A stretch of 62,062 nucleotides of DNA, the filler included, from Hausera hauseri (taxonomy: Eukaryota), in NCBI GenBank assembly GCA_046269625.1. It is 12 parts of 12 records of this genome, joined end to end, with 100 filler letters (N's around TTAATTAATTAA, not from the genome) between each part and the next. Parts side by side here need not be neighbours in the genome. Positions count along the whole stretch, not along the records: positions 9,837 to 14,481 come from JBJURY010490243.1; 11 more parts are not named here. The stretch is one strand, 5' to 3'. The position numbers and the translations under genes were made by a program. The notes under the pieces were generated by a model. It did not search any database. It was not told the DNA's origin and saw nothing but the letters and a program-made list of their open reading frames with translations. Below are positions 1-62,062 of this stretch, piece by piece (position 1 is the first letter of the stretch; every line of letters starts with the position of its first letter).

Positions 1-69
1 AGCTCACATATTTCCCTCAAATCTTTTGCTAATTTATCATAATTTACGCAGTTGCATATTGATTGATAT

Positions 70-1641
70 TCATAAGGGTGATTTTTTCATATCATCCGAA
101 GAGACTTGATTTGGCGTATTGTCCATTTCTTTGTTAACAGTATGTGTTCCATCTTCTTCCTCATCATCGAATGTGTCATTCAAGGGATTTGGGACTTTTA
201 TTAGTTTTTTACGTTTAGAGAAACGTTCATCAGATTTGTCATCGTCGTTGCCAAAGAATTTGCTCATCATCAACAATGAAAGTATCCACAATAATATGGA
301 GGTCCATGAAGAATTAGGGTGATGAGATGTAGTCTCAACTGCCTCTGCTACACTAATCATGGAGAGCAAACATATTCCCATAAGGAATAACGTTCCCAGT
401 GAAAATGTGGAGTAACTCTTGATACCTGATGATTCTCATTTTTTATCTTTTTCTTGAAGGTCTTGAATATGCATTGCTCTTATTTCGTTAGCGATCTCGT
501 CCATATATTTAATGCTATTTCCCGCAAATTGTAATCGATCTATCTTCATCCACTGCTCAGGAGGGAGATTACTGTCTAAGGGTTGTCCCATTCTTCTATT
601 CCAGACTCGTTTAACTTCTTCTACCCCATTAATGAGTTCTCGAACTCCTATGTTCATATTATGATGTTTAAAGATTTTTATTGCTCGACTAGCGGCTACA
701 TAATCGTGATGTTGTGATTTTCCTGGACTAGCTAAATCAGGAATCGTATAATATACTTCTTCACAACTTATCTTCAAGAAAAATTTGTCCAGGGCGGTTA
801 ATGCATTAAAATCCAATTTTAGGTCTTCACAAATTAATTTTATTATGGGTTTATATTGTTCATCTGTTATTCCGCACTTCTCGTGGTATTTACTAAGGAA
901 ATCTTTTAATTCCGTTATACTGTTTATAAATCCTTTGACTAATTGTTGTGCATGATTTATGCGTTCTGGTGTGGCTAACAGAAAATTCTCTAGCCGGTGT
1001 CGATTAGCGGCTTCTCTAGTTAACCGAAGTGGTGGTAGATTCTCCCCTTTTCGTTGAGGCAATTCGAAATAATTTTGTTCAATTGGTTTGACTTCTTTAC
1101 TTTGTGCCTGCTTAGTAGGGTCTATTTTCCTTAACTTAGTATCGTTATACACTGGGAATTTGGGGCTCTTTTTCGGTTGATGTTTTTCAATGTCCTCTCT
1201 CAGTCGTTTAATATTTTCTTCAGCTTCTTCCAGCTTCTTGCTTAAGACGATATAGCTCACGGAAGGCTGAATCTTTCTTGTGGTCTGCATTTCCATTAAG
1301 TCGAGATATATTGAAGTTGTTGATACAGGTCTTGATAGATCTTGAAACGAATTTCGTGGTAGTTTCTGTGGGATACTTGCCACACTATTTATCGAACAAG
1401 TGTCCATGTCGGTTATCAGAGGCAAGGGTACTTGTTTTCATGCATGCTCCTTCAAGGAGGAATTATCGGTTTCCTTATCATCAACTACCGTACGGCTGTT
1501 AAACATATAATATGCTAATATCAATAGCAACATGGCCGTACTGCTCCACGCATTTGTAGAAGTAATCGTGCGCGTTGGTTGAGTATCCGCACATCCGAAT
1601 ATTATAAGCAGTATTAGCGTCAACAGGGTTATTGTAGACAA
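70..1641 (-). pseudogene. 3' accessory reading frame of gypsy family A (TM hairpin - 329-aa soluble region - TM hairpin), split by two in-frame TGA
   Basis: ORFs 1438..1641, 436..1425 and 70..381 share one frame, separated only by single TGA codons. Each flanking ORF has a pair of hydrophobic segments. Confidence 0.65.
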
Positions 1642-1889
1642 CTAAAGGGACTCCCGAAAACGGTAGATGAAGTATTAATTGTAGGTATTTCCATTATTCG
1701 CGTTTGCCTTATTTTTCGTGCTAGTGTAAATTCTGTATTCTGTTTGCTTATTTGTTTCAAGGTAACATAGTTTAACAAGAGTGGAACAGTCTCCTCTCCT
1801 GGCGCAAACCACCACTGATCGTTGCTTTGTGGCTTGGAATCTTGGTAACCTTCGCAAATGAATATGATTGATCTTCCGATAACTTTGAG

Positions 1890-4241
1890 TTATGCTCCTG
1901 TCAGTTTATACAGTACATCGAAACCAATAATGAGATCAGAATACGACTCTTGTGGGTTGGCATAACAAGCAACATCTATATACCCTATGGTTAGGTCCAA
2001 TTTTCCGCATGCTTCGGGTATATAATAGGTAATTCGTCTATATAATCGCAAATTTATACGAGTCAACGGGGTAGTAGTATAAAGTTCCGCATTAACATAC
2101 TTACCGTATACCTTAACCAATATTGGTATTAATAAAGGATAATCATTATAATTCTGACGATAATGCATGTTATATAACAATTCTAGCCTTTTTATCTCTT
2201 CTTCTAGTTTGTTTACATTTTTTCGATATTTCTCTAGATCTTTAGTTTTCTCCAACGAATGTGTAGCTACGTTTATCACTATATCGTAATCTATTAACGT
2301 ATCTCTACCTATAATGCAAGGAATGGTGGAATTTTCTAGTATGTGGTATAAAATCTTTGATCGTTTATTTTTTAATTTGGTCAAGGCTGTAACTACGCCT
2401 ATCACCTTTAGCTGATTGCCATTTATTAGTTTGTGATTTATCTCACTACTTTCATTTAACTTTAGTTTTAAAATTTCTATTGTAGTCTTACTTAAGTAAT
2501 TTTTTGCTGCTCCTGTATCTATTATTGCTTCGATTTTAACTTTATTTATAGTTATAGTTGTAGTTACCATATTATTTGACCCATCTTCTATGAATGCCAT
2601 CGTTGTGTTTTTGTCCTCCAGCTGTAATCTGTTCCTCAATGGGTATCTGCAAGGTGGTGTTTGATCTGCATTCTCATCATCCAGTTGCATTCTATTCCTT
2701 AACGGGTACTTACAAGGTGGTGTTTGCTCCAGTTTGCGCTCTTTAGCTACGGGTCTACATCGCTGTACACTCATCCAAGAGGTTTTATTTGGATTGGACA
2801 AATTCTGCAATTCTACACTTGATTCAGTTATTTGTAATATCTTATATGGTCCTTTATATGGTAATTTCAATTTTGGGCTTTCACCGGGTTTACAGGTCTC
2901 ATCTAATATATTAACCAAGTCTCCGATTCGATACATATGGGGTTTTGTTTTCTTGTCGTATTGGTCCTTATAATTTTCTTGGTGATATTTAATTTTTAAC
3001 CCTGCTCTAATCCATGCTTCTTGCAATCTTTCCTGTAGGATTGTTGCATAATCCGGTTCCTCCATCAGTTGAGACTGTGGTGGTCTATATTCGAGGTCAA
3101 TTGGCATAATATCTCGTCTGCCATATAGTAAAAAGAAGGGTGATTCCCCAGTTGTTGTATGAGGGCTTTGACGGTAAGCGTATACACAAGGTTTTATATA
3201 TAAATCCCAATCAGCTGGATGATCGTAGGCATAACTAGATATCATGATTGAAAATTGTTTATTAAATGCTTCTACTGCGCCATTAGCTTGTGGGTGATAG
3301 GGTGATGTAAATTTATGATTAACTCCTAATATCGCCAATACTTTCTCCATAAGTTCGCTGCAAAAATTACTTCCTCTATCGGATATTATTGTCATCGGTG
3401 CTCCATATTCAAATATTACGTCGTCAACTAATCTTCTGGCCATAACATCCGTAGTTTGGTTTATCATTGGCATCGCTATTGGAAATTTTGAGTGGTAATC
3501 AATAGCTGTAAGTACACATGTATTTCCTCTAGCGGTAGTTGGTAATGGTCCAACTATATCAACGCCTATACAAACGAATGGTGATGCTAAAACTGGTATT
3601 GGTTTCAATGGTGTTTTTCTTGCTTGGAAATTTCCTCTTCTTTTTGAACAAACTTGGCAGTTTGTACACCAATCTTTTACATCATCTGCTATCTTTGGCC
3701 AATAGTACTTTTGTTTAAGTCTGCCTAGTGTAGCTTTATAACCTCGATGTCCTCCGAGTTGTCCATCATGATAGTGCATTAAAAGTTTTGCTCGCATATG
3801 TTTCGGTACTACCATAAGTAAATCTTCACTATCCTGGTAATAGATATTTCCCCTTTCCATTTTATATTTATTTTTGCTCCCTTCTTTGTTTAGGCTATTA
3901 CGGATTTTACGAATTTCGTCATCCTTCGCTTGTTCTTTAGCTATAGCTTCATGTGTGATTGGTATAGACAAAAATATGTGCATTTCTTCATTAACTTCTG
4001 CATTGTCCACCTCATTTATCATAGTCTGAATCAAGTCGATCATCTTATAGTACTCATATAAAATATCTTCTACTAACGGGTCTTTATAGTCACTTTGTCT
4101 TGTATTCTGTTGATTATCCTTGTTAAGTGTTTGAATAATCATACTTATAAGTTGGTCTGTATCCTTAGTGCGTTTTTTACGTATTGCCTTGGGTACACTT
4201 GGATGGACTTTCTGCCAATAATATTCTTTCAGATCCTGCAT
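1890..4241 (-). CDS. Pol segment: integrase + GPY/F + duplicated YPLRNR motif + retropepsin domain + degenerate second retropepsin
   Basis: 783-aa ORF. AIIDTGAAKNYLS...CIIGRDTL lies C-terminal to integrase. It is followed by LVKVYGKYVNAELYTTT...DLIIGFDVL. Confidence 0.85.
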   Translation of the reverse strand: MQDLKEYYWQKVHPSVPKAIRKKRTKDTDQLISMIIQTLNKDNQQNTRQSDYKDPLVEDILYEYYKMIDLIQTMINEVDNAEVNEEMHIFLSIPITHEAIAKEQAKDDEIRKIRNSLNKEGSKNKYKMERGNIYYQDSEDLLMVVPKHMRAKLLMHYHDGQLGGHRGYKATLGRLKQKYYWPKIADDVKDWCTNCQVCSKRRGNFQARKTPLKPIPVLASPFVCIGVDIVGPLPTTARGNTCVLTAIDYHSKFPIAMPMINQTTDVMARRLVDDVIFEYGAPMTIISDRGSNFCSELMEKVLAILGVNHKFTSPYHPQANGAVEAFNKQFSIMISSYAYDHPADWDLYIKPCVYAYRQSPHTTTGESPFFLLYGRRDIMPIDLEYRPPQSQLMEEPDYATILQERLQEAWIRAGLKIKYHQENYKDQYDKKTKPHMYRIGDLVNILDETCKPGESPKLKLPYKGPYKILQITESSVELQNLSNPNKTSWMSVQRCRPVAKERKLEQTPPCKYPLRNRMQLDDENADQTPPCRYPLRNRLQLEDKNTTMAFIEDGSNNMVTTTITINKVKIEAIIDTGAAKNYLSKTTIEILKLKLNESSEINHKLINGNQLKVIGVVTALTKLKNKRSKILYHILENSTIPCIIGRDTLIDYDIVINVATHSLEKTKDLEKYRKNVNKLEEEIKRLELLYNMHYRQNYNDYPLLIPILVKVYGKYVNAELYTTTPLTRINLRLYRRITYYIPEACGKLDLTIGYIDVACYANPQESYSDLIIGFDVLYKLTGA

Positions 4242-4768
4242 GTCAGTATAGTCAAGATTAGGGTGATCGCTATAATCTTGATCAATATCACCTTTTTGAA
4301 GTCTTCACAGGAAATCTGCATTAGCGTTTGTTATTCTTGTCGATATTTTATTAAAATTTCCAGGTCCTGAATTTCTGCAGCCCATTTCATTAATTTTCGA
4401 CTAGTATCCCGTTGTTTCATTTACAATTGCAAAGGTTTTTGATCAGTATATAGTATTATCTTTCGTCCTGTAATATAATACCTAAAATACCGTAAGGCGT
4501 ATACTATGGCGTAACATTCTCTTTCAATTGTTGACCATCTACGTTGTGTTTCACTTAATGTTTTACTGACACATGCTATTATTCCTTCGCCTGGTCTGTC
4601 AGGAACTGATTGTCGTAAGACTGCTCCTGTTGCATAACCACTGGCGTCGGTCATGATTATATAAGAGTAATTAGGATCAGGAAACTGTAGTATTGGTGGG
4701 GAAGTTAAAACTTGTTTTAAGACTTTGAATGATCTATGATGTGTTTCTTCCCAATTTCATGCTGTTCC

Positions 4769-4868
4769 NNNNNNNNNNNNNNNNNNNNNNNNNNNNNNNN
4801 NNNNNNNNNNNNTTAATTAATTAANNNNNNNNNNNNNNNNNNNNNNNNNNNNNNNNNNNNNNNNNNNN
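4769..4868. other. Artificial contig spacer (N44-TTAATTAATTAA-N44); also at 9737, 14482, 19678, 25903, 31971, 36438, 40491, 45486, 51537 and 56964
   Basis: The identical 100-bp spacer, with stops in all six frames, recurs 11 times. Confidence 0.99.
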
Positions 4869-7800
4869 TTCTGGTCTTTTCAAATTTGAGTTTTTTGCGT
4901 GACTTACTTATTTTCGAAGATTTTCTATCATTTTTTAGTCTTTTGACTCGCCTATCTTAATTTTCAATTTTTTCAATTTTTTGTCCCGCTCCCTTTTACC
5001 AAAAGAATATTTTTCCACGAAAAAATTTAAAACTTTTCTGGTGTTTCCTAATTTGAATTTTTTTCACATTTTACTTAATTTTGAAGTTTTTCTTTCACTT
5101 TTTGGTCTTTTGTCTCGCCTATCTTAATTTGGAATTTTTTCAATTTTTTGGCCCGTACCACTCTAATGAAAATCTGGTTTTACCACGAAAACATTTGAAA
5201 TGTTTCTGGTCTTTTCTAATTTGAGTCTTTTGCCTGACTTTCTTAATTTCGATGATTTTCTATCATTTTTTGGTCTTTTGACTCGCCTATCTTAATTTTT
5301 AATTTTTAAATTTGTTGGCCCGACATTACTTACCAAAATTTGGTTTTTCCACGAAAAAATTTGAAAATTTTCTGGTCTTTTCTCATTTGAGTTTTTTTCC
5401 GTGACTTACTTAATTTTAAAGTTTTTCTTTCATTTTTTGGTCTTTTGTATTGACTATCTTAATTTTGAATTTTTTCAATTTTTTGGCCCGCATCCCTCAT
5501 ATGGAAATTTGGGTTTTCCACGAAAAAATTTTAGATTTTTTGTCTGGTCTTTTCTAATTTGAGTTTCTTGCTAAACTTACTTAATTTGGAAGATTTTCTA
5601 CCATTTTCTGGTCTTTTGTCTCGCCTATCTTAATTTTGAGAGTTTTCAATTTTTTAATCCCCCACTCCTCTTATGAAAATCTGGTTTTTCCACGAAACAA
5701 TTTGAAATGTTTCTCGTCTTTTCTCATTTGAGTTTTTTTTCCGTGACTTACTTAATTTTAAAGTTTTTCTTTCATTGTTGGTCTTTTGTATTGACTATCT
5801 TAATTTTGAATTTCTTCAATTTTTTGACCCACATCCCTCATATGAAAAATTGGGTTTTCCACAAAAAATTTTGACATTTTTTTCTGGTCTTTTCTAATTT
5901 GAGTTTTTAGCGATACTTACCTAATTTGGAAGATTCTCTATCATTTTTTGGTCTTTTGTCTCGCCTATCTTAATTTTGAATTTTTTCAATTTTTTGGCCC
6001 CACTGCCCCTTACCAAAATTTGCTTTATGCACGAACAATTTTGAAATTTTTCTGGTTCTTTCTATTTTGAGTTTTATGCGTGACTTACTTAATTTCGAAC
6101 ATTTTCTTTCATTTTTTGGTCTTTTGTCTCGCGTATCTTAATTTAGACTTTTTTCAAATTTTTGGCCCGCACCCTTCTAATCAAAATCATTTTTTTTCCA
6201 CACACAAAAATTTGAAATTGTTCTGATCTTCTCAAATTTGAGTTTTTTGCTTGACTTGCTTAATTTCGATGATTTTCTATCATTTTTTAGTCTTTTGACT
6301 CGCCTATCTTAATTTTCAATTTTTTCAATTTTTTGGCTCGCACCTCCCTTATGAAAATCATTTTTCTTCCACACACAAAAATTTGAAATTGTTCTGGTCT
6401 TTTCAAATTTGAGTTTTTTTGCGTGACTTACTTATTGTCGAAGAGTTTCTATCATTTTTTAGTCTTTTGTCTCGCCTATCTTAATTTTCAATTGTTTCAA
6501 TTTTTTGGCCCGCTCCACTCTAATGAAAATCTTGTTTTTCCACGAAAACATTTGAAATGTTTATGGTCTTTTCTAATTTGAGTTTTTTTCTTGACTTGCT
6601 TAATTTTGATGATCTTCTATCATTTTTTGGTCTTTTGTCTCGCCTATCTTAATTTTTAATTTTTAAATTTTTTGGCCCGACATTACTTACAAAAATTTGG
6701 TTTTTTCATGAAAAAATTTGAAAATCTTCTTGTCTTTTCTAATTTGAGTTTTATGCGTGACTTACTTAATTTCGAACATTTTCTATCATTTTTTGGTCTT
6801 TTGTCTCGCGCATCTTAATTTTGAATTTTTTCAATTTTTTGGCCCGCACCACTCTAATGAAAATCTGGTTTTTCGACGAAAACATTTGAAATGTTTATAG
6901 TCTTTTCAAATTTGAGTTTTTTGCTTGACTTGCTTAATTTCGATGATTTTCTATCATTTTTTGGTCTTTTGTCTCGCCTATATTAATTTTTAATTTTTAA
7001 ATTTTTTGGCCCGACATTACTTACCAAAATTTGGTTTTTTCATGAAAAAATTTGAAAATCTTCTGGTCTTTTCTCATTTGAGTTTTTTGCTGAACTTACT
7101 TAATTTGGAAGATTCTCTATCATTTTTTGGTCTTTTGTCTCGCCTATCTTAATTTTGAATTTTTCCAATTTTTTGGACCCTTACCAAAATTTGGTTTATC
7201 CACAAAAAATTGTGAAATTTATCTGGTTCTTTCTAATTTGAGTTTTATGCGTGACTTACTTAATTTCGAACATTTTCTATCATTTTTTGGTCTTTTGTCT
7301 CGCGTATCTTAATTTTGAATTTTTTCAATTTTTTGGCCCGCACCCCTCTTATGAAAATCATTTTTTTTCCACACACAAAAATTTGAAATTGTTCTGGTCT
7401 TTTCAAATTTGAGTTTTTTGCGTGACTTACTTATTTTCGAAGATTTTCTATCATTTTTTAGTCTTTTGTCTCGCATATCTTAATTTTCAATTTTTTCAAT
7501 TTTTTGGCCCGCTCCCTTTTACCAAAAGTTTATTTTTCCACGAAAAAATTTGAAACTTTTCTGGTCTTTCCTAATTTGAATTTTTTTCACATTTTACTTA
7601 ATTTTGAAGTTTTTCTATCACTTTTTGGTCTTTTGTCTCGCCTATCTTAATTTGGAATTTTTTCAATTTTTTGGCCCGCACCACTCTAATGAAAATCTGG
7701 TTTTTCCACGAAAACATTTGAAATGTTTCTGGTCTTTTCTAATTTGAGTTTTTTGCTTGATTTGCTTAATTTCGATGATTTTCTATCATTTTTTGGTCTT

Positions 7801-9736
7801 TTGTCTCGTGTATCTTAATTTTTAATTTTTAAATTTGTTGGCCCGACATTACTTACCAAAATTAGGTTTTTTCACCAAAAAATTTGAAAATTTTCTGGTC
7901 TTTTCTCATTTGAGTTTTTTTCCGGGACTTACTTAATTTTAAAGTTTTTCTTTCAATTTTTGGTCTTTTGTATTGACTATCTTAATTTGGAATTTTTTCA
8001 ATTTTTTGGCCCGCATCCCTCATATGAAAATTTGGGTTTTCCTCGAAAAAATTTGAGATTTTTTTTCTGGTCTTTTCTAATTTGAGTTTTTTTTGCTAAA
8101 GTTACTTAATTTGGAAGATTTTCTCCATTTCTTGGTCTTTTGTCTCGCCTATCTTAATTTTGAGAGTTTTCAATTCTTTAGCCCTCACCCCTCTTATGAA
8201 AATCTTGTTTTTCCACGAAAAAATTTGAAATGTTTCTCGTCTTTTCTCATTTGAGTCTTTTTTCCGTGACTTACTTAATTTTAAAGTTTTTCTTTCATTT
8301 TTTGTCTTTTGTATTGACTATCTTAATTTTGAATTTTTTCAATTTTTTGGGCCACATCCCTCATATGAATATTTGGGTTTTCACAAAAATTTTGACATTT
8401 TTTCTGGTCTTTTCTAATTTGAGTTTTTTGCGAAACTTACTTAATTTGGAAGATTCTCTATCATTTTTTGGTCTTTTCTCTCGCGTATGTTAAATTTGAT
8501 TTTTTTCAGTATTTGGCCCGCTCCCCTCTTATGAAAATATGGTTTTTCCACGTAAAAATTTGAAATTTTTCTGGTCTTTTCAAATTTGAGTTTTTTGCGT
8601 GACTTACTTTCGAAGATTTTGTATCATTTTTTATTCTTTTGTCTCGCCTATCTTAATTTTGAATTTTTTCAATTTTTTGGCCCGCTCCCCTTTTTCCACG
8701 AAAAAATATGAAATTTTTCTGGTCTTTCCTAATTTGAATTTTTTTCACAATTTACTTAATTTTGAAGTTTTTCTATCACTTTTTGGTCTTTTGTCTCGCC
8801 TATCTTAATTTGGAATTTTTTCAATTTTTTGGCCCGCACCACTCTAATGAAAATCTGGTTTATCCACGAAAACATTTGAAATGTTTCTGGTCTTTTCTAA
8901 TTTGAGTTTTTTGCTTGATTTGCTTAATTTCTTGATTTTCTATCATTTTTTGGTCTTTTGTCTCGGCTCGGCTATCTTAATTTTTTATTTTTAAATTTGT
9001 TGGCCCTACATTACTTACCAAAATTTGGTTTTTCCACGAAAAAATTTGAAAATTTTCTGGTCTTTTCACATTTGAGTTTTTTATCGTGACTTACTTAATT
9101 TTAATGTTTTTCTTTCATTTTTGGTCTTTTGTATTGACTATCTTAATTTTGAATTTTTTCAATTTTTTGGGCCACATCCCTCATATGAAAATTTGGGTTT
9201 TCCACGAAAAAATTTGAGATTTTTTTTATTCTCTTCTTTTCTAATTTGAGTTTTTTGCAAAACTTACTTACTTTGGAAGATTTTCTACCATTTTTTGGTC
9301 TTTTGTCTCGCCTATCTTAATTTTGAGAGTTTTCAATTTTTTAGCCCTCACCCCTCTTATGAAAATCTGGTTTTTCCACGAAAAAATTTGAAATGTTTCT
9401 CGTCTTTTCTCATTTGAGTCTTTTTTCCGTGACTTACTTAATTTCGATGATTTTCTATCATTTTTTGGTCTTTTGTCTCGCCTATCTTAATTTTTAATTT
9501 TTAAATTTTTTGGCCCGACATTACTTACCAAAATTTGGTTTTTTCAAAAAAAAATTTGAAAATTTTCTGGTCTTTTCTCGTTTGAGTTTTTTTTCCGTGA
9601 GTTACTTAATTTTGAAGTTTTTCTATCACTTTTTGGTCTTTTGTCTCGCCTATCTTAATTTGGAATTTTTTCAATTTTTTGGCCCGCACCACTCTAATGA
9701 AAATCTGGTTTTTCCACGAAAACATTTGAAATGTTT
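4869..9736. repeat. T-rich tandem satellite, ~168-bp monomer, ~29 copies, with higher-order variant order
   Basis: The anchor ttttggccc recurs at ~5148, 5315, 5483, 5993, 6162, 6504, 6672, 6838, 7005 and onward. ggtcttttgtctcgcctatcttaattt is present in most units. Confidence 0.97.
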
Positions 9737-9836
9737 NNNNNNNNNNNNNNNNNNNNNNNNNNNNNNNNNNNNNNNNNNNNTTAATTAATTAANNNNNNNN
9801 NNNNNNNNNNNNNNNNNNNNNNNNNNNNNNNNNNNN

Positions 9837-12000
9837 GATCTTTTCATTTCATTAAATTCCTGTTCCAAAGCATTACGTCTGCGTAGCGACAAAGGTCTGG
9901 CCTTTTGTTTGATCGGCCTCTGGTGCTCTGTTACTATGTGATGATAAGTTGTGAATGGAGGCTTGAAGTTGAAGTCCCTTTTAACTATGCGAAAGCAAGA
10001 CATTGTGACGTATGATTGAAGATTGGAGTCTAGAGACAAAAATGAATGAGGCATGTTAATAGAGAAAACAGCTCCAGTGATTGACGAAAAGCAGCTGGCA
10101 TCGCTACTGTCGACGTCTAATTTGGATTTTTGTTTTAGGATATTTTTATGATTGTCGTTCATAATGGAAATATTGGCGACTTTATCGGAAGTTTTTTTAT
10201 AGATGAAGAAGCGTTCAACAAGTTCATAGATGAGCGCAGTGAATTGCTCGCTAAGTTGTCTATGAGACACATGTTTAGAGTTGCAATTGAGTTCCTGCTT
10301 AAAAGACAGCTGTATTTGCAATCGCCCAATAGATCATGTGCGGTGAGAAAATCTGAGCCTATTATGGGAGATTTAATGTTGGCCACGTGGAACTTCCAGA
10401 CAAACTTATCCGGCAAGTCGACAAATGTGAAAGTTAATTCCGTGGTTTTTGCAACAGGCAATGATTGACCACTAGCAGTGAAAATCGGTGGACAGGAAAT
10501 CATAGTCGATGTAGGAACGAAGGACAAGGGAAGGAGCGAAAAGGAAGCTCCTGAGTCTATAAGGAAGTCGATATGTTAAGTATGTCTGCTTAGCAGTACA
10601 GCTTTCAACAAAAAGACTGTAGAGGCGGTGTTGAAACGGCCAGAAGATTGAGCGATATTGCCTGAGCCAGAATGTGCCGATAAAATCTGGCGGCATTATT
10701 AGTTTTTTGAAGGTTTTGGAAGAAAGGAAGAGGAAGAGGAAAAGCGAGGAGATTTATCGATGTAATCTTTACAACCAGACACACATGATCTAGCCCGTGA
10801 CTGAAACTTATTGTGATATACGAAAATGGGGTTGTCCACAGCGTACTGTTCGCTGTAGAACCGACAACTCAAAAAACATTTCCGAACATCCCTTCGAAAT
10901 CACGTGTGATAGAAGCAAGTCATGCGTCCGCCAGGTGACATGGATCGAGTAGAGTGTCTGGCAATGCTTCTCGCCCTTGAAGTTGTGGTTTCACTTCTTC
11001 TAGGCCAATTAAGATTATTTATTTGGGTAGTAATGGCCAAAATCGACTGTTGCAACTCGTCAAACTGTTGCTGCATCATTTGCAATTGTTGTGAAAATGA
11101 AGTATTATGTGTGTGAAGGTGTGTGAGCAGTTGCTGCAGCTGCTTGTTGTTGACTATTATATTGCAAAATATCAAAGCTTTTGTCTGCCAATAAGGCGAG
11201 ATTTTCAAGGGCCGTTGAGTCATCTACTACAGTGAGCAGCGCTTTGATGGAGGTTGGCAAGGATGAAAGAAAATATTGACGAAGAAGATCGGCATTGTTT
11301 ATAGGAGTGACGCCTAACGAACTCAGTTGAGATATTGCAGTTTTAAGGAAATCCGACGGTTTTTGATTAACGATGGCATGTTCATTAAAGTATTTCTGAA
11401 TTATGCTGTCAATGAAAGGGTCGGTAATGTGCAGAACTGATTCATAAAGCATATCATATGGATTTGAAGAGGTTAGTATGTCAACCAGATTATTGAATTG
11501 CTTCTTGTTATTAGCTGGAAGTAGTAGCAACAAACTGTTCGCCCGCAAGAAGGAATCTGTGATATGATTGGCCTTAAGCCATTGCAAATGGAATTGTAAC
11601 CAGGTACGACTCGAATTCGTCTTGTCGAGAAAAAAATTTGTGCAAGGGAGATTTGGAGATGTAGTCGGTGTGGGGTCGGCAGGACGTCGAGCAAATCTGG
11701 TCTTATTAGGGTTTTCCGGATAAAAAGGATCGGAGTCCAATCCAGCCGGTAGGCGAAAGTGAAGAGTGAGATGGATAGTTTTGGAGGAAAATGCAGAAAG
11801 TTGGTTATGGACGTTGAGTATAGAACCATGATATAAGCGATAAAAGTATGACGAGGTGAGGAGAGAAGATAGATGTGCGTGAAAGTGATGAGGGGTATCC
11901 GTGTGTGGCGCATAGAAGGTATGGAGGTGTGTATTATTGAAGAAGATAAACAGGGATAAGGGACGCGGTGCAGTGTGGGTGGTCACGCTCGACTTCTCAC
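9837..12000 (-). mobile_element. Ty3/gypsy family B, 5' part: UBL-Gag, two Cys/His knuckles, protease, start of RT (degenerate)
   Basis: Gag motifs KPSDFL and LLRQYFLSSLP. Knuckles CFYH..F....KC...C and VYHNKF...ARSC...C. Protease FLIDSGAS...IIGSDFL. RT start HHIVT..RPIKQKARPLS. Confidence 0.92.
11741..11956 (-). other. Ubiquitin-like domain at the N-terminus of Gag (ends RLPAG)
   Basis: 72 codons SLFIFFNNTHLHTF...HFHAHLSSLL...YFYRLYHGSIL...IHLTLHFRLPAG follow the ubiquitin pattern. Homologous to 58099-58311. Confidence 0.65.
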
Positions 12001-12049
12001 CCAAATCATCGATAGCTCTTTCGTTGATAGCTCTATCTTGATTTGGGCT

Positions 12050-14340
12050 ATCATAGTTCCAATGTGACATATGACACTCATGTAAACTACCAGCGTTGTT
12101 TTGCATTATAAAGAATAAAATGCCGATATGTAAATATCTATCATAGTTACCTTTTGATAAAGGTAATTCGAGCAATCGCTCTTGGGGTATTTGCGTCAAA
12201 TGAACTGGAGTAGTACCGTTATTCAAAAACGGAGTAACTGTAACATTAGACGAATCGGAATAGGAAAGACCAATGTCATCATCATTATCTCGAAACAATC
12301 GTGGACTACGTTTGATCTGTAATTTTATGAGGTTGAGATCTATGCCAGCACCCCATTCTTTTGCATCAGCATTCGGTGGTAGACATTTGCTATTAGCCTT
12401 GCGGTTCTGCACACATGAACCGGTAGTTCTTCCGCCAGCATATCAGTTGGGAGTTTGTTCAATGACGTATTTAACTGATTGTCCTTCGATATCGGCAACA
12501 CAAGTTTAGACAGATTTATTTGTCGTGAATTTGTCAAGAAGACTTTCAGAAAAGTTGAACTGTTTACAAAAACTGTTGTACAATGTCCTATTGACTATAC
12601 ACCCGATCAACGATAGAATACTGTTCCAAATTGCCGGTGATTCTATTTTGTCAAATACAACACAGACTTCTCGTACAATACAGGCTAAGCATGATTCCTG
12701 GTTGCTATATATCATGACGAAATGTTCAAGGAGGGTCATCAGTAGTCCGTATACATGATCGTGGTTCTTTAGATAACCAATACAATTGGTTATAATTAGG
12801 AGCCAGTTCTCATCGTAGTACATGTCATTAAGTATATACTTGGTTAGCATGTGAAGAATGTGACATTGTGTTATAATATTTTCGACGTTGTTCCGTCGAG
12901 AGGAAGCGTTCAAATGGCGAAAAAAATGAAATACGAATGAGCTGTACGTGCAGAAAATGTTAATAATGTAGTTAATGATAGCCACACTACGTTCATAAGC
13001 CAGGGTAATGATGTGACGCAATGCTTCACTAAGATGGACGGAATGAGTTGAATTGTAGAAAAAATGAGTGAGAATTGCCAATGTGTGGATCATTCCATCA
13101 ACGCTATACGAAAACGTCTGGCATCCTATGGCATATTCACATTTTTTATTAATAATATGAGCTATTTTATCATCGAGTTTCGTACGTTCCTCATCATACG
13201 TACTAATCAAAATGTCGAAAGCTATGTGAGGAATTGATGCACTTCTTGCCATTCGACTGATATATCCACGGTACACCGGAAACACGATATACATCCATTT
13301 GGTTTTTGGTACACAGTACTGATGTCGTATCAGATTCTCGTGTAGTATTTTATCGTTTCCGTATGACACTTTCTTTCTGATGGTGACAGGGTAACGTTTA
13401 CCATGTTCAAGTATGTCCAACTGACTGACAGTCAATAGAATTCCCAGTAATTCCGAATCGATTTTCGATTCACTATATGCAGAAATCTTCAGTGTCTCTT
13501 TATCGGATGTCTTGGAAAAGAAACTCTTAATTTCTTCGATAGCCGAGGGTGAATTGTTATTGGAGAATTTGCAAGAAAACAATGAACAGAAGATCGACTG
13601 GAAAGGAAAAGCAGTTTGGTATTCGTGTGGCATCATTTTCAGAAAGCAAGAAGTAAAACTGATTTGGTCTATTGTACCCCAGTAGACAGAGAACACTGTG
13701 ATGTCGGTGTCAATGGATAATACATATCCACGAAACCATCTCGACAGTTTATAGTAGATATCTCGACAGACGATATCATTGTGGTTGATATCTTGACAAT
13801 TACGGTCGTATTTGTTTTAGAAACGGACGTCTTGCCCGGTGATGGAGTTTCGTCAACAGCAATCGACATACAATCGTCCAGCAGAAAGTTGAGATATTCT
13901 TCTAAAGCAGTTCTTGTTTTTTACATCAAATTCCCGTATCCACGATAAGCATCTTCAACGATCACGGTTTCGCTGAGCTGTGCGTCGTAATGAATTTCGG
14001 CATTTGATGTTATTTTTGAGGAGTTCTGAAGAACATTCATTTCATCATGCAAAACGGTGATGATGATATTGTCCAGTCTACATTCAAGTTCGTGGCACTG
14101 GGCTTTATTTTTCAATTTCGATATAAGGTCTATGTACATTTTATCACCAAAACTGCATTTTTGTACATTTTTGTACATTTTATCATCTGCAGAATGATTA
14201 AAAACACGGATGTAGAAATGAATCGTTTCCAACGACAAAAGTGCAGCATTTTCACTGTAATGGGTTTCATGAATTTTTTGTTTGCCATTTCACAGATTTC
14301 AGTAATTTCTTTCTTTCTTTTGATTGGTAAAATTCTGACA
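12050..14340 (-). pseudogene. Cluster of intronless, closely packed, partly broken ORFs of unknown function
   Basis: ORFs 13921..14238, 13669..13869, 12506..13696 and 12340..12537, plus the N-terminal part of 11105..12412, all lie on one strand and abut or overlap. No motif recognised. Confidence 0.45.
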
Positions 14341-14594
14341 CCAATTTGTGGTCACTGTGACAATGAAAGATGATAAGTTATGAATTCCAAAAAAACAGGA
14401 AGGCTGATAATTAAAGATTTTATTCAACTACAAATCCTTTTCACATTTTGTCTGTCATTACATTAAAATATCTGGAAACTGNNNNNNNNNNNNNNNNNNN
14501 NNNNNNNNNNNNNNNNNNNNNNNNNTTAATTAATTAANNNNNNNNNNNNNNNNNNNNNNNNNNNNNNNNNNNNNNNNNNNNAGGTTGCAGCTCT

Positions 14595-14888
14595 ATGAAA
14601 AATCCAATTATTGTGTTAAATCAACTGCACATTCACCGATTGTGTAATACAAATTACTTTAATGCTGTTGAAAAGGTACGCGGTGAATTAAAGAACTGGA
14701 AAGAGAAAATAATGGACCAAGTACGAGACTGTCAGTTTATGTGTGTACTATTTGAACAAAGAAAATTGGACACGGTATTCTTAATGTGCGACAATCTAGT
14801 TGTTTGTTAAATGTGTTCCATTAAAGTAACCCAGTGTGTAGAATGTAAATGTGCTATAATGGAAATTGTGCAAATTTATTATGAATGA
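14595..14888 (+). pseudogene. IAP-type C-terminal RING finger protein, degenerate
   Basis: Reading through the stop at 14808 gives CVLFEQRKLDTVFLMCDNLVVC*MCSIKVTQCVECKCAIMEIVQIYYE, matching the IAP/MDM2-like RING layout. Confidence 0.75.
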
Positions 14889-15799
14889 CTTTTTCAGTAG
14901 CGGAACGCAACAGTGTCATGGGCTTCAGTGACGTGGCAGTAATTTTAACTAGTATGTATCATTGTAATATGAGACAATATTCACAAAGTAAATGTCTATT
15001 GTTTACAATGAAAACAAACCGGTATGAACAAATTTGATATAAATGTGGATGCACTTTCATTTCACGTTTGTCTTTAAACAGTGTGTTTGGAAAACAATTT
15101 AGCAGGTGACATTTCTGTGAGTCTCTCAAAAAAGCCAAGGTACATCGAATATTCGCTTAGAAATTCTCGATTGTATAATGGATACAACTTACATTATCGG
15201 CGCAACGCTATTCAATTGCCATTGACGCAAACGGTCAAAATCAAACGGTGAAATATGGTAAATTGATGCAAAAGATCAGGGAGAGTGATTTGGATACAGT
15301 GGAAGAAACAATTAGAAAAGTTGACGTGAGTTGGTGTTGAGTAACGATATCCGAGATACATCGTTGATTTTTCTCAAAGGAAACATGGGAAAAAGTGTCA
15401 GTCCACATGGCGGAGGAACAGTAGCAGTGTTGAATTCAGAAGGAGCTAAAGGCCATCTAGCATTAAAGTTGAAAGGATAGAAGAATCTGCACGGCGTTAA
15501 ATTACCAATAAGGAAGCTGGGAAAGTCTACGCTGATCTGACTTACATTGTTTTTGATTTTAGCTTATGATTAACAAATTTTATTGATTTTGTTTTCATAT
15601 TATTTCTTCTCATATTAAGTAAAATATATAAATGTATATTGATAAATTAAATGATAATAAAACCAAAGGCAAAAACAACGAACATTATACATTATTTATA
15701 CAAAACACACACAGTTCACCATGAACTGTCACAGTAAATGGGTCACTTTGATCTGCCTGTATTATCAGCAACTAATTTATGCATGTGCGTACGCGTGTT

Positions 15800-18700
15800 T
15801 CATTCCAAACGCTAATATCCGTACGTCCAACTCTTATTCCGCCCCACCCACTTACGCTTATCATTGCATGATAAACCGACTTTTTTATTGGTCACCGTAT
15901 ACAGCCGGTGCTCAATCAATCGGATGGTCGTTTGTGACACAACAGCTTTTGTTTGTCCTCCGTTTTCTCCTTCATAGATTCGACGCTAATCACTGTGGTC
16001 TAATTCCGTCTGGGCCAGCTGAACTCCTTTGGCGCGAATTTTCGGCCTACCGTTAGTTCAAAGGCTATAACATTTTGTCCGTATAAATACCCATTCCCGA
16101 TACTAATGCCGACTTTACTTTCATCCTTGAAGCAAGCGATTTTCTTTGTGATGGCGTTGCTGTACAATGGATGATTCTGTGGATAATTGCACGTATATAT
16201 TAATCAGTTTGCCATCATTTGCCATAGTAGTTGTTCGCGATTGACGTTTTTAATTTCCAAGAAAAAACTATTGGTGTCATCGGCAATTATACTGATCTTG
16301 CATCTACCGCCGAACATTTGCCGATAACGTACCAAATCGCGATATCGCAGCTCATACATCCGTAACTTGCTCAGATTTAATACCACTTGTCCTATATAAA
16401 TTGGCCGGTCTAGTACGACTTCTTTCCTGTTTAAAAGAATGGCAACTAATTTATCGTCAATGCACATTGATCGCCTGAACTGTGACTTGCTCGTGTATGT
16501 GACAAACCGCTTTCCCTATTGCATAGGCGTACATTGAGCTACTTTCTCTGATTCAATACTGTTTTTCCGTAGAGCGAATTTTTTTTTCATTTTGTAATAG
16601 TCTTTTTCAAACTTCGTACAAGCTGTAGCTCGTTTTTCCGAATTCCGACTGATATACGACTTGAATATCGGAGCCTGTGCAAATCGGATTGCGCGATGCA
16701 GCTGTGTGATGCATACACCAGGCTGCATGTAAAATTGCAACAGACGCCAATGAACAATGTAGTTTTGTTTAAGTACATGCGTCATAAGCAGCTTCTTCAA
16801 TTTCGACCCCGGCGAACATTGGCTGATTGGTGCGACCGGCAGTTCATCCAGAAAATTATGCGGCTCATCTGGTACCACGAGATCGACTTTTATCATGTAC
16901 CCGATTCAGCTGTTTTCTGTTGTGCCTGCTCTCGGCAGATTTTTCCTGTATTGTGTTCAGTTCCTGTTTGTCGACTATCCATTCGAATGAATCGTACAGA
17001 AGGGTTGCGAAAGCGCCCAGCCGTACAGATTATTAAAGTCGATATAAAACAGTGATATGGTATCATCACTGGGAGCAGTAGCAGCACTATCATGGCGTTT
17101 GTTGACAAATGTCATGCCGCCACGAATACCAACATTAAACATTCGTACATTTCCGGGTTTTTCAATAACTTAATATCCCGATCCAGTGACATTAGACCTG
17201 ATGCCAAACTCATTCCTGCTATTGAGTAAAAGTTGAGTGACTGCAGCCTATCTTCTGCAAACGCTTTAGCTCGAAATGTCTGAAACAGATTGGCTAATAA
17301 GTATACGTCCAGTTTCAGATACTAAAGCATGTAGTTCAACAGGTTTCTGCAGCCGAGCTCTGCCTAAAACGACTATGCTTTGTGATATTCTTCTTTTGTG
17401 ATACATGGCCATAGCGGTGATAATTTGTCTGTCGTCTGCAGCCGCTCGTACGATATTTCAAAGTTACACGGGAATATGCCTTTGTTACGTGCAATATGTG
17501 TAGGGAACTGCGCCAATGTTAGGGTACATGTGGTATGGCGTTTACCAGCTTTGCCAGATATTCACTGAAAAATTGCAATAAATCTAAAAAGCGTACCCGG
17601 AATCGGCCCATTTCAAAATATGNNNNNNNNNNGCCTTGTCAAATGGAATGAATTACATGCGGCTCCAAAATATCGACCGGTAAAATTATCATAATTCGGT
17701 ACGAGCCGTTCTTGTGCATCGAACGGTAATATTTTGTGGCACAGGTAACATTCATCTGTGACTGCAAACGTCAGGCGTCCATCATCTCTATTCAGATCAG
17801 AGGTTTGGTGCTATTATCGAAATACCACGGTGCAATTTCAGTTTCCACTATGGTTTGCAACTACTGCAACAAATCGCGAACACAATTCCATCCGTGAAAA
17901 ACATAATATTGAGGTTGACCGGCGGCTTTTATTGGGACAACCAACATACTGACGGCGATTGGAATATGTTTTTGGTCATATATGTTGTGCTATGGTAAGA
18001 CAGCTTCGATATCGGCATATACTACGTATGCCGGACTGTCTATTTTTGACCAATCAGTGAACTTGAGTTCCTTTTTGACGGGCATGACATACATTGTGGT
18101 TCGTGACGAATTTTGCCTGCACAGAGTCACATGTTTCTCCCATGTTGTTTCTGATCTAAATCCGTACAGACATACAGGATACCACTTACATTGTATCCAT
18201 TTTTTGAAGAATTGGTCACGTTCCATATTCAGCTGTCTGTCCAGATTTGTCACTGCAACGTAATGGAAATTTTCCTTTTGCTCTAACAACAACAAATTTA
18301 TTGTGTGGCCTTTCGGGTTCCGACTACAATAGATTATATCCACATTGGGATTCTGGTACATTTCTTTATCTACCGGTATTTCAACTACTGAGTTGTACCG
18401 GGAGACGTTGATTGACATCGTTGGATTACGCCGTTCGAAGGCCGCTATGGTTTTTAATTTCATGGGCATCCAGCATCCATCGTAATTTAATTCTTAAAAA
18501 TATTTCTGACACTGTTTTGCACTATATGTACTATATCTGTCCACTTGGTCATAGTTCAATACCTCCAGAATACTGTAAAGAAAACAGTATTCATCGTTAG
18601 TATTTTTTACATTTACTACCGCCAGAGACTGCTTCAGAGCTGCAGTGTGAATGATCGTCCCGATCAATATATTATGTCACTAGACTTTGTTATGATAAAG

Positions 18701-19200
18701 CTGACGGTGACATTTTTATAATTCGCCATTCATTACGCTTTTCGGTATAGTTGGCGATTTTATTCTCGAGCTTTTCGCCTACGTCGGCAATAAAATTGTC
18801 GGAATACTTCGGCTCGATGTCATAGGTACCACTGTTTCCTGCCACCTTACAAATTTTCAAATTCTGCCAGTGGATAATATTGCACTTTGCAGTTGTGTTA
18901 GAATTTCACCACCTCTGATTCCAACCGGTGGCGTACATTTTGCGTAACATATCTCAATTACGTTGTTGTTGTTTTCGCCGACATGTTCACTTTTATGTCC
19001 ACGTACGATCTGTTCAGATTGTACTTGACTATAATATTGGGAATATTGGCTTCCAGCTGCTCATTATCTTGTTGTTGTTGTTGCTGATGCTGTCACTACT
19101 GCTTCTGTTGCTGCTGCTGCTCTGTACTTTTCTGATTAAATCGACAAAACTTGTTGAGGCCTAAAGTTTCCTACTGATTATTGAGGGGATGTTGTTGCTG
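15800..19200 (-). pseudogene. Polinton/Maverick-type protein-primed DNA polymerase B (copy 1), many stops and frameshifts
   Basis: Motifs MPMKLKTIAAFERRNPTMSINV, HYVAVTNLDR, VVYADIEA, RGGMTFVNK, KDYYK, LDRPIYIGQVVLNLSKLRMYE and ADDTNSFF. C-terminus KKVGLSCNDKR..YGY. Confidence 0.93.
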
Positions 19201-19620
19201 CTTTTAGTTCAGTCCATAAATAGTTGTTTTTCCTACCGCTTAAACTGGTCTAAGTTCATAGTTATAACTGTTTATAGTTAATTTTAGCAAGTATTAAACA
19301 ACCGGGCAAACGTTGTCTTGTTTATTACGCCGCGTTGTGGTGCCATAGTACTGCTCAATTACATTATGATAATCACTAACTTTGTGCACTTTAATACTGA
19401 AGTAGCGTGGGTATGTAGGGCAATGCGTAACCATCATCTTCTTAGACCGAGTAAACGGTCCGAGTTGATGCTTGGGCACCTCATAAAAGTCGGCGTAGGG
19501 GCCTTGGGAACAAACATCATACGTTGGACACACATACGTGTCCTTTCCTCCAACGCTGTAACATTTCTTCATCTGTTGATGGCATTGATCCTCCACATAT
19601 ATACTCAAGACACAATACAT
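19200..19620 (-). pseudogene. Small Cys-rich ORF immediately upstream of pPolB (copy 1)
   Basis: YVCPTYDVCSQGPYADFYEVPKHQLGPFTRSK is clearly homologous to 24750-25162. Confidence 0.7.
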
Positions 19621-20699
19621 GGAATACTGCTTACATTTCGAAATTTAAACAAATTAACATTTAAAATAGATAAAAATNNNNNNNNNNNNNNNNNNNNNNN
19701 NNNNNNNNNNNNNNNNNNNNNTTAATTAATTAANNNNNNNNNNNNNNNNNNNNNNNNNNNNNNNNNNNNNNNNNNNNCTACACCACACACACACTCTTAG
19801 AACTACTGTATCTCAGCAGAAAATAACCTTAAGCGAGTAACATCTTGACCTCGGCGACGATAAAGGAATCCTTATCGAGGCCGCAGACGCAATAAAAAAA
19901 AAAGAAAGGGAAAACAATTCTGCCACTTATACATCATAAAAGCATGACAGCCTCCCTCTGCTCGGTCCTCCCCCCCATACCTCCAAGCACAGGCGCTTCT
20001 AAGCATTTCAAAGAAACCAGTGTTTGAGTGACTCCGATGTGGGAGCTCAGAGTCTATAGCTGTGGATTAGACTCACAGCAAATAGTAGCATGGAAGAAAC
20101 AGAGGTAATCTCTTCCCTCTCCCTCACAGCCCTCTCTCCATACCTGGTCCTCCGGTTTTTTTTTAAGCTCCTTACTGAATTAGTTCTCGCAAAGCTGCTC
20201 ACACAGAGAGGGGTTTATGCGCAGTGGGGGGAAAACGCTGCTCTGGATTCAAAAATACTCAAATATATAAAACACTGGAGAGCAAGTTTGACCGAATTGT
20301 CAAAACAAAGATCTGGGGTTCAGATCTAGAACTGATTCGGCACCAACTACAAATGGACATCAGATATTTCATTTCTGAAAATATGCAGATGGCCAGGAGT
20401 GGAGCTAGCAGCATCACTCTGGCCTGTGTGCCTAATACTTATCCCTTTGAAAATAAAGTTGATTTGATTTGTAATCCCTGCTGTAAGAAAAAATGGTCCT
20501 CATTCACTTAAAACTCTCCTCTTATACCTTGGCCTGTAGTTGTTGTCCAGAGAGTTCTCTAGACTTCTCTTTTGACTTTTTCTGGATTTCTTCTAGTCCT
20601 CGATCTTTGACAGCCTATTCAACATTGTCAGTCCAATGTCTGTCAGTCCAATGTCTTTTGTCTGCCAGAAGACAGTTACCACTTTGATGTCTGGTTTCC

Positions 20700-20860
20700 A
20701 TTGCTTTTCGTGGCAACCATTATCCACTCATTCTGCATACATGCCCAAACTAATCTCAGCTGGGTCTGGCCCACGTGGGCTCATTGGCTGCACATTAAGG
20801 CGAAAACGTCTTACCCCAGGACATCTTCCCTTAAATGTATTCTACTTGTCTGCGCTATGA
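20700..20860 (-). mobile_element. RTE-like LINE 3' remnant
   Basis: The minus strand encodes a frameshifted LR(W)FGHVCRM-type motif typical of RTE ORF C-termini. Confidence 0.45.
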
Positions 20861-21265
20861 TGTGCTGTTATGTATTGTGGTTGTACAGTGTTGTATAGTA
20901 TCGTACCCCGATTCCAATTTGTTTTCTGTTGTGTTGTGGCCCGTAGTGTATTGAAGACCTGTTTTGTTTCATCATGTTGTTTTGTGATGTGCTGTTGGAT
21001 TGTGTCGTGTTGTGATGTGCTGTGTTGTGTTGTGAAAAGTATTTGAGTTTTTGAGTAATATGAGATTTTTTTTCGTTAACTCAACTTAATCCTCATTTCC
21101 TTGTTATAAAATAGAAGACAAAAATTAGTGTACAAATACGTTATTGATCACATGTACAGCAGATGAATGTAAAACAAACAAAGATCACAAATGTCGCAAA
21201 GTGATCTGGCTGGTCTGAACTGCATCTTTGTACTGACTGAACTGTTGTTTAGTTACTGAGTAATG

Positions 21266-24200
21266 TTATCTCAAACGCCAATATCCGTACGCACAACTCT
21301 TATTTCGCCCCACCCACATTCGCTTGTCATCGTTGCATGACAAAGCAACCTTTTTATTAGTGACAGTATACAGCTGGTGCTCAATCGATCGTATGGTCGT
21401 TTGAGACACAACAACCTTTCATTTTCCGTCTTCTCCGTCTTGTCCATCATAAACGCGGCTATAATCACCGTGATTTATTTCCGTCTATTTCAACTGGATG
21501 CCTTTTGCCCGCATTTTCAGCCCCCATTCCGTCAGAAGACTGTAGAACTTTGGGAATAGGAATATCCATTCCTTGAATTGAACCCGGCCTTCACTTTTAT
21601 CTGTGAAGCAACCGATTTTGTTTGTTACTGAGCTGCTGTACAGCGGATAATTCTGCGGATAGTTTGACGTGGTCAGTAGTCCATCTTCCATTACTTGTCG
21701 GAGCAGCTGGTCCCGATTGATGTTTTTCAGCTCAAGGAAAAAGCTGTCTGTCTCACCGGCAACGATACTGATTACACAGTCGCCGCCGCCAAACATTTGC
21801 CGGTAACGTGCCAAGTCGCGATACTGGAGCTCGTACATTCGCAACTTGCTAAGGCCCAATACCACTTGTCCGATGTAGCTTGGCGGGTCCAGAACGACTT
21901 CTTCCCTGTTGAGAAGCACGGCGACCAATCCATCGGGAATGTGCATATACCGCCTGAATTGAGCCTTGCTGGTGTACGTAATCAGTCGTTTTTTGTTATT
22001 GCATAGGCGCACATTGAGCCATTTCTTCAGATTTTCCACTGTTTTTCCGTGCAGTGAATTATTTTTCGGCTTGTAATAGTCCTTTTCGAACTTTGTACAA
22101 GCTGCGGCTCGTTTTCCGGAATTTCCCTCAATGTACGCCTTGAATATCGGCGCCTGATTGAAGCGGATTGCACGATGCAGTTGTGTAACGCATACACCGA
22201 GCTGCATGTAAAACTGCAGCAGACGCCAATGAACCACGTAATTCGATTTGGGTTCATGTGTCATGAGCAGTTTCTTTACTTTTGTTGAGCCGCCGGGTAG
22301 ATTTTGGCTAATTGGTGCGACCGGCAGTTCATCCGGAAAGTCATGCAGCTCATCTGGTACCAAGAAATCGACCTCCATCAGGTATCCGATTGAGCTGTTT
22401 TCTGCAGTTGTAGTGTCTGCCGCCCTCGACAGATTTTCCAGTATTGTGTCCAGGTCTTGTTTGTCGACTATCCATTCGAATGAACCGTACGGCAAGGGCT
22501 GTGAAAGCGCCCATCCGTACAGGTTATTAATATCGATGTACAACATTTACGTTGTATCATCACTGGTTACGTAATGTTTGTTGACAAACGTCATGCCACT
22601 ACGAATGCCAAAGTTAAACAAGCGGTACATTTCCAGGTCTTGCAGCAGCTCAATGTCCCGATCAAGTGACATTAGAACTGATGCCCAACTCATTCCCGGT
22701 ATTGAGTAAAATTTGAGCAATTCCAACCTATCTTCCGCCAACGCTTTAGCCCGAAACGCTTGGAATACGTCGGCTTACAAGTACACGTCCAGTTTCAGGT
22801 ACTGGAGCATGTACTTCAACATGTTTCTGCAGCCGAGCTCTGTCCACGCTTTCTGTGCTCTGTGGTACTCGTCTACTGTGATTTCGGCCCATTGTGGCGG
22901 CAATTCCTCTGTTGTCTGAAGCCGCTGGTATGACACAGCAAAGTCATATTAGAATATGCCTATTCTGCGTGCAATATGCGCAGGGAACTGCGTCAGCGTT
23001 ATCGGCACATCCAGCAAGGCACTTACGAGCTTTCCTAGAGACTCATTGAGGAACTACAATGAGTCAAGAAACCGTACCTGAAACCGATTTATGCGTGCCG
23101 ATAGAGACAAGTACTTCTCCATCGTTGTTGGGATTAAGGATAGCTCCCTGTACGGCCCATTTCAAAATATGGTAACAGTCATAACCTCGAAAGTTATAAA
23201 ATATCACCGGTAGGAATGGCCGCACACGCCTTGCCAAATTGCATGAATTGCATGCGGCTCCGAGATGTTGATCGGTGAAATGATTATGATCTGGTACGAG
23301 CCGTTCCTCTGCATCGAACGGTAATAAATTGTGGCACAGGTAACATTCGTATGTGGCTGAAAACATAAATGGTATATAGTCGTCTGTCCACGTGAAGGGT
23401 TTATTGCTATTATTAGTTTACCAAGGTGCGATTTCCGTTTCTACTATTGTTTACAACTGATGCACGAAATCACGGATGCAGTTCCGGGCGTGGAAAATGT
23501 AATACTGCGGTTGACCAGTGCCTTTTATTGGGACTACCAACATACCGACAGCGACTTGGTCTTATGCTTTTGATCGTATACATTGAGCCGTGGAAAAATG
23601 GCTCCAATATCTGCATATACCATGTATTCTAGACTGTTGGATTTTGACCAGTCACTGAACCTCAGCTCCTTTTTGCCTGACATAACGTATATTGTTGTTC
23701 CAGTGGAATTTTGTCTGCAGTGTCACATGTTTCTCCCATGCAGTTTCCGATCTGAATCCATGTAGACATAAAAGTCACCATTTACACCGTATATGCTTTC
23801 TGATGAACTGGTCATGATCCATGTTCAATAGTCTGTCCAAATTTGTCATGGCCGCGTAATGAAAAATTTCCCCTTGTTTTACTCTAACGGCAACAAATTT
23901 ATTGGGCGTCCATTCGGGTTTCAACTTCTATAGATCATGTCCACATGGAGGTTCTTGTAAATCTCTTCATCTTTCTGTATTTCTATAACTGTGTTGTACC
24001 GGAACACGTTAATTGACAATGTTTGGTTACGTCGTTCAAACGTGAGAATGGTTTTTAGTTTCATCGGCATCTAGCTTTCATCAAAATCCAATTCGGAAAA
24101 ATACTGCCGATACTGATTTGGACTACTAGCATGTTTTCTGTCCATTTTATCATATTTTAATACGGCTATAATACTGTAAAAGCAGTATTCATCGTTCTTG

Positions 24201-24750
24201 TTTTGTACATTCTCCACCGCCAGAGACTGCTTCAGATCTGCAGGTGTAGGTATGAATGACCTTCCGGACAAATATATCACGTCACTTGACTTTGTTATAA
24301 TAAACCTGAGTGACAATTTTTATTATTCGCCAGCTACTACCCTTTTCGGCATAGTTGACGATTGTTTCGTCAAGCTTTTCGCCTACATAGGCAATAAAAT
24401 CGTTGGAATACGGTTGGGCTCGATGTGACAGGTACTACTGTTTTCTGTCACCTTCCAAATTTTCAAATTCTGCCAGTGAATAATACTGCACTTTGCAGCG
24501 GTGTTGGTGGTTGTGTTGGAATTTCTTCACTTCTGATTCCACGCTTTAATTGTACTGACTTTTTTGGTGTCATTCCAACTTTTATGTCCACGTACAATCT
24601 GTTTAGATCGTACTTGACAGTAATGGGAAGGTCAGGTTCCTGTTGTTGTTGCTGCTGCTGTTGATATTGTTGTTTGGTATTTTGTATGTGTTCATCAAGA
24701 CTTGTAGATGCTTGACGTTTCCTGCTTCCGACCATGCTGCCTCGACCATT
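21266..24750 (-). pseudogene. Polinton/Maverick-type pPolB (copy 2) with endonuclease VII-like insert
   Basis: GRSFIPTP..NVQNKNDEYCFYSI; CYLC...DHNHFTDQHLGAACNSCNL; YNFRGYD; LYIDINNLYGWALSQPLP; YYKPKNNSLHGK; GETDSFF. C-terminus KVALSCNDDKR..AYGYWRLR*, with the stop at 21266. Confidence 0.96.
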
Positions 24751-25162
24751 ACTATTTGCTTTTTGGACCGCTGAAATTGATTCAAGTGGTCCTTTTGCTG
24801 GTCATAAAATTGTTCATAGTTGATTTGTACTTCAACTCTAGAATAACCGGGCCAAAAATAGGCCTGTTTATTGTGCATCTCTGTGACGCCATAGTACTAC
24901 TCCATTCTACTTTCACCAACGTTGTACACTGTTGTACTATTACAGCACAGTGGGTATACGGGACAAAGCACATTTATCGTCATCTTAGACCGAGTAGACA
25001 GGCCAAGGTGATGCTTGTGCATTTCATAAAAATCGAGGTATGGACAGTGGGTTGGAATATTACACGTTGGACACAAATATGCGTCTTTCCTCCAAAGCTG
25101 TAATATTTCGCAATCTCTTGATGGCACTTATCCGCCTCATGTGTGCGAGAGGCGCAGTCCAT
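24750..25162 (-). pseudogene. Small Cys-rich ORF upstream of pPolB (copy 2)
   Basis: YLCPTCNIPTHCPYLDFYEMHKHHLGLSTRSK. A 1-nt indel relative to copy 1 lies near 25085. Confidence 0.7.
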
Positions 25163-25429
25163 GGGATATTGTAAACATTTCTAAATGCAAAACAAAAATT
25201 ATAAATAAAATAAATTAAAATACATAAACGCTTAAAATTAAAATTAAACATAACCCCAGTGGTCTATTAAATTGCATTACTCTGTTATAAAAATTTGTTA
25301 CCCATACTTCTACTACCACTACTAATCAAATGGAGCAGTACATTCAAAGTGAGATTGAGAAATTGGACGATGACATAATGACTGCACATGAGTAGTATAT
25401 AATTGCTGGTTCTGGGCCACCCCTCTCCA

Positions 25430-25612
25430 GATTGCGTAACTTCCGGTCTGAAATTGCGTAACTTCCGGTGTAAAATTGCGTCACTTCCGGCGGGAATTGC
25501 GTCACTTCCGGTGGAAATTGCGTCACTTCCGCTGAAAATTGCGCAATTTTGCGCAACTTTCACCGGAAGTAACGTATTTTGCGGGCAGGAAATTACGCAA
25601 AAGTTGCGCAAC
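25430..25612. repeat. Five ~21-bp repeats AATTGCGTC/AACTTCCGG, then a palindrome and inverted copies; probable promoter or subterminal region
   Basis: Direct repeats at 25431-25540. TTGCGCAATTTTGCGCAA is followed by inverted CCGGAAGTAACG and GGAAATTACGCAA. Confidence 0.85.
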
Positions 25613-26002
25613 AGAGGTGTCCTGATGAAAAAATTGCGGAAATAGTGTAAGGACACCGAAAAAAAGTGACCTGAAAGAAAAAGTTGTTTTGGGGGAATTG
25701 CGTGTTACTGGAGAAAAATAATGCAATTTTCTCTTCACGGTTGACCTAGGCACATTACTGCGGTTCAAATGGTATAAGGATTGTAGGGATAACTCTTCTG
25801 GATGGTCCGTAAAAGAGTATGCCGGTTCTGGAACAGCGGTGAAAATGACCGGAAAGTCAATATCTCAGCCCGTAGGAGTCGTACGGAGTTCGTTTTGGTG
25901 TCNNNNNNNNNNNNNNNNNNNNNNNNNNNNNNNNNNNNNNNNNNNNTTAATTAATTAANNNNNNNNNNNNNNNNNNNNNNNNNNNNNNNNNNNNNNNNNN
26001 NN

Positions 26003-26108
26003 TTCTCGATAACATAAAAAATTTTCCCACGGTCCGAAAATTTTCCCACGCTCAATGCTTTCTTTCCGCGGGGGGGGGGTTGGTGCCATGCGCTCCTATC
26101 ACACTACT
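26003..26108 (+). mobile_element. Polinton terminal inverted repeat end (...ACTACT-3')
   Basis: Closely similar to 37732-37828. Similarity stops exactly after ACTACT, the reverse complement of the Polinton 5'-AGTAGT terminus. Confidence 0.85.
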
Positions 26109-29100
26109 GAAAGACTTTCAGGAATAAATAATCGCAAAATATATTCGGTCATCAAGGCACCATTGCCCATGTTACCTCCTATCGCTCCATTCTATGACGA
26201 TTCTGACAAACGATCCATGAGTTCATATCAGACGAAAATCTATAAAAGAACAATTAATGTAGAAGATCCTTATGAGGGAAAAAACGTTATGGAATTCTGC
26301 GGAAAATGTGCTACCGACAATCCACAGATGATCCTAAGATGCTGTACTCACCGAGAGAACCTAAGAATATTAAAACTAGATCAACAGTTTTGGACAACCC
26401 AAGGATAAAAACCGTCCAGAATACCGAACTACACACTAACGACCGAGAATCATTGGTTAGTACACACGAATCGACAGAATTGCACATAGAAAACAACGAC
26501 TTATATCCAAACGAAGAACTAAGGCAGTTGTCGGAGAGTATAGTATCCTCCCCCGAAATCCGAATCAATGGACATAAGATATCAGCGCTGAAACACTCAA
26601 AGGATGCACCGAAGTGTTTCGGAACAGTGATAGAAGGAAGACCCTTCGCCAAAATCACTATAAAAAATTGGGAAGTTTATGCCTTAATCGATACAGGATC
26701 TGAGATGTCTTACATCAAAAATGATTTAATACATCAAACACTGAGAGGTCAATTATACCCGCCATTTACAAAAGATCCAGGAAGTACAGGAGCTTTTGGT
26801 CAAATGTCAAAACCAATGTTTAAATGGAACCCAGAAGTTCAAATAGTTGGACAATTTTTCTATCATGAATTTGCAGTTATGGAGCAATTAACCGATGACG
26901 TAGTTCTAGGATGTGATCTACTGAAAAGATTACCAAATATAGCATTTGATTTGCAAACAGGAAAATTAATAAAAATCAGGCCGAACAAAGGCGTGAAAAA
27001 CGCTAAGATTAGAAAATTCAGAGAGGTCTGGATACTCGTAAACGAAGACATTCCACCGAGAACCGAAATGATAATTTATGCCCAGATAAAGCAAGATGAC
27101 GATCAACCAGTTTATTTTGAACCAAAGGATACATGAGATCCGAATATACTACTCAGCAATGTATTAACAAGAGTACACTCCGGTCCAGTACCAATCACAA
27201 TAGCTAATAATGCGCAAACTCCTGTCAAGCTCCATGCGTATACTACTTTAGGAGACACGTATAGAGTATCGTCAATAACGATCGAAGAAAAGCCTTATAA
27301 GTATGCCGAATTTCCACCTCATATCGAAACTAAGTTTTCACATGAGTCATATTGTCGATTGTACGAATTATTATGCCGATACAAATCGATTAATGATAAG
27401 GACGAAGAAGATATCGGTAGAGCGAAAGCATTAAAACTGACTATTGCGCTCAAGAAAAAGCTTGGTTCTAATGAAAAAATAGATCTTGAGGATCAAAAGA
27501 TGCCGAAATGGTACCCTCCACCACATTCGCTAAGGTCCGAGATAACAAAGGAAGTCGAACGAATGCTTAAGGCCGATATAATTAGGTCCAGTTACAGATC
27601 CTGGTACTTACCCATCCTTATGGTAAAGAAGAAAGGGACCACAAAACATCGATTTTGCATTGACTACAGAGCCCTGAATAATCTTATGATGAAGAATTCC
27701 TTTCCATTACCGTCAGTGAAAGAGGCTTTAGACAGACTCTCAGGAGCAAAATGGTTTACCACTCTGGAATTACAATCCGGATACTGGCAAGTGGAGATAG
27801 AAGAGGAAGACCGCTATAAGACAGCATTTAAAACACACTATGATGTTTATGAGTTTAATGTCATGCCGTTCGGTATTACTACTGGACCAGCTATATTTAT
27901 GAGAATGATGAATAAAATGCTAATGGGACTAGATCATGCTTTTGCGTACCTAAACGACGTAATGATAGTGTCAAGGACCGAATGGGAACACTTAAAGGAT
28001 ATCGAACACACAATGATGAGACTGGAACAAGCCGGATTAACGTTAAATCCAAAGAAATGCAAATGGGCTCAAAACGCCGTATCCTACCTTGGCCATATAG
28101 TTGGAGAAGGAGGATCTAGACCGGATAAATCCTTATTAAACAAAATAACAGATTGCATGGCACCACAAAATCAGAAAGAGTTAAGACACTGGCTAGGATT
28201 ATGCGGATATTACGCAACTTACGTGCCAGATAATTCGAAAATTAATGCACCTCCTTATCGGCTAGTAAAAAAGGGAATTAATTGGAAATGGACAGACGTC
28301 GAACAGAAAGCTTTCGACGCAATGAAGAAGATATTAACAAGCGAACCTGTTTTACGATACCCAGATTTTAACTTACCCTTCATAACCAAGACAGACGCCA
28401 GTAAACAAGGCATTGGTTATGAATTAGCGCAGAAAAGAGAATATGAAGAATTATAACACCCAATTGCTTATGGAGGACGATCTTTGAAAAAGGCGGATAA
28501 AAACTATTCTGTTACCAAATTAGAAACTCTAGTTGTGAAAGAAGCACTTCGACACTTCAATGTTTACGTATACGGGCAAAAAATTATAACTGTCACCAAT
28601 CACAAGACCGTTACGACCTTAAAGGGACGAGCAAACAACCCGACATGCAGACTTAACAGATGGATCGAAGAATTATCAAGATACAATATTGAATTTCAAT
28701 ATAAGCCTGGGAATAAACATGTAGACGCGGATGCACTATCGAGATTAAAGAAGAAAACAAGCGCAATCACTATAATGAAAAAGACCCAACTTGAGGAAAT
28801 AATAGACCGCCAACGCGCTTTAAAGATGGATAAAGCCATCAAAATCTCAACAGAACAAAGAAAGGATAAAGTCATCCAACAGATTATAGAATTTGCTAAA
28901 AAGGATATCATACCAAAGGGACGACAGTTAAAGAAACATTTACACCGACACGGACATAAATACTGCGTCTTAAATGACAAAAGCAATGAGGATATTTTAT
29001 ACTACAAAAGAAAAGGAAAGAAACTGATAGTTATCCCAAAAGGCTTACGCCCCGAAGTGCTGATGTCGGAATATGATTCATATTTGGCCGGGCACATGTC

Positions 29101-31350
29101 CTGGAAGAAAACATTAGATAGAATAATGAATAAATATTTTTGGCCTAGCATCTATATTGATGTGAAAAATTGGGTAAATGCTTGTAAAGTATGTGCAACT
29201 AAGCAAAAGAAAATGAAAAATTACATGGCCAAATTAAAACCAAGTGATGTACCCCATAGGCCCATGCAAGCCATGTCGATGGATATCGTAGGACCTGTTC
29301 CTACGACTCACAAGAACAATAAGTATGTCTTAACTTGTATTGATCGATTAACTCATTTTGTTGAGGTGATAGCATTAATTGATCAAAAGGCAGAAACCTT
29401 GGCCGAAGCCGTAGTAAGAAGAATTGTTTGTCGATATGGACCCCCAGACCAGATACTCACAGACCGAGGAAGAAATTTTATCAGCGAACTTTTCGAGAAG
29501 ATTTCCAAAATATTTGAAATCGATCGGTTGACGACTACTGAATATCATCCTCAGTGTAACGGGATGGTGGAACGAATGAACGCAACCGTCATAAGTATAT
29601 TATCGACAGTAGTAGCAAAGGACCAAAAAGATTGGGATGAATTTTTAGAAGGAACTCAGTTTACTATTAATATCACGCCACACGCAGCAACGGATTCAAA
29701 TCATTTTTTATGATGTATGGACGTGAAGCTGTGTTACCCACAGACCTTGGAATGACGCCATACACGGTTAACCCCCAAGATTTGGAACAAAACTTCGCCT
29801 AAGTGCTACAAATGCGATTGCGGAAGTGTTGGGAAATCGCCAAAGAATTATCCCAAGAATATCAAGAGCAGTTTAAAAAGAAATATGATAAGAAAGCAAA
29901 ACCGCATGCTATAGAAAAAGGAAATTGGGTTTATGTACACTACCCCGTAGCTAAGAAAGGCACCTCATTGAAATTGACTCGTACGGGCAGAGAACCTTAC
30001 GAAGTTACCAAGATTACGCCAACTACAGTATATATTAACAAAAATGAAAAGGAAGAAGTGGTGTCAATACAGAGAGTCGTCAAAACGGAAATACGAACCA
30101 ATAAATGTTGCAATTTACGCCAACGCGCGATAAAAACTTCCTTAATAGTTGCTAGACCAATATCGTACGTTCAGATAGTCTTAGCATTATCGCCAATTGC
30201 TTCTTACCTTCCGAGAACACAAACTCAATGGTGGCACGACGAGTCTACGCTAGGGGATATATACGGAATTCGTAAGATTGGATCAAGATCGGAAACTATT
30301 AAAACGGAAAAGAAGCTGACAGTCGAAGAAGTTCAAAAACAAGAAGACACCAAATTATTACAATCAATGACCATTCATTATTACTCACCAAACTCCGTAT
30401 GTGTTGGATTTAAGGCTTGAAAACCACATCACGATTTCGGAAGACTTCAAATTGTCTTATTTGACGTAACCACAAAAGAAACGAAAAATTGTGACTTTGA
30501 ACCTGGAGACTATATGCAGTGTTGAAACATAGATTTTGGACGCACTTATAAACGCACCCAATCGTCTGTACTTGCCAGGCTCATCCGAAGTTTACATTGA
30601 AACAAAGTCACAATTCCAATTAGTCATCCCTGCATGGAACAGACATCATGGAGTAAAACCTAACGAAATGTTACGATCCAGTGACCCAGCTATAAAAATA
30701 TTAGATGAAAATATCCATAGAATCTATGTGAATAAAGACAAACAATGCATTCAAGTAGACGCTCGAACAGGATTAACTCTTAGTCAGAAAATTAGTATCA
30801 CATTCGAGGCAGCAATTGGACCGACCCCAAAAATAGGATATCGTTCCATTCGTGCAAGCATGCAACATCCATGTTGTAAAATACCCGTGAACCAAGAGTT
30901 CAAAATAAAGTTCGACTTATACGAGGTACGACCAAATAAACCAAGTATACAACTACAAACTTACTATCCAGAAAATAGAATTAGGAAAATTTCAGTAGAA
31001 ACAATCACCAAAAGACCGACTACTCAAGTTGGTGCTATTACTAGAACTGCTACCTCGGGCAATGTGCCTAAGAGAAAATTAGGAAGCATCCTATTAAATA
31101 TTCGGCGCATCAATCTAAGATTGTGTTCTTTGTAAAGGAAAAACAAAATTTCGATATACACATAAGCTGTCGGACAACGTATAATAATCAAATTGTAATA
31201 TTATCTAAAAACACTCATCAAACAATGCAAATTACTAAAACCACAATCTGAGTACATAGTACAAGTGCATGCAAAGAACAAACAAACCCAAACAATTACT
31301 TTGCATACCCTAGACGAAATTTATGCAGGATCGCATACACAAATTTTTCA
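26109..31350 (+). mobile_element. Ty3/gypsy family C: gag end-PR-RT-RH-IN plus ~1.2-kb 3' extension, dead copy
   Basis: ALIDTGS...VVLGCDLL; RFCIDYRALN; MPFG; YLND instead of YLDD; TDASKQGIG; MDIVGP, TDRGRNF and YHPQCNGMVER. Several in-frame stops. Confidence 0.95.
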
Positions 31351-31351
31351 G

Positions 31352-31970
31352 TGACTTGCAATCTATTAAGGAGTTGCCACCGAAATAGGATGATGTTAGT
31401 TATAGCGACTATCAGGAAGCACAAATGGCTTGGTAGAGATATAGTTGTAACTGTCTTTTAGAGTATATGTTAATATACATGAAACTGGATGTATACTTAT
31501 TAGGTTATGTTTCTGATCGATATAGAAAAGAGGTTAAGTTTCAGGATAGTTTAGAGGCTACTAATTTTGTATCCAGTCCAGGTTTAAGTTGGGCAACAGC
31601 GCTGTAATCCAGTCATTGTAAGATTGAGCTCATTCAGGATACTGAAATGTATCAGTTCTTTCAATTTGGTATTCTCGGTAATATGACCTTTGTAAATAAG
31701 ATTAGGGTTAAACGTGATGACAGCAATAGTCTCTTGTATATAGATGTAAATAATTTGTACGGCTGGGCTTTATCTCAACCTTTGCCGTTTGCGAATTTGA
31801 CTTGGATTTATGATGAAAAAGAATTAAATAGTCTTATTGAGCAATTACCCTTTATTTACACTGTTACGGAAGAACGAGGCTTAGTTTTTGAGGTTGGTTT
31901 AAGTATTCCGGCTGACAATCATGATAAATTTGATCAACTGCCTGTATCTCCAATAAATTAGTGTCCTCCC
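31352..31970 (+). pseudogene. pPolB internal fragment (copy 3, more AT-rich)
   Basis: ELPPK*DDVSYSDYQEAQ..W, YMKLDVYLL, PGLSW, MTFVNK and LYIDVNNLYGWALSQPLP. Confidence 0.93.
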
Positions 31971-32164
31971 NNNNNNNNNNNNNNNNNNNNNNNNNNNNNN
32001 NNNNNNNNNNNNNNTTAATTAATTAANNNNNNNNNNNNNNNNNNNNNNNNNNNNNNNNNNNNNNNNNNNNACCTTAATAATATGTTACGGAAACAAACAA
32101 ACAGACAAACAAGTAACCTAACATAGAGACACACAGAGAGACAAACGTGCATACATACGTACGT

Positions 32165-32612
32165 TTATACACACACTCACACACACACTTACACACACAC
32201 ACACATTTTCTCAAATAAAGAGATCAAATACCGAAAAGTTACGAATGACAGATGTAATTGGCACCGACTGACGTCATAGTTGAGTGTATTTTTTTTACAG
32301 GAAATACTCTATCATGCTCGTATCTACAACTTTGGTGCCTTAAGAACGATCGGTTCCCAGGATGTGTCCCCGGGACGCCTCTGATCAAGATAGTCTCGAT
32401 AAAGCCGCTGGCTGTTATTTACGTTGTTATTGGCGTGAAGAACAAGTGAAAACATTAATGATCCGAAACAGAATGAGATCTTAAAACCCAATCAAAAAGG
32501 GAGAGAGAGAAGGAACTGAACGAAATGTATAAGGCAGCATGTGCAGAGTTAGAGAGAGAGAGGGGAGAGAGAGAGACAGAGAAAGAGAGAGAGAGAGGAG
32601 GGGGAGGAGAGA
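32165..32612. repeat. (CA)n and (GA)n microsatellites; a further (GT)n tract at ~34783-34880
   Basis: Visible dinucleotide tracts. Confidence 0.9.
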
Positions 32613-33054
32613 GTACCAGACAGATTTAAAAAGCCAGCCTGGCACAAGTACTCCATCAAAAACGAAACTTGGCATCCAATAATCTTTCCATGATCCTTTC
32701 TTGACAGCCAGATTTCCTTTCACGGCGGGTTAAAAAAAACGGACTCCGCAATGCTGGAATATACATCTATTAGTAGAGAATCACACGGGTTCTTTCAGAG
32801 GACATTTTTAGGAAGCATGTCCGAGACGAGTTGAATGGTAACACTGTCAGATTAAGACATACAAATGTAATAAACTTGACGACCATGAGTCAGTATGACA
32901 AGGAGAGAAGGAAGAAAATAAACACAATAAGAAACATACTAGAGTAAGTCTTTTCCCTTATTTTTCATCTCTTGTCTTCTCTTTGATAAGATAAGAAATT
33001 CATTTAACCAGGGTTGAGAAATAGGTAGTATTGCCTGTTTACATTTGTACCCTG

Positions 33055-33200
33055 GGGGTAGATTTTTCCTAGAGTTTTTCCCGGACAGTCTTTTTCGATT
33101 TTCAACGGCCAATGGATTTTTAACGTGCACGACAATTTACACGGACGTCCGATCTCACTACCCAGAAATGGCGAATTGTTTACCGGCTACCGGACCTCAG
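33055..33200 (-). mobile_element. SINE fragment with Nin-like core
   Basis: Highly similar to 55152-55285. The minus strand reads GCACGTTAAAAATCC, like the Nin-domain core. Confidence 0.65.
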
Positions 33201-35199
33201 CTTCACACAGCCTGAAATGCAGTGGCGGAGCGTGGAATTTTTCAGAGGGCTAGCGCATTATATTATTTGTCCAATGTCACCACTGTCTAAACACAGATTA
33301 AGGCATTAAGGAAAGTTTTTACCCGAGGATCTAGAAGCACAAATGCCCAATGCTTTCACCAGGATTTGAAATTATTTAATTAAATTACTTAAATTAAGAA
33401 ATAGTTTACCTCTGTACTCGTCTGGTCTAAAGTTCTTGAAGAAAACAGTGACTAAGTAACACCTATGGAGACCTATGGGAACAACACTTTCCCCCTCATG
33501 ATAATTTTTAAACACAGTAAGATTACTAAGTACACACCCGTTCCTCTGAACATTGACCTGTCAGCGCTTAACGACTTGCTAACATTGAGTAGAATGCGTG
33601 CGATTAATTTTCAGAAGAAACACTACTCGGGTCTGACCGATCATCACAACAATACCCCTTCACACTTATCTTAGCATGCTAACGTTGGGGGAAAGGGGAG
33701 AGGGGAGAAAGTGCTACCATTGGGGCTAACAGCAGTGATTTTTTTCCTTTTGCATTTGAGAGCTACTGATCGTAAAATTCATTTACAAGATTGTTTAATT
33801 TCGTTTTTTTTTAACAATGTATATTATTTTCCTTTTTGTCAGCATTGCTAAATTTGTGAACATGGATGCACCGCAACTGCTGAAATGGGTACCAAGGTAA
33901 AACCTGGGAAACACACGCAGAGAGAAAGATGATGTAGTCCCTACTAACAGGCCAAAGCCAAGGAAAATGAAGGCACTAATACTTCATTCCCGTACGGCAT
34001 TCATTCATGCTTTGCGAGTGATTTTGTTTTTATTTTGTAATTTTAAGAACCGCTGGCATGTTTTCTGTCCTAGGAAAGTTATGGATGTATTTTTTATTCA
34101 CAGGCGAACGATTCAGACCTCTGCCTGGGCTGCCGAACATTATGGCATTACATAGTTCAAACAGCGTCCGGCGTTCAGCCAGGTTGATCTACATCACGTT
34201 CTATTTCTCTGGAAAGAATTAAAGAAAATCTTTATGTGTTAACTAAAATATGAAGGAAAAAACAGCAGAATCACTTCCCTTTTATTCCAGTTTCTTCTTT
34301 AAAGTCTAGTCATTCTAGAACCTTCCGGGCTGTTTGTCTCTGAATCCACGAAATGCGACCCATTATCGTTTCCTCGCCAAAATCAGACAAGTAACGATGA
34401 ATCCGCCAAACACCATTAGAAGCCATATTAGCTCAGATCGTGAACACGGACCCAGAATGCCGAACGGGTAACCAGAAATGCTTTCACCTATGATTGCGTG
34501 TGGATGAATGGACGAAGAATCAGGACAAACCAGACTTGAAGATGTTGGTGAAGACTCGAGGCGAATGGTGCTTGTTTTACAATTTGTTTTATTGGTCGCG
34601 TGATGGAAGCTGGTGCTGAGTGCTAGAGTTGGGTGGAGATTTGTTTGGGGGGTGAGTAAACAGATGAGTACTTAGCGAGGCGATGTGATGTGTGATTGGA
34701 GGAAGTGAATGTTTGTTGTTTTGAATGTGCATAAGATGATGTTTAGTTTGTACGTCTGAAATTATGCATATGCGTTGTGCCGGTGTATGTGTGAGTGTGT
34801 GTGAGTGTGTGTGTGTGAGTGTATACGCGCGTGTGTGTATGAGTGTATACGCGCGTGTGTGTATATGTGTGTGTGTGTGTTCGTGTTCCTATGCCAGGTG
34901 TTAAGACGAAACTTCAAAACTAGCACCAAGCTAAATATCGAGGCAATATTTCGTTACAGAGCATCCGCCGATGGCGATTAAACCGGGTTTGCGTTCGACT
35001 GAGTACCCGGACCCTGCTCATCCTTCGGGCTATCAAGGCTGTCCTGTTTCTAAAACATGTGAACATGTCATCTAGTAGAATAGGGACAAGGTCATGGACA
35101 ACAACTCCCCTTGGCTGAGCTCATGTGCTGTCATACATAAAGAAAACCTGAGACGTGGGGTTTTTTTTTTTGGGCACTTCAAAAATATACTTAGGTATA

Positions 35200-35700
35200 A
35201 ACGTTTGGCTTATGACTTTCTCGCGGCAATCTAGAGTGCTGCGGCACATCTAGAAAACAAAAAGATCGGTGTCTTAATAGTAAAGAGTTGTTATGCGGTG
35301 GATTCCATCTCATTGCGGAGTACCTGGAAATGAAAATGCAGACAAACTGGCAAAAGGGGGTTCGACTCAAGAGCAACCCGATACACCCATCATATATAGC
35401 CTGAAGAAAAACATTATCAAATCCATCAGAATGCCAACAACAGAACTGGAAGATTTCTGAGCCAGGACAGAACAAGTCATCGTTCTACGACCCAGAACAG
35501 GTTATAACTGACTAATCACATGTACTCAAAATTCAAGATTAGCACTTCAGCCATCTGTACGTGTTGACAGGAAACGCAAACAGCAAATCATATACTATAG
35601 GAATGTACAGACTATAAAAACACGAGGTAGACACACTGGCCTAATGAAGCAACATTAGAGACTAAACTATACGGTAGACAGTGTGAGCTACAAGCAACAG
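35200..35700 (+). mobile_element. Non-LTR retrotransposon (I-group) RNase H + C-terminal CCHC remnant
   Basis: [26 protein letters not shown], then EQVIVLRPRTG and ICTC*QETQTANHIL*EC. Confidence 0.85.
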
Positions 35701-36537
35701 TGAAGTTTGTACAAGAGGCAGCTTTACAGATAAAGTGTGTTTCAAGCGAACGAAGGAAGAAGAAGTGTTAAAAGCTGTAGATGTTTCTACTTCTGCGAGT
35801 AGGGACTCCGTGTAGTAGGCTTGATCGTCACCTCTCTGTATCTGTGCTGATGATGCAATCACCTCGTCGACAGTAAAACGTTGTTGTGAAACCTTTGACG
35901 TATCATGGTCCTCATATAAGAGTATGGGTTGCACATCCTTCTCCTTCCGTCCCTGGGCGAGATGTTGCTTATCATCACGCTTCTATTACTACGGGGACTT
36001 GTGGCAGTCCTCCCAGGGTCAGCCAGAATGTCTTCTGTTTCTAGGACTCACGACGTGGAGTACTGGGAAGTCTTGACCAATGAGTTTTGATCTTGGCCCT
36101 TATAAAGATCGCGAATCGATATCAATCTTGGCGATACAGAGACAGACTTAAACCACGTCACTCAAAGATGCAATGTGAAATCAAATAAATGAGAAGGAAA
36201 ATAAAAAATCAAGAGGCAGTGAAAAGGACAACTTAAAATGAAACACGAAAGGATAAAATGAAGAGAATTTGGACAGAATAAAATGAAATTAGGAACAGAT
36301 TTTCCTCGGTGCTGGATCTCCTTCAGACCCAAGACAAAGTTCAAATATTAAACTTTTATTGTTTAAAGGAAGAAACAGAACAGACAAACTGTAATAAGGG
36401 CCTTACTTAGAGAGCAGCAGTAATGTTCATTTTAACTNNNNNNNNNNNNNNNNNNNNNNNNNNNNNNNNNNNNNNNNNNNNTTAATTAATTAANNNNNNN
36501 NNNNNNNNNNNNNNNNNNNNNNNNNNNNNNNNNNNNN

Positions 36538-37828
36538 TAATATAAGAAAACAGAATTAAAAATATACCATTTGTCGCACAAATTGTTGAAACAGCGCCTT
36601 GCTATTAGCACACGTTTTTCATACCCAACCATCAAAATTTACACAAAATTTTTAGCACAAACCGACCAATCAGATTGCACCAAAATTAAGTGGGGTGGGA
36701 ATAGTGAAACCACAAACAGATCAGAAAATGCTTTGTTCAAAACCAAAATTTCTGACCAATCAGATTACACCAAAATTAAAACAAAAAAAATTTTACCGCA
36801 AATTTAAACCAAAAAAATTTTTGGCGGGAAATTGAAATTTTTACACCTACCTAAAATCCATGCAGTATATGTGCTTGTGTGTATCCACTTTGTGACTGTG
36901 TGCCTCCTATGTCCGCCCTATTAACCGTGCGTGTGTGTATCGTTTTTTCTACTCCATGACTCATCCGCTAACTACTTCTTTTCTCCTTCCCTGTGTGGGG
37001 GGTATTGGCGCAGTGTGCTCCTTTCCATCTACTTACGGCCGAAATCCTATGCATTGCAAACCCAAAGCAAACTAGTCCTCAAGTGCAAAGGCATAAATCT
37101 CAAACAAACAGACTGGCAGTTCAGTAACTACCTACAGGCTTATGAAACTGGTTGCAGAACCATGGTGGACCAGGAGCGAATAGGCAGTAAAAACCGCAAA
37201 CTTATAACAATCAGCTCAAAAAAGAAAGCACTGGATCCGTCTGATGACAAACGCCACTGGATTGACAGAAACAAAAGTGTTGCATATGGACATTACTGTA
37301 TAAATATGTGAACATTTTTTTCGTACATATTTTTTTGTATATGTTATCAATAAAAGTTTTAAATCTCTCTTATATTTTATTACTTAGCCTTATAATAAAT
37401 ATGTACACTTTTTAATAATAGTAATTTATGTCAACTTTGAGAACTTAAAACAAAGTTGGGGAAGTCATAATGAGGCCTTAAATGCATTGTTCTAGGGGGT
37501 GGGAATAGTAAAACCATGATCAGATCAGACACAGCGTGCTTTATTTTGGAGGTGAAAATAGTGAAACCATGTCTGCGCCAGTAGAAAGTGCAAAATTGGC
37601 TCACTTTGTGCTGTAGCACAACAGGGAAAAGTCCTATGAAGTTGATTCATACACCATTCAACGCCGAATTAAATTCTGCACAAGATAGACATATGAAAAA
37701 GATTTTAGTTGGTAAGGGAAAAAAAATTTGCTTGATAACATAAAAATTTTCCCACGGTCCAGAAAATTTTCCCACGCTCAATGCTTTCTTCCCTCGGGGG
37801 GGGAGGCATGCGCTCCAATCTAACTACT
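36538..37828 (+). mobile_element. Internally deleted Polinton end: promoter-like region, pPolB C-terminus, poly(A) signal, TIR ending ACTACT
   Basis: YLRPKSY...KCKGI...KKALDPSDDKRHW..SVAYGHY (to 37311). AATAAA at ~37349. The terminus is shared with 26003-26108. Confidence 0.88.
36660..36840 (+). promoter_or_regulatory. Putative cell-cycle promoter: 2x CCAAT, E2F-like TTTGGCGGGAA, adjacent CHR-like TTGAAA
   Basis: GACCAATCAGATT twice (CCAAT at 36666 and 36756). TTTGGCGGGAAATTGAAA at 36820-36837, upstream of an ATG at 36860. Confidence 0.5.
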
Positions 37829-38449
37829 ATCGGGCTCACATAATAAGTCCAAATAAGTCGCAGCAATCCACAGGTTACTGAACAGTTAAATAAAGCTTAT
37901 GTCTTGAGGTTGAGACCCCAACCATTTCTCGATCCCTAAAACTTAACATATGTAATACCTAAAAGTTCCTGTACATATGATTCCCCAATATGTACCTTTT
38001 GTTTACGGCGCTTCTCGCATATATTGTTCCCAATATAAATTTCCTGTGAATTTAAAATTTATTCAAGTTTAATTTTTTACAAAATCTTCAAATCAGATTC
38101 AATGGGGATTTTAACCCCCTAAACCTCGCCACTGTTTCTGATAGATAACAATAAATAATAATAAACTTAAATAATAATGGTCTATAAACGTCCATAAACT
38201 GCAGAAGTACAAACTACTCAAAACTGCATCAGATTCTTCTTTTTATACGTCAAAGTCAAAGTAATATCGGATAACATATTGTCATAAACTAAATAAAAAT
38301 GGTCAAAAAACAAAGTTTCAAAGTATATTTTTTGACTTTACTCCTGTCTAAGAAAAGTGTATTCATTTTTAAATTAGATACAGTCAAAATATTCACATTT
38401 AAAAGATTATACAATTTGCAAATATGTCGAAACATTATATTCAAAAGAA

Positions 38450-39577
38450 CTATGAACTTTTCCGGGCATTTTTCGATGCAATTTCTTTCTTTATTTTTTG
38501 TGAAAATATTTTGATTAGTCTTGTATCCCAAGATTCTTCACTTTCATCACAAATATCTGAGTTTTCTGTGCTATCGTCGTCTGAATACCATGACTCGACG
38601 CGATGGACGGTTTTCACTTTTTTACTGCCTGTTTCCAATCCCAATAGCTTTTTCAGCGTAAACATGTGAGACAATGCTTGAAATCCTTCTTCTTTTTGTT
38701 CGGAAGAAGTCATCGATGGTATTATTTGTAATGTTGTGTCAAATCGCATAATTCCATCAACATGTCCGAAATGTGAGTATTCATCATTTGCATCCATACC
38801 TTTTGTGATTTCCGTTCCAGAGTGGCTACGCATTCTCGTATGTCCAGTATTTTCAATTAGCTTTCGAGAATAAGACAAAGCTAATTTTGTCTCGCGTGTA
38901 TCGCCGAAACTGGAACCAAAAGAAATGGATAAACTCTCATCGGATGTATCTCGAGTAACAAGTGACGTTTTACCATGGACAAGGTTATTTAATTTTGAGT
39001 CACTAAGAATGACATTTAAACTTTGCATTCGTTTTCGTTGAGAAAGATTTGAATTTGGATCTAAAATATCGATAACTTGAGTTTTTATTTTATCAACTTC
39101 TGCATTATGTTTAATACTAAATATCGAAACCAATGTTCGCAATGTTTTTGTTTTAGACATATCTGATTGAGAGTATCTACGTTCACTATCATCATCGTCG
39201 TGGTCATCTTCATGTTTTAAACTGGGGTCACTCAAAGTTGCTTGTTCTTCCAGAATTTTTAAATCATTAACATTTGCAAAAGTTACCTTGTGTTGTGAAA
39301 TTTTACTATGTTTTTGGGAATACCTATTTGGTCTTTTGTCACAATAACACCGTTTCGTTTGAAAATTATACATTCTTGAGTTTGTTGACGTTTTTGACTT
39401 TCTTTTATATGCCATCAGAGGTTGGAATAAATACTCCTTTCCATTGGATCGATATGAAAAATCTTTTCGGATTTCGGATAAAATTTTCCTATTGACATAA
39501 TGAGATTTAAAATGTGCAGTTAACATTATATCATTGGCAATTATCAGTTCCTTGATGTTTGTTAAACAGTAAGCCAC
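38450..39577 (-). CDS. Hypothetical host protein (375-aa open frame, Ser/Lys/Asp-rich)
   Basis: A long open frame in very AT-rich DNA. No motif recognised; true ends uncertain. Confidence 0.55.
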   Translation of the reverse strand: MAYCLTNIKELIIANDIMLTAHFKSHYVNRKILSEIRKDFSYRSNGKEYLFQPLMAYKRKSKTSTNSRMYNFQTKRCYCDKRPNRYSQKHSKISQHKVTFANVNDLKILEEQATLSDPSLKHEDDHDDDDSERRYSQSDMSKTKTLRTLVSIFSIKHNAEVDKIKTQVIDILDPNSNLSQRKRMQSLNVILSDSKLNNLVHGKTSLVTRDTSDESLSISFGSSFGDTRETKLALSYSRKLIENTGHTRMRSHSGTEITKGMDANDEYSHFGHVDGIMRFDTTLQIIPSMTSSEQKEEGFQALSHMFTLKKLLGLETGSKKVKTVHRVESWYSDDDSTENSDICDESEESWDTRLIKIFSQKIKKEIASKNARKSS

Positions 39578-39622
39578 TACAATGTCTATGAGAAATTTTA
39601 CACTTTAATCCGGAATCGGTTA

Positions 39623-40464
39623 TCACAAATTTGTGTTCATAAATGTGATATAAAATCTACTATACTTTTTAAACTTTATATCATATTGAACTGGAGAAAT
39701 TGGTGGTAAAATGTCTTCGGTTTTGACTGCAAGAGCACCAGTTGGTTCTGGTTGATTATCGATGAAATTCAAACTTTCGGATGACGACAATAACTGAGTA
39801 ATATTTTCTTTCGGATTGACGAGTGGGTGATTGTATGTTATGTGACGATTCAAATGATCTTTTCTATAATATTCTTTACCGCAAACTGCACATTTGTACG
39901 GTTTGAATCCGACATGTCTCAACGCATGCCGTTGTAAATTCGATCGTTGCGTAAAACTCGTCTCGAAAATATGACATTTATACCCACCATGTTCCTTTTG
40001 CGTATGCTCGGATAATGTTGCTAAACACGTAAACACTGGTTGACATTGGTTGCATTTGAACAAACGATATTTCTTCAATTTCGTCGGACTCGGTCGTCGT
40101 CGATGTTTGTCCTCCATGAACTGTTGACGAATATATTCGTAAATGGTATTGATTGGACTTTATTAATATTGCCCGTCAATAATTGATTTGCAGCAAACAT
40201 TGCCTGGATCATTTGAGGCATAAAATGGGGAACTGTAGCAATGGGAAATGGTGGTAAAGTTTTATAAATTCGGTGAATGTTGTTCGCGTTTACGATTAGC
40301 AATTTCACCGTCTTTCATCGACATATTTGACGATTCGTCTTGATCAGATAGTTAAGATTTGACCGGGGGATTCAAACTGACACTGCTACATGATAGCGGT
40401 TGTACAAGGTATCTAATGAAATCTTTTTTTGAATAACGGCAAGTTTGGATCGGGTTTTATCCAT
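39623..40464 (-). pseudogene. Three-finger C2H2 transcription factor resembling flatworm zfp-1 family; frameshifted
   Basis: CNQC..H..EH, CHIF..FTQRSNLQRHALRHVGFKPY and CAVCGKEYYRKDHLNRHITYNH. Finger 2 has C->F and the upstream frame is broken. The zfp-1 resemblance is from memory. Confidence 0.8.
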
Positions 40465-40590
40465 CTTTGGAGTTGAAGGTAGTAATAAAANNNNNNNNNN
40501 NNNNNNNNNNNNNNNNNNNNNNNNNNNNNNNNNNTTAATTAATTAANNNNNNNNNNNNNNNNNNNNNNNNNNNNNNNNNNNNNNNNNNNN

Positions 40591-43500
40591 TAGAAATTTT
40601 TATTACGGCAACAAATACGATATTGCCAACTGCGTGGCACCTATTACTGATACTTACAGCTGCCAACACCATTTTCAACACGAACAACACCACGTCACAA
40701 CACCTCGTCTACAGCTCATACCTCACCTGAATCCAGTCATGATCCATCGACACCACCTGAAAACTTTTCATCGTTGCCCTCTGACTTACAGCAATATATC
40801 TCGTCTTCCTGCACACGTCTGTTGCAAAAGGATAAATCATTTGTACCACCTAAATCCACCTTCTATCACATAGTAACAGCATGTCAAATACCAATACGTC
40901 AAGAGGTCCGCCCGCTATCGCCTCGCCGCAGACAGGCAGTGGAGGCTGAGTTTCTCGAATTGGAAAAATCAGAAATAATCAGAAGATCCAAATCCCCTTG
41001 GTCTTCACCACTACATGTTGTTCCAGAAAAAGATGGTACCTTTTGCCCATGCGGTGATTACCGCCAAATCAACATCATAACAACAATGGATGCCTACCCT
41101 CTACCATTAATCAACAATATCCTTCACAGGCTACATGGTTCGACCATTTTTCCTGCATTGATTTACATAAAGCATACCACCAAATTCCGGTGGCCCCAGC
41201 AGACATTCCAAAAACGGCTGTCATTACACCTTTCAGCCTTTTTTTAATACCTTTTCATGCCTTTTTGACTCCGTAGCACTTCCCAGACCTTCCAAAAGCA
41301 TATTGATGCAGTTCTCTCAGGTTTAGATTTGGCTTATCCCTATATCGATGATATCCTAATTGCATCATCTTCCTCGAAACAACACTCCGAGCATTTACGT
41401 TTAATCCTCCAGCGCTTGCGCCAAAACAACTTGCAAATTAATTTCTCCAAATGCTCTTTTTTCAACATAAGGTCAACTTCCAGGTACATGTTGTTAGCTC
41501 CTCCGGATTTTCACCTCAGCTATAGCGCATCAAAGAGCTCAAAAACATACAGCTACCACGTACATCAACAGAGATGCGTTCTTTCCTCGGAACCTTGTAC
41601 TTTATTCATAAGTATATTCCACACTACTCCACCCTAACCGCTCCATTTGCATCACTAAGCTCTGAAAAGAAAAAACAACCTATTCAATGGACCGCCAAGC
41701 TAGTCAACGCTTTCGATCACCTCAAAAAGTAATCTAGAACCGTGGAAATCCTGGCCTATCTCGACTCCCATGCAGAACTTTTTTTAACCACGGACGCATC
41801 CACAAGAGCTGCAAGGGCCGTCCTCCATCAAGTTAAAAATGGATCTCATGAGCAATTAGAATTATTTTCTCGAAAATTCAAGGAACAAAAGCAAGGATAT
41901 TCCACCTTTGACAGAGAGTTGCTTGCAAAGGTCCTTGACGTGAAACACTTTAAGCATCTGCTAACCGCACGAACCTTTACAATACAAAAGGACCACAAGC
42001 CATTGCTTTAAATTCTCACAATGAAATCGTCTTCTCCACATTAGGAGAGGCAAATATCGTATTTGTCCACATTTAATTTTGAAATTAAGCACCTAAACGG
42101 AGTTTACAATTTAGCAGCTGACTTTTGTCCCGATCAGTCAGCTCGATTGATTTTACACTAATTTTCCCTCAGTCTAGACTTCAACACAACCAGCCACCTC
42201 CTGACATCTTTAAATCATTTAAATCTTGCAAAACCATCGACGGTATGGCCCTTGACACCTCCAAACCTAATAATCCTAAAGTCATTCTTTTTGAATCGCT
42301 TCGAAAAGAAGCATTTAATAGCATCCATTCGTTGCACCATCTTGATGTTAAGGCCACTTTTTGTCTCTTACAACGCCAAGTAGTATGTCTGTCGATGCGC
42401 TCTGACGTGCAAGCATGGGTTAGGCAGTGTGTGGCATGCCAAAAATCCAAAGTCACTAAGCACTTAAAGCCACCACTATATCATTTTTCCTGTACTTCTC
42501 GTTTTAGATCTGTTCACATTGAACTTGTAGTCCCACTATCTTTAGACAACGGCCATCAGTTCATCCTCACAATGATGGACCGTTCCTCGCGATGGCCAGA
42601 GGCTGTCCTGCATTGGAGCACCAACACAGAAACAATCGCAGACGTTGTCATCCGCACTTGGATCAGCAGGTTTGGATTACATCGCCACATAATTTCGAAC
42701 CAAGGCCCACAGTTCAAATCCAACTTGTTTAAAGCTCTTTTTAATCGACTGGGAATTAACCACATTCACACGTCACCATATCATCCTCAATCGAATGACC
42801 TTCTCGAACGCTTTTACCAAAAGATGAAAACGTCTCTCAAAATTCTTGTTGAGTCCAGTCGCAGTTGGACTACGCCCCTTTCGTACGTTTTGCTTGGCTG
42901 GAGGAACACGCTATCTACTTCAACAGTCTATTCTCCTGCAGAAGTATTATTTGGTACTTCTATCAGACCATTGTTTAAGATGGCTGAGCTGGACAATATT
43001 CCTACAGACAAATAATACAAGCTGCCCAGATACACTTTATTGAGATCAGCAAAGACTCATTTTGTATACTGTTACACGGAAATAAACCCTACATACCCGA
43101 CGATTTATATACCGCCAAGTTTGTATGACTAAAGAATCGGACGCCGTGTGGTTTTCAACCTCAGTATGTTGGCTCTTACAAAGTAATTTGTTTACACTCT
43201 CACAACATCATCATTCTCAAGAAAGATAAAGAAGTAACAGTCCACATAAAAAACGATGCGGCTCCCATCGAAACTACTTCTCCACCAACATATTTACACG
43301 ATGCGCAGCAATCAAAAAATTCACCCCCCCCCATGTCTGTTCAATTCTTAATCCAATTATCTATACGTTTTCTTCAAAAACTTCTACTTCAATTTATTTT
43401 CATAGTTCACCCCCTTTTTCTCCATCCGATTTTGCACCTTCAAGCCTTCTAACACCTTCTTCATCCCCTGGTGACAACCTGCTTTCTCCTTTTACAAAAC

Positions 43501-44262
43501 CTCCGTCAAACACACTTCAACTTCATCAANNNNNNNNNNTCTCCCGATCCACCCATTTCACCATTCCAGCCTCTTGCATACCACCTTCCAACTACTTTCC
43601 TTCGCCTTCTCCATCGTCTTGCTCTCTTCCATTTTTTCCCTCTTCACAGTCATCTCACTCTTTCTCCCTTTTTCTTCGACACCTTCCTCATCCTCGGCAC
43701 TATCTTTCTCCCTCTCTCCTCACACATCATCTCTTACCCCCTTCATTTTCGCTTCGCAACTTCCTCCTCTCTGTACTTCTATCATTATCTCTCCTCCTAT
43801 CTCTATTACTACTTCTGTTTTATCTTCTACTTCTACTTTTTCACCTAATACAGTTTCAATTTCTACGCCACTTTTTGTTTCTCTTCCTTCCTCCGCCACT
43901 ACATCTCTTTTCAGTCCTTTGTCTTCCAACCCTCTCTTGAACACCTTCAACCGTCTGTCACAAACAACCTCTCTTCCTTCTTCACCTTCTTCTTCTATTT
44001 ATTCTGACTCATCTTCGCACGACACAACACTCAAAACAAAATTTGACAATTTTTTTCCTAACTTCAAACTCTGCAAGCAAACACATCGCATAAAGATAAC
44101 ACACGCAAAGTCACATTTAGCCAGTATAGCAGGGAAAATCAGTATAAGGCACCCAACGTCTTGTTCACACTAAGACCAACTGACACAGACACTTTGCGTT
44201 TAGCGATTTTTCTTACCGTCTATTTTACTATTCATAGTTTTCACTTTGCCACGGAGGGGTGA
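40591..44262 (+). mobile_element. Ty3/gypsy family B, 3' part: RT-RH-IN, Ser-rich low-complexity tail, polypurine tract
   Basis: SPWSSPLHVV, PCGDYRQIN, YIDD, TTDAS, YSTFDRELLA, ISNQGPQF and YHPQSN. PPT GGAGGGGTGA at 44253-44262. Confidence 0.94.
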
Positions 44263-44600
44263 TATAGTGCCTACGGCGGCCGGTGCCCTCTGGCCCATTT
44301 TGGTTGGACACGGCCGGGCGTCAGTTGCCGCTGCATCGGGCTCGATCTTGCAACTTTTCGCTCCAAAAATCAAAATCAAAAAGATGTTCCCGATTACCAT
44401 CCATTATTTATTACGTCCGCGCAACGACCAGCGTGTCAAGAAATAATACTTCGCGCTCTATCCAATATTGCGACACGATAAACGCTCATATTTGCGAACC
44501 AAATTAAATACCAATGTTAACAGTTTTTCAGTTCTAAATACGCCAAATGCCCAAAAAGCCGTTCCTTTGGTAGCAGTGAAGAAGTTCTGAACGATTTTAA
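44263..44600 (+). mobile_element. Probable 3' LTR (right end not defined)
   Basis: Begins TATAGTG (variant of TGTAGTG) immediately after the PPT, with a GC-rich start. Confidence 0.55.
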
Positions 44601-45585
44601 AATAGTTTTACTATCGAAACCGTTTTTCAATTCGAATACTCCGCCTGTTTTTTTCTATAGAATTATACGCAAGTCGGCCACCAACAAGTATGTGAAAGAC
44701 TGCGTCAGTTAGTCAGCAATAGATCGGCGCAAAACAGTATGAAAGCTTCCGTACAAAGCCAACAAGGTAGCTCTTCAAACTTTGTCTATTTGGTATCCCA
44801 GAACAAATTCGGTATGGCGAAAAGCCCATCCAAAGATCCTCCGAATTATTTAATGGGTACCCAACCAGAATCAAATCGTCACCGGTACTTCCAAAAAAAT
44901 AAATCAATTCGAATGTCCTCAAAGATTCATTAGCTAGCGACGTGCTTGAACTGGAAGAGTTTGTAACTGATAAGTCTGGCCTACAATTGATAAAACCCAA
45001 TAAAAATTCAAATCCTACCGCGGCATCTACCAATCTCAGCACCCTGTTCCCAAATCCAAAACAACCTCATCATCACCATACATCTCACCATCGTCATATT
45101 TTCAGCACCATCACCATCACGTAAACAATCCGAATTCCTTGCCAAATGTAGATATTGGCTCGCCTATGTCGAGAGAAAATACAGCACAACAGGACTATTA
45201 GAAAGACTTTTGTCCAAATAATTGGCATTATTTTCTGTGATGTCTCATATCATAAACACGATGATGTCCTTATTGTAATTGTTCGATTGTCCAGATTGAT
45301 ATTTTAGTGCCGCTGACGTGATAAAATGTCTTAATATGTTATTATTCACATTTTGATTTCACCTTTGTTCATACACAACATGTCAAATCGGTATTCTATT
45401 GAATTTATGTGAATTTATTATTGTGTAAACATTCAATCTTTATTATTCTCACATTCCTGCCCTTTTTTATTTCCTTATCTTTTCANNNNNNNNNNNNNNN
45501 NNNNNNNNNNNNNNNNNNNNNNNNNNNNNTTAATTAATTAANNNNNNNNNNNNNNNNNNNNNNNNNNNNNNNNNNNNNNNNNNNN

Positions 45586-46010
45586 ATAATTAGTCAAAAA
45601 TTATATAGATATTTATTAGGTAGACAAAACAGTCAAAATATTACATTTATTAGGTGGACAAATCAAGACAATTATTAGGTGGACAAAACATAATTAGTCA
45701 ATTATTTATTAGGTGGACAAAACATAATTAGTCACTTATTTATTAGGTGGACAAAACATAATTAGTCAATTATTTACTAGATGGACAAAACATGAAGAAA
45801 ACACAAATATTAGATGGATATAGATGGACAAAATGCAATTAGCTAAATATTAGATGGGTACTTATTAGGTGGACAAAACACAATTAGTCAAATGTTATAT
45901 AGATATTTATTTGATAGACAAAACCGAATTAGCTAAATATTAGATAGATGGACAAAACACAATTAGATGGATATTTAATAGATGGACAAAACTTCAAGAA
46001 AACACAAATA
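45586..46010. repeat. ~35-bp degenerate minisatellite (TATTAGGTGGACAAAACATAATTAGTCA); inverted remnant at ~51420-51480
   Basis: Visible tandem copies. Confidence 0.85.
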
Positions 46011-47666
46011 TTACACTTAATATGTAGTTTATTTTTGCATTATTTCAATATTTTGCGTACTGTAGCACTGAAAAATTATTTTTTTGCGGACTTAACCGCT
46101 GTAAATTGCATGCAATACTACTATTTTTCTGCTATAGTCAAAATCTTAGAAATTCATAAAAACATTACTAGCATAATCTTGTAAAATATCATATATCCAA
46201 GCATTATTCGGGAATTTTTTTTGTACCGTTGTACAAATCTAGTATTATTAAATTAATTTTTCAACTGATTTCATACAAAAAATCTCAAAAATCGACAGGA
46301 AAAAATTATATAAAATGTAAATGTCTAAATCTGCTGACAAATTTAACAGTAGTTTATTTGTGAAATTACTTATATAGAATTTCTAAATTTTGTCAATTTA
46401 GACCTTCATTCAAATATGTTTTTTAACTGAAATATACAACTTTTAAGCTAAATTGTTTTACAGTTTATAGAGGAGGAACTGGGCTACAAGATTCCGTTAT
46501 CGCTACCAAGTTAGCATGATTAGAAACATGAAAAAATCGTGTTCAAAAATACCCCAAAATTCGTGAAATTTGACTAATTTGAGAAATTTTGACAATTTAG
46601 AGCTTCATTTGAATCAATGTTGTGACTGAAATATGCAACCTTTAACCAAAATTTTTTCGATTCTATGCAGCAGTTCCATAAGCATACGTGATTATTTATC
46701 CGCTGTACATGGGGAGTAAATTTAACCTCTGTGATTGGATACTGTCTATATATATATATATATGGTGGATTTTTTAAGACTACGTAGTAACCAAAATTTA
46801 CATTTTCGTTTGCGATTGAAATTTCCATAGCAATGATTTTGTATTTATGCTTTATTGGAATTTAATTTGATAATATTATTGCATACAGTCGCAAATGTGT
46901 AGTATTATTGCATGAATACACAGTCACAATAATTGTACACACACATACACAAACTATAAGCAGAAAAATAAGTCATTGGAACTAAGAAGTATTAAAAAAC
47001 ACCGTTCTAGTGACAATTTTTTTATCTCAAATGCATCAGGCTTTGGACCCATCGCTTCTTTAATTATATAAAATTTCTCATCCAAAATGACTCAAAAGAA
47101 ATGTTCCCCGCATTTGAATCATGTGATATTAAATTTTATTTTTATTATCTCAGCTTATAAGTTCCATATAAAATGTGTTTCGCCTTTTCACGTCTTTCAG
47201 ATATTCAAACGTTTTTTACAAGATTGATTGAGTTTCTTAAAAATATATTTTTAAACATTTTTGTTTTTTAGAAAATGAACAAATGTATTTTAGAAAACAA
47301 ATGTATTTAAATATAAAAAATGTATATAAGCACTGAAAATTTTCAACTATTTAAGTTATGTGTAGTAAATAATACAGGAGTAAAAATAAAGAGAACCTTT
47401 TTACTTATATTGGAAATGTGATATATAAAAAATGTACTTTTAAATTAAAAATGGAATAACAAATCTAAACAATCATCCAGCCTACTATATAATTTTTCAG
47501 ACATTTGTAAACATTTTCCGAATTACTTTGAAAATGTGGTTTTTTCTAATCATATATGAAAAAGAGTTATTTGAACGGTAATATATTTTTAAAAAGTTGA
47601 ATTCATATAGATCGGCATTATAATTAAATCAACCATATATTCAGAGAATTTCTCCAACAAACAATT

Positions 47667-48152
47667 CTATTTGAAAATCATATTGTGTAACATCGAAACC
47701 AAACACTAGCTGATATTTGCCATCATCAGTTCATCAACACTCTCCCCTAAATGTCTTTTCGGATCAATTTTATCGACATCCTTAAGTGCCAATTGTTCTT
47801 TTGTCATTTTCTCTTCATCTTCCAAAGACAGCATCATTTTCAACGTTTCTTATTTATCCCAAGAATTCTTCAAATTCAATTCGCAATGCCAGGTTTTTGT
47901 GCAAATTTACCATTATTTTCTGCTCCAGTTCATTCATTCTGCAACGAATCTGATAGAATAATGACGATTCAATCCATGAATTAGTGCCTGAATAGACGGT
48001 TTCTGCAAATGACCGATATTTCATATCGTCTGACATGGTTCCTGACTGGCCAGAACGTAATTTGGGTTCATCAGACGAAACGCGTCGATGACAATTTTAC
48101 CTATGACGCTCTGAATTGAATCAATGACAACTGGAACAGTTCGGACACAATC
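47667..48152 (-). pseudogene. PSMD14: 26S proteasome deubiquitinase Rpn11 C-terminal exon, disrupted
   Basis: [69 protein letters not shown]. Splice acceptor tttatcag at the 5' edge. Internal stops and frameshifts. Confidence 0.93.
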
Positions 48153-49114
48153 CTGATAAAGAAATTTTTCACAACCAAATTTATTATATGAAATGTTAAA
48201 CCTGTTAATCCGCCAAGACTTAGAAGCTGATGCATTTTACAAAAATTCTGTAATTAATCTTTTTTTTAAATTGTACGCTAGATTCAATATATTTAAACAA
48301 TCTCAAATTTTGTATGGGATAATCACTGATCAGCAGAACCAAACAATTGTGAATTTTCTGAACATTTTTGTAATTCGACTAATGCAGCATTAAAAATATT
48401 TAACGGATTCTGTGTTACGTATATAAAAAGTTCAAAATTTTCTTAATGGTGGATGCATATAATTGAAATATTATATACATGCATACATGGCATTTTATAA
48501 TATTTAGCATTAGAAATGGAATCGAAGTACCAAACATGTTCCACAAGACAAATGCATCACTAATGCCAGAGATTGGTAGAATATATATTTTTCACAAAAC
48601 ATTTAACAGAATATGTATGGAAAAGACATATATTATTTACAATGCATAAAATTATTCCAATACACAAAAAATTCCAATACTTTTGAATATGCGAATTCTT
48701 ATTCCTCATTACATATAGTAATTTTTAAATATTCAATTCGTGAAATTTTAATTATCTCTCCATTCTTCAAATTTTCATCCACCGCATTTTCTGATCGTAG
48801 ATACGAAATACTGATGATATTAGATGAATGCTTGTACGGTTCGAAGTTGGTTAATGCAATGTTAGTGTCCATGTTGCTAGGTTTGATGAATCATCGACAG
48901 AATATAAAAACTTTAGAAAGCGAGTTTTAGTCAGAATTTCATCCAAATTATTGGGAAATTTTATAAAATTCCTAAATTCTTTAAACATCCAGATTTGTGT
49001 AGGAATAATGTATAAGTGCGAATATCTCTGCATAAGTATTTTGGGAAACACTATATTTGTTTAAATAATGTATTCAAAAATTCAGCAATTATACTTTTAT
49101 CAGTTTTGTTACCA

Positions 49115-49769
49115 ATGGACGAAAATCAGTCAGACGTTCCAGGTATTGTATATCTATCATCAATTCCAAACGGCATGAATGTTACTCATTTGCGAACAAT
49201 AATGTCGGAATATGGTGAGCTCGATCGAATTTATTTGGTACCATATGAATCCAATAAATCAAAACGACCCAAATATTCAGAAGGTTGGGTTGAATTTAAA
49301 AAGAAAAAAGATGCAAAATATTCTGCAAAAGACCTAAATGGCAAAGTTGTACCAAACTCCAAGGTATTTCTCATAAAATAATTTTAAAATGAATTTCAGT
49401 TAGAAAAAACCATGGGAAGGAGTCATTTTCAATGTTCGCTATTTGAAAGGATTTTACTTGGATTGATTTGTACAAAGACGAAGTTTCACACAAAATTGAA
49501 AAAGAGGAAAACGCCTCAGACATATTTTAAAAGCTAAGAAAGAAGCTCGAATTGCCAAAGGAATTATTGATTCACAGAAAACATCTGCATCTAAACCGTC
49601 AGCAGAAACCTCCAATTTACTCTCAGATATTAATTCGATTTTAAATTATGTACCTGCGAAAAGACCTAAGTTAGATGAGAAAAAAACGCGAAAAGATGCA
49701 ACAAAAAGTGTCGTTGGTAATCCGTATTTCCAGTTGAGACTTTTCGGTTTACCACCAAAATCTTCGTAA
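49115..49769 (+). pseudogene. ABT1: ABT1/Esf2 pre-rRNA processing RRM protein; 36-bp intron (49364-49399) and homopolymer frameshifts
   Basis: PGIVYLSSIP..M..LR..YGELDRIYL..YSEGWVEFKKKKDAK...NVRYLKGF/TW. GT..TTTCAG intron. Confidence 0.88.
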
Positions 49770-50322
49770 GTTATTTATATAATGTAATAAGCATGGATAT
49801 GACATAATAGAATGAGATGCTAAAGATATAGAATGAGTGATATATGTTATGTTAATCGAGGAAAATTATATAATAGTCATGGAATATGATAAGGGAATAT
49901 ATGTAAAATGAGATATACAAGTAAGACAGTATGTATGTGATATAAGTAATATTGAGGCAAAACATATTGGTAATATATGGAGAATATAGCAGGATTATTG
50001 CGAATAAGAATATGGGTAAAACATGAGACATATATATTGAGAATATGTGAGGAATGTATGGGAATATAATATATTTCAATTGTGAAACTAATCAAAACTT
50101 GTATTGCCCTGCCATATTGATAATATATGTAGATAAAATATATCTATGTTGAGACATCTATATTGAGCTATGTACGTGAACATAAATGTAATAATTGTCG
50201 ATTAAACGCAATAATTTACTGTATGATGTCAAAAATTTTACATTTCTTAAAAAATCATATGGCTAAACTCTTGTAACATAAAGATCAGATTAAAAACACA
50301 ATATAATTAATACTTTCAATCC

Positions 50323-50495
50323 TGTTTGATTGACCATATATCCTATTTGTTTGCCTATATACTCCCTATTTGATTGACCATATATCCTATTCGTTTGCCT
50401 ATCTGATTGACCATATATCCTATTCGTTTGCCTATTCGAATGACCATATATCCTATTTGTTTGCCTATATACATACTATTTGATTGACCATATAT
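50323..50495. repeat. Minisatellite TGATTGACCATATATCCTATT(T/C)GTTTGCCTAT, ~5 copies
   Basis: Visible tandem copies. Confidence 0.9.
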
Positions 50496-53400
50496 ATTTG
50501 TCCATATGGAACTGGTAAACGTCCGACTAGCAACAAGGTGCTGTTCCTTGTTGGATCGAATTTTCGTTCATTCCTTATTACTATTTATGTAGGTCGGTTT
50601 TGAATTCTCAAGATGAAAGACTCGATATAAGCAAAAATATTTAATCGAATTTTGGCATTCTGAAATAATTTTTCTGTATTTATTAACATTTTTGAATGAT
50701 ATAAATTAAGTTGTCAGTGAAATGCAAAAGTACTTCATTGGAAAGAGTAGTTTAAAAACAAATAAAAGACGAAATATAAATTAAAATTAAATTGCATAAA
50801 ATTTTAATTTTTCTGAACAAGTCTCGACTGATTTTCAGTGTCATGTCATGAACTCTCATTTCTATCAAATTTGATATTAAGTGTAAAATGAAATTTCTTA
50901 TTGATATCAACATAACCAACATGAAATTTGGTCAAAGTAAGCAAAAGTGACTTTGGAACAAAAATTAGTTCAAAATTTTTGATAAAAGTATGGTAGATAG
51001 ATACATAAAAATACTAGAACATTTTAACAGAATTTTCATCGTACATATTAGGAAACTCAAAATGTTGAAAATTAATTATTAAAAACTGAATCAGAACATA
51101 ATTGTAGTAGAGTTCATCGAAATTAAACACTGAATGTAAACCCAGACGTAAATAATTTACAATTATGATGGTAGTACCAGTTATAAGGAACAACACTTTA
51201 CTGCTAGTCAGACTTTTACAAGTTCTACAGATTCTCCAAATACAAAATTTTATGCTGATTAATAATATGAAAAGAAAATTGCAAACTAAAATAAGATTAT
51301 GCAATATGGGCTTCTAAATGTTACGTCATTTCACACTTATTCAATTTTCTTCCAAACATTCAGAAAAAATGTTGTGAATTAATAAACTTTTTGCCATTTT
51401 TCAATCATTAATATTTACCTTATTGTGTTTTCTTGATGTTTTGTCGACCTAATAAATATCCATCTAATATTTGACTCATAACATCTAATCGTTGATGTGT
51501 AAAGTTAATATTTATATATAAAAAAGAAAGATTAGTNNNNNNNNNNNNNNNNNNNNNNNNNNNNNNNNNNNNNNNNNNNNTTAATTAATTAANNNNNNNN
51601 NNNNNNNNNNNNNNNNNNNNNNNNNNNNNNNNNNNNGCTTGGTTATAAGAAATCAACAAACAAACCAAACACCAATCAACCAACCAACCAATCAACCATC
51701 CAAACAATAAAGCAACCAGCAAAAAAAAAAAAAATTACGTGAAAGAAATCTACCCATCGTTACACAGTTGTTTTGTTGATGTGTAAGTGTGTGTGCGCGC
51801 GCGCATGCTCGCGCTTGGGTATATGTTGTTCTTTCTTCTCAATATTTCGTTCGATAATTTCACTTGTTTTCATCATCAAAACTGCGTTGAGTCTGCTGGC
51901 CAATACTAGGGATAATTTAACTTCCCTCCTAACAGAAATTCTTTTGAATTTGTATGAGTACCACACATTTTTTTTCTTTATGAATGCAAACCTTTTTTGT
52001 ATGAGTTCAGGTTGGTACTTACTGTATGGTTATTATCTTGCCTGTAGCTCCCCCTCGTCCTGCAACCCCAGAGAAGTTCACCATACCGCACCGCTGTGCC
52101 CGCTTTGGACCTGGTGGTCATCTGATTCAAGTCTTGCCTAATCTTCCCTCAGCTGGACAGCCTGCTCTGGTTGATATCCACAATATGGAGGTATATTGAA
52201 ATACATCATGCCTTGTTATAAAGAGCTATCTATGTTTCCGTTGAAAGGTTTTAAACTAGAGACATGTTGATTTTCTCAGTTTTATTCTTTTCTTTAGAGT
52301 TGCTTGTTACTTACAATGTTTGCATTTATTCCCGAAATATGTAGCTACATTTATCAGGCTTAAGTTACACACATTCAATTAAAACATAACACAGCCTGCT
52401 TCTCTTGTCATTCATGAGGGGAAATGAATCAATGCACGCATTCTATTCCTGTCTTTTAAATTAACTCTTTTAGACACGGACGTGTCGGAACAGATGTGGA
52501 AACTTAAGAATGCAAATGTAATGGTAATGACTCACTTCATTAAACCGATGTATGCACTAGTAATTACCGCATTCCAATATGCACGTGAAACATGGACATT
52601 AATCAGCGAACTCATAATCATCATGTGCCAAGCTGTGCAGCTTAGGCCATCATGGATCTCCGTCTCTTGCAGTTCCTGGCGTCCTCAGTCATCTCTGCTG
52701 TTGAATGTTTTTCGAGTCATTCAAAGAAAACCACCCAGAGACGTCATTTTCTGTTGCCAGCTACTTCTATTTCCTGGTGGTGAGACTGATGAAAAGTTCT
52801 CTACAACTCCTCTCTTTGCAAAATGGCCTGTCGTTTACGCATGTCTCCTTTTTATCATGCTTTTAAGCGAACCAGCAAACAAGGCAGTAAAAAAAACAAA
52901 CATATTAAACAAGATGCTCCAGGGCGACCCTGGGAAATTTTGAAATGTGATCAATGATAGGAAAGAAAGCACAACTATACAGACAAAAGTGGCAACATGC
53001 ACATTGTAATGGTATGGTCTTGAGACAAGAGAAATCTGCCTAAAAAACATCATCCTGTTGTTGTTCTTGTTCGATCAGTACATCACCAAGATCAGCTATT
53101 CTGGATGCACCATGAGACGGGCTGTTGCAGTCCAAAGAAGGACTATGCAGGTGGGTAGCTGAACTTTCCTGCTGTCCCGGTGGTGTCTAGAGGTGGACCA
53201 AATCCTCCAGGCCTTAATCCAATACTTGGCCTCTAGAAGTGATCCACCACTCAAATGAGGATCATCCCGAACCACCAGATAGAACAAGATAATGACAACC
53301 ACCACTATCTAGATCTTGCAGGACAAGTGATTATGCTTCGACTTAGGACAGGACAACATTGAATCAACAGTCATCTGCATAGACTGAAATTAGTACCTTT

Positions 53401-54501
53401 GCCCTTGTGTAAATGCCGACAGACAGTTGAACATGTTCTACAGGACTGCTATATGTTCACTCAACTGCGAACTGAACATTGGCCAACAGAAACACCAGTT
53501 CACAGTAAGCTGTATGGAAGCATAACTGGATTACTTGTGTAGACAACATTAAACAACAGCGAACGAGAAGGAGCAGAAGAAGAAGAAGAAGATCCCGAAC
53601 CACCGCCCATTAGCCGACAGACGACGTAGGTAGAGGATCTTGGCTGACTAAGATTCGTCAGTCCTGGCACAATCTATCAGGGTTGACCATGACTCGCCTC
53701 TAGCATAGCACCTCCATCCCCCAATACATCCTGAAATGGGCGTCCAAAGAGAAGAAGCAAAAGAGGTAAACATCACGTCCAAAAGTGGACACGAAAGCCA
53801 CGCTGTGAACTATGGTGGCCGACCCGTGATACACACAACCTTAGAAAAAGAAACAACTATGTTCGAACGACCACTTAGGTTACTGAACCAAGATAAGACA
53901 ATCCATTAATTCTGGAGCTAGGACAGTGCAGTGATTAAGTCACTTTGGTTCTGCCCCGCTATTTCCGTAACTAATAGAAATAAACCCCCTCCCCCCCCCC
54001 CCCCACGATTCACCTGGCCTCTAGAAATCGTAACTAATGCGAATTTCACTACGTAGTATTTGCTGAGAAGCAACACTAGTCTAGATTTTGTGGCCAGGTT
54101 GTAGAGAACGTATGAGTCGACCGTGTTTGCAGTACTGGGGAATTATACACGATATAGGAACACTCGCTGTTGAACAGGCGAGTTTGGATCAGGCCTTTGT
54201 TTCTCGTTTCGTTATGTGTGAAAAAGGAACGGAGGTGCTGTGTGGGCGGCTACCCATAGCCGACCCTGATACACAGTTCCTGGGCTGACGAGCCATGGTC
54301 GCCAAGATCCTTTGCCAGACGTCCCCGTCGTCGTCCCAGGCAACGGTAGGGGAACCTGCCGGCTAACTGGCGGAGGCTCCAGATGGTATCCGATTGAGAG
54401 GTGGATCACTTCTAGGAGGCCAGACATTGCACTAAAGCCTGGAGGACCTCGGCCCACCTCCTAGACACCACCAGGACATCAGGAAAGCTCAACGCCACTA
54501 C

Positions 54502-54690
54502 AGTAGTATAGGGATTAAAAACGACGCGTATTTCAGGCTGCGTTACGGCTGCGTTAAATGAGCCAAAGAGAGAAATATTCAGGCTGCGTCAGGCTGCGTC
54601 AAATGAGCCAAAGAGAGAAATACGATCGAGGGCGGTGTTAATTGACTCAAAGAGAAAAATACTGTCGGGGGCAGCGCTAACAGTAAGAGC
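54502..54690 (+). mobile_element. AGTAGT-starting terminus with subterminal repeats (Polinton-like TIR); related copy at 56803-56963
   Basis: Both start AGTAGTATAG and share GTATTT..GGCTG, AAATG..CAAAGA and AAATATTCAGG motifs. Confidence 0.55.
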
Positions 54691-55149
54691 GAGTGTTTTG
54701 TTTTTTAGGTAATTAAGTAATTATTACGTTGTTTTTAATTAGTTAGCATTTTTAATTAGTTAGCATCGTCATGATCATTCTTTTTGCTGATTAATTAGTT
54801 ATGGGGGATTGTGCTCTGGTGTGTTCTTTGATAAGTTATATAGGCCAAATATTTTTAGGTGCGTGCTTCTTCTTTATCATTCTTTTGCTGATTAGTTAGG
54901 GGCTCTGGTGTGTTGAGTGTTGTGTCTTTGTTGTAGTAGCTACATCTGTGTGTGACACAGAACAGTTACATTCTTATGCGAATTTACTGCCTTTCACCTG
55001 AACCATTGGCGTTCAGTCGACGATTAGTCTTGTCGAAGGGTCAACATCTTCGCACATGGATATGCATCCATAAGTGCTCCGTTATCCTCCATTCTGGAGG
55101 ATCTCAGCTCAGTGCTCTTACTCAGCTGCACCGTTGAAGACTCTGTATG

Positions 55150-55385
55150 TTGGGTAGATTTTTCCTAGACTTTTTCCTGGACAGCGACTGTTAGGCCTAC
55201 TCTTTTTCGATTTCCAACCACCAATGGATTTTTAACGTGCGCGACAATGTACACGGGCGTCCAATCTCACTACTCAGAGATCAGGGGAATTTTTTACTAG
55301 AAGATCCAGCAGAAAAATAAAATCCCAAGTACTTCCACCGGGATTCAAACCCCATATCTCTAGCACTCGAGGCGGACATCGTACT
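55150..55385 (-). mobile_element. tRNA-derived SINE with Nin-like core
   Basis: On the minus strand a B-box-like GGTTTGAATCCCG precedes GCACGTTAAAAATCC. A second copy is at 33055. Confidence 0.7.
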
Positions 55386-55979
55386 CGAGAACAATGAGCG
55401 TTGTGTTTTCCTGTGTAATGTTTTTGCAAATAGCGGAAGATTAAATATCCGATAATTATCCGTTTATTTGGTTTGTAAGACTGACGAAAGAGTATCGACT
55501 AAATTTTCAATAAACTACAGGCATGGGTCACGTTTCAATTTTTTTTTCTATGCACTTATTTCATAGTATGTCTCCTATTAATGTGTATATCACCTTTTGT
55601 TACCTGTACATCGTACATGCTCACTAATTATATCCATAGACCGAAGGACAGAGACTGTATTTGGAGGATCTTGTGTGTGAAAACGAATAACACGTGTTAC
55701 ATAGCGGCACGCTTGTTTTCTGTTATAGTCCGCGCGGCGGAAATTCATCCTCGACAGGTGTCTCGAATAGAAATGATTGTTTTGTCACCTTGAGTCGAAG
55801 ATCAGAGAAAGAAAAAGGAACCACTTTACAACGGTTAATGCTGACGCTGTACAAACAATTACTAATCTATAGTTATCATATAAATGATTTTTCGACTTTA
55901 TTATAAATGATGAAAAACCCGCTGTATCGAATGTCTTTAAACTGCTGAGATTAGTGTAACAAATCCCATCTTACAGCAA

Positions 55980-56360
55980 CATTCTTGGAAACGAGGCAGT
56001 TGGCAAAAGAAAGCAGCAAACTATCTCAGAATAACTCAAGTGTAACATACGAAGAGAAAACTAAAAGAATATTTGAGAATATATGCAGAGAAAAGTGGGC
56101 AGAAAGGTCATCCCCTCTACAACAAAAAAGGAGCTGAACATAAGATAGATAATAGGTGACTATTTTGCGACTACGCACACAGAAAAGTTAAGGACCACAT
56201 GTTAAATAAGCTGAGGCTAGGAAATTGTCATGAAAGTGATTGCAGTATTGGCCAAAACATCTCGTCCACGTCATATGTTTCAGAAAATGAAAAATATCCT
56301 TTGTAACAAGCATCTGAAACGAAAATCTATGAAAAAGGTCTTATAGAGTTGCATTATGCC
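55980..56360 (+). mobile_element. Highly decayed LINE RNase H/C-terminal remnant
   Basis: GNEA motif, then fragments resembling LRLRT..HML.KL, as at 35200-35700. Confidence 0.4.
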
Positions 56361-57063
56361 TATACTATTTTCAACGTTAGGGAAACTTGTGGGCTAATTT
56401 GCAGAGGCTCGAGCTGATCCCCAGTTGAGTGGTGGATCATTTCTATGTGGCCAGTGCACTAAAGCCTGGAGGACCTTGGTCCACTTCCTAGACACCACAG
56501 GAACAGCAAGAAAGCTCAGTTACCCTTCTCCATAGCCCGTCCTAAGACTACAACAGCTCCTATCATCCAGAAGAGATGACGCTCGGTGATGTGGAGATCG
56601 AACAACAACTACGTGAATGCCAATTGTGCTTGGTTTGACAACATGGCAAGTATAAAAATCATCAACAGATTTGAAATTGAGCACAGGAAATATAGATATT
56701 TAAAGAGACATTATCAGCAACGCCACGACACTTGATGATACTGAAAAGGCTCGCTAGGTTGTTGATAAGATTCATGACGACACACTTGGCAAATCCTCGG
56801 TTAGTAGTATAGTATACAATATGGGACCGTATTTGCGGCTGGGGCTAAATGGCTCAAAGAACAATAGTATTCAGGATCGCATAGGCGATAAGGAAATATT
56901 CAGGCGCAAGATGTCGGCGTGTAAGGGGAGATAAGAAAATATTCAGGGTTGCGCATGAAGAGGNNNNNNNNNNNNNNNNNNNNNNNNNNNNNNNNNNNNN
57001 NNNNNNNTTAATTAATTAANNNNNNNNNNNNNNNNNNNNNNNNNNNNNNNNNNNNNNNNNNNN

Positions 57064-57942
57064 GATGAACCTGACCGAACGACAGTATTATCCCAACCAG
57101 TAAACCACTGTAAGTTGAATCCAAGAGTGATACTTGTCGATTCAAAGCCCACATGCATAAATAATTTTAAAACTGGAGCATGTAGAAATATTTCTAGTGG
57201 CGAATCAATGATCACTGACTGTGAAGATTCTGGTAACAGTTTTGCTCGACGAAGTCTCAATTCTGGTATACGATTAATACGATTGTTTCCACTGCGGCTA
57301 TTCAAACTATCTGAAATAACGAATAATTTGGATGCATTTATCGTCATTAACAGTATGCGTGATGGTACGGGGTCTAGAGTTGGTGCGATGATAATGCAGC
57401 AATTAGCCGTTGATTATCCCAAAAGAAACCGAATACAATTGGTATTATTCCCCAGCCAGATAATGTCTACGGCGATCGTTGAACCATGCAATAGCTTATT
57501 CCATAGTCATACAACACTAGATACGTGTCATTTGTCTATACCTTTTAATAATGACGCTCTTTATGACATTTGTAAATATCTATTGTTCATAAATTCACCA
57601 TATTATTCTAATCTCAATCGAATAACATCTCTAACGATTAGCCCATCTACAGCATCAGCGCGATTTGAAACAACGATAAATTCTAGTTTAAAAAAAGTGC
57701 ATACAAAATTAACACCCTACCCAAGGATACACCACGCAATAATGAGACATTCTCCAATTCTGCACGAAACACGATTTAAGTACTCCAGTCCATCGGTCGA
57801 ACAAATTATAAGGAGTGTCTCCTCGAAAGATCACCAAACGACTAAAACCGACTTAAATAAAGGGAGATTCATATCGATTGTTATGAACTATCGCAGTACA
57901 GTTAAGCCGAGAGATGTCATGATGACAATTCAGAAATACCGA
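57064..57942 (+). pseudogene. Highly divergent alpha-tubulin (approx. residues 45-335), truncated by gypsy sequence
   Basis: PRVILVD, EDSGNSFAR, DGTGS, STAIVEPCN, HTTL, ALYDIC, NLNR, TASARF, PYPRIH and YRSTVKPRDV align with alpha-tubulin. The GGGTGSG signature is altered to RDGTGSR. Confidence 0.93.
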
Positions 57943-60900
57943 GTAGCAGTAGCCGCACCTTTGAGGGGAAACTCAGTCACCCTGCAATTTGGGGTCCGTC
58001 GCGACGAGGCTGACGTCTCGGCCGTCAACCCTGCGCCGGCCGGTCAGACGGTGCATTTCGCGTCAGCCCGCAACACGCCTCAGGGAATACTACTTTTCCC
58101 CTCTATTTTCCTTTTCCTAAATAATAAGCACATATACACACTCATTACATTACAGTTACATATTGCAACCCTTCGTAACTTCATTTCTTCCTTACTCAAC
58201 TCTTCCGATTTCTATCTTACACATAAGGGTTTTATAGTACCCCTCACCGGAATCCTTCCATCTTTCCCAACTCACACTAGTCTCCACATACATTTCCGTA
58301 CCCGTGGTGGTATAAACTCATTGCCAACCATAGACACCACGGATAAAACCACCACGAAACCAAAATCTATCATATTGCTTCAAAAACCCATTCCTACGCC
58401 TGTTGGCAACCTCCCACCCATTACCCCTTTCGCTCCTCTTTCCCACTGCACCGAATTCTTTAATGACAACCAAGGCTCCAGCAAAACTTGGTTGCAATTT
58501 CATCAACTATGGCTGGATGCAAATAACATTACTGACTCTTTAACTAAAGTACGTAATCTTCTCTTCTTAATGCCTAATAACATCACAACACGCATTCACA
58601 ACATCATCGAAATCTTTGAACTTTCTGACCCATATCCCACCTCTTCAACGCCGTTCTCAAGATCACAGAATCTCCATGGAGACGATCATACAACGCTTCT
58701 TCCACGACAATGCTATAGGCACCCAATGACCATCAAAATTCTTATGCACCTCTTTGGCACATCTACATACCTTCGGCGTCACTAAAGAGCACAAACCAGA
58801 TCTACTGCGCCACTATTTCTTTAATGCATCACTTATCCAAATCCGGGCTCTACTTACCGTGGTGGAGGACTCCACACCGCTTGAGAAATTAGCCGTATTA
58901 CCGACAGGGCACACGACATCCTACACGTAAATTTTCTACCAGTTGTTTTAGCAGCAGTTTCCGCTAACGATAATACACCCATAGAACAACAACTTAATCA
59001 GCTACGTGCTGAAAATATTGCATTGCATGCAACAGTCAACAATATCAATAATATATTAAACTAATTGTCTCTGTCCCGCCGAAGGGGTTTTTGCCGCCGA
59101 CCGCGCCCGTTTTGCGTCTAGAAACCGCTCACCATCGTCTGCGCGTTCGTCCATCTGCTATTACCACAGCAGATTTAATACTAATGCTCAGAAGTGCTGC
59201 CTAGGGTGCAAAGTTTATAACAAGAGTTTTTTCTCGGACACCGTTGTTTGCACCTATCATGCAAGGTTTAAAAATCAGGCTCGTAAATGCATTCCAGTTT
59301 GCACTTTCAAATCAAACACGAAAGACGGACGTACTGTTTTTCCTTCTAACAGTCGTCCTAATTAACCCTTTCAAAAAAACTAAGTTTGCCGCCAGAAGTC
59401 ACGGCAAACTCTGGAAAAGGCACTACTTCACTTTCTGAACGCCGACACGTTTTTTTTGCTGTCTTTACACTAAAGGCAGCAATCACTGCTCCTACAACGC
59501 AATCTGTTGACTTCCTCATTGATACAGATACAGCGATATCCTTATTACCACAAACCTTTCCTGTACAAAATTCTCCATTCAGAATTAAGCCCTTATACAC
59601 TGCTTCAGTCCAACCGCTGCACATTTCTGGCATGGCTAAATTATCTTTTACTTTACCAAATTTTCCTTTACCTTTCCGCTGGACGTTCACAGTCGCTAAC
59701 GTTCAGACGGCAATTCTAGGATCCGACTTTCTCTCGCACTATAATTTACTGGTTGACTGCAGTCAACGATGTTTGACGAACGGCATTACTGGCAACATTT
59801 CTGGACATGTTAATAGCATTTCGATTACCGCGCAGTCGACCGAAATGCGGAGGTGAATCTTAAAAAAGTCAATAAATAATTCCAATTTCCATAATAATAA
59901 CTCTATTTGTAAATTTTTAAATAATAATACTGATATTGAATTGAGGTTCGATGTCAATAATTGTGGCACTGCCACCAACATTAATTCATTCCAAGAAAAT
60001 ACTTCATCCAACACCGTTTTCAATTCGACCATCTTACATCAAATACCACTTGACTGCACATCACCTAACAACTCACAAATTGCATCCGCTACTACTCAAG
60101 CCGTTTCACCACTTCCACTAAATCTCTCACAGTTGCATACAACTTTACAGCAATTCATCAAAACATTATGTCCACGCGTACTTAAAAAAGATCGTACGTT
60201 TACTCCCGCAAACAGTACTGTACACCACATAGTAACACAGCATAAACGACCAATATGCCAAAAAGTACGACCTCTGTCACTTTGCTGTAGGCAGGCCGTA
60301 AAAACCGAATTTCTTGAACTAGAACGTTCCGGCATTGTACGCCGTTCCAAATCTCCTTGGTCATCACCTTTACACGTTGTACAAAAAAGGATGGTAACTT
60401 TAGACCATGCGGTGACTACCGACAGCTGAACAACTTGACTATCATGGATGCGTACCCTTTACCACTCATCAAGGATATCTTGCATCGTCTTAATTCAACA
60501 CAATCTACTCGACCATTGATCTACCTAAAGCATGTCATCAAATACCGGTGGCACCCGAAGACATAGAAAAAACTGCGGTAACTACTCCTTTTGGTCCCTA
60601 TGAATACTTGTTTATGCCATTCGGTTTGCGGAATGCTGCACAAACTTTTCAGCGACATATCGATTTAATTCTTTCATACTTCCCGTTTGCACACCCTTAT
60701 ATCGATGATATTCTAGTCGTTTCATCTTCGGCCAAACAACACGAGAAACATCTTTGCGCAATATTCCAACGTCTTAACCACCATAATCTTTAGATCACTT
60801 TTGACAAATGCAATTTCTTCAAAAAGCGCATTAACTTTTTAGGCCACGTTATTACACCAGACGGTCATTCTTCCCAATCAGACCGAGTTGATGCTCTTAA

Positions 60901-62062
60901 AAACATCCAGTTGCCACGTACAACCACCGAAATGCGCAGCTTCCTTGGCACACTACACTGTACATAAATACGTACCATATTGCTCAAAATTGACAGCACC
61001 ATTCGCACACCTAAGCGGCGGCAAAAAACATCAGCCAATCCAGTGGACACCTGAATTGGTTGACAAATTCGACAAGCTACGCGAAGTCATCAAAACCGTA
61101 GATATTCTAGCCTTTCCCAAGCCTGATGCAGAACTCATCCTTACTACAGATGCGTCAACCACTGCTGTAGGCGCTGTACTCCACCAGATTTACAAGGGAG
61201 AAAATGAACCATTAGAATTTTTCTCTCGCAAGCTAATGGCACCTGAAACCAAATATTCTACGTTCGATTGAGATCTATTGGCCATTGTTCTCGCTTTAAA
61301 GCATTTCTCACATCTACTAGTAGCTCGTCATTTCACTCTACAAACTGATCACAAGCCCTTACTTAACATAATGGTCATGAAACACCGTTCCACACGCCAA
61401 GAATGACAAAGATCATACTTATTGACATTTAACTTCGATATTAAACATATTAACGGGGTAACAATTTGGTTGCTGATTTTTTATCTAGGTCGGTTAGTTC
61501 AATTAATTTTTATACCATTTTTACGCAAGATCAACTTCAACAGAACCAGCCACCTCAAGACATGCGTAAGTCTTTTAAGTTTTGCACAATCGCTGACGGC
61601 GTGGCTTTAGACACCTCCAAACCCGGCCATTCCTTAATAATTCTAGCACTATCATTGCAAAGGCAAGCTTTTCATAATGTGAATTCACTACACCATCCTG
61701 GTGCTAAAGCCACTTTTCGTTTACTTTATCGACAAGTAATATGGACATCAATGCGTTCTGATGTGCAGGAATGGGGTAAGGAGTGTGTGGCTTGCCAAAA
61801 ATACAAAACAGCTATGCATTTAAAGACACCACTATTCCACTTTTCCTGCACATCGCATTTCGAGTCTGTGCATATCGACATCGTTAGCCCTCTTCCTCCA
61901 GACAACAGTCATCAGTTTAACCTCATCATGATGAACCGATCCTCGCGATGGGCAGAAGCCATCCCTCTGTGGAGCACAAACACCGACACCATAGCTGACG
62001 TTTTCATTCGTACATGGATTAGCAGGTTTGGATCACCTCGCTTCATCATCACGGACCAGGGT
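57943..62062 (+). mobile_element. Ty3/gypsy family B: UBL-Gag, two knuckles, PR, RT, RH, IN (degenerate, runs off window)
   Basis: ICYYHSRF..AQKC..GC and VCTYHARF..ARKC..VC; FLIDTD..ILGSDFL; [27 protein letters not shown]; TTDAS; VHIDIV; ITDQG. Confidence 0.95.
58099..58311 (+). other. Ubiquitin-like domain ending in di-glycine at the N-terminus of Gag
   Basis: 71 codons: PSIFLFLNNKHIYTL...IATLRNFISSLL..SDFYLTHKG...TSLHIHFRTRGG, compared with ubiquitin MQIFVK..TITL..IENVKAKI..RLIFAG..STLHLVLRLRGG. Confidence 0.8.

Follow-up and report, generated by a model that had tools for sequence, protein, structure and literature searches.

Features of the locus

We analyzed a window of 62,062 nt, filler included, joined from 12 records of the Hausera hauseri assembly GCA_046269625.1. 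Its first part, positions 1–4768 (JBJURY010442912.1), is one decayed copy of a Burro-like Ty3/gypsy retrotransposon present in high copy number, in which RNase H (RH) and integrase (IN) are followed by a second protease (PR2), a degenerate protease-like domain (PR3) and a region with paired hydrophobic segments (Table 1). As the original prediction held, the Pol frame stays open past the TAA at 1892–1890 on the minus strand, for 86 codons (1889–1632), and three minus-strand ORFs, at 1641–1441 (67 aa), 1437–439 (333 aa, where 329 aa had been given for the soluble domain) and 435–73 (121 aa), share one frame other than that of Pol and are split by single TGAs. The prediction had missed PR2 and PR3, just before the extension, and had underestimated the size of the extension itself.

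Table 1. Features of the window copy, in order of translation
Feature	Position	Strand	Evidence
RNase H of Ty3/gypsy Pol	4424..4756	-	PF17919, E 6.8e-31
Integrase, H2C2 zinc domain and core	3291..3809	-	PF17921, E 3.8e-20; PF00665, E 6.1e-14
PR2, second retropepsin-type aspartyl protease, DTG motif, in frame after integrase	2271..2573	-	PF13975, E 3e-7
PR3, degenerate protease-like domain	1893..2150	-	hhalign to retropepsin profile, probability 83%, E 8.6e-6; omega 0.01
Private stop codon (decay)	1890..1892	-	Sense codon in 33/34 sister contigs
Cytosolic linker (predicted), ending in a private one-base frameshift near 1640	1632..1889	-	33/36 sisters open; omega 0.11
Cassette 1: signal-peptide-like segment, small-residue site, short Thr/Ser stub, transmembrane segment (TM)	1501..1641	-	Hydropathy; omega 0.14
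Soluble region	439..1437	-	Between private TGAs 1440-1438 and 438-436; omega 0.19 and 0.06
Cassette 2: signal-peptide-like segment, small-residue site, short stub, TM	268..399	-	omega 0.19
Acidic cytosolic tail (predicted), shortened by a private ~76 nt deletion at 84-78	70..267	-	omega 0.58

Comparison with sister copies, the test named beforehand for the stops, showed that the breaks are private and that the region is present and in frame elsewhere. The break between the RNase H and integrase ORFs is open in 13 of 18 sisters over 4450–4280, 35 of 36 sisters are one base longer across 1700–1600, where the window copy is frameshifted, and sense codons replace the TGAs at 1440–1438 (34/36) and 438–436 (26/27). 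In one natural copy, an open frame of 1,382 codons crosses the positions of the three stops and the frameshift without interruption. Programmed recoding at the TAA, TGAs and frameshift, or a set of separate genes, would fit the single stops in one frame in the window copy, but any stop is common to at most 1 of 34–36 sisters and two public runs, X1 and X2, carry a different letter at positions 438 and 1440, with essentially full depth, so that this reading is already refuted and we give it next to no credence. The TGA at 72–70 is not an end: it results from the private deletion, seen as split alignments in sisters, and 10 of 15 sisters are open across the deleted span. The window copy itself is dead.

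A probable single frame from Gag to ankyrin repeats in sister copies

Overlapping natural copies place in one frame, from a conserved ATG onward, Gag, a mononegavirus-type Env, PR-RT-RH-IN, PR2, degenerate PR3, nine cassettes and ankyrin repeats. We estimate the total frame at ~9,600 codons, a sum of overlap offsets from seven natural stretches of different subfamilies, because no single contig spans the element; ~5,700 codons run from PR2 to the frame end, in line with the proposal that Pol continues as a giant polyprotein, and the internal region measures at least about 33 kb. A scan for shared stops covered 10,737 codon columns, 9,155 of them with at least five sisters, and found a single column with at least 30% stops (3 of 8 sisters, inside RNase H); scans on the Gag side found no such column. 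At the other end, the terminal stop falls within one codon in 6 of the 7 sisters informative there, after ankyrin repeats (E 1.5e-11). About 2 kb of the extension is covered by 0–2 sisters and is supported by one natural 1,641-codon frame, and at one junction 11 of 30 sisters are open across 317 nt, with scattered breaks in the others.

The PR-RT-RH-IN order, present on one natural contig (L096), and a polypurine tract followed by a 3' LTR starting with TG place the element in Ty3/gypsy; the purine tract is followed by TGT in 19 of 20 copies, at the point where the alignment stops for most of them. ORFs flanking the main frame carry RING fingers.

The start ATG is kept in 15/15 copies, with an in-frame stop five codons upstream in all five matched copies. 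Gag (Retrotrans_gag, PF03732, E 3.2e-5) lies near the N-terminus of the same ORF, and no shared stop occurs downstream of it; a shared stop before the capsid domain, suspected from four copies, was rejected when 9 of 14 proved open once copies were added. No ORF of at least 60 aa in the loci scanned contains a CX2CX4HX4C zinc knuckle, and an Arg/Asp/Ser-rich region occupies the place where CCHC knuckles are expected after Gag. Just before Env, the best relevant match to a BCL2-like motif was Bcl-2-related A1 (E 0.32, rank 2 of 4, position fitting, no Pfam match), and a BIR-like signal (E 0.05–0.55) lies in an upstream RING ORF. Ubi2/SUMO-like, MATH_TRAF_C and dUTPase-like domains had no Pfam or PDB sequence match; the published Burro calls were made with HHpred.

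Upstream of the first protease (PR1) we identified a mononegavirus-type fusion protein (PF24664, E 1.3e-38 and 4.9e-17), and a natural frame runs continuously from its anchor into PR1. In errantiviruses, the Env-bearing gypsy elements, the signal-peptide/TM protein after integrase is the fusogen and sits in its own ORF, whereas in this element the fusogen lies ahead of Pol, and what follows integrase continues the IN frame. Because the fusion protein already precedes PR1, the proposal that the extension is not a classical Env is supported, and profile searches of the post-integrase extension matched no fusion-protein family.

Proteases, a helical domain and selection on the extension

In PR2 the Asp is kept in 21 of 22 copies, with a shared-variant omega of 0.06. 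Column counts show that in PR3 most copies retain the Asp and have lost the Gly of the catalytic motif; hmmsearch alone scores PR3 no higher than shuffles. A structure model of PR2-PR3 had a pLDDT of 34.5, and word-indexed database searches with PR2-PR3 and the repeated domain downstream gave no match, which is weak evidence.

The soluble region between cassettes 1 and 2 comprises a variable linker (~1437–1080) and an all-helical domain (~1053–454), of which at least two diverged repeats seem to lie downstream (22–28% identity in a paralog alignment). Its model is helical (pLDDT 67.5), and the domain is without a named relative or a clear fold. The Foldseek check gave no match at E <= 0.001 in PDB or BFVD, and when both repeat alignments were searched against PDB sequences, no hit had an E-value under 0.1. 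The best structural hits, VIA (Z 5.8) and Cas13d (Z 5.3), were rejected as falling in the range common for helical bundles. Atlas clusters at 0.76–0.80, below the threshold for recognition, give a HEPN-like reading as no more than a lead, and we saw no HEPN motif in a three-way alignment.

Shared-variant omega is 0.01–0.20 in 11 of 12 post-integrase segments, the acidic tail being the weakest, whereas private variants in the window segments look neutral (omega about 1) and off-frame controls gave 0.90 and 2.18. The extension thus evolved under purifying selection. Most of it lacks a Pfam family in profile searches, and phmmer with the 333-aa region against 1.84 billion representatives returned one match, a 95-aa fragment, as might be expected of captured or junk sequence without function; this is contradicted by the gap between shared and private omega and by the ankyrin repeats at the extension's end, which makes it very improbable.

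Predicted membrane cassettes

The only strong hydrophobic segments within 1641–70 are the two predicted pairs, with their motifs at 1641–1501 and 399–268. The module does occur twice in the window, as proposed, but is not confined to two copies: a third lies downstream, followed by six more signal/TM-like units. The DDK of the module is not a family motif: in natural copy L046, an acidic patch alone occupies that place. We called cassettes from hydropathy and column counts; in cassettes 4–6 the first segments are weakly hydrophobic and were picked by eye, with automated hydropathy flagging the TM alone. Of 5,000 full shuffles, 1 attained the local alignment score of 50 between hairpins 1 and 2, compared with 367 of 5,000 shuffles in which the hydropathy layout was preserved. 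The shared layout is therefore real, sequence homology of the two hairpins is not proven, and the case for their common ancestry is weak.

Small residues occupy −3/−1 in 36/38, 23/25, 11/12, 6/6, 4/5, 2/2 and 1/2 sisters for cassettes 1 to 7, respectively. Judged by sequence pattern, an internal h-region, small −3/−1 residues and a stop-transfer TM appear to be kept in cassettes 1–7 and more weakly in 8–9, where the strict rule holds in 7/21 and 0/18 sisters (Ile at −3; Thr at −1 in 18/18). The hydrophobic segments are paired, with basic residues after the TM. We infer that the post-integrase half probably passes through the ER membrane and yields about nine membrane-anchored accessory proteins on cleavage by host signal peptidase. 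In each cassette, an internal signal sequence would be cut behind a small-x-small site; next would come either a short lumenal stub or an ectodomain, then a stop-transfer TM and a cytosolic domain. Given the pairing, a cytosolic location would follow for the enzymes, for the helical domain of the window and for the ankyrins at the end.

The pairs could instead be uncleaved helical hairpins that tether cytosolic domains of one polyprotein cut only by PR1 and PR2. The loops of cassettes 1–3 are only ~10–15 residues, PR2 with an intact DTG lies directly before the extension, and cassettes 8–9 fit the strict rule poorly, all of which would suit such hairpins. We nevertheless consider this unlikely, as small −3/−1 residues are held after the first segment in cassettes 1–5, like those of the Env signal (22/26 sisters), and two cassettes lead into beta-rich ectodomains of 260–500 aa that require translocation. 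The proposed ectodomains show hardly any enrichment of N-glycosylation sequons (1.5 and 1.0 per 100 aa versus 0.75–0.95), and for ectodomain 2 an Atlas score of 0.84, below 0.9, gives FN3/Ig-like as a lead.

PR2, perhaps paired with PR3, would detach integrase from the chain of membrane-bound products. These would probably serve to modulate the host and not to drive entry: PPxY-type tails occur on two short cassettes, the last product has the layout ectodomain-TM-ankyrin, and the flanking ORFs encode RING fingers.

Comparison with known elements and viruses

Burro/GYPSM1 elements are giant gypsy-like LTR retrotransposons of planarians with an ORF1 of 4,873–5,140 codons and an internal region of up to 25 kb, compared with an estimated ~9,600 codons and at least about 33 kb here (PMC6431247). 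Both have Gag, an accessory region and a mononegavirus-type Env in frame before PR-RT-RH-IN in one ORF, together with ankyrin repeats, upstream accessory ORFs, very high copy number and giant size, and weak BCL2-like and BIR-like signals may be a further likeness (PMC6431247). Burro has two or three CCHC knuckles after Gag, whereas none were found here, and PR2, degenerate PR3 and about nine signal/TM cassettes after integrase are absent from the Burro text in the published portion compared (PMC6431247). On published description we file the element as Burro-like, distinct from Burro-1 to -4 by size. A post-integrase second protease with membrane cassettes is undescribed in the literature compared; the primary Burro paper, its supplements and Repbase entries lay outside this comparison and could hold a prior description.

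The planarian secretory cell nidovirus encodes a single giant ORF of 13,556 aa; signal peptidase is predicted to process its C-terminal part into membrane proteins, of which one combines a TM with ankyrin repeats (PMC6211748). This virus has an RNA genome, FN2 domains and a 3C-like protease (PMC6211748), and its likeness to the element is one of organization only. If the single frame is confirmed, the published Burro polyprotein size would be roughly doubled, nearing that of the nidovirus protein, and an RNA of >33 kb would be reverse transcribed and packaged. A retrotransposon would then make many membrane accessory proteins from one ORF by internal signal peptides, like large RNA viruses, and stoichiometry control and host apoptosis/ubiquitin manipulation by giant retroelements, a question raised for Burro, would become testable (PMC6431247). 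It is possible, though short of probable, that this lineage doubled the Burro polyprotein (~9,600 aa, ~33 kb internal region), giving what may be the largest protein of any known retroelement, by adding an array of host-modulating membrane proteins that signal peptidase cuts apart in the manner of nidoviruses. The array would comprise PPxY-tailed recruiters of ubiquitin ligases and a receptor-like ectodomain-TM-ankyrin protein, and would have a dedicated PR2 that may act as a single-chain PR2-PR3 pseudo-dimer.

The DNA frame could also be continuous while the extension is expressed mostly from spliced or subgenomic RNAs and the giant protein is rarely or never made. In gypsy-type elements Env is made from a spliced RNA, and the required amounts of Gag, Pol and membrane proteins differ. 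This is quite improbable here, as no stop or frameshift common to the copies lies between the parts, of the kind that ORFs expressed separately usually acquire, and the fusion of IN to membrane proteins is retained in outside relatives too. One clade unites the integrase of the element with its three nearest outside counterparts (support 0.974). Database proteins P0002, P0003 and P0004, of the same integrase clade, fuse IN to signal-peptide/ectodomain proteins in 1,349–1,934 aa, with extensions far shorter than the element's, and searches of them for its repeated helical domains found nothing above a marginal score. P0002 has the order IN-signal-ectodomain-TM, and P0004 the order IN-protease-degenerate protease-ankyrin-signal-ectodomain-TM.

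Breaks in the window copy are private

The original prediction held that Pol of the decayed Burro-like Ty3/gypsy copy probably continues through 70-1890 as a giant polyprotein punctuated by two signal-peptide/transmembrane (TM) hairpins, and its ORFs, stops and hydrophobic pairs were seen again as described, with small corrections. Pfam searches of this copy identified RNase H, integrase (IN) and, unexpectedly, an aspartyl protease past IN, and found no family above cut-off in the ORFs of 70-1890. The region is a high-copy repeat: each search gave 372 to 1,462 candidates at first look and the best 40 were scored, which means that every count describes the best-matching copies. Comparing breaks among 48 contigs, we found that the stops and the frameshift are private to the window copy, reflecting decay, and that the region is present in sister copies. 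A natural copy keeps its frame open over 1,382 codons, across all breaks of this copy. At 438 and 1440, contigs from two public runs carry a different letter, with nearly full depth in both. These comparisons reject both programmed read-through and separate genes. The predicted feature is real and its interpretation supported overall, with signal-peptidase processing as the part that we infer.

Locations of features in the window and in other copies (L-numbered loci); fractions are over best-matching sisters covering each site
Feature	Location	Strand	Observation
Studied region	1-4768	minus	single contig, G000:C442912
Stop	1892		sense codon in 33/34
One-base shift	near 1640		absent from 35/36
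Stop	1440		sense codon in 34/36
Stop	438		sense codon in 26/27
TGA	72-70		consequence of private deletion, ~76 nt
N-TTAATTAATTAA-N linker	4769-4868		later N runs similar
AT-rich satellite	4869-9736		period 168/338 bp; ~29 short-unit copies
Retroelement-like fragment	9785-12442	minus	Gag-like and aspartyl-protease-like ORFs (by eye)
Upstream accessory ORFs	L267 3-893; L261 1795-2355		RING fingers, E 9.3e-13, 8.2e-9
RING-finger ORF pieces	L144 about 3300-880; L143 1864-1325		from ankyrin stop to polypurine tract
Short single-pass cassettes	L090 8117-3195		PPxY motifs in two cytosolic tails
Helical-domain repeat	L092 407-4015		additional tandem ~150-aa repeat vs L046
Internal deletion	L261 near 509		Gag N-terminal region fused straight to Env sequence

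A probable single frame from Gag to ankyrins

We pieced together the order of the element by comparing natural copies that overlap (307 loci, with 260 distinct stretches). Upstream RING ORFs precede a start ATG conserved in 15/15 copies, followed by Retrotrans_gag, a region rich in Arg, Asp and Ser, a segment that weakly resembles BCL2 (E 0.32), a fusion protein of mononegavirus type that carries both signal and anchor, a protease (PR1), RT, RH, IN, a second protease (PR2) and a degenerate PR3-like domain. Beyond these lie three short hairpin cassettes alternating with repeated helical domains, four short single-pass cassettes, a soluble stretch of ~1,100 residues, a pair of ectodomain-TM units and, last, ankyrin repeats. 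The terminal stop is common to 6/7 informative sisters, within one codon, and RING-finger ORF pieces and then a polypurine tract with TGT (19/20 copies) lie 3' of it.

Open sisters are usually in the majority at the correctly anchored junctions that were tested. The exceptions are longer spans, open in 6/15, 9/19 and 11/30 sisters and, at one RT-RH break, in 3/9 to 6/11 by anchor used; where checked, the other breaks are scattered. Among 9,155 well-covered codon columns, a single one has stops in at least 30%. Summed offsets give a frame of 28,779 nt, or ~9,600 codons (an estimate across subfamilies), ~5,700 of them from PR2 onward; ~2 kb of it is supported by just one natural open frame. We are highly confident that Gag to ankyrins is a single reading frame.

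Omega was measured by counting single-base codon variants against the commonest codon of each column. For shared variants, present in three or more copies, omega was 0.06 in PR2, 0.01 in PR3-like, 0.11 in the linker, 0.14 and 0.19 in the window hairpins, 0.19 and 0.06 in the soluble region, 0.58 in the acidic tail and 0.04-0.20 further downstream. Among private variants, omega was 0.6-1.2 in the segments of the window that lie past integrase; the controls read off-frame gave 0.90 and 2.18. These contrasts show that, in the lineage that transposes, the extension was translated and under selection, and that decay came after insertion.

Proteases and membrane cassettes

PR2 has an intact DTG and may pair with PR3-like. 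PR3-like lacks the motif's Gly; hhalign aligned it to a retropepsin profile (probability 83%, E 8.6e-6), but hmmsearch gave no such alignment. The window's soluble domain is helical in a model and, judging by sequence, appears to be repeated downstream at 22-28% identity; sequence and structure searches with it returned no fold or named relative. The additional repeat in L092 indicates that polyprotein length differs among subfamilies.

As read from the sequence, each cassette opens with a hydrophobic segment that leads into a small-x-small site; a lumenal stub or ectodomain comes next, then a TM segment and basic residues, the last being clearest in cassettes 4-9. The window's two cassettes retain small residues at -3/-1 in 36/38 and 23/25 sisters; retention is similar in cassettes 3-7 and in the Env signal (22/26), and poor in cassettes 8-9 under a strict rule. 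Signal peptidase would cut the polyprotein into membrane proteins of type I, a mode of processing predicted for a planarian nidovirus polyprotein (PMC6211748). With hydrophobic segments in pairs, the chain would re-enter the cytosol after every cassette, in keeping with enzymes and ankyrins that are cytosolic. We consider a single frame together with signal-peptidase processing reasonably likely.

PPxY tails in the L090 cassettes may be linked to Nedd4-type ligases; P0002, a database protein, also has one PPxY. Ankyrins, RING fingers and PPxY tails suggest that the products may modulate the host.

Relatives and comparison with Burro

An integrase tree built from the window and the 92 of 121 fetched proteins that passed a coverage filter, 93 sequences in all, places the element with database proteins P0002, P0003 and P0004 (support 0.974). 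In P0004, which has the same order, IN is followed by a protease, a degenerate protease-like region (hhalign E 2.4e-4) and ankyrins, and then by a signal, an ectodomain and a TM; P0002 is IN-signal-ectodomain-TM, and P0003 has a signal-like segment past IN by eye. Given these layouts, this clade seems to be characterised by in-frame membrane proteins past integrase. Beyond its four members, the gypsy protein P0111 by eye has Gag-Pol fused in frame with a post-integrase signal peptide and Env-like start.

Like Burro, whose hallmark in the available text of PMC6431247 is Env before Pol within a single ORF, the element has both features. Unlike Burro, for which ORF1 lengths of 4,873 and 5,140 aa are published and CCHC knuckles are described, it has no knuckles and a frame estimated at about twice that length. 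Neither the available text of PMC6431247 nor the literature searched, which comprised sources other than the primary Burro paper, describes a post-integrase protease or cassettes; relevant passages of PMC11410931 and PMC8532177 add nothing further on Burro structure. We class the element as Burro-like, and the downstream ORFs of Burro itself could be related.

Additional observations

The window strings separate contigs together, so the neighbours of C442912 there are probably not its genomic neighbours. The first upstream RING ORF (L267) has weak BIR-like motifs in an IAP-like layout. In copies L238-L257 and L144, 3' LTRs diverge almost wholly directly past the shared polypurine tract, forming many small groups, although internal regions are still 80-90% alike.

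Follow-up and report, generated by a model that had tools for sequence, protein, structure and literature searches.

Textbook LTR retrotransposons encode one protease, placed before the reverse transcriptase (RT). The gypsy-type locus of Hausera hauseri described here carries two protease-like units behind its integrase, the first with an intact DTG motif and the second without one. The question therefore is what these two units are, and whether the first replaces the canonical protease of the element or is added to it.

The element and its contig

The window, that is, the whole stretch of 62,062 nucleotides that was analysed, consists of unplaced contigs, each about 4-6 kb long and separated from the next by an N-TTAATTAATTAA-N linker, and the element lies on the first of them (1-4768). 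All features of the element are on the minus strand, in the order RNase H, bridge, integrase, GPY/F region, the two protease-like units and further open stretches. Because RNase H precedes an H2C2/DDE integrase, the element is of the Ty3/gypsy type.

The RNase H fragment of pol (4424-4756) was recognized by Pfam RT_RNaseH_2 with an E value of 1.7e-32. A bridge (3885-4420) leads from it to the integrase, and this bridge exceeds the length found in the relatives described below, since 178 residues separate the ORF start from the integrase His motif, compared with 100-113 in nine relatives. The integrase follows at 3090-3884 with its H2C2 zinc domain (PF17921, E 3.9e-20) and rve core (PF00665, E 6.1e-14), and the D-D-E residues are all present in the alignment. 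Its C-terminal region (2730-3089) matches the same region in ten relatives with E values of 6e-22 to 2e-34 and contains a GPY motif at 2844-2852, which we take to mark the GPY/F module. Behind it, at 2614-2729, a blastn self-hit revealed a tandem duplication of the Y-x-L-R-N/S motif that ends the integrase. The two copies, of 53 nt each, are 63 nt apart and 79% identical, while most relatives have the motif once. A single ORF of 804 codons (1893-4304) holds the integrase, GPY/F, unit 1, a long helix and unit 2.

The copy in the window is a pseudogene, broken by stops and frame changes, and it sits at the end of a contig of 4,768 bases. Six in-frame stops were found, two bounding the RNase H piece (4757-4759 and 4421-4423), one in the bridge (4305-4307), one at the end of unit 2 (1890-1892) and two further downstream (1438-1440 and 436-438), and the frame changes near 4345 and again between about 1630 and 1680. 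A stop would result from 5.7% of all single changes to the long ORF, so that the six stops correspond to decay or sequencing error at roughly 2% per site. No further copy of the element or of its protease block was detected within the window by blastn. A gypsy element on contig 6 was examined as a possible sister copy but discarded, since its integrase falls outside the clade of the relatives.

We read the contig, with high confidence as to architecture, as coming from a giant Ty3/gypsy LTR retrotransposon, of which the 3' half is present in broken form; its lineage encodes gag, env and pol in a single polyprotein. "Burro-like" is used here for the layout of the relatives, the pol tree containing no named Burro or errantivirus sequence. 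The contig stops inside RNase H and holds neither end of the element; the 5' part of the element (gag, env and any protease before RT) thus lies off the contig.

Relatives with up to three proteases

A whole-ORF search yielded P0001 as the sole close protein (47% over the integrase), and nine others (P0161, P0162 and P0164-P0170) came from a profile search restricted to proteins 1438-4105 residues long. A tree of integrase plus GPY/F was built from 32 rows, chosen among 185 proteins whose integrase match was long. It places the window as sister to the ten relatives, all eleven in one group (99/96). A quick tree of 52 rows gave the same group with a support of 93. Similarly, the nine best phmmer matches of the window RNase H piece among the fetched proteins were the nine long relatives. 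The window integrase keeps 90 of the 129 columns that are invariant in the ten relatives; hence the element is a distant sister of the ten.

The fullest relatives consist of one ORF of 2,900-4,100 residues that encodes, in order, Gag, a gB-like Env, two proteases, RT, RNase H, integrase, a third protease and a second membrane protein. The gB-like env (PF24664) stands in frame before pol in six of the eight relatives scanned. An accessory protease, PRa, was found behind the Env anchor in all six, with the motif DTA in P0164, and its Asp lies 142-148 residues after the anchor in four of the five measured. PRb, the canonical protease before RT, is present in all eight relatives that show the region, a count that omits P0169 (which starts inside PRb) and P0001 (which starts at the integrase). 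The first-pass annotation had proposed looking for a canonical protease before RT, and the relatives thus provide it.

PRc, the third protease, follows GPY/F with an intact D[TS]G motif in five of the ten relatives (P0161, P0162, P0167, P0168 and P0170), all of which also have PRb. The five PRc domains share 22-70% identity with one another (median 28%). An integrase core was present in 221 of the fetched proteins, of which 99 have room for a terminal domain; among these 221, only the five PRc relatives carry a terminal protease. Five further flags for such a protease were traced to multi-element Cordylochernes gene models and dismissed. When presence and absence of PRc are placed on the integrase tree, three changes of state result, which is consistent with one gain and two losses. 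Judged from these proteins, the predicted post-integrase protease is a feature of the lineage. Behind it, hydropathy and reading by eye indicate a signal-like segment, an ectodomain and a membrane anchor in nine of the ten relatives, P0162 ending earlier; five of these nine lack PRc. The signal-like segment begins 152-191 residues after the PRc Asp in four of five cases. Accessory domains of the ubiquitin-like, ankyrin and C2H2 zinc finger types also occur in the lineage; P0164 has ubiquitin/SUMO-like and ankyrin domains, and CCHC knuckles were seen in P0161 and P0164.

This layout recalls Burro/GYPSM1, the giant gypsy elements of planarians (PMC6431247), which likewise have a huge ORF, Gag with CCHC knuckles and an in-frame env between gag and pol, as well as the ubiquitin/SUMO-like and ankyrin domains seen in P0164. 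On the other hand, Burro ORF1 (4,873-5,140 aa) also contains MATH, BIR and BCL2-like domains that did not turn up in the relatives, and the text of that description, figures aside, names one protease and neither a protease nor a membrane protein after the integrase (PMC6431247). Errantiviruses of the GAG-ENV-POL type with an HSV/gB-type env are known from Nematoda, Bryozoa and Platyhelminthes, and the relatives share their gene order and env type (PMC13524379). A single protease before RT is the layout given in the Figure 1 legend of that work; its text mentions a protease once, in a figure legend, and only chromodomains after the integrase, the figures themselves aside (PMC13524379). Since the GAG-ENV-POL elements are not monophyletic (PMC13524379), this layout does not place the window element.

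Two other gypsy polyproteins, P0122 and P0137, resemble the relatives in having two retropepsins, the first directly behind the Env anchor. Their order is gag-env-PR-PR-pol, with both proteases before RT and both with D[TS]G. P0122, which presumably resembles nematode Cer elements, differs from the window in having no protease after the integrase and in falling outside the window's clade. A search of the literature, covering titles and the starts of abstracts but not figures, retrieved no description of a gypsy element with an additional protease, whether second, tandem or placed after the integrase.

The two protease-like units

Unit 1 occupies 2259-2582, with the peptide ITINKV running from 2555, the catalytic D at 2517-2519 within an intact DTG (2511-2519), and a closing G-R-D in the peptide IIGRD (2301-2315). 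It scored 35.3 bits against Pfam gag-asp_proteas (cut-off 28.2), and three retropepsin families were above their cut-offs. In the AlphaFold2 model, pLDDT lies between 83 and 94 for most of residues 11-110 and drops to 64 in one block (about 90 overall); the best Foldseek matches of the model were Ddi1 and the EIAV and HIV proteases. By sequence, weak matches to Ty3 protease, Ddi1 and ASPRV1 were obtained. Thus the D-[TS]-G motif, the closing G-x-D and the predicted fold all identify unit 1 as a retropepsin. It is like Ty3 PR, Ddi1, ASPRV1 and the HIV/EIAV proteases in its DTG motif and predicted fold, and unlike them in standing behind an integrase with a tandem, motif-less unit alongside. A generic protease profile had been made from matches picked with unit 1; the score of unit 1 on it was circular and was discarded. 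The claim that a DTG-bearing protease follows the integrase is hence borne out by Pfam, AlphaFold2, Foldseek and the single ORF.

The catalytic D of unit 1 lies 42 residues after the Y-x-L-R motif, compared with 35-44 in the five PRc relatives. Unit 1 shares 16-22% identity with the five PRc domains and 17-26% with PRb. A tree restricted to lineage proteases separates PRa and PRc from PRb (82/96) and puts unit 1, on a long branch, with the former; a clade of unit 1 with PRc was not rejected (p-AU 0.11). In a tree with generic retropepsins, which had been chosen for their similarity to unit 1, it stood outside the PRa/PRc group. By its spacing, unit 1 is the putative PRc-position protease of the window, and it may possibly have been gained independently of PRc.

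Between the units lies a long helical linker (2160-2246), predicted by AlphaFold2 as a helix of 29 residues (119-147 of model m928a2025071a) with pLDDT of about 62-73. Unit 2 (1893-2132) ends at the stop. Where DTG is expected it reads YTT (TAT ACT ACT, with Y at 2079-2081, within the peptide ELYTTT at 2070-2087), so that both D and G are gone, while D and G occupy the aligned columns in 18 of 18 intact lineage proteases. The distance from motif to closing Gly is 52, against 67-73 in 21 other domains (18 residues short); the closing G-x-D, in the peptide LIIGFD (1917-1934), and both ends of the retropepsin pattern are retained. With this sequence, unit 2 could not carry out aspartic-protease catalysis. 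The lost motif Gly, the 18-residue shortening and the pseudogene state had been overlooked in the first-pass annotation.

Is unit 2 a retropepsin at all? It was picked by eye ahead of testing, and it had no Pfam family at E<=1 and no BLASTP alignment with unit 1 (identity 12-13%). The hhalign probability was 2.25% (E 0.021). Modelled alone by AlphaFold2 it reached a pLDDT of 40, and in a single-chain model of both units, built without an alignment and uninformative on this point, it was unfolded with pLDDT under 50. A wide fold search with the pLDDT-40 model, which is too poor to inform, gave a best Z of 3.0 and no retropepsin. The top ESM Atlas match shares 147 of 256 features, below the 170 usual for one family. 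The negative sequence comparisons and the low feature count in the Atlas would suit a beta-rich segment of other origin that matches two motifs by chance. However, with five lineage profiles built from 19 protease domains of the relatives, 0, 3, 2, 0 and 0 of 1000 shuffles reached the score of unit 2, and its matches sit at both domain ends in the correct order. With generic retropepsin profiles built without window sequences, 4/2000 and 7/300 shuffles did so. Among 828 six-frame segments of the window, the unit 2 segment scored 8.3 bits, close to the two intact proteases of other elements in the window (8.6-11.4) and above the best non-protease (5.5). The ESM Atlas neighbours of unit 2 were retropepsin clusters, on top at 0.91-0.93 with a recognition of 2592, although one third of shuffled proteins likewise yield a uniform family list. 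A chance resemblance is therefore improbable, and homology of unit 2 to retropepsins appears likely from these profile comparisons; unit 2 is probably a degenerate retropepsin or a remnant of one. The earlier proposal of a second aspartic-protease fold with its catalytic Asp replaced holds as to motif loss and as to similarity above shuffles; the fold itself is a putative one, the models of unit 2 having a pLDDT under 50.

It should be further pointed out that about 2% decay is too little for three motif substitutions plus the loss of 18 residues, so the catalytic loss of unit 2 would predate the death of the copy. Accessory proteases do decay in this lineage, as the DTA motif and long branch of PRa in P0164 demonstrate. 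Behind PRc, a domain like unit 2 was found in none of the five relatives that have PRc. A search with the two-unit region among proteins of 442-1407 residues returned 0 of 2197 candidates at E<=0.01, and the 236-residue block, run by HMMER against 1.84 billion representatives, gave 39 matches, nearly all to unit 1 alone. The top match of that run, P0121, was a repeat-protein artefact and was excluded from later scans. On present evidence unit 2 is a single-copy curiosity, so far unique to the window copy.

Past the stop of unit 2, the same frame remains open for 86 codons (1632-1889). When unit 2 was read through the stop as X, its lineage-profile score rose from 9.7 to 11.5 bits, and the first residues past the stop may be its C-terminal strands. 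In a different frame follows hydrophobic module A (1468-1641; hydropathy 2.45 at 1591-1647), which comprises a signal-like segment, a short polar loop and a second hydrophobic segment, the latter read by eye. An open stretch of 333 codons (439-1437) shares its frame with module A and with module B, which lies behind the stop at 436-438 (73-435) and is composed of a hydrophobic part (226-399; hydropathy 2.12 at 349-405) and an acidic tail. The 333-codon stretch had no Pfam family at cut-off, no usable ESM Atlas match and no match among the fetched proteins, and the 3' region of the window showed no detectable similarity to the ectodomains of the relatives. Judged by alignment, module B resembles module A; none of 2000 shuffles reached the score, in a test that is inflated by the shared hydrophobic pattern. 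From the Tyr of unit 2 to the start of the hydrophobic module is about 147 codons, close to the 152-191 residues that separate the PRc Asp from the signal-like segment in four relatives. This spacing fits either a tandem duplication of the cassette with a decayed 3' copy or the arrival of unit 1 before an older, decaying PRc.

Role of the extra protease

The explanation that we favour overall, as moderately probable, is a Burro-like 3' half in which unit 1, at the PRc position, would cut the integrase from its cargo, with unit 2 as a passenger. In this proposal, Pol would be tethered to the membrane on both sides while it is made, by the Env anchor that precedes it and by the second signal segment that follows, a topology based on hydropathy and reading by eye. 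The accessory proteases would lie in the cytosol, one beside each tether. In HIV-1 and other retroviruses the protease is a symmetrical dimer whose subunits are identical (PMC3185560), so crowding of neighbouring polyproteins at the membrane would let the accessory proteases dimerise and switch on, PRc among them. PRc would then cut the integrase and itself free of the 3' membrane cargo, a processing role that we consider plausible and lean towards by a little. Because five of the ten relatives do without PRc, it would be dispensable or accessory; in those relatives another protease would perform the release, and PRc might set its efficiency or timing. Unit 2 would be an old tandem retropepsin duplicate from which both motif residues and some 18 others had gone by the time the copy died, and it most likely serves as a passenger or spacer. 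The suggestion of an extra protease dedicated to the 3' extension thus stands in its first part, PRb being found in 8/8 relatives and PRc in 5/10; the dedicated role is only plausible, as five of the nine relatives with cargo lack PRc.

Several other readings of the post-integrase protease were weighed. It could be a redundant duplicate, or act on host proteins or the Env region, with no part in cutting between integrase and cargo. Consistent with this, PRc is missing from half of the relatives while most of these keep the 3' membrane protein, tandem proteases before RT occur in P0122 and P0137 as well, and the lineage gathers accessory domains anyway. However, D[TS]G is intact in all five PRc relatives and in the window, despite the low mutual identity among the five, and the PRc position is fixed within 10 residues, a pattern that speaks for selection to keep an active protease there. 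This reading is therefore rather unlikely. A rearranged pol, with unit 1 as the main protease moved behind the integrase and none left before RT, would agree with the absence of the 5' part from the contig, with the beta-strand-like residues in which unit 1, like PRb, ends, and with its top single identities, which are to PRb domains (25-26%). It is very unlikely nevertheless, given PRb before RT in every relative that shows the region, PRc bearers included, and the place of unit 1 on the accessory side of the lineage tree; the earlier suggestion of a rearranged domain order is accordingly not supported. The short, unplaced contig, the broken copy and the failure to find a close homologue of the two-unit block could also point to a nested insertion or an assembly chimera, which the earlier annotation had named as an alternative. 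But the frame is open from the integrase through both units, base composition is similar on either side, and in five relatives a protease stands at a matching distance, so this reading is largely refuted and scarcely credible.

As for unit 2, it could instead be a maintained pseudo-protease that folds back on unit 1 by way of the helical linker, forming a one-aspartate pseudo-dimer in which unit 1 stays inactive as long as the linker is uncut. From HIV protease work it is known that one dead subunit can poison the dimer of a retropepsin, and a retropepsin pair with one aspartate is inactive; our literature search for such poisoning found no paper. Unit 2, if it binds unit 1 at all, would thus be a brake, since the pair would have one aspartate. 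In favour of this, unit 2 stays in frame and retains both pattern ends and the closing G-x-D, its catalytic loss is apparently older than the death of the copy, and the 40-residue linker would be long enough. Yet none of the five PRc relatives has a second unit and a single copy is known, while the 18-residue loss in the helix/flap region and the low identity to unit 1 fit drift equally well. A complex prediction of unit 1 with unit 2, made without use of an alignment and without the residues past the stop, gave a score of 0.01 and a mark of 0.34, which speaks neither for nor against such pairing. A maintained partner is unlikely, and the tethered regulator proposed at first is so far unsupported; a decayed duplicate is the more likely nature of unit 2.

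A bolder combination can be imagined, in which the lineage would free Pol from a polyprotein with several membrane passages by dedicated end proteases working next to the canonical one, the second surface protein behind the integrase could be an attachment factor for the gB-like fusogen, and unit 2, gained in the branch of the window, would be a tethered brake in a natural single-chain pseudo-dimer. We regard it as quite doubtful. The dead unit would matter more if it were proved to be conserved.

The extra, probably active protease behind the integrase is a real, lineage-level variant of a known element type. With up to three intact retropepsins per polyprotein in this clade, the number and position of proteases in an LTR element can vary. 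Five relatives with the third protease and five without it form a natural comparison, and the clade offers isolated domains for assaying the division of labour among proteases and the release of integrase from a membrane anchor.

Satellite, Polinton/Maverick-like contigs and gene fragments

One contig (window 4869-9736) is filled entirely by a satellite, the 168-nt unit of which is present in 29 copies with a higher-order period of 338 nt. Two further contigs (~16300-25100, minus strand) are related to each other through blocks that are 71-88% identical, and they carry fragments with the look of a DNA polymerase B of the protein-primed type, as encoded by Polinton/Maverick elements. Two of these polymerase-B-like fragments gave no match in Pfam. 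A C2H2 zinc-finger gene fragment was located at 39626-40159 (minus strand), and a very divergent tubulin fragment at 57064-58782 (plus strand; Pfam Tubulin, E = 1.2e-20). From the latter, the same reading frame passes into gag-like sequence, part of a gypsy element that is kin to the elements at 9837-12442 and 40651-43015.

Proteases in the second gypsy element and in non-pol proteins

The second broken gypsy element (26003-31970, plus strand) displayed the canonical order of protease, reverse transcriptase, RNase H and integrase. Its integrase falls outside the clade studied, and its long 3' extension had no Pfam match. A short protease-like beta-hairpin remnant (26546-26590, 3.1 bits) directly precedes the intact protease. 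Among the relatives of the main element, P0164 harbors a naturally degenerate protease with a DTA motif at residues ~1940-2065, located behind the Env anchor and followed by ankyrin repeats.

Two intact retropepsin domains in tandem were observed in each of the non-pol proteins P0123, P0143 and P0159, one of which is also fused to a protein kinase. These tandem retropepsins are possible natural single-chain retropepsin dimers.

Post-integrase ectodomains and the 3' modules of the main element

The C-terminal ectodomains after the integrase in P0161, P0164-P0170 and P0001 are weakly related to one another. Judged by eye, they have a beta-sandwich-like look, and we take them to resemble fibronectin type III domains. 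The post-integrase ectodomain protein would be a second surface protein, next to the gB-like fusogen that the same elements already encode.

In the main element, the bridge between RNase H and integrase (3885-4420, minus strand) exceeds its counterpart in each of nine relatives by ~80-90 residues. Two hydrophobic modules that are alike (1468-1641 and 226-399, minus strand) lie on either side of an open stretch of 333 codons that matched no Pfam family at cut-off. These modules may represent a shrunken form of the signal-ectodomain-anchor cargo of the relatives.

Follow-up and report, generated by a model that had tools for sequence, protein, structure and literature searches.

Introduction

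The N-terminus of Gag in LTR retrotransposons is normally set by a start codon, and processing is carried out by the element's own protease. In the ubiquitin-ribosomal fusions (eS31, eL40), ubiquitin is fused head-to-tail with its partner and is released by deubiquitinases (DUBs); a role as a helper of folding or expression has also been proposed for such fusions. In cytopathic pestiviruses, host hydrolases cut an inserted ubiquitin, and NS3 obtains its N-terminus in this way (PMC8310069). Among retrotransposons, the CHCC zinc knuckle (CX2HX9CX3C) defines the CsRn1 elements, with a clade comprising CsRn1, PwRn1, AgCR, Kabuki and Boudicca (PMC2582038). The planarian giant gypsy elements, Burro / GYPSM1, are described with an internal Ubi2/SUMO-like domain that follows a CCHC Gag, the whole polyprotein having ~5000 aa (PMC6431247), and in the copia-type Ty1 the primer binding site lies within the GAG reading frame (PMC4974528).

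The presented analysis concerns a further arrangement, in which a ubiquitin-like domain (UBL) with a Gly-Gly end stands directly before the Gag part. Two copies of it were found in the window, that is, the whole stretch of 62,062 nucleotides that was analysed, composed of twelve eukaryotic contigs with N spacers between them. Judged from the sequences compared, the UBL-Gag layout is a real and lineage-wide feature, for which a cleavage mechanism is predicted. No report of a Gly-Gly UBL before Gag was found in search listings of the open literature, and the word "ubiquitin" is absent from the text of PMC12440569, PMC12471100 and PMC8220671; Repbase, Dfam, GyDB, subscription journals and supplements lay outside this scope and may annotate one.

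Results

The two copies are decayed Ty3/gypsy gag-pol elements placed on different contigs. Copy A (contig 9837-14481, minus strand) carries a UBL at 11741-11956 (minus), whose translation is a stop-free segment of 72 aa ending in RLPAG, i.e., with an Ala-Gly tail. A Pro/Ser/Thr-rich linker without conservation relative to copy B (z 0.8) joins the tail to the capsid (11645-11740, minus), and the capsid part of Gag (11105-11644, minus) has no stops, is helical in the predicted model and ends in a frame break near 11105-11160; DUF7041 was detected in relatives only. The first CHCC zinc knuckle, recognised by motif match, has a stop inside (10864-10917, minus), as has the protease remnant (10246-10623, minus), after which the contig runs out before RT. 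Upstream of the UBL, 162 stop-free codons stand in frame with UBL-Gag (11957-12442, minus). Copy B (57064-62062, plus strand) carries its UBL at 58099-58311 (plus), supported by translation and profile and ending in RTRGG, i.e., with a Gly-Gly tail. Its Gag (58447-59380, plus) is intact to ~58635, then shows a frame change and 5-6 stops, and contains two CHCC knuckles in tandem (59156 and 59249). The pol remnant that follows (59458-62062, plus), identified by comparison with the pol of locus L007, is in PR-RT-RH-IN order with frame changes and stops. The UBL of copy B is preceded by a GC-rich leader (57943-58098, plus), which is stop-free in the Gag frame and in which no primer site was found, and by a diverged alpha-tubulin fragment without introns (57064-57942, plus; ~residues 60-332) that shares its open frame with UBL-Gag. 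Both window copies are relics, broken further downstream. The 5' frame, composed of the upstream piece, the UBL and the N-part of the capsid, is intact in both (11105-12442 and 57064-58635) with the remaining Gag broken, which may be the reason that these copies were noticed at all, or may mean that a truncated capsid protein is kept.

Several other features of the window were recorded in their own right. A third related element (40591-45485) is represented by its 3' half only, with a GC-rich LTR head, a pyrimidine-rich low-complexity stretch at 43230-44173 and a polypurine tract at 44253. The region 1890-4304 (minus) is a single ORF in which the integrase domains precede an aspartic protease domain, an unusual order, and a tandem satellite array with a period of ~169 bases fills a whole contig (4869-9736). 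Two copies of one segment, 71-75% identical, occupy 15806-19677 and 21272-25221; by eye this segment looks like a Polinton-type DNA polymerase region, and its scanned ORF gave no Pfam match.

The initial annotation held that the same 72-aa segment precedes Gag in two diverged copies and that it is maintained by selection rather than captured by chance; the first statement was confirmed and the second supported. In the codon alignment of the two UBL segments, 28 of 68 aligned residues are identical (z=9), and the alignment score of 97.5 was reached by none of 1000 shuffles (11.2+/-9.6). The identities are distributed over the codon positions as 37/48/27, with pN of 0.36 and pS of 0.74 (saturated), and the homology to ubiquitin was established via relatives. 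The N-terminal block of Gag shares 28 of 59 residues between the copies (z 17.6). The UBL segment is under purifying selection of about the same strength as the capsid. The codon-alignment check proposed in that annotation also gave UBL similarity well above that of the upstream 60 codons, in which similarity between A and B was absent in the shuffle test (z 9 vs -1.3). However, what had been called an adjacent non-coding leader is actually free of stops in the Gag frame of A and of B, and because it is open in this frame and non-homologous between the two, it is a poor neutral control. The sequence landmarks quoted earlier are present, but their spacings were off by one or two residues; the corrected forms are F.F.NN.H..T, SSLL.SS.FY....G and CT.FF.D...SS.TWLQFH.

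As single sequences, the window UBLs gave no match in Pfam, PDB or Atlas, and the ubiquitin-family identity of the segment is taken from the profile of its relatives, not from the window copies' own matches. A search with a profile built from both copies returned 53 proteins out of 1.84 billion. A word-based homologue search returned only the chimeric record P0005, and a profile homologue search returned 7 proteins, one of them a new UBL-bearing one (P0072). P0005 combines the C-terminal half of this Gag with an unrelated PF19089 protein and is probably a chimera of assembly or gene calling. In viral contigs, none of the 71 and 63 pattern matches was confirmed as a relative. Profile A4, built from 32 members with the near-ubiquitin P0043 left out, gave 372 PDB matches at E<=0.01. 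The 60 matches listed consist entirely of ubiquitin, ubiquitin fusions or variants, and ISG15; the eS31/eL40 ubiquitin-ribosomal protein fusions are among the PDB matches, and single-copy ubiquitin chains reach E values of 1e-8 to 1e-10. With a leave-out UBL profile, from which the window copies, P0006 and P0007 were excluded, copy A reached 27.2 bits and copy B 19.9 bits, and for each of them 0 of 1000 shuffles, tail-preserving ones included, scored as high. PF00240 was detected at E<=0.01 in 9 of the 53 database matches. A two-sequence model of the UBL has the ubiquitin order of strands and helix (pLDDT 58), and in Foldseek the ISG15/ubiquitin chains rank first with this model, weakly (E 0.02, TM 0.52); in a single-sequence fold of UBL-Gag, the UBL was unresolved (pLDDT <50).

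The pattern of conservation within the domain was described with positions numbered after P0043 and with the usual roles of the ubiquitin positions (buried core, Ile44 patch, chain lysines). A hydrophobic residue occupies each of the core positions 3, 5, 26, 30, 50 and 67 in all aligned rows. The R72-L73-x-G75-G76 tail is the best-conserved part of the UBL, with G76 in 30/30 rows, G75 in 29/30, R/K72 in 24/30 and L/I73 in 27/30. The Ile44 patch is lost (position 44 is mostly T/S, 8 mostly N/S and 70 mostly N/H), K48 is retained in 9 of 30 rows, and positions 8, 42, 44, 70 and 63 are variable. Most UBLs are 21-31% identical to the near-ubiquitin member. A near-true ubiquitin (Pfam 73-91 bits) is nevertheless present in L001, L002, L003, L007 and P0043, and on a Gag tree of loci and relatives, from which L002 was left out, L003 pairs with the diverged L006 (95) and L007 with the diverged L008/L010 (99). 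The two forms thus alternate on the tree and appear interchangeable, which suggests that host ubiquitin was recaptured repeatedly or that the 5' module was exchanged; by either route, ubiquitin and the diverged domain occupy the same slot.

On the Gag tree of the database matches (53 rows, i.e., copy A and 52 matches, with P0050 and copy B left out, and with a midpoint root), all 34 UBL-bearing rows fall into one branch of 42 rows, with support of 91/88, which is under the tool's starred level. The other 8 rows of this branch are gene calls that start downstream of the tail position, and in the 11 rows without a UBL outside it, one CHCC knuckle or none was detected. The CHCC Gag signature, matched once in copy A (with a stop) and twice in copy B, is doubled in most UBL-bearing relatives. 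On this tree, the UBL-before-Gag layout marks a retrotransposon lineage. No convincing match to the tRNA-Trp primer-site motif was found upstream of either copy, and the clade placement is derived from the Gag tree only, which contains no named reference elements. The elements are therefore filed as CsRn1-like, not as members of the clade.

The tail was considered further together with the residue that follows it. A Gly-Gly tail shortly before Gag is found in 33 of the 53 database matches, a count that is partly circular because the tails were picked by pattern (five by hand). The loci fetched by Gag patterns alone gave the same picture, with Gly-Gly at the UBL end in 18 of 18 that span the domain. 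The Ala-Gly of copy A is the state of its subfamily and the sole such case among 35 proteins. The initial annotation treated PAG as one substitution away from PGG and proposed that sister copies be collected. Among the 43 contigs of run X1 aligned to 11705-11800, 21 (depth 258 of 271) read Arg at the Pro of copy A, and no variant of >=5% is listed for the Ala-Gly codons; three of the variants listed for the region are synonymous. As sisters read Arg and no Ala-Gly variant is listed, the Pro is private to copy A and Ala-Gly is common to its subfamily, and the comparison with PGG was the wrong one. Only differences away from contig ends were listed, and the window itself may derive from X1; this evidence on the sister state is therefore good but not complete. 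G75A is tolerated by several DUB classes and G75V is not (PMC7391069). Nor is the Leu that follows the tail of copy A kept, being Ser in 11 sister contigs (depth 102 of 166) and Trp in 1. Across the lineage, 27 of 35 proteins have S, M, G, A, T or V directly behind the tail; among the loci, 15 of 18 have S, A, T or G there. Ser is the most frequent, and Pro never follows the tail (0/35 proteins, 0/18 loci).

The UBL-Gag architecture proposed earlier was borne out, but the open frame that enters it from the LTR side had been missed. Twenty loci of one subclade (A7) were fetched by Gag patterns, and 18 of them span the UBL. An exact 11-base motif lies 135-500 nt upstream of the UBL in 12 of the 18 and corresponds to the tRNA-Leu primer site reported for Steamer elements (PMC8905726); of the other six, three have too little upstream DNA and three end ~190-220 nt upstream, where the motif is absent. 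By their name prefixes, the loci stem from four data sets, and several of them are close sisters; the twelve primer-site loci are therefore not independent cases. Ten of the 12 have a Gag frame without stops from the primer site to the UBL, a state reached by 0-144 of 5000 shuffles for these AT-rich leaders. The open frame extends a further 37-129 codons above the site in the 10 loci; an in-frame ATG stands before the site in all 10, and in 4 of them none stands after it. The site itself is read in phase 0, 1 or 2, differing by locus. The exceptions are L007, which opens only after the site, and L016, which is out of frame. In L010 (273) and L020 (409), an in-frame ATG is formed with the initial bases of the primer site. 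A polypurine tract follows pol, 340-685 nt before the primer site, in 6 of 8 loci examined, and its position therefore places the ATG inside the LTR in 5 of these 6 (the open-frame ones). Terminal overlaps occur in the contigs of L002, L006 and L008, and the locus contigs probably represent repeats that were collapsed, with a single merged LTR. The pol ends of L001, L002, L006, L007, L008 and L015 all show a basic-x-V-x-F motif, which resembles a PP1 docking site.

Peptides matching the three readings of the site were also found upstream of the UBL in 11 of 19 database proteins with enough leader; some of these matches are probably due to chance, and gene calling is a source of bias for the long upstream frames of such proteins. 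The LTR read-through is a result for subclade A7 only. The LTR-coded part is near-neutral in the closest pair (dN 0.35, dS 0.43), and dN of the UBL is lower than that of the leader in 7 of 8 pairs. Met occurs within six residues of ubiquitin position 1 in only 2 of 35 proteins, this position usually being I, R or F; P0072, called with Met at the UBL start, and L003, with Met at position 1, are exceptions. A decayed start codon at position 1 was considered and rejected, as relatives rarely have Met there. In the window, the upstream frame of copy A, with in-frame ATGs at 12106 and 12070, was open in 0 of 5000 shuffles, and one X1 contig covers 11924-12322 with zero differences. A candidate tRNA-Leu-like primer binding site at 11991-12003 (minus) is degenerate, weak and post hoc, with an equal score in 42 of 2000 shuffles. 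The leader of copy B, 49 codons long, was open in 1375 of 5000 shuffles.

Host-gene pieces were found in the same open frames. The frame of copy B runs via the GC-rich leader into the alpha-tubulin fragment. This piece is ~36% identical to alpha-tubulin by our own count, gap-free and stop-free, with an altered glycine-rich nucleotide motif; it may be a divergent paralogue, or cargo selected only to remain open. Pfam detected host fragments in the same predicted ORF upstream of UBL-Gag in four relatives (P0006, P0016, P0019 and P0025), which include Rrp44 (DIS3) and CNOT1, histone H2A, SCC3/SA and 5'-nucleotidase; this count is biased in that the four were called as single ORFs. The upstream frame of copy A gave no Pfam match and may be LTR cargo or a host gene. 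Just upstream of it, a 436-aa ORF (12506-13816, minus) had no significant Pfam or PDB match, and it likewise may be a host gene or LTR cargo. The upstream DNA of A and B, compared with the third window element and the loci, gave one 35-nt match only (E 0.014). The DNA upstream of both window copies may be captured cargo; no second LTR is present on these contigs.

Discussion

The presented results make it probable that the UBL, fixed before Gag in a CsRn1-like Ty3/gypsy lineage, serves as a linker which host deubiquitinases cut after Gly-Gly, or after Ala-Gly in copy A. Translation would start at an AUG in the LTR or the leader and, in some genomes, inside a captured piece of a host gene. The precursor would then have the form [variable peptide]-UBL-GG-Gag, from which a host enzyme of the USP/UCH type could free Gag with a fixed, mostly stabilising N-terminus, and the variable upstream peptide would be waste. 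On the side of the sequence data, the aligned members establish the ubiquitin ancestry, the purifying selection, the conserved tail and the loss of Met from position 1 in nearly all of them, and in the fetched relatives a stop-free Gag frame runs from the LTR across the primer site into a leader of variable length and sequence. The host DUBs may fail to recognise most of these UBLs because of their low identity to the near-ubiquitin member. The aspartic protease of the element itself was considered an unlikely agent of this cleavage, Gly-Gly-Ser being atypical as a site of retropepsins.

The same domain could act mainly as a helper of Gag folding or expression, or as an uncleaved interaction module, with the trimming of the upstream peptide being incidental. 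The retained fold core and the UBL dN well below dS agree with such a role, but it leaves the long open frame through the primer site, read in three phases, unexplained, and it does not fit a tail that is the best-conserved part of a domain whose surface patches are lost; we consider it unlikely. The released UBL might itself be the useful product, conjugated to targets or acting as a decoy against the host ubiquitin system. The cut would indeed expose a C-terminal Gly, some members carry a near-true ubiquitin, and Burro elements are described with ubiquitination-related domains (PMC6431247). However, positions 8, 42, 44, 70 and 63 are not conserved, K48 is kept in a minority of rows, the divergence is fast, a common surface is absent and the subfamily of copy A has Ala at 75, which together render this role quite unlikely.

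Two further readings concern the ends of the linker. A start at or near the UBL, from a non-AUG codon or a spliced mRNA, would turn the upstream open frames into chance or a gene-calling artefact. Near-cognate codons (CTG, ATT) do occur near ubiquitin position 1 in the window copies, and a leader as short as that of copy B is often open by chance; nevertheless, position 1 is usually I, R or F, and the AT-rich leaders of 135-500 nt are open in ten of the twelve primer-site loci far more often than shuffling allows, so that a start of this kind is very unlikely. At the other end, the initial annotation had proposed that cleavage exposes an N-degron which limits the lifetime of Gag. With the established classes of stabilising and destabilising residues, the Leu of copy A, the Ile of copy B and the L, I, K, D, N or Q found in 8 of 35 proteins speak for this idea, but the stabilising residues that prevail in the proteins and loci, and the Ser of most sisters of copy A, appear largely to refute it, and we regard it as highly improbable. 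The deubiquitinase-cut linker thus remains the preferred reading.

A more tentative extension, which may well not hold, is that the linker makes Gag independent of the start codon in use. Gag could then be expressed from any AUG of the LTR, even one that came with a captured host fragment, since host DUBs would cut off the waste peptide, and this would allow the lineage to fill its LTRs and leaders with host mRNA pieces and stay mobile. If this is true, each active copy would be a source of translated host-fragment-UBL chimeras, with tubulin in copy B and DIS3/CNOT1, H2A, SCC3 and 5'-nucleotidase in relatives, and it offers a possible reason why such elements tolerate host-gene capture in their LTRs. 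Should host deubiquitinases take over the step that sets the Gag N-terminus, this would mean both a new strategy of expression and a new dependence on the host. The lineage also provides a natural series of ubiquitins diverged to ~25% identity, which could be used for mapping DUB requirements.

Compared with the known systems, the elements are like the CsRn1 clade in the CHCC knuckle, the DUF7041-type Gag of relatives and the PR-RT-RH-IN pol (PMC2582038). Unlike that clade, as it is characterised there, the UBL lineage has an N-terminal UBL-GG, two tandem CHCC knuckles and a Gag frame that comes from the LTR; its primer site is for tRNA-Leu (12 loci) in place of tRNA-Trp, and it forms the separate 42-row branch of the Gag tree (91/88). 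With Burro / GYPSM1 it shares a ubiquitin-fold domain in a protein of an LTR retrotransposon (PMC6431247), but the elements are of ~5 kb, the UBL stands before a CHCC Gag and has a Gly-Gly end, and the giant polyprotein with CCHC Gag and internal SUMO-like domain was not found. The primer binding site within the Gag reading frame recalls Ty1, for which the passages at hand report no UBL (PMC4974528), and in the UBL lineage the peptide read through the site is variable in length, phase and sequence, and its removal is predicted. The ubiquitin-ribosomal fusions begin at the Met of ubiquitin and yield functional ubiquitin, whereas here the UBL is internal and its Ile44 patch is lost. The closest parallel in mode of action would be that of the pestiviruses, in which a host-derived ubiquitin without a start of its own, placed behind unrelated host sequence, sets the N-terminus of the downstream protein. 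In the described cases, the ubiquitin is sporadic and near-intact and belongs to an RNA virus (PMC8310069), whereas here the domain is fixed, deeply diverged and present before Gag throughout a lineage, with cleavage predicted. If this prediction holds, the ubiquitin trick of pestiviruses would have become a stable, lineage-wide property of a mobile element.
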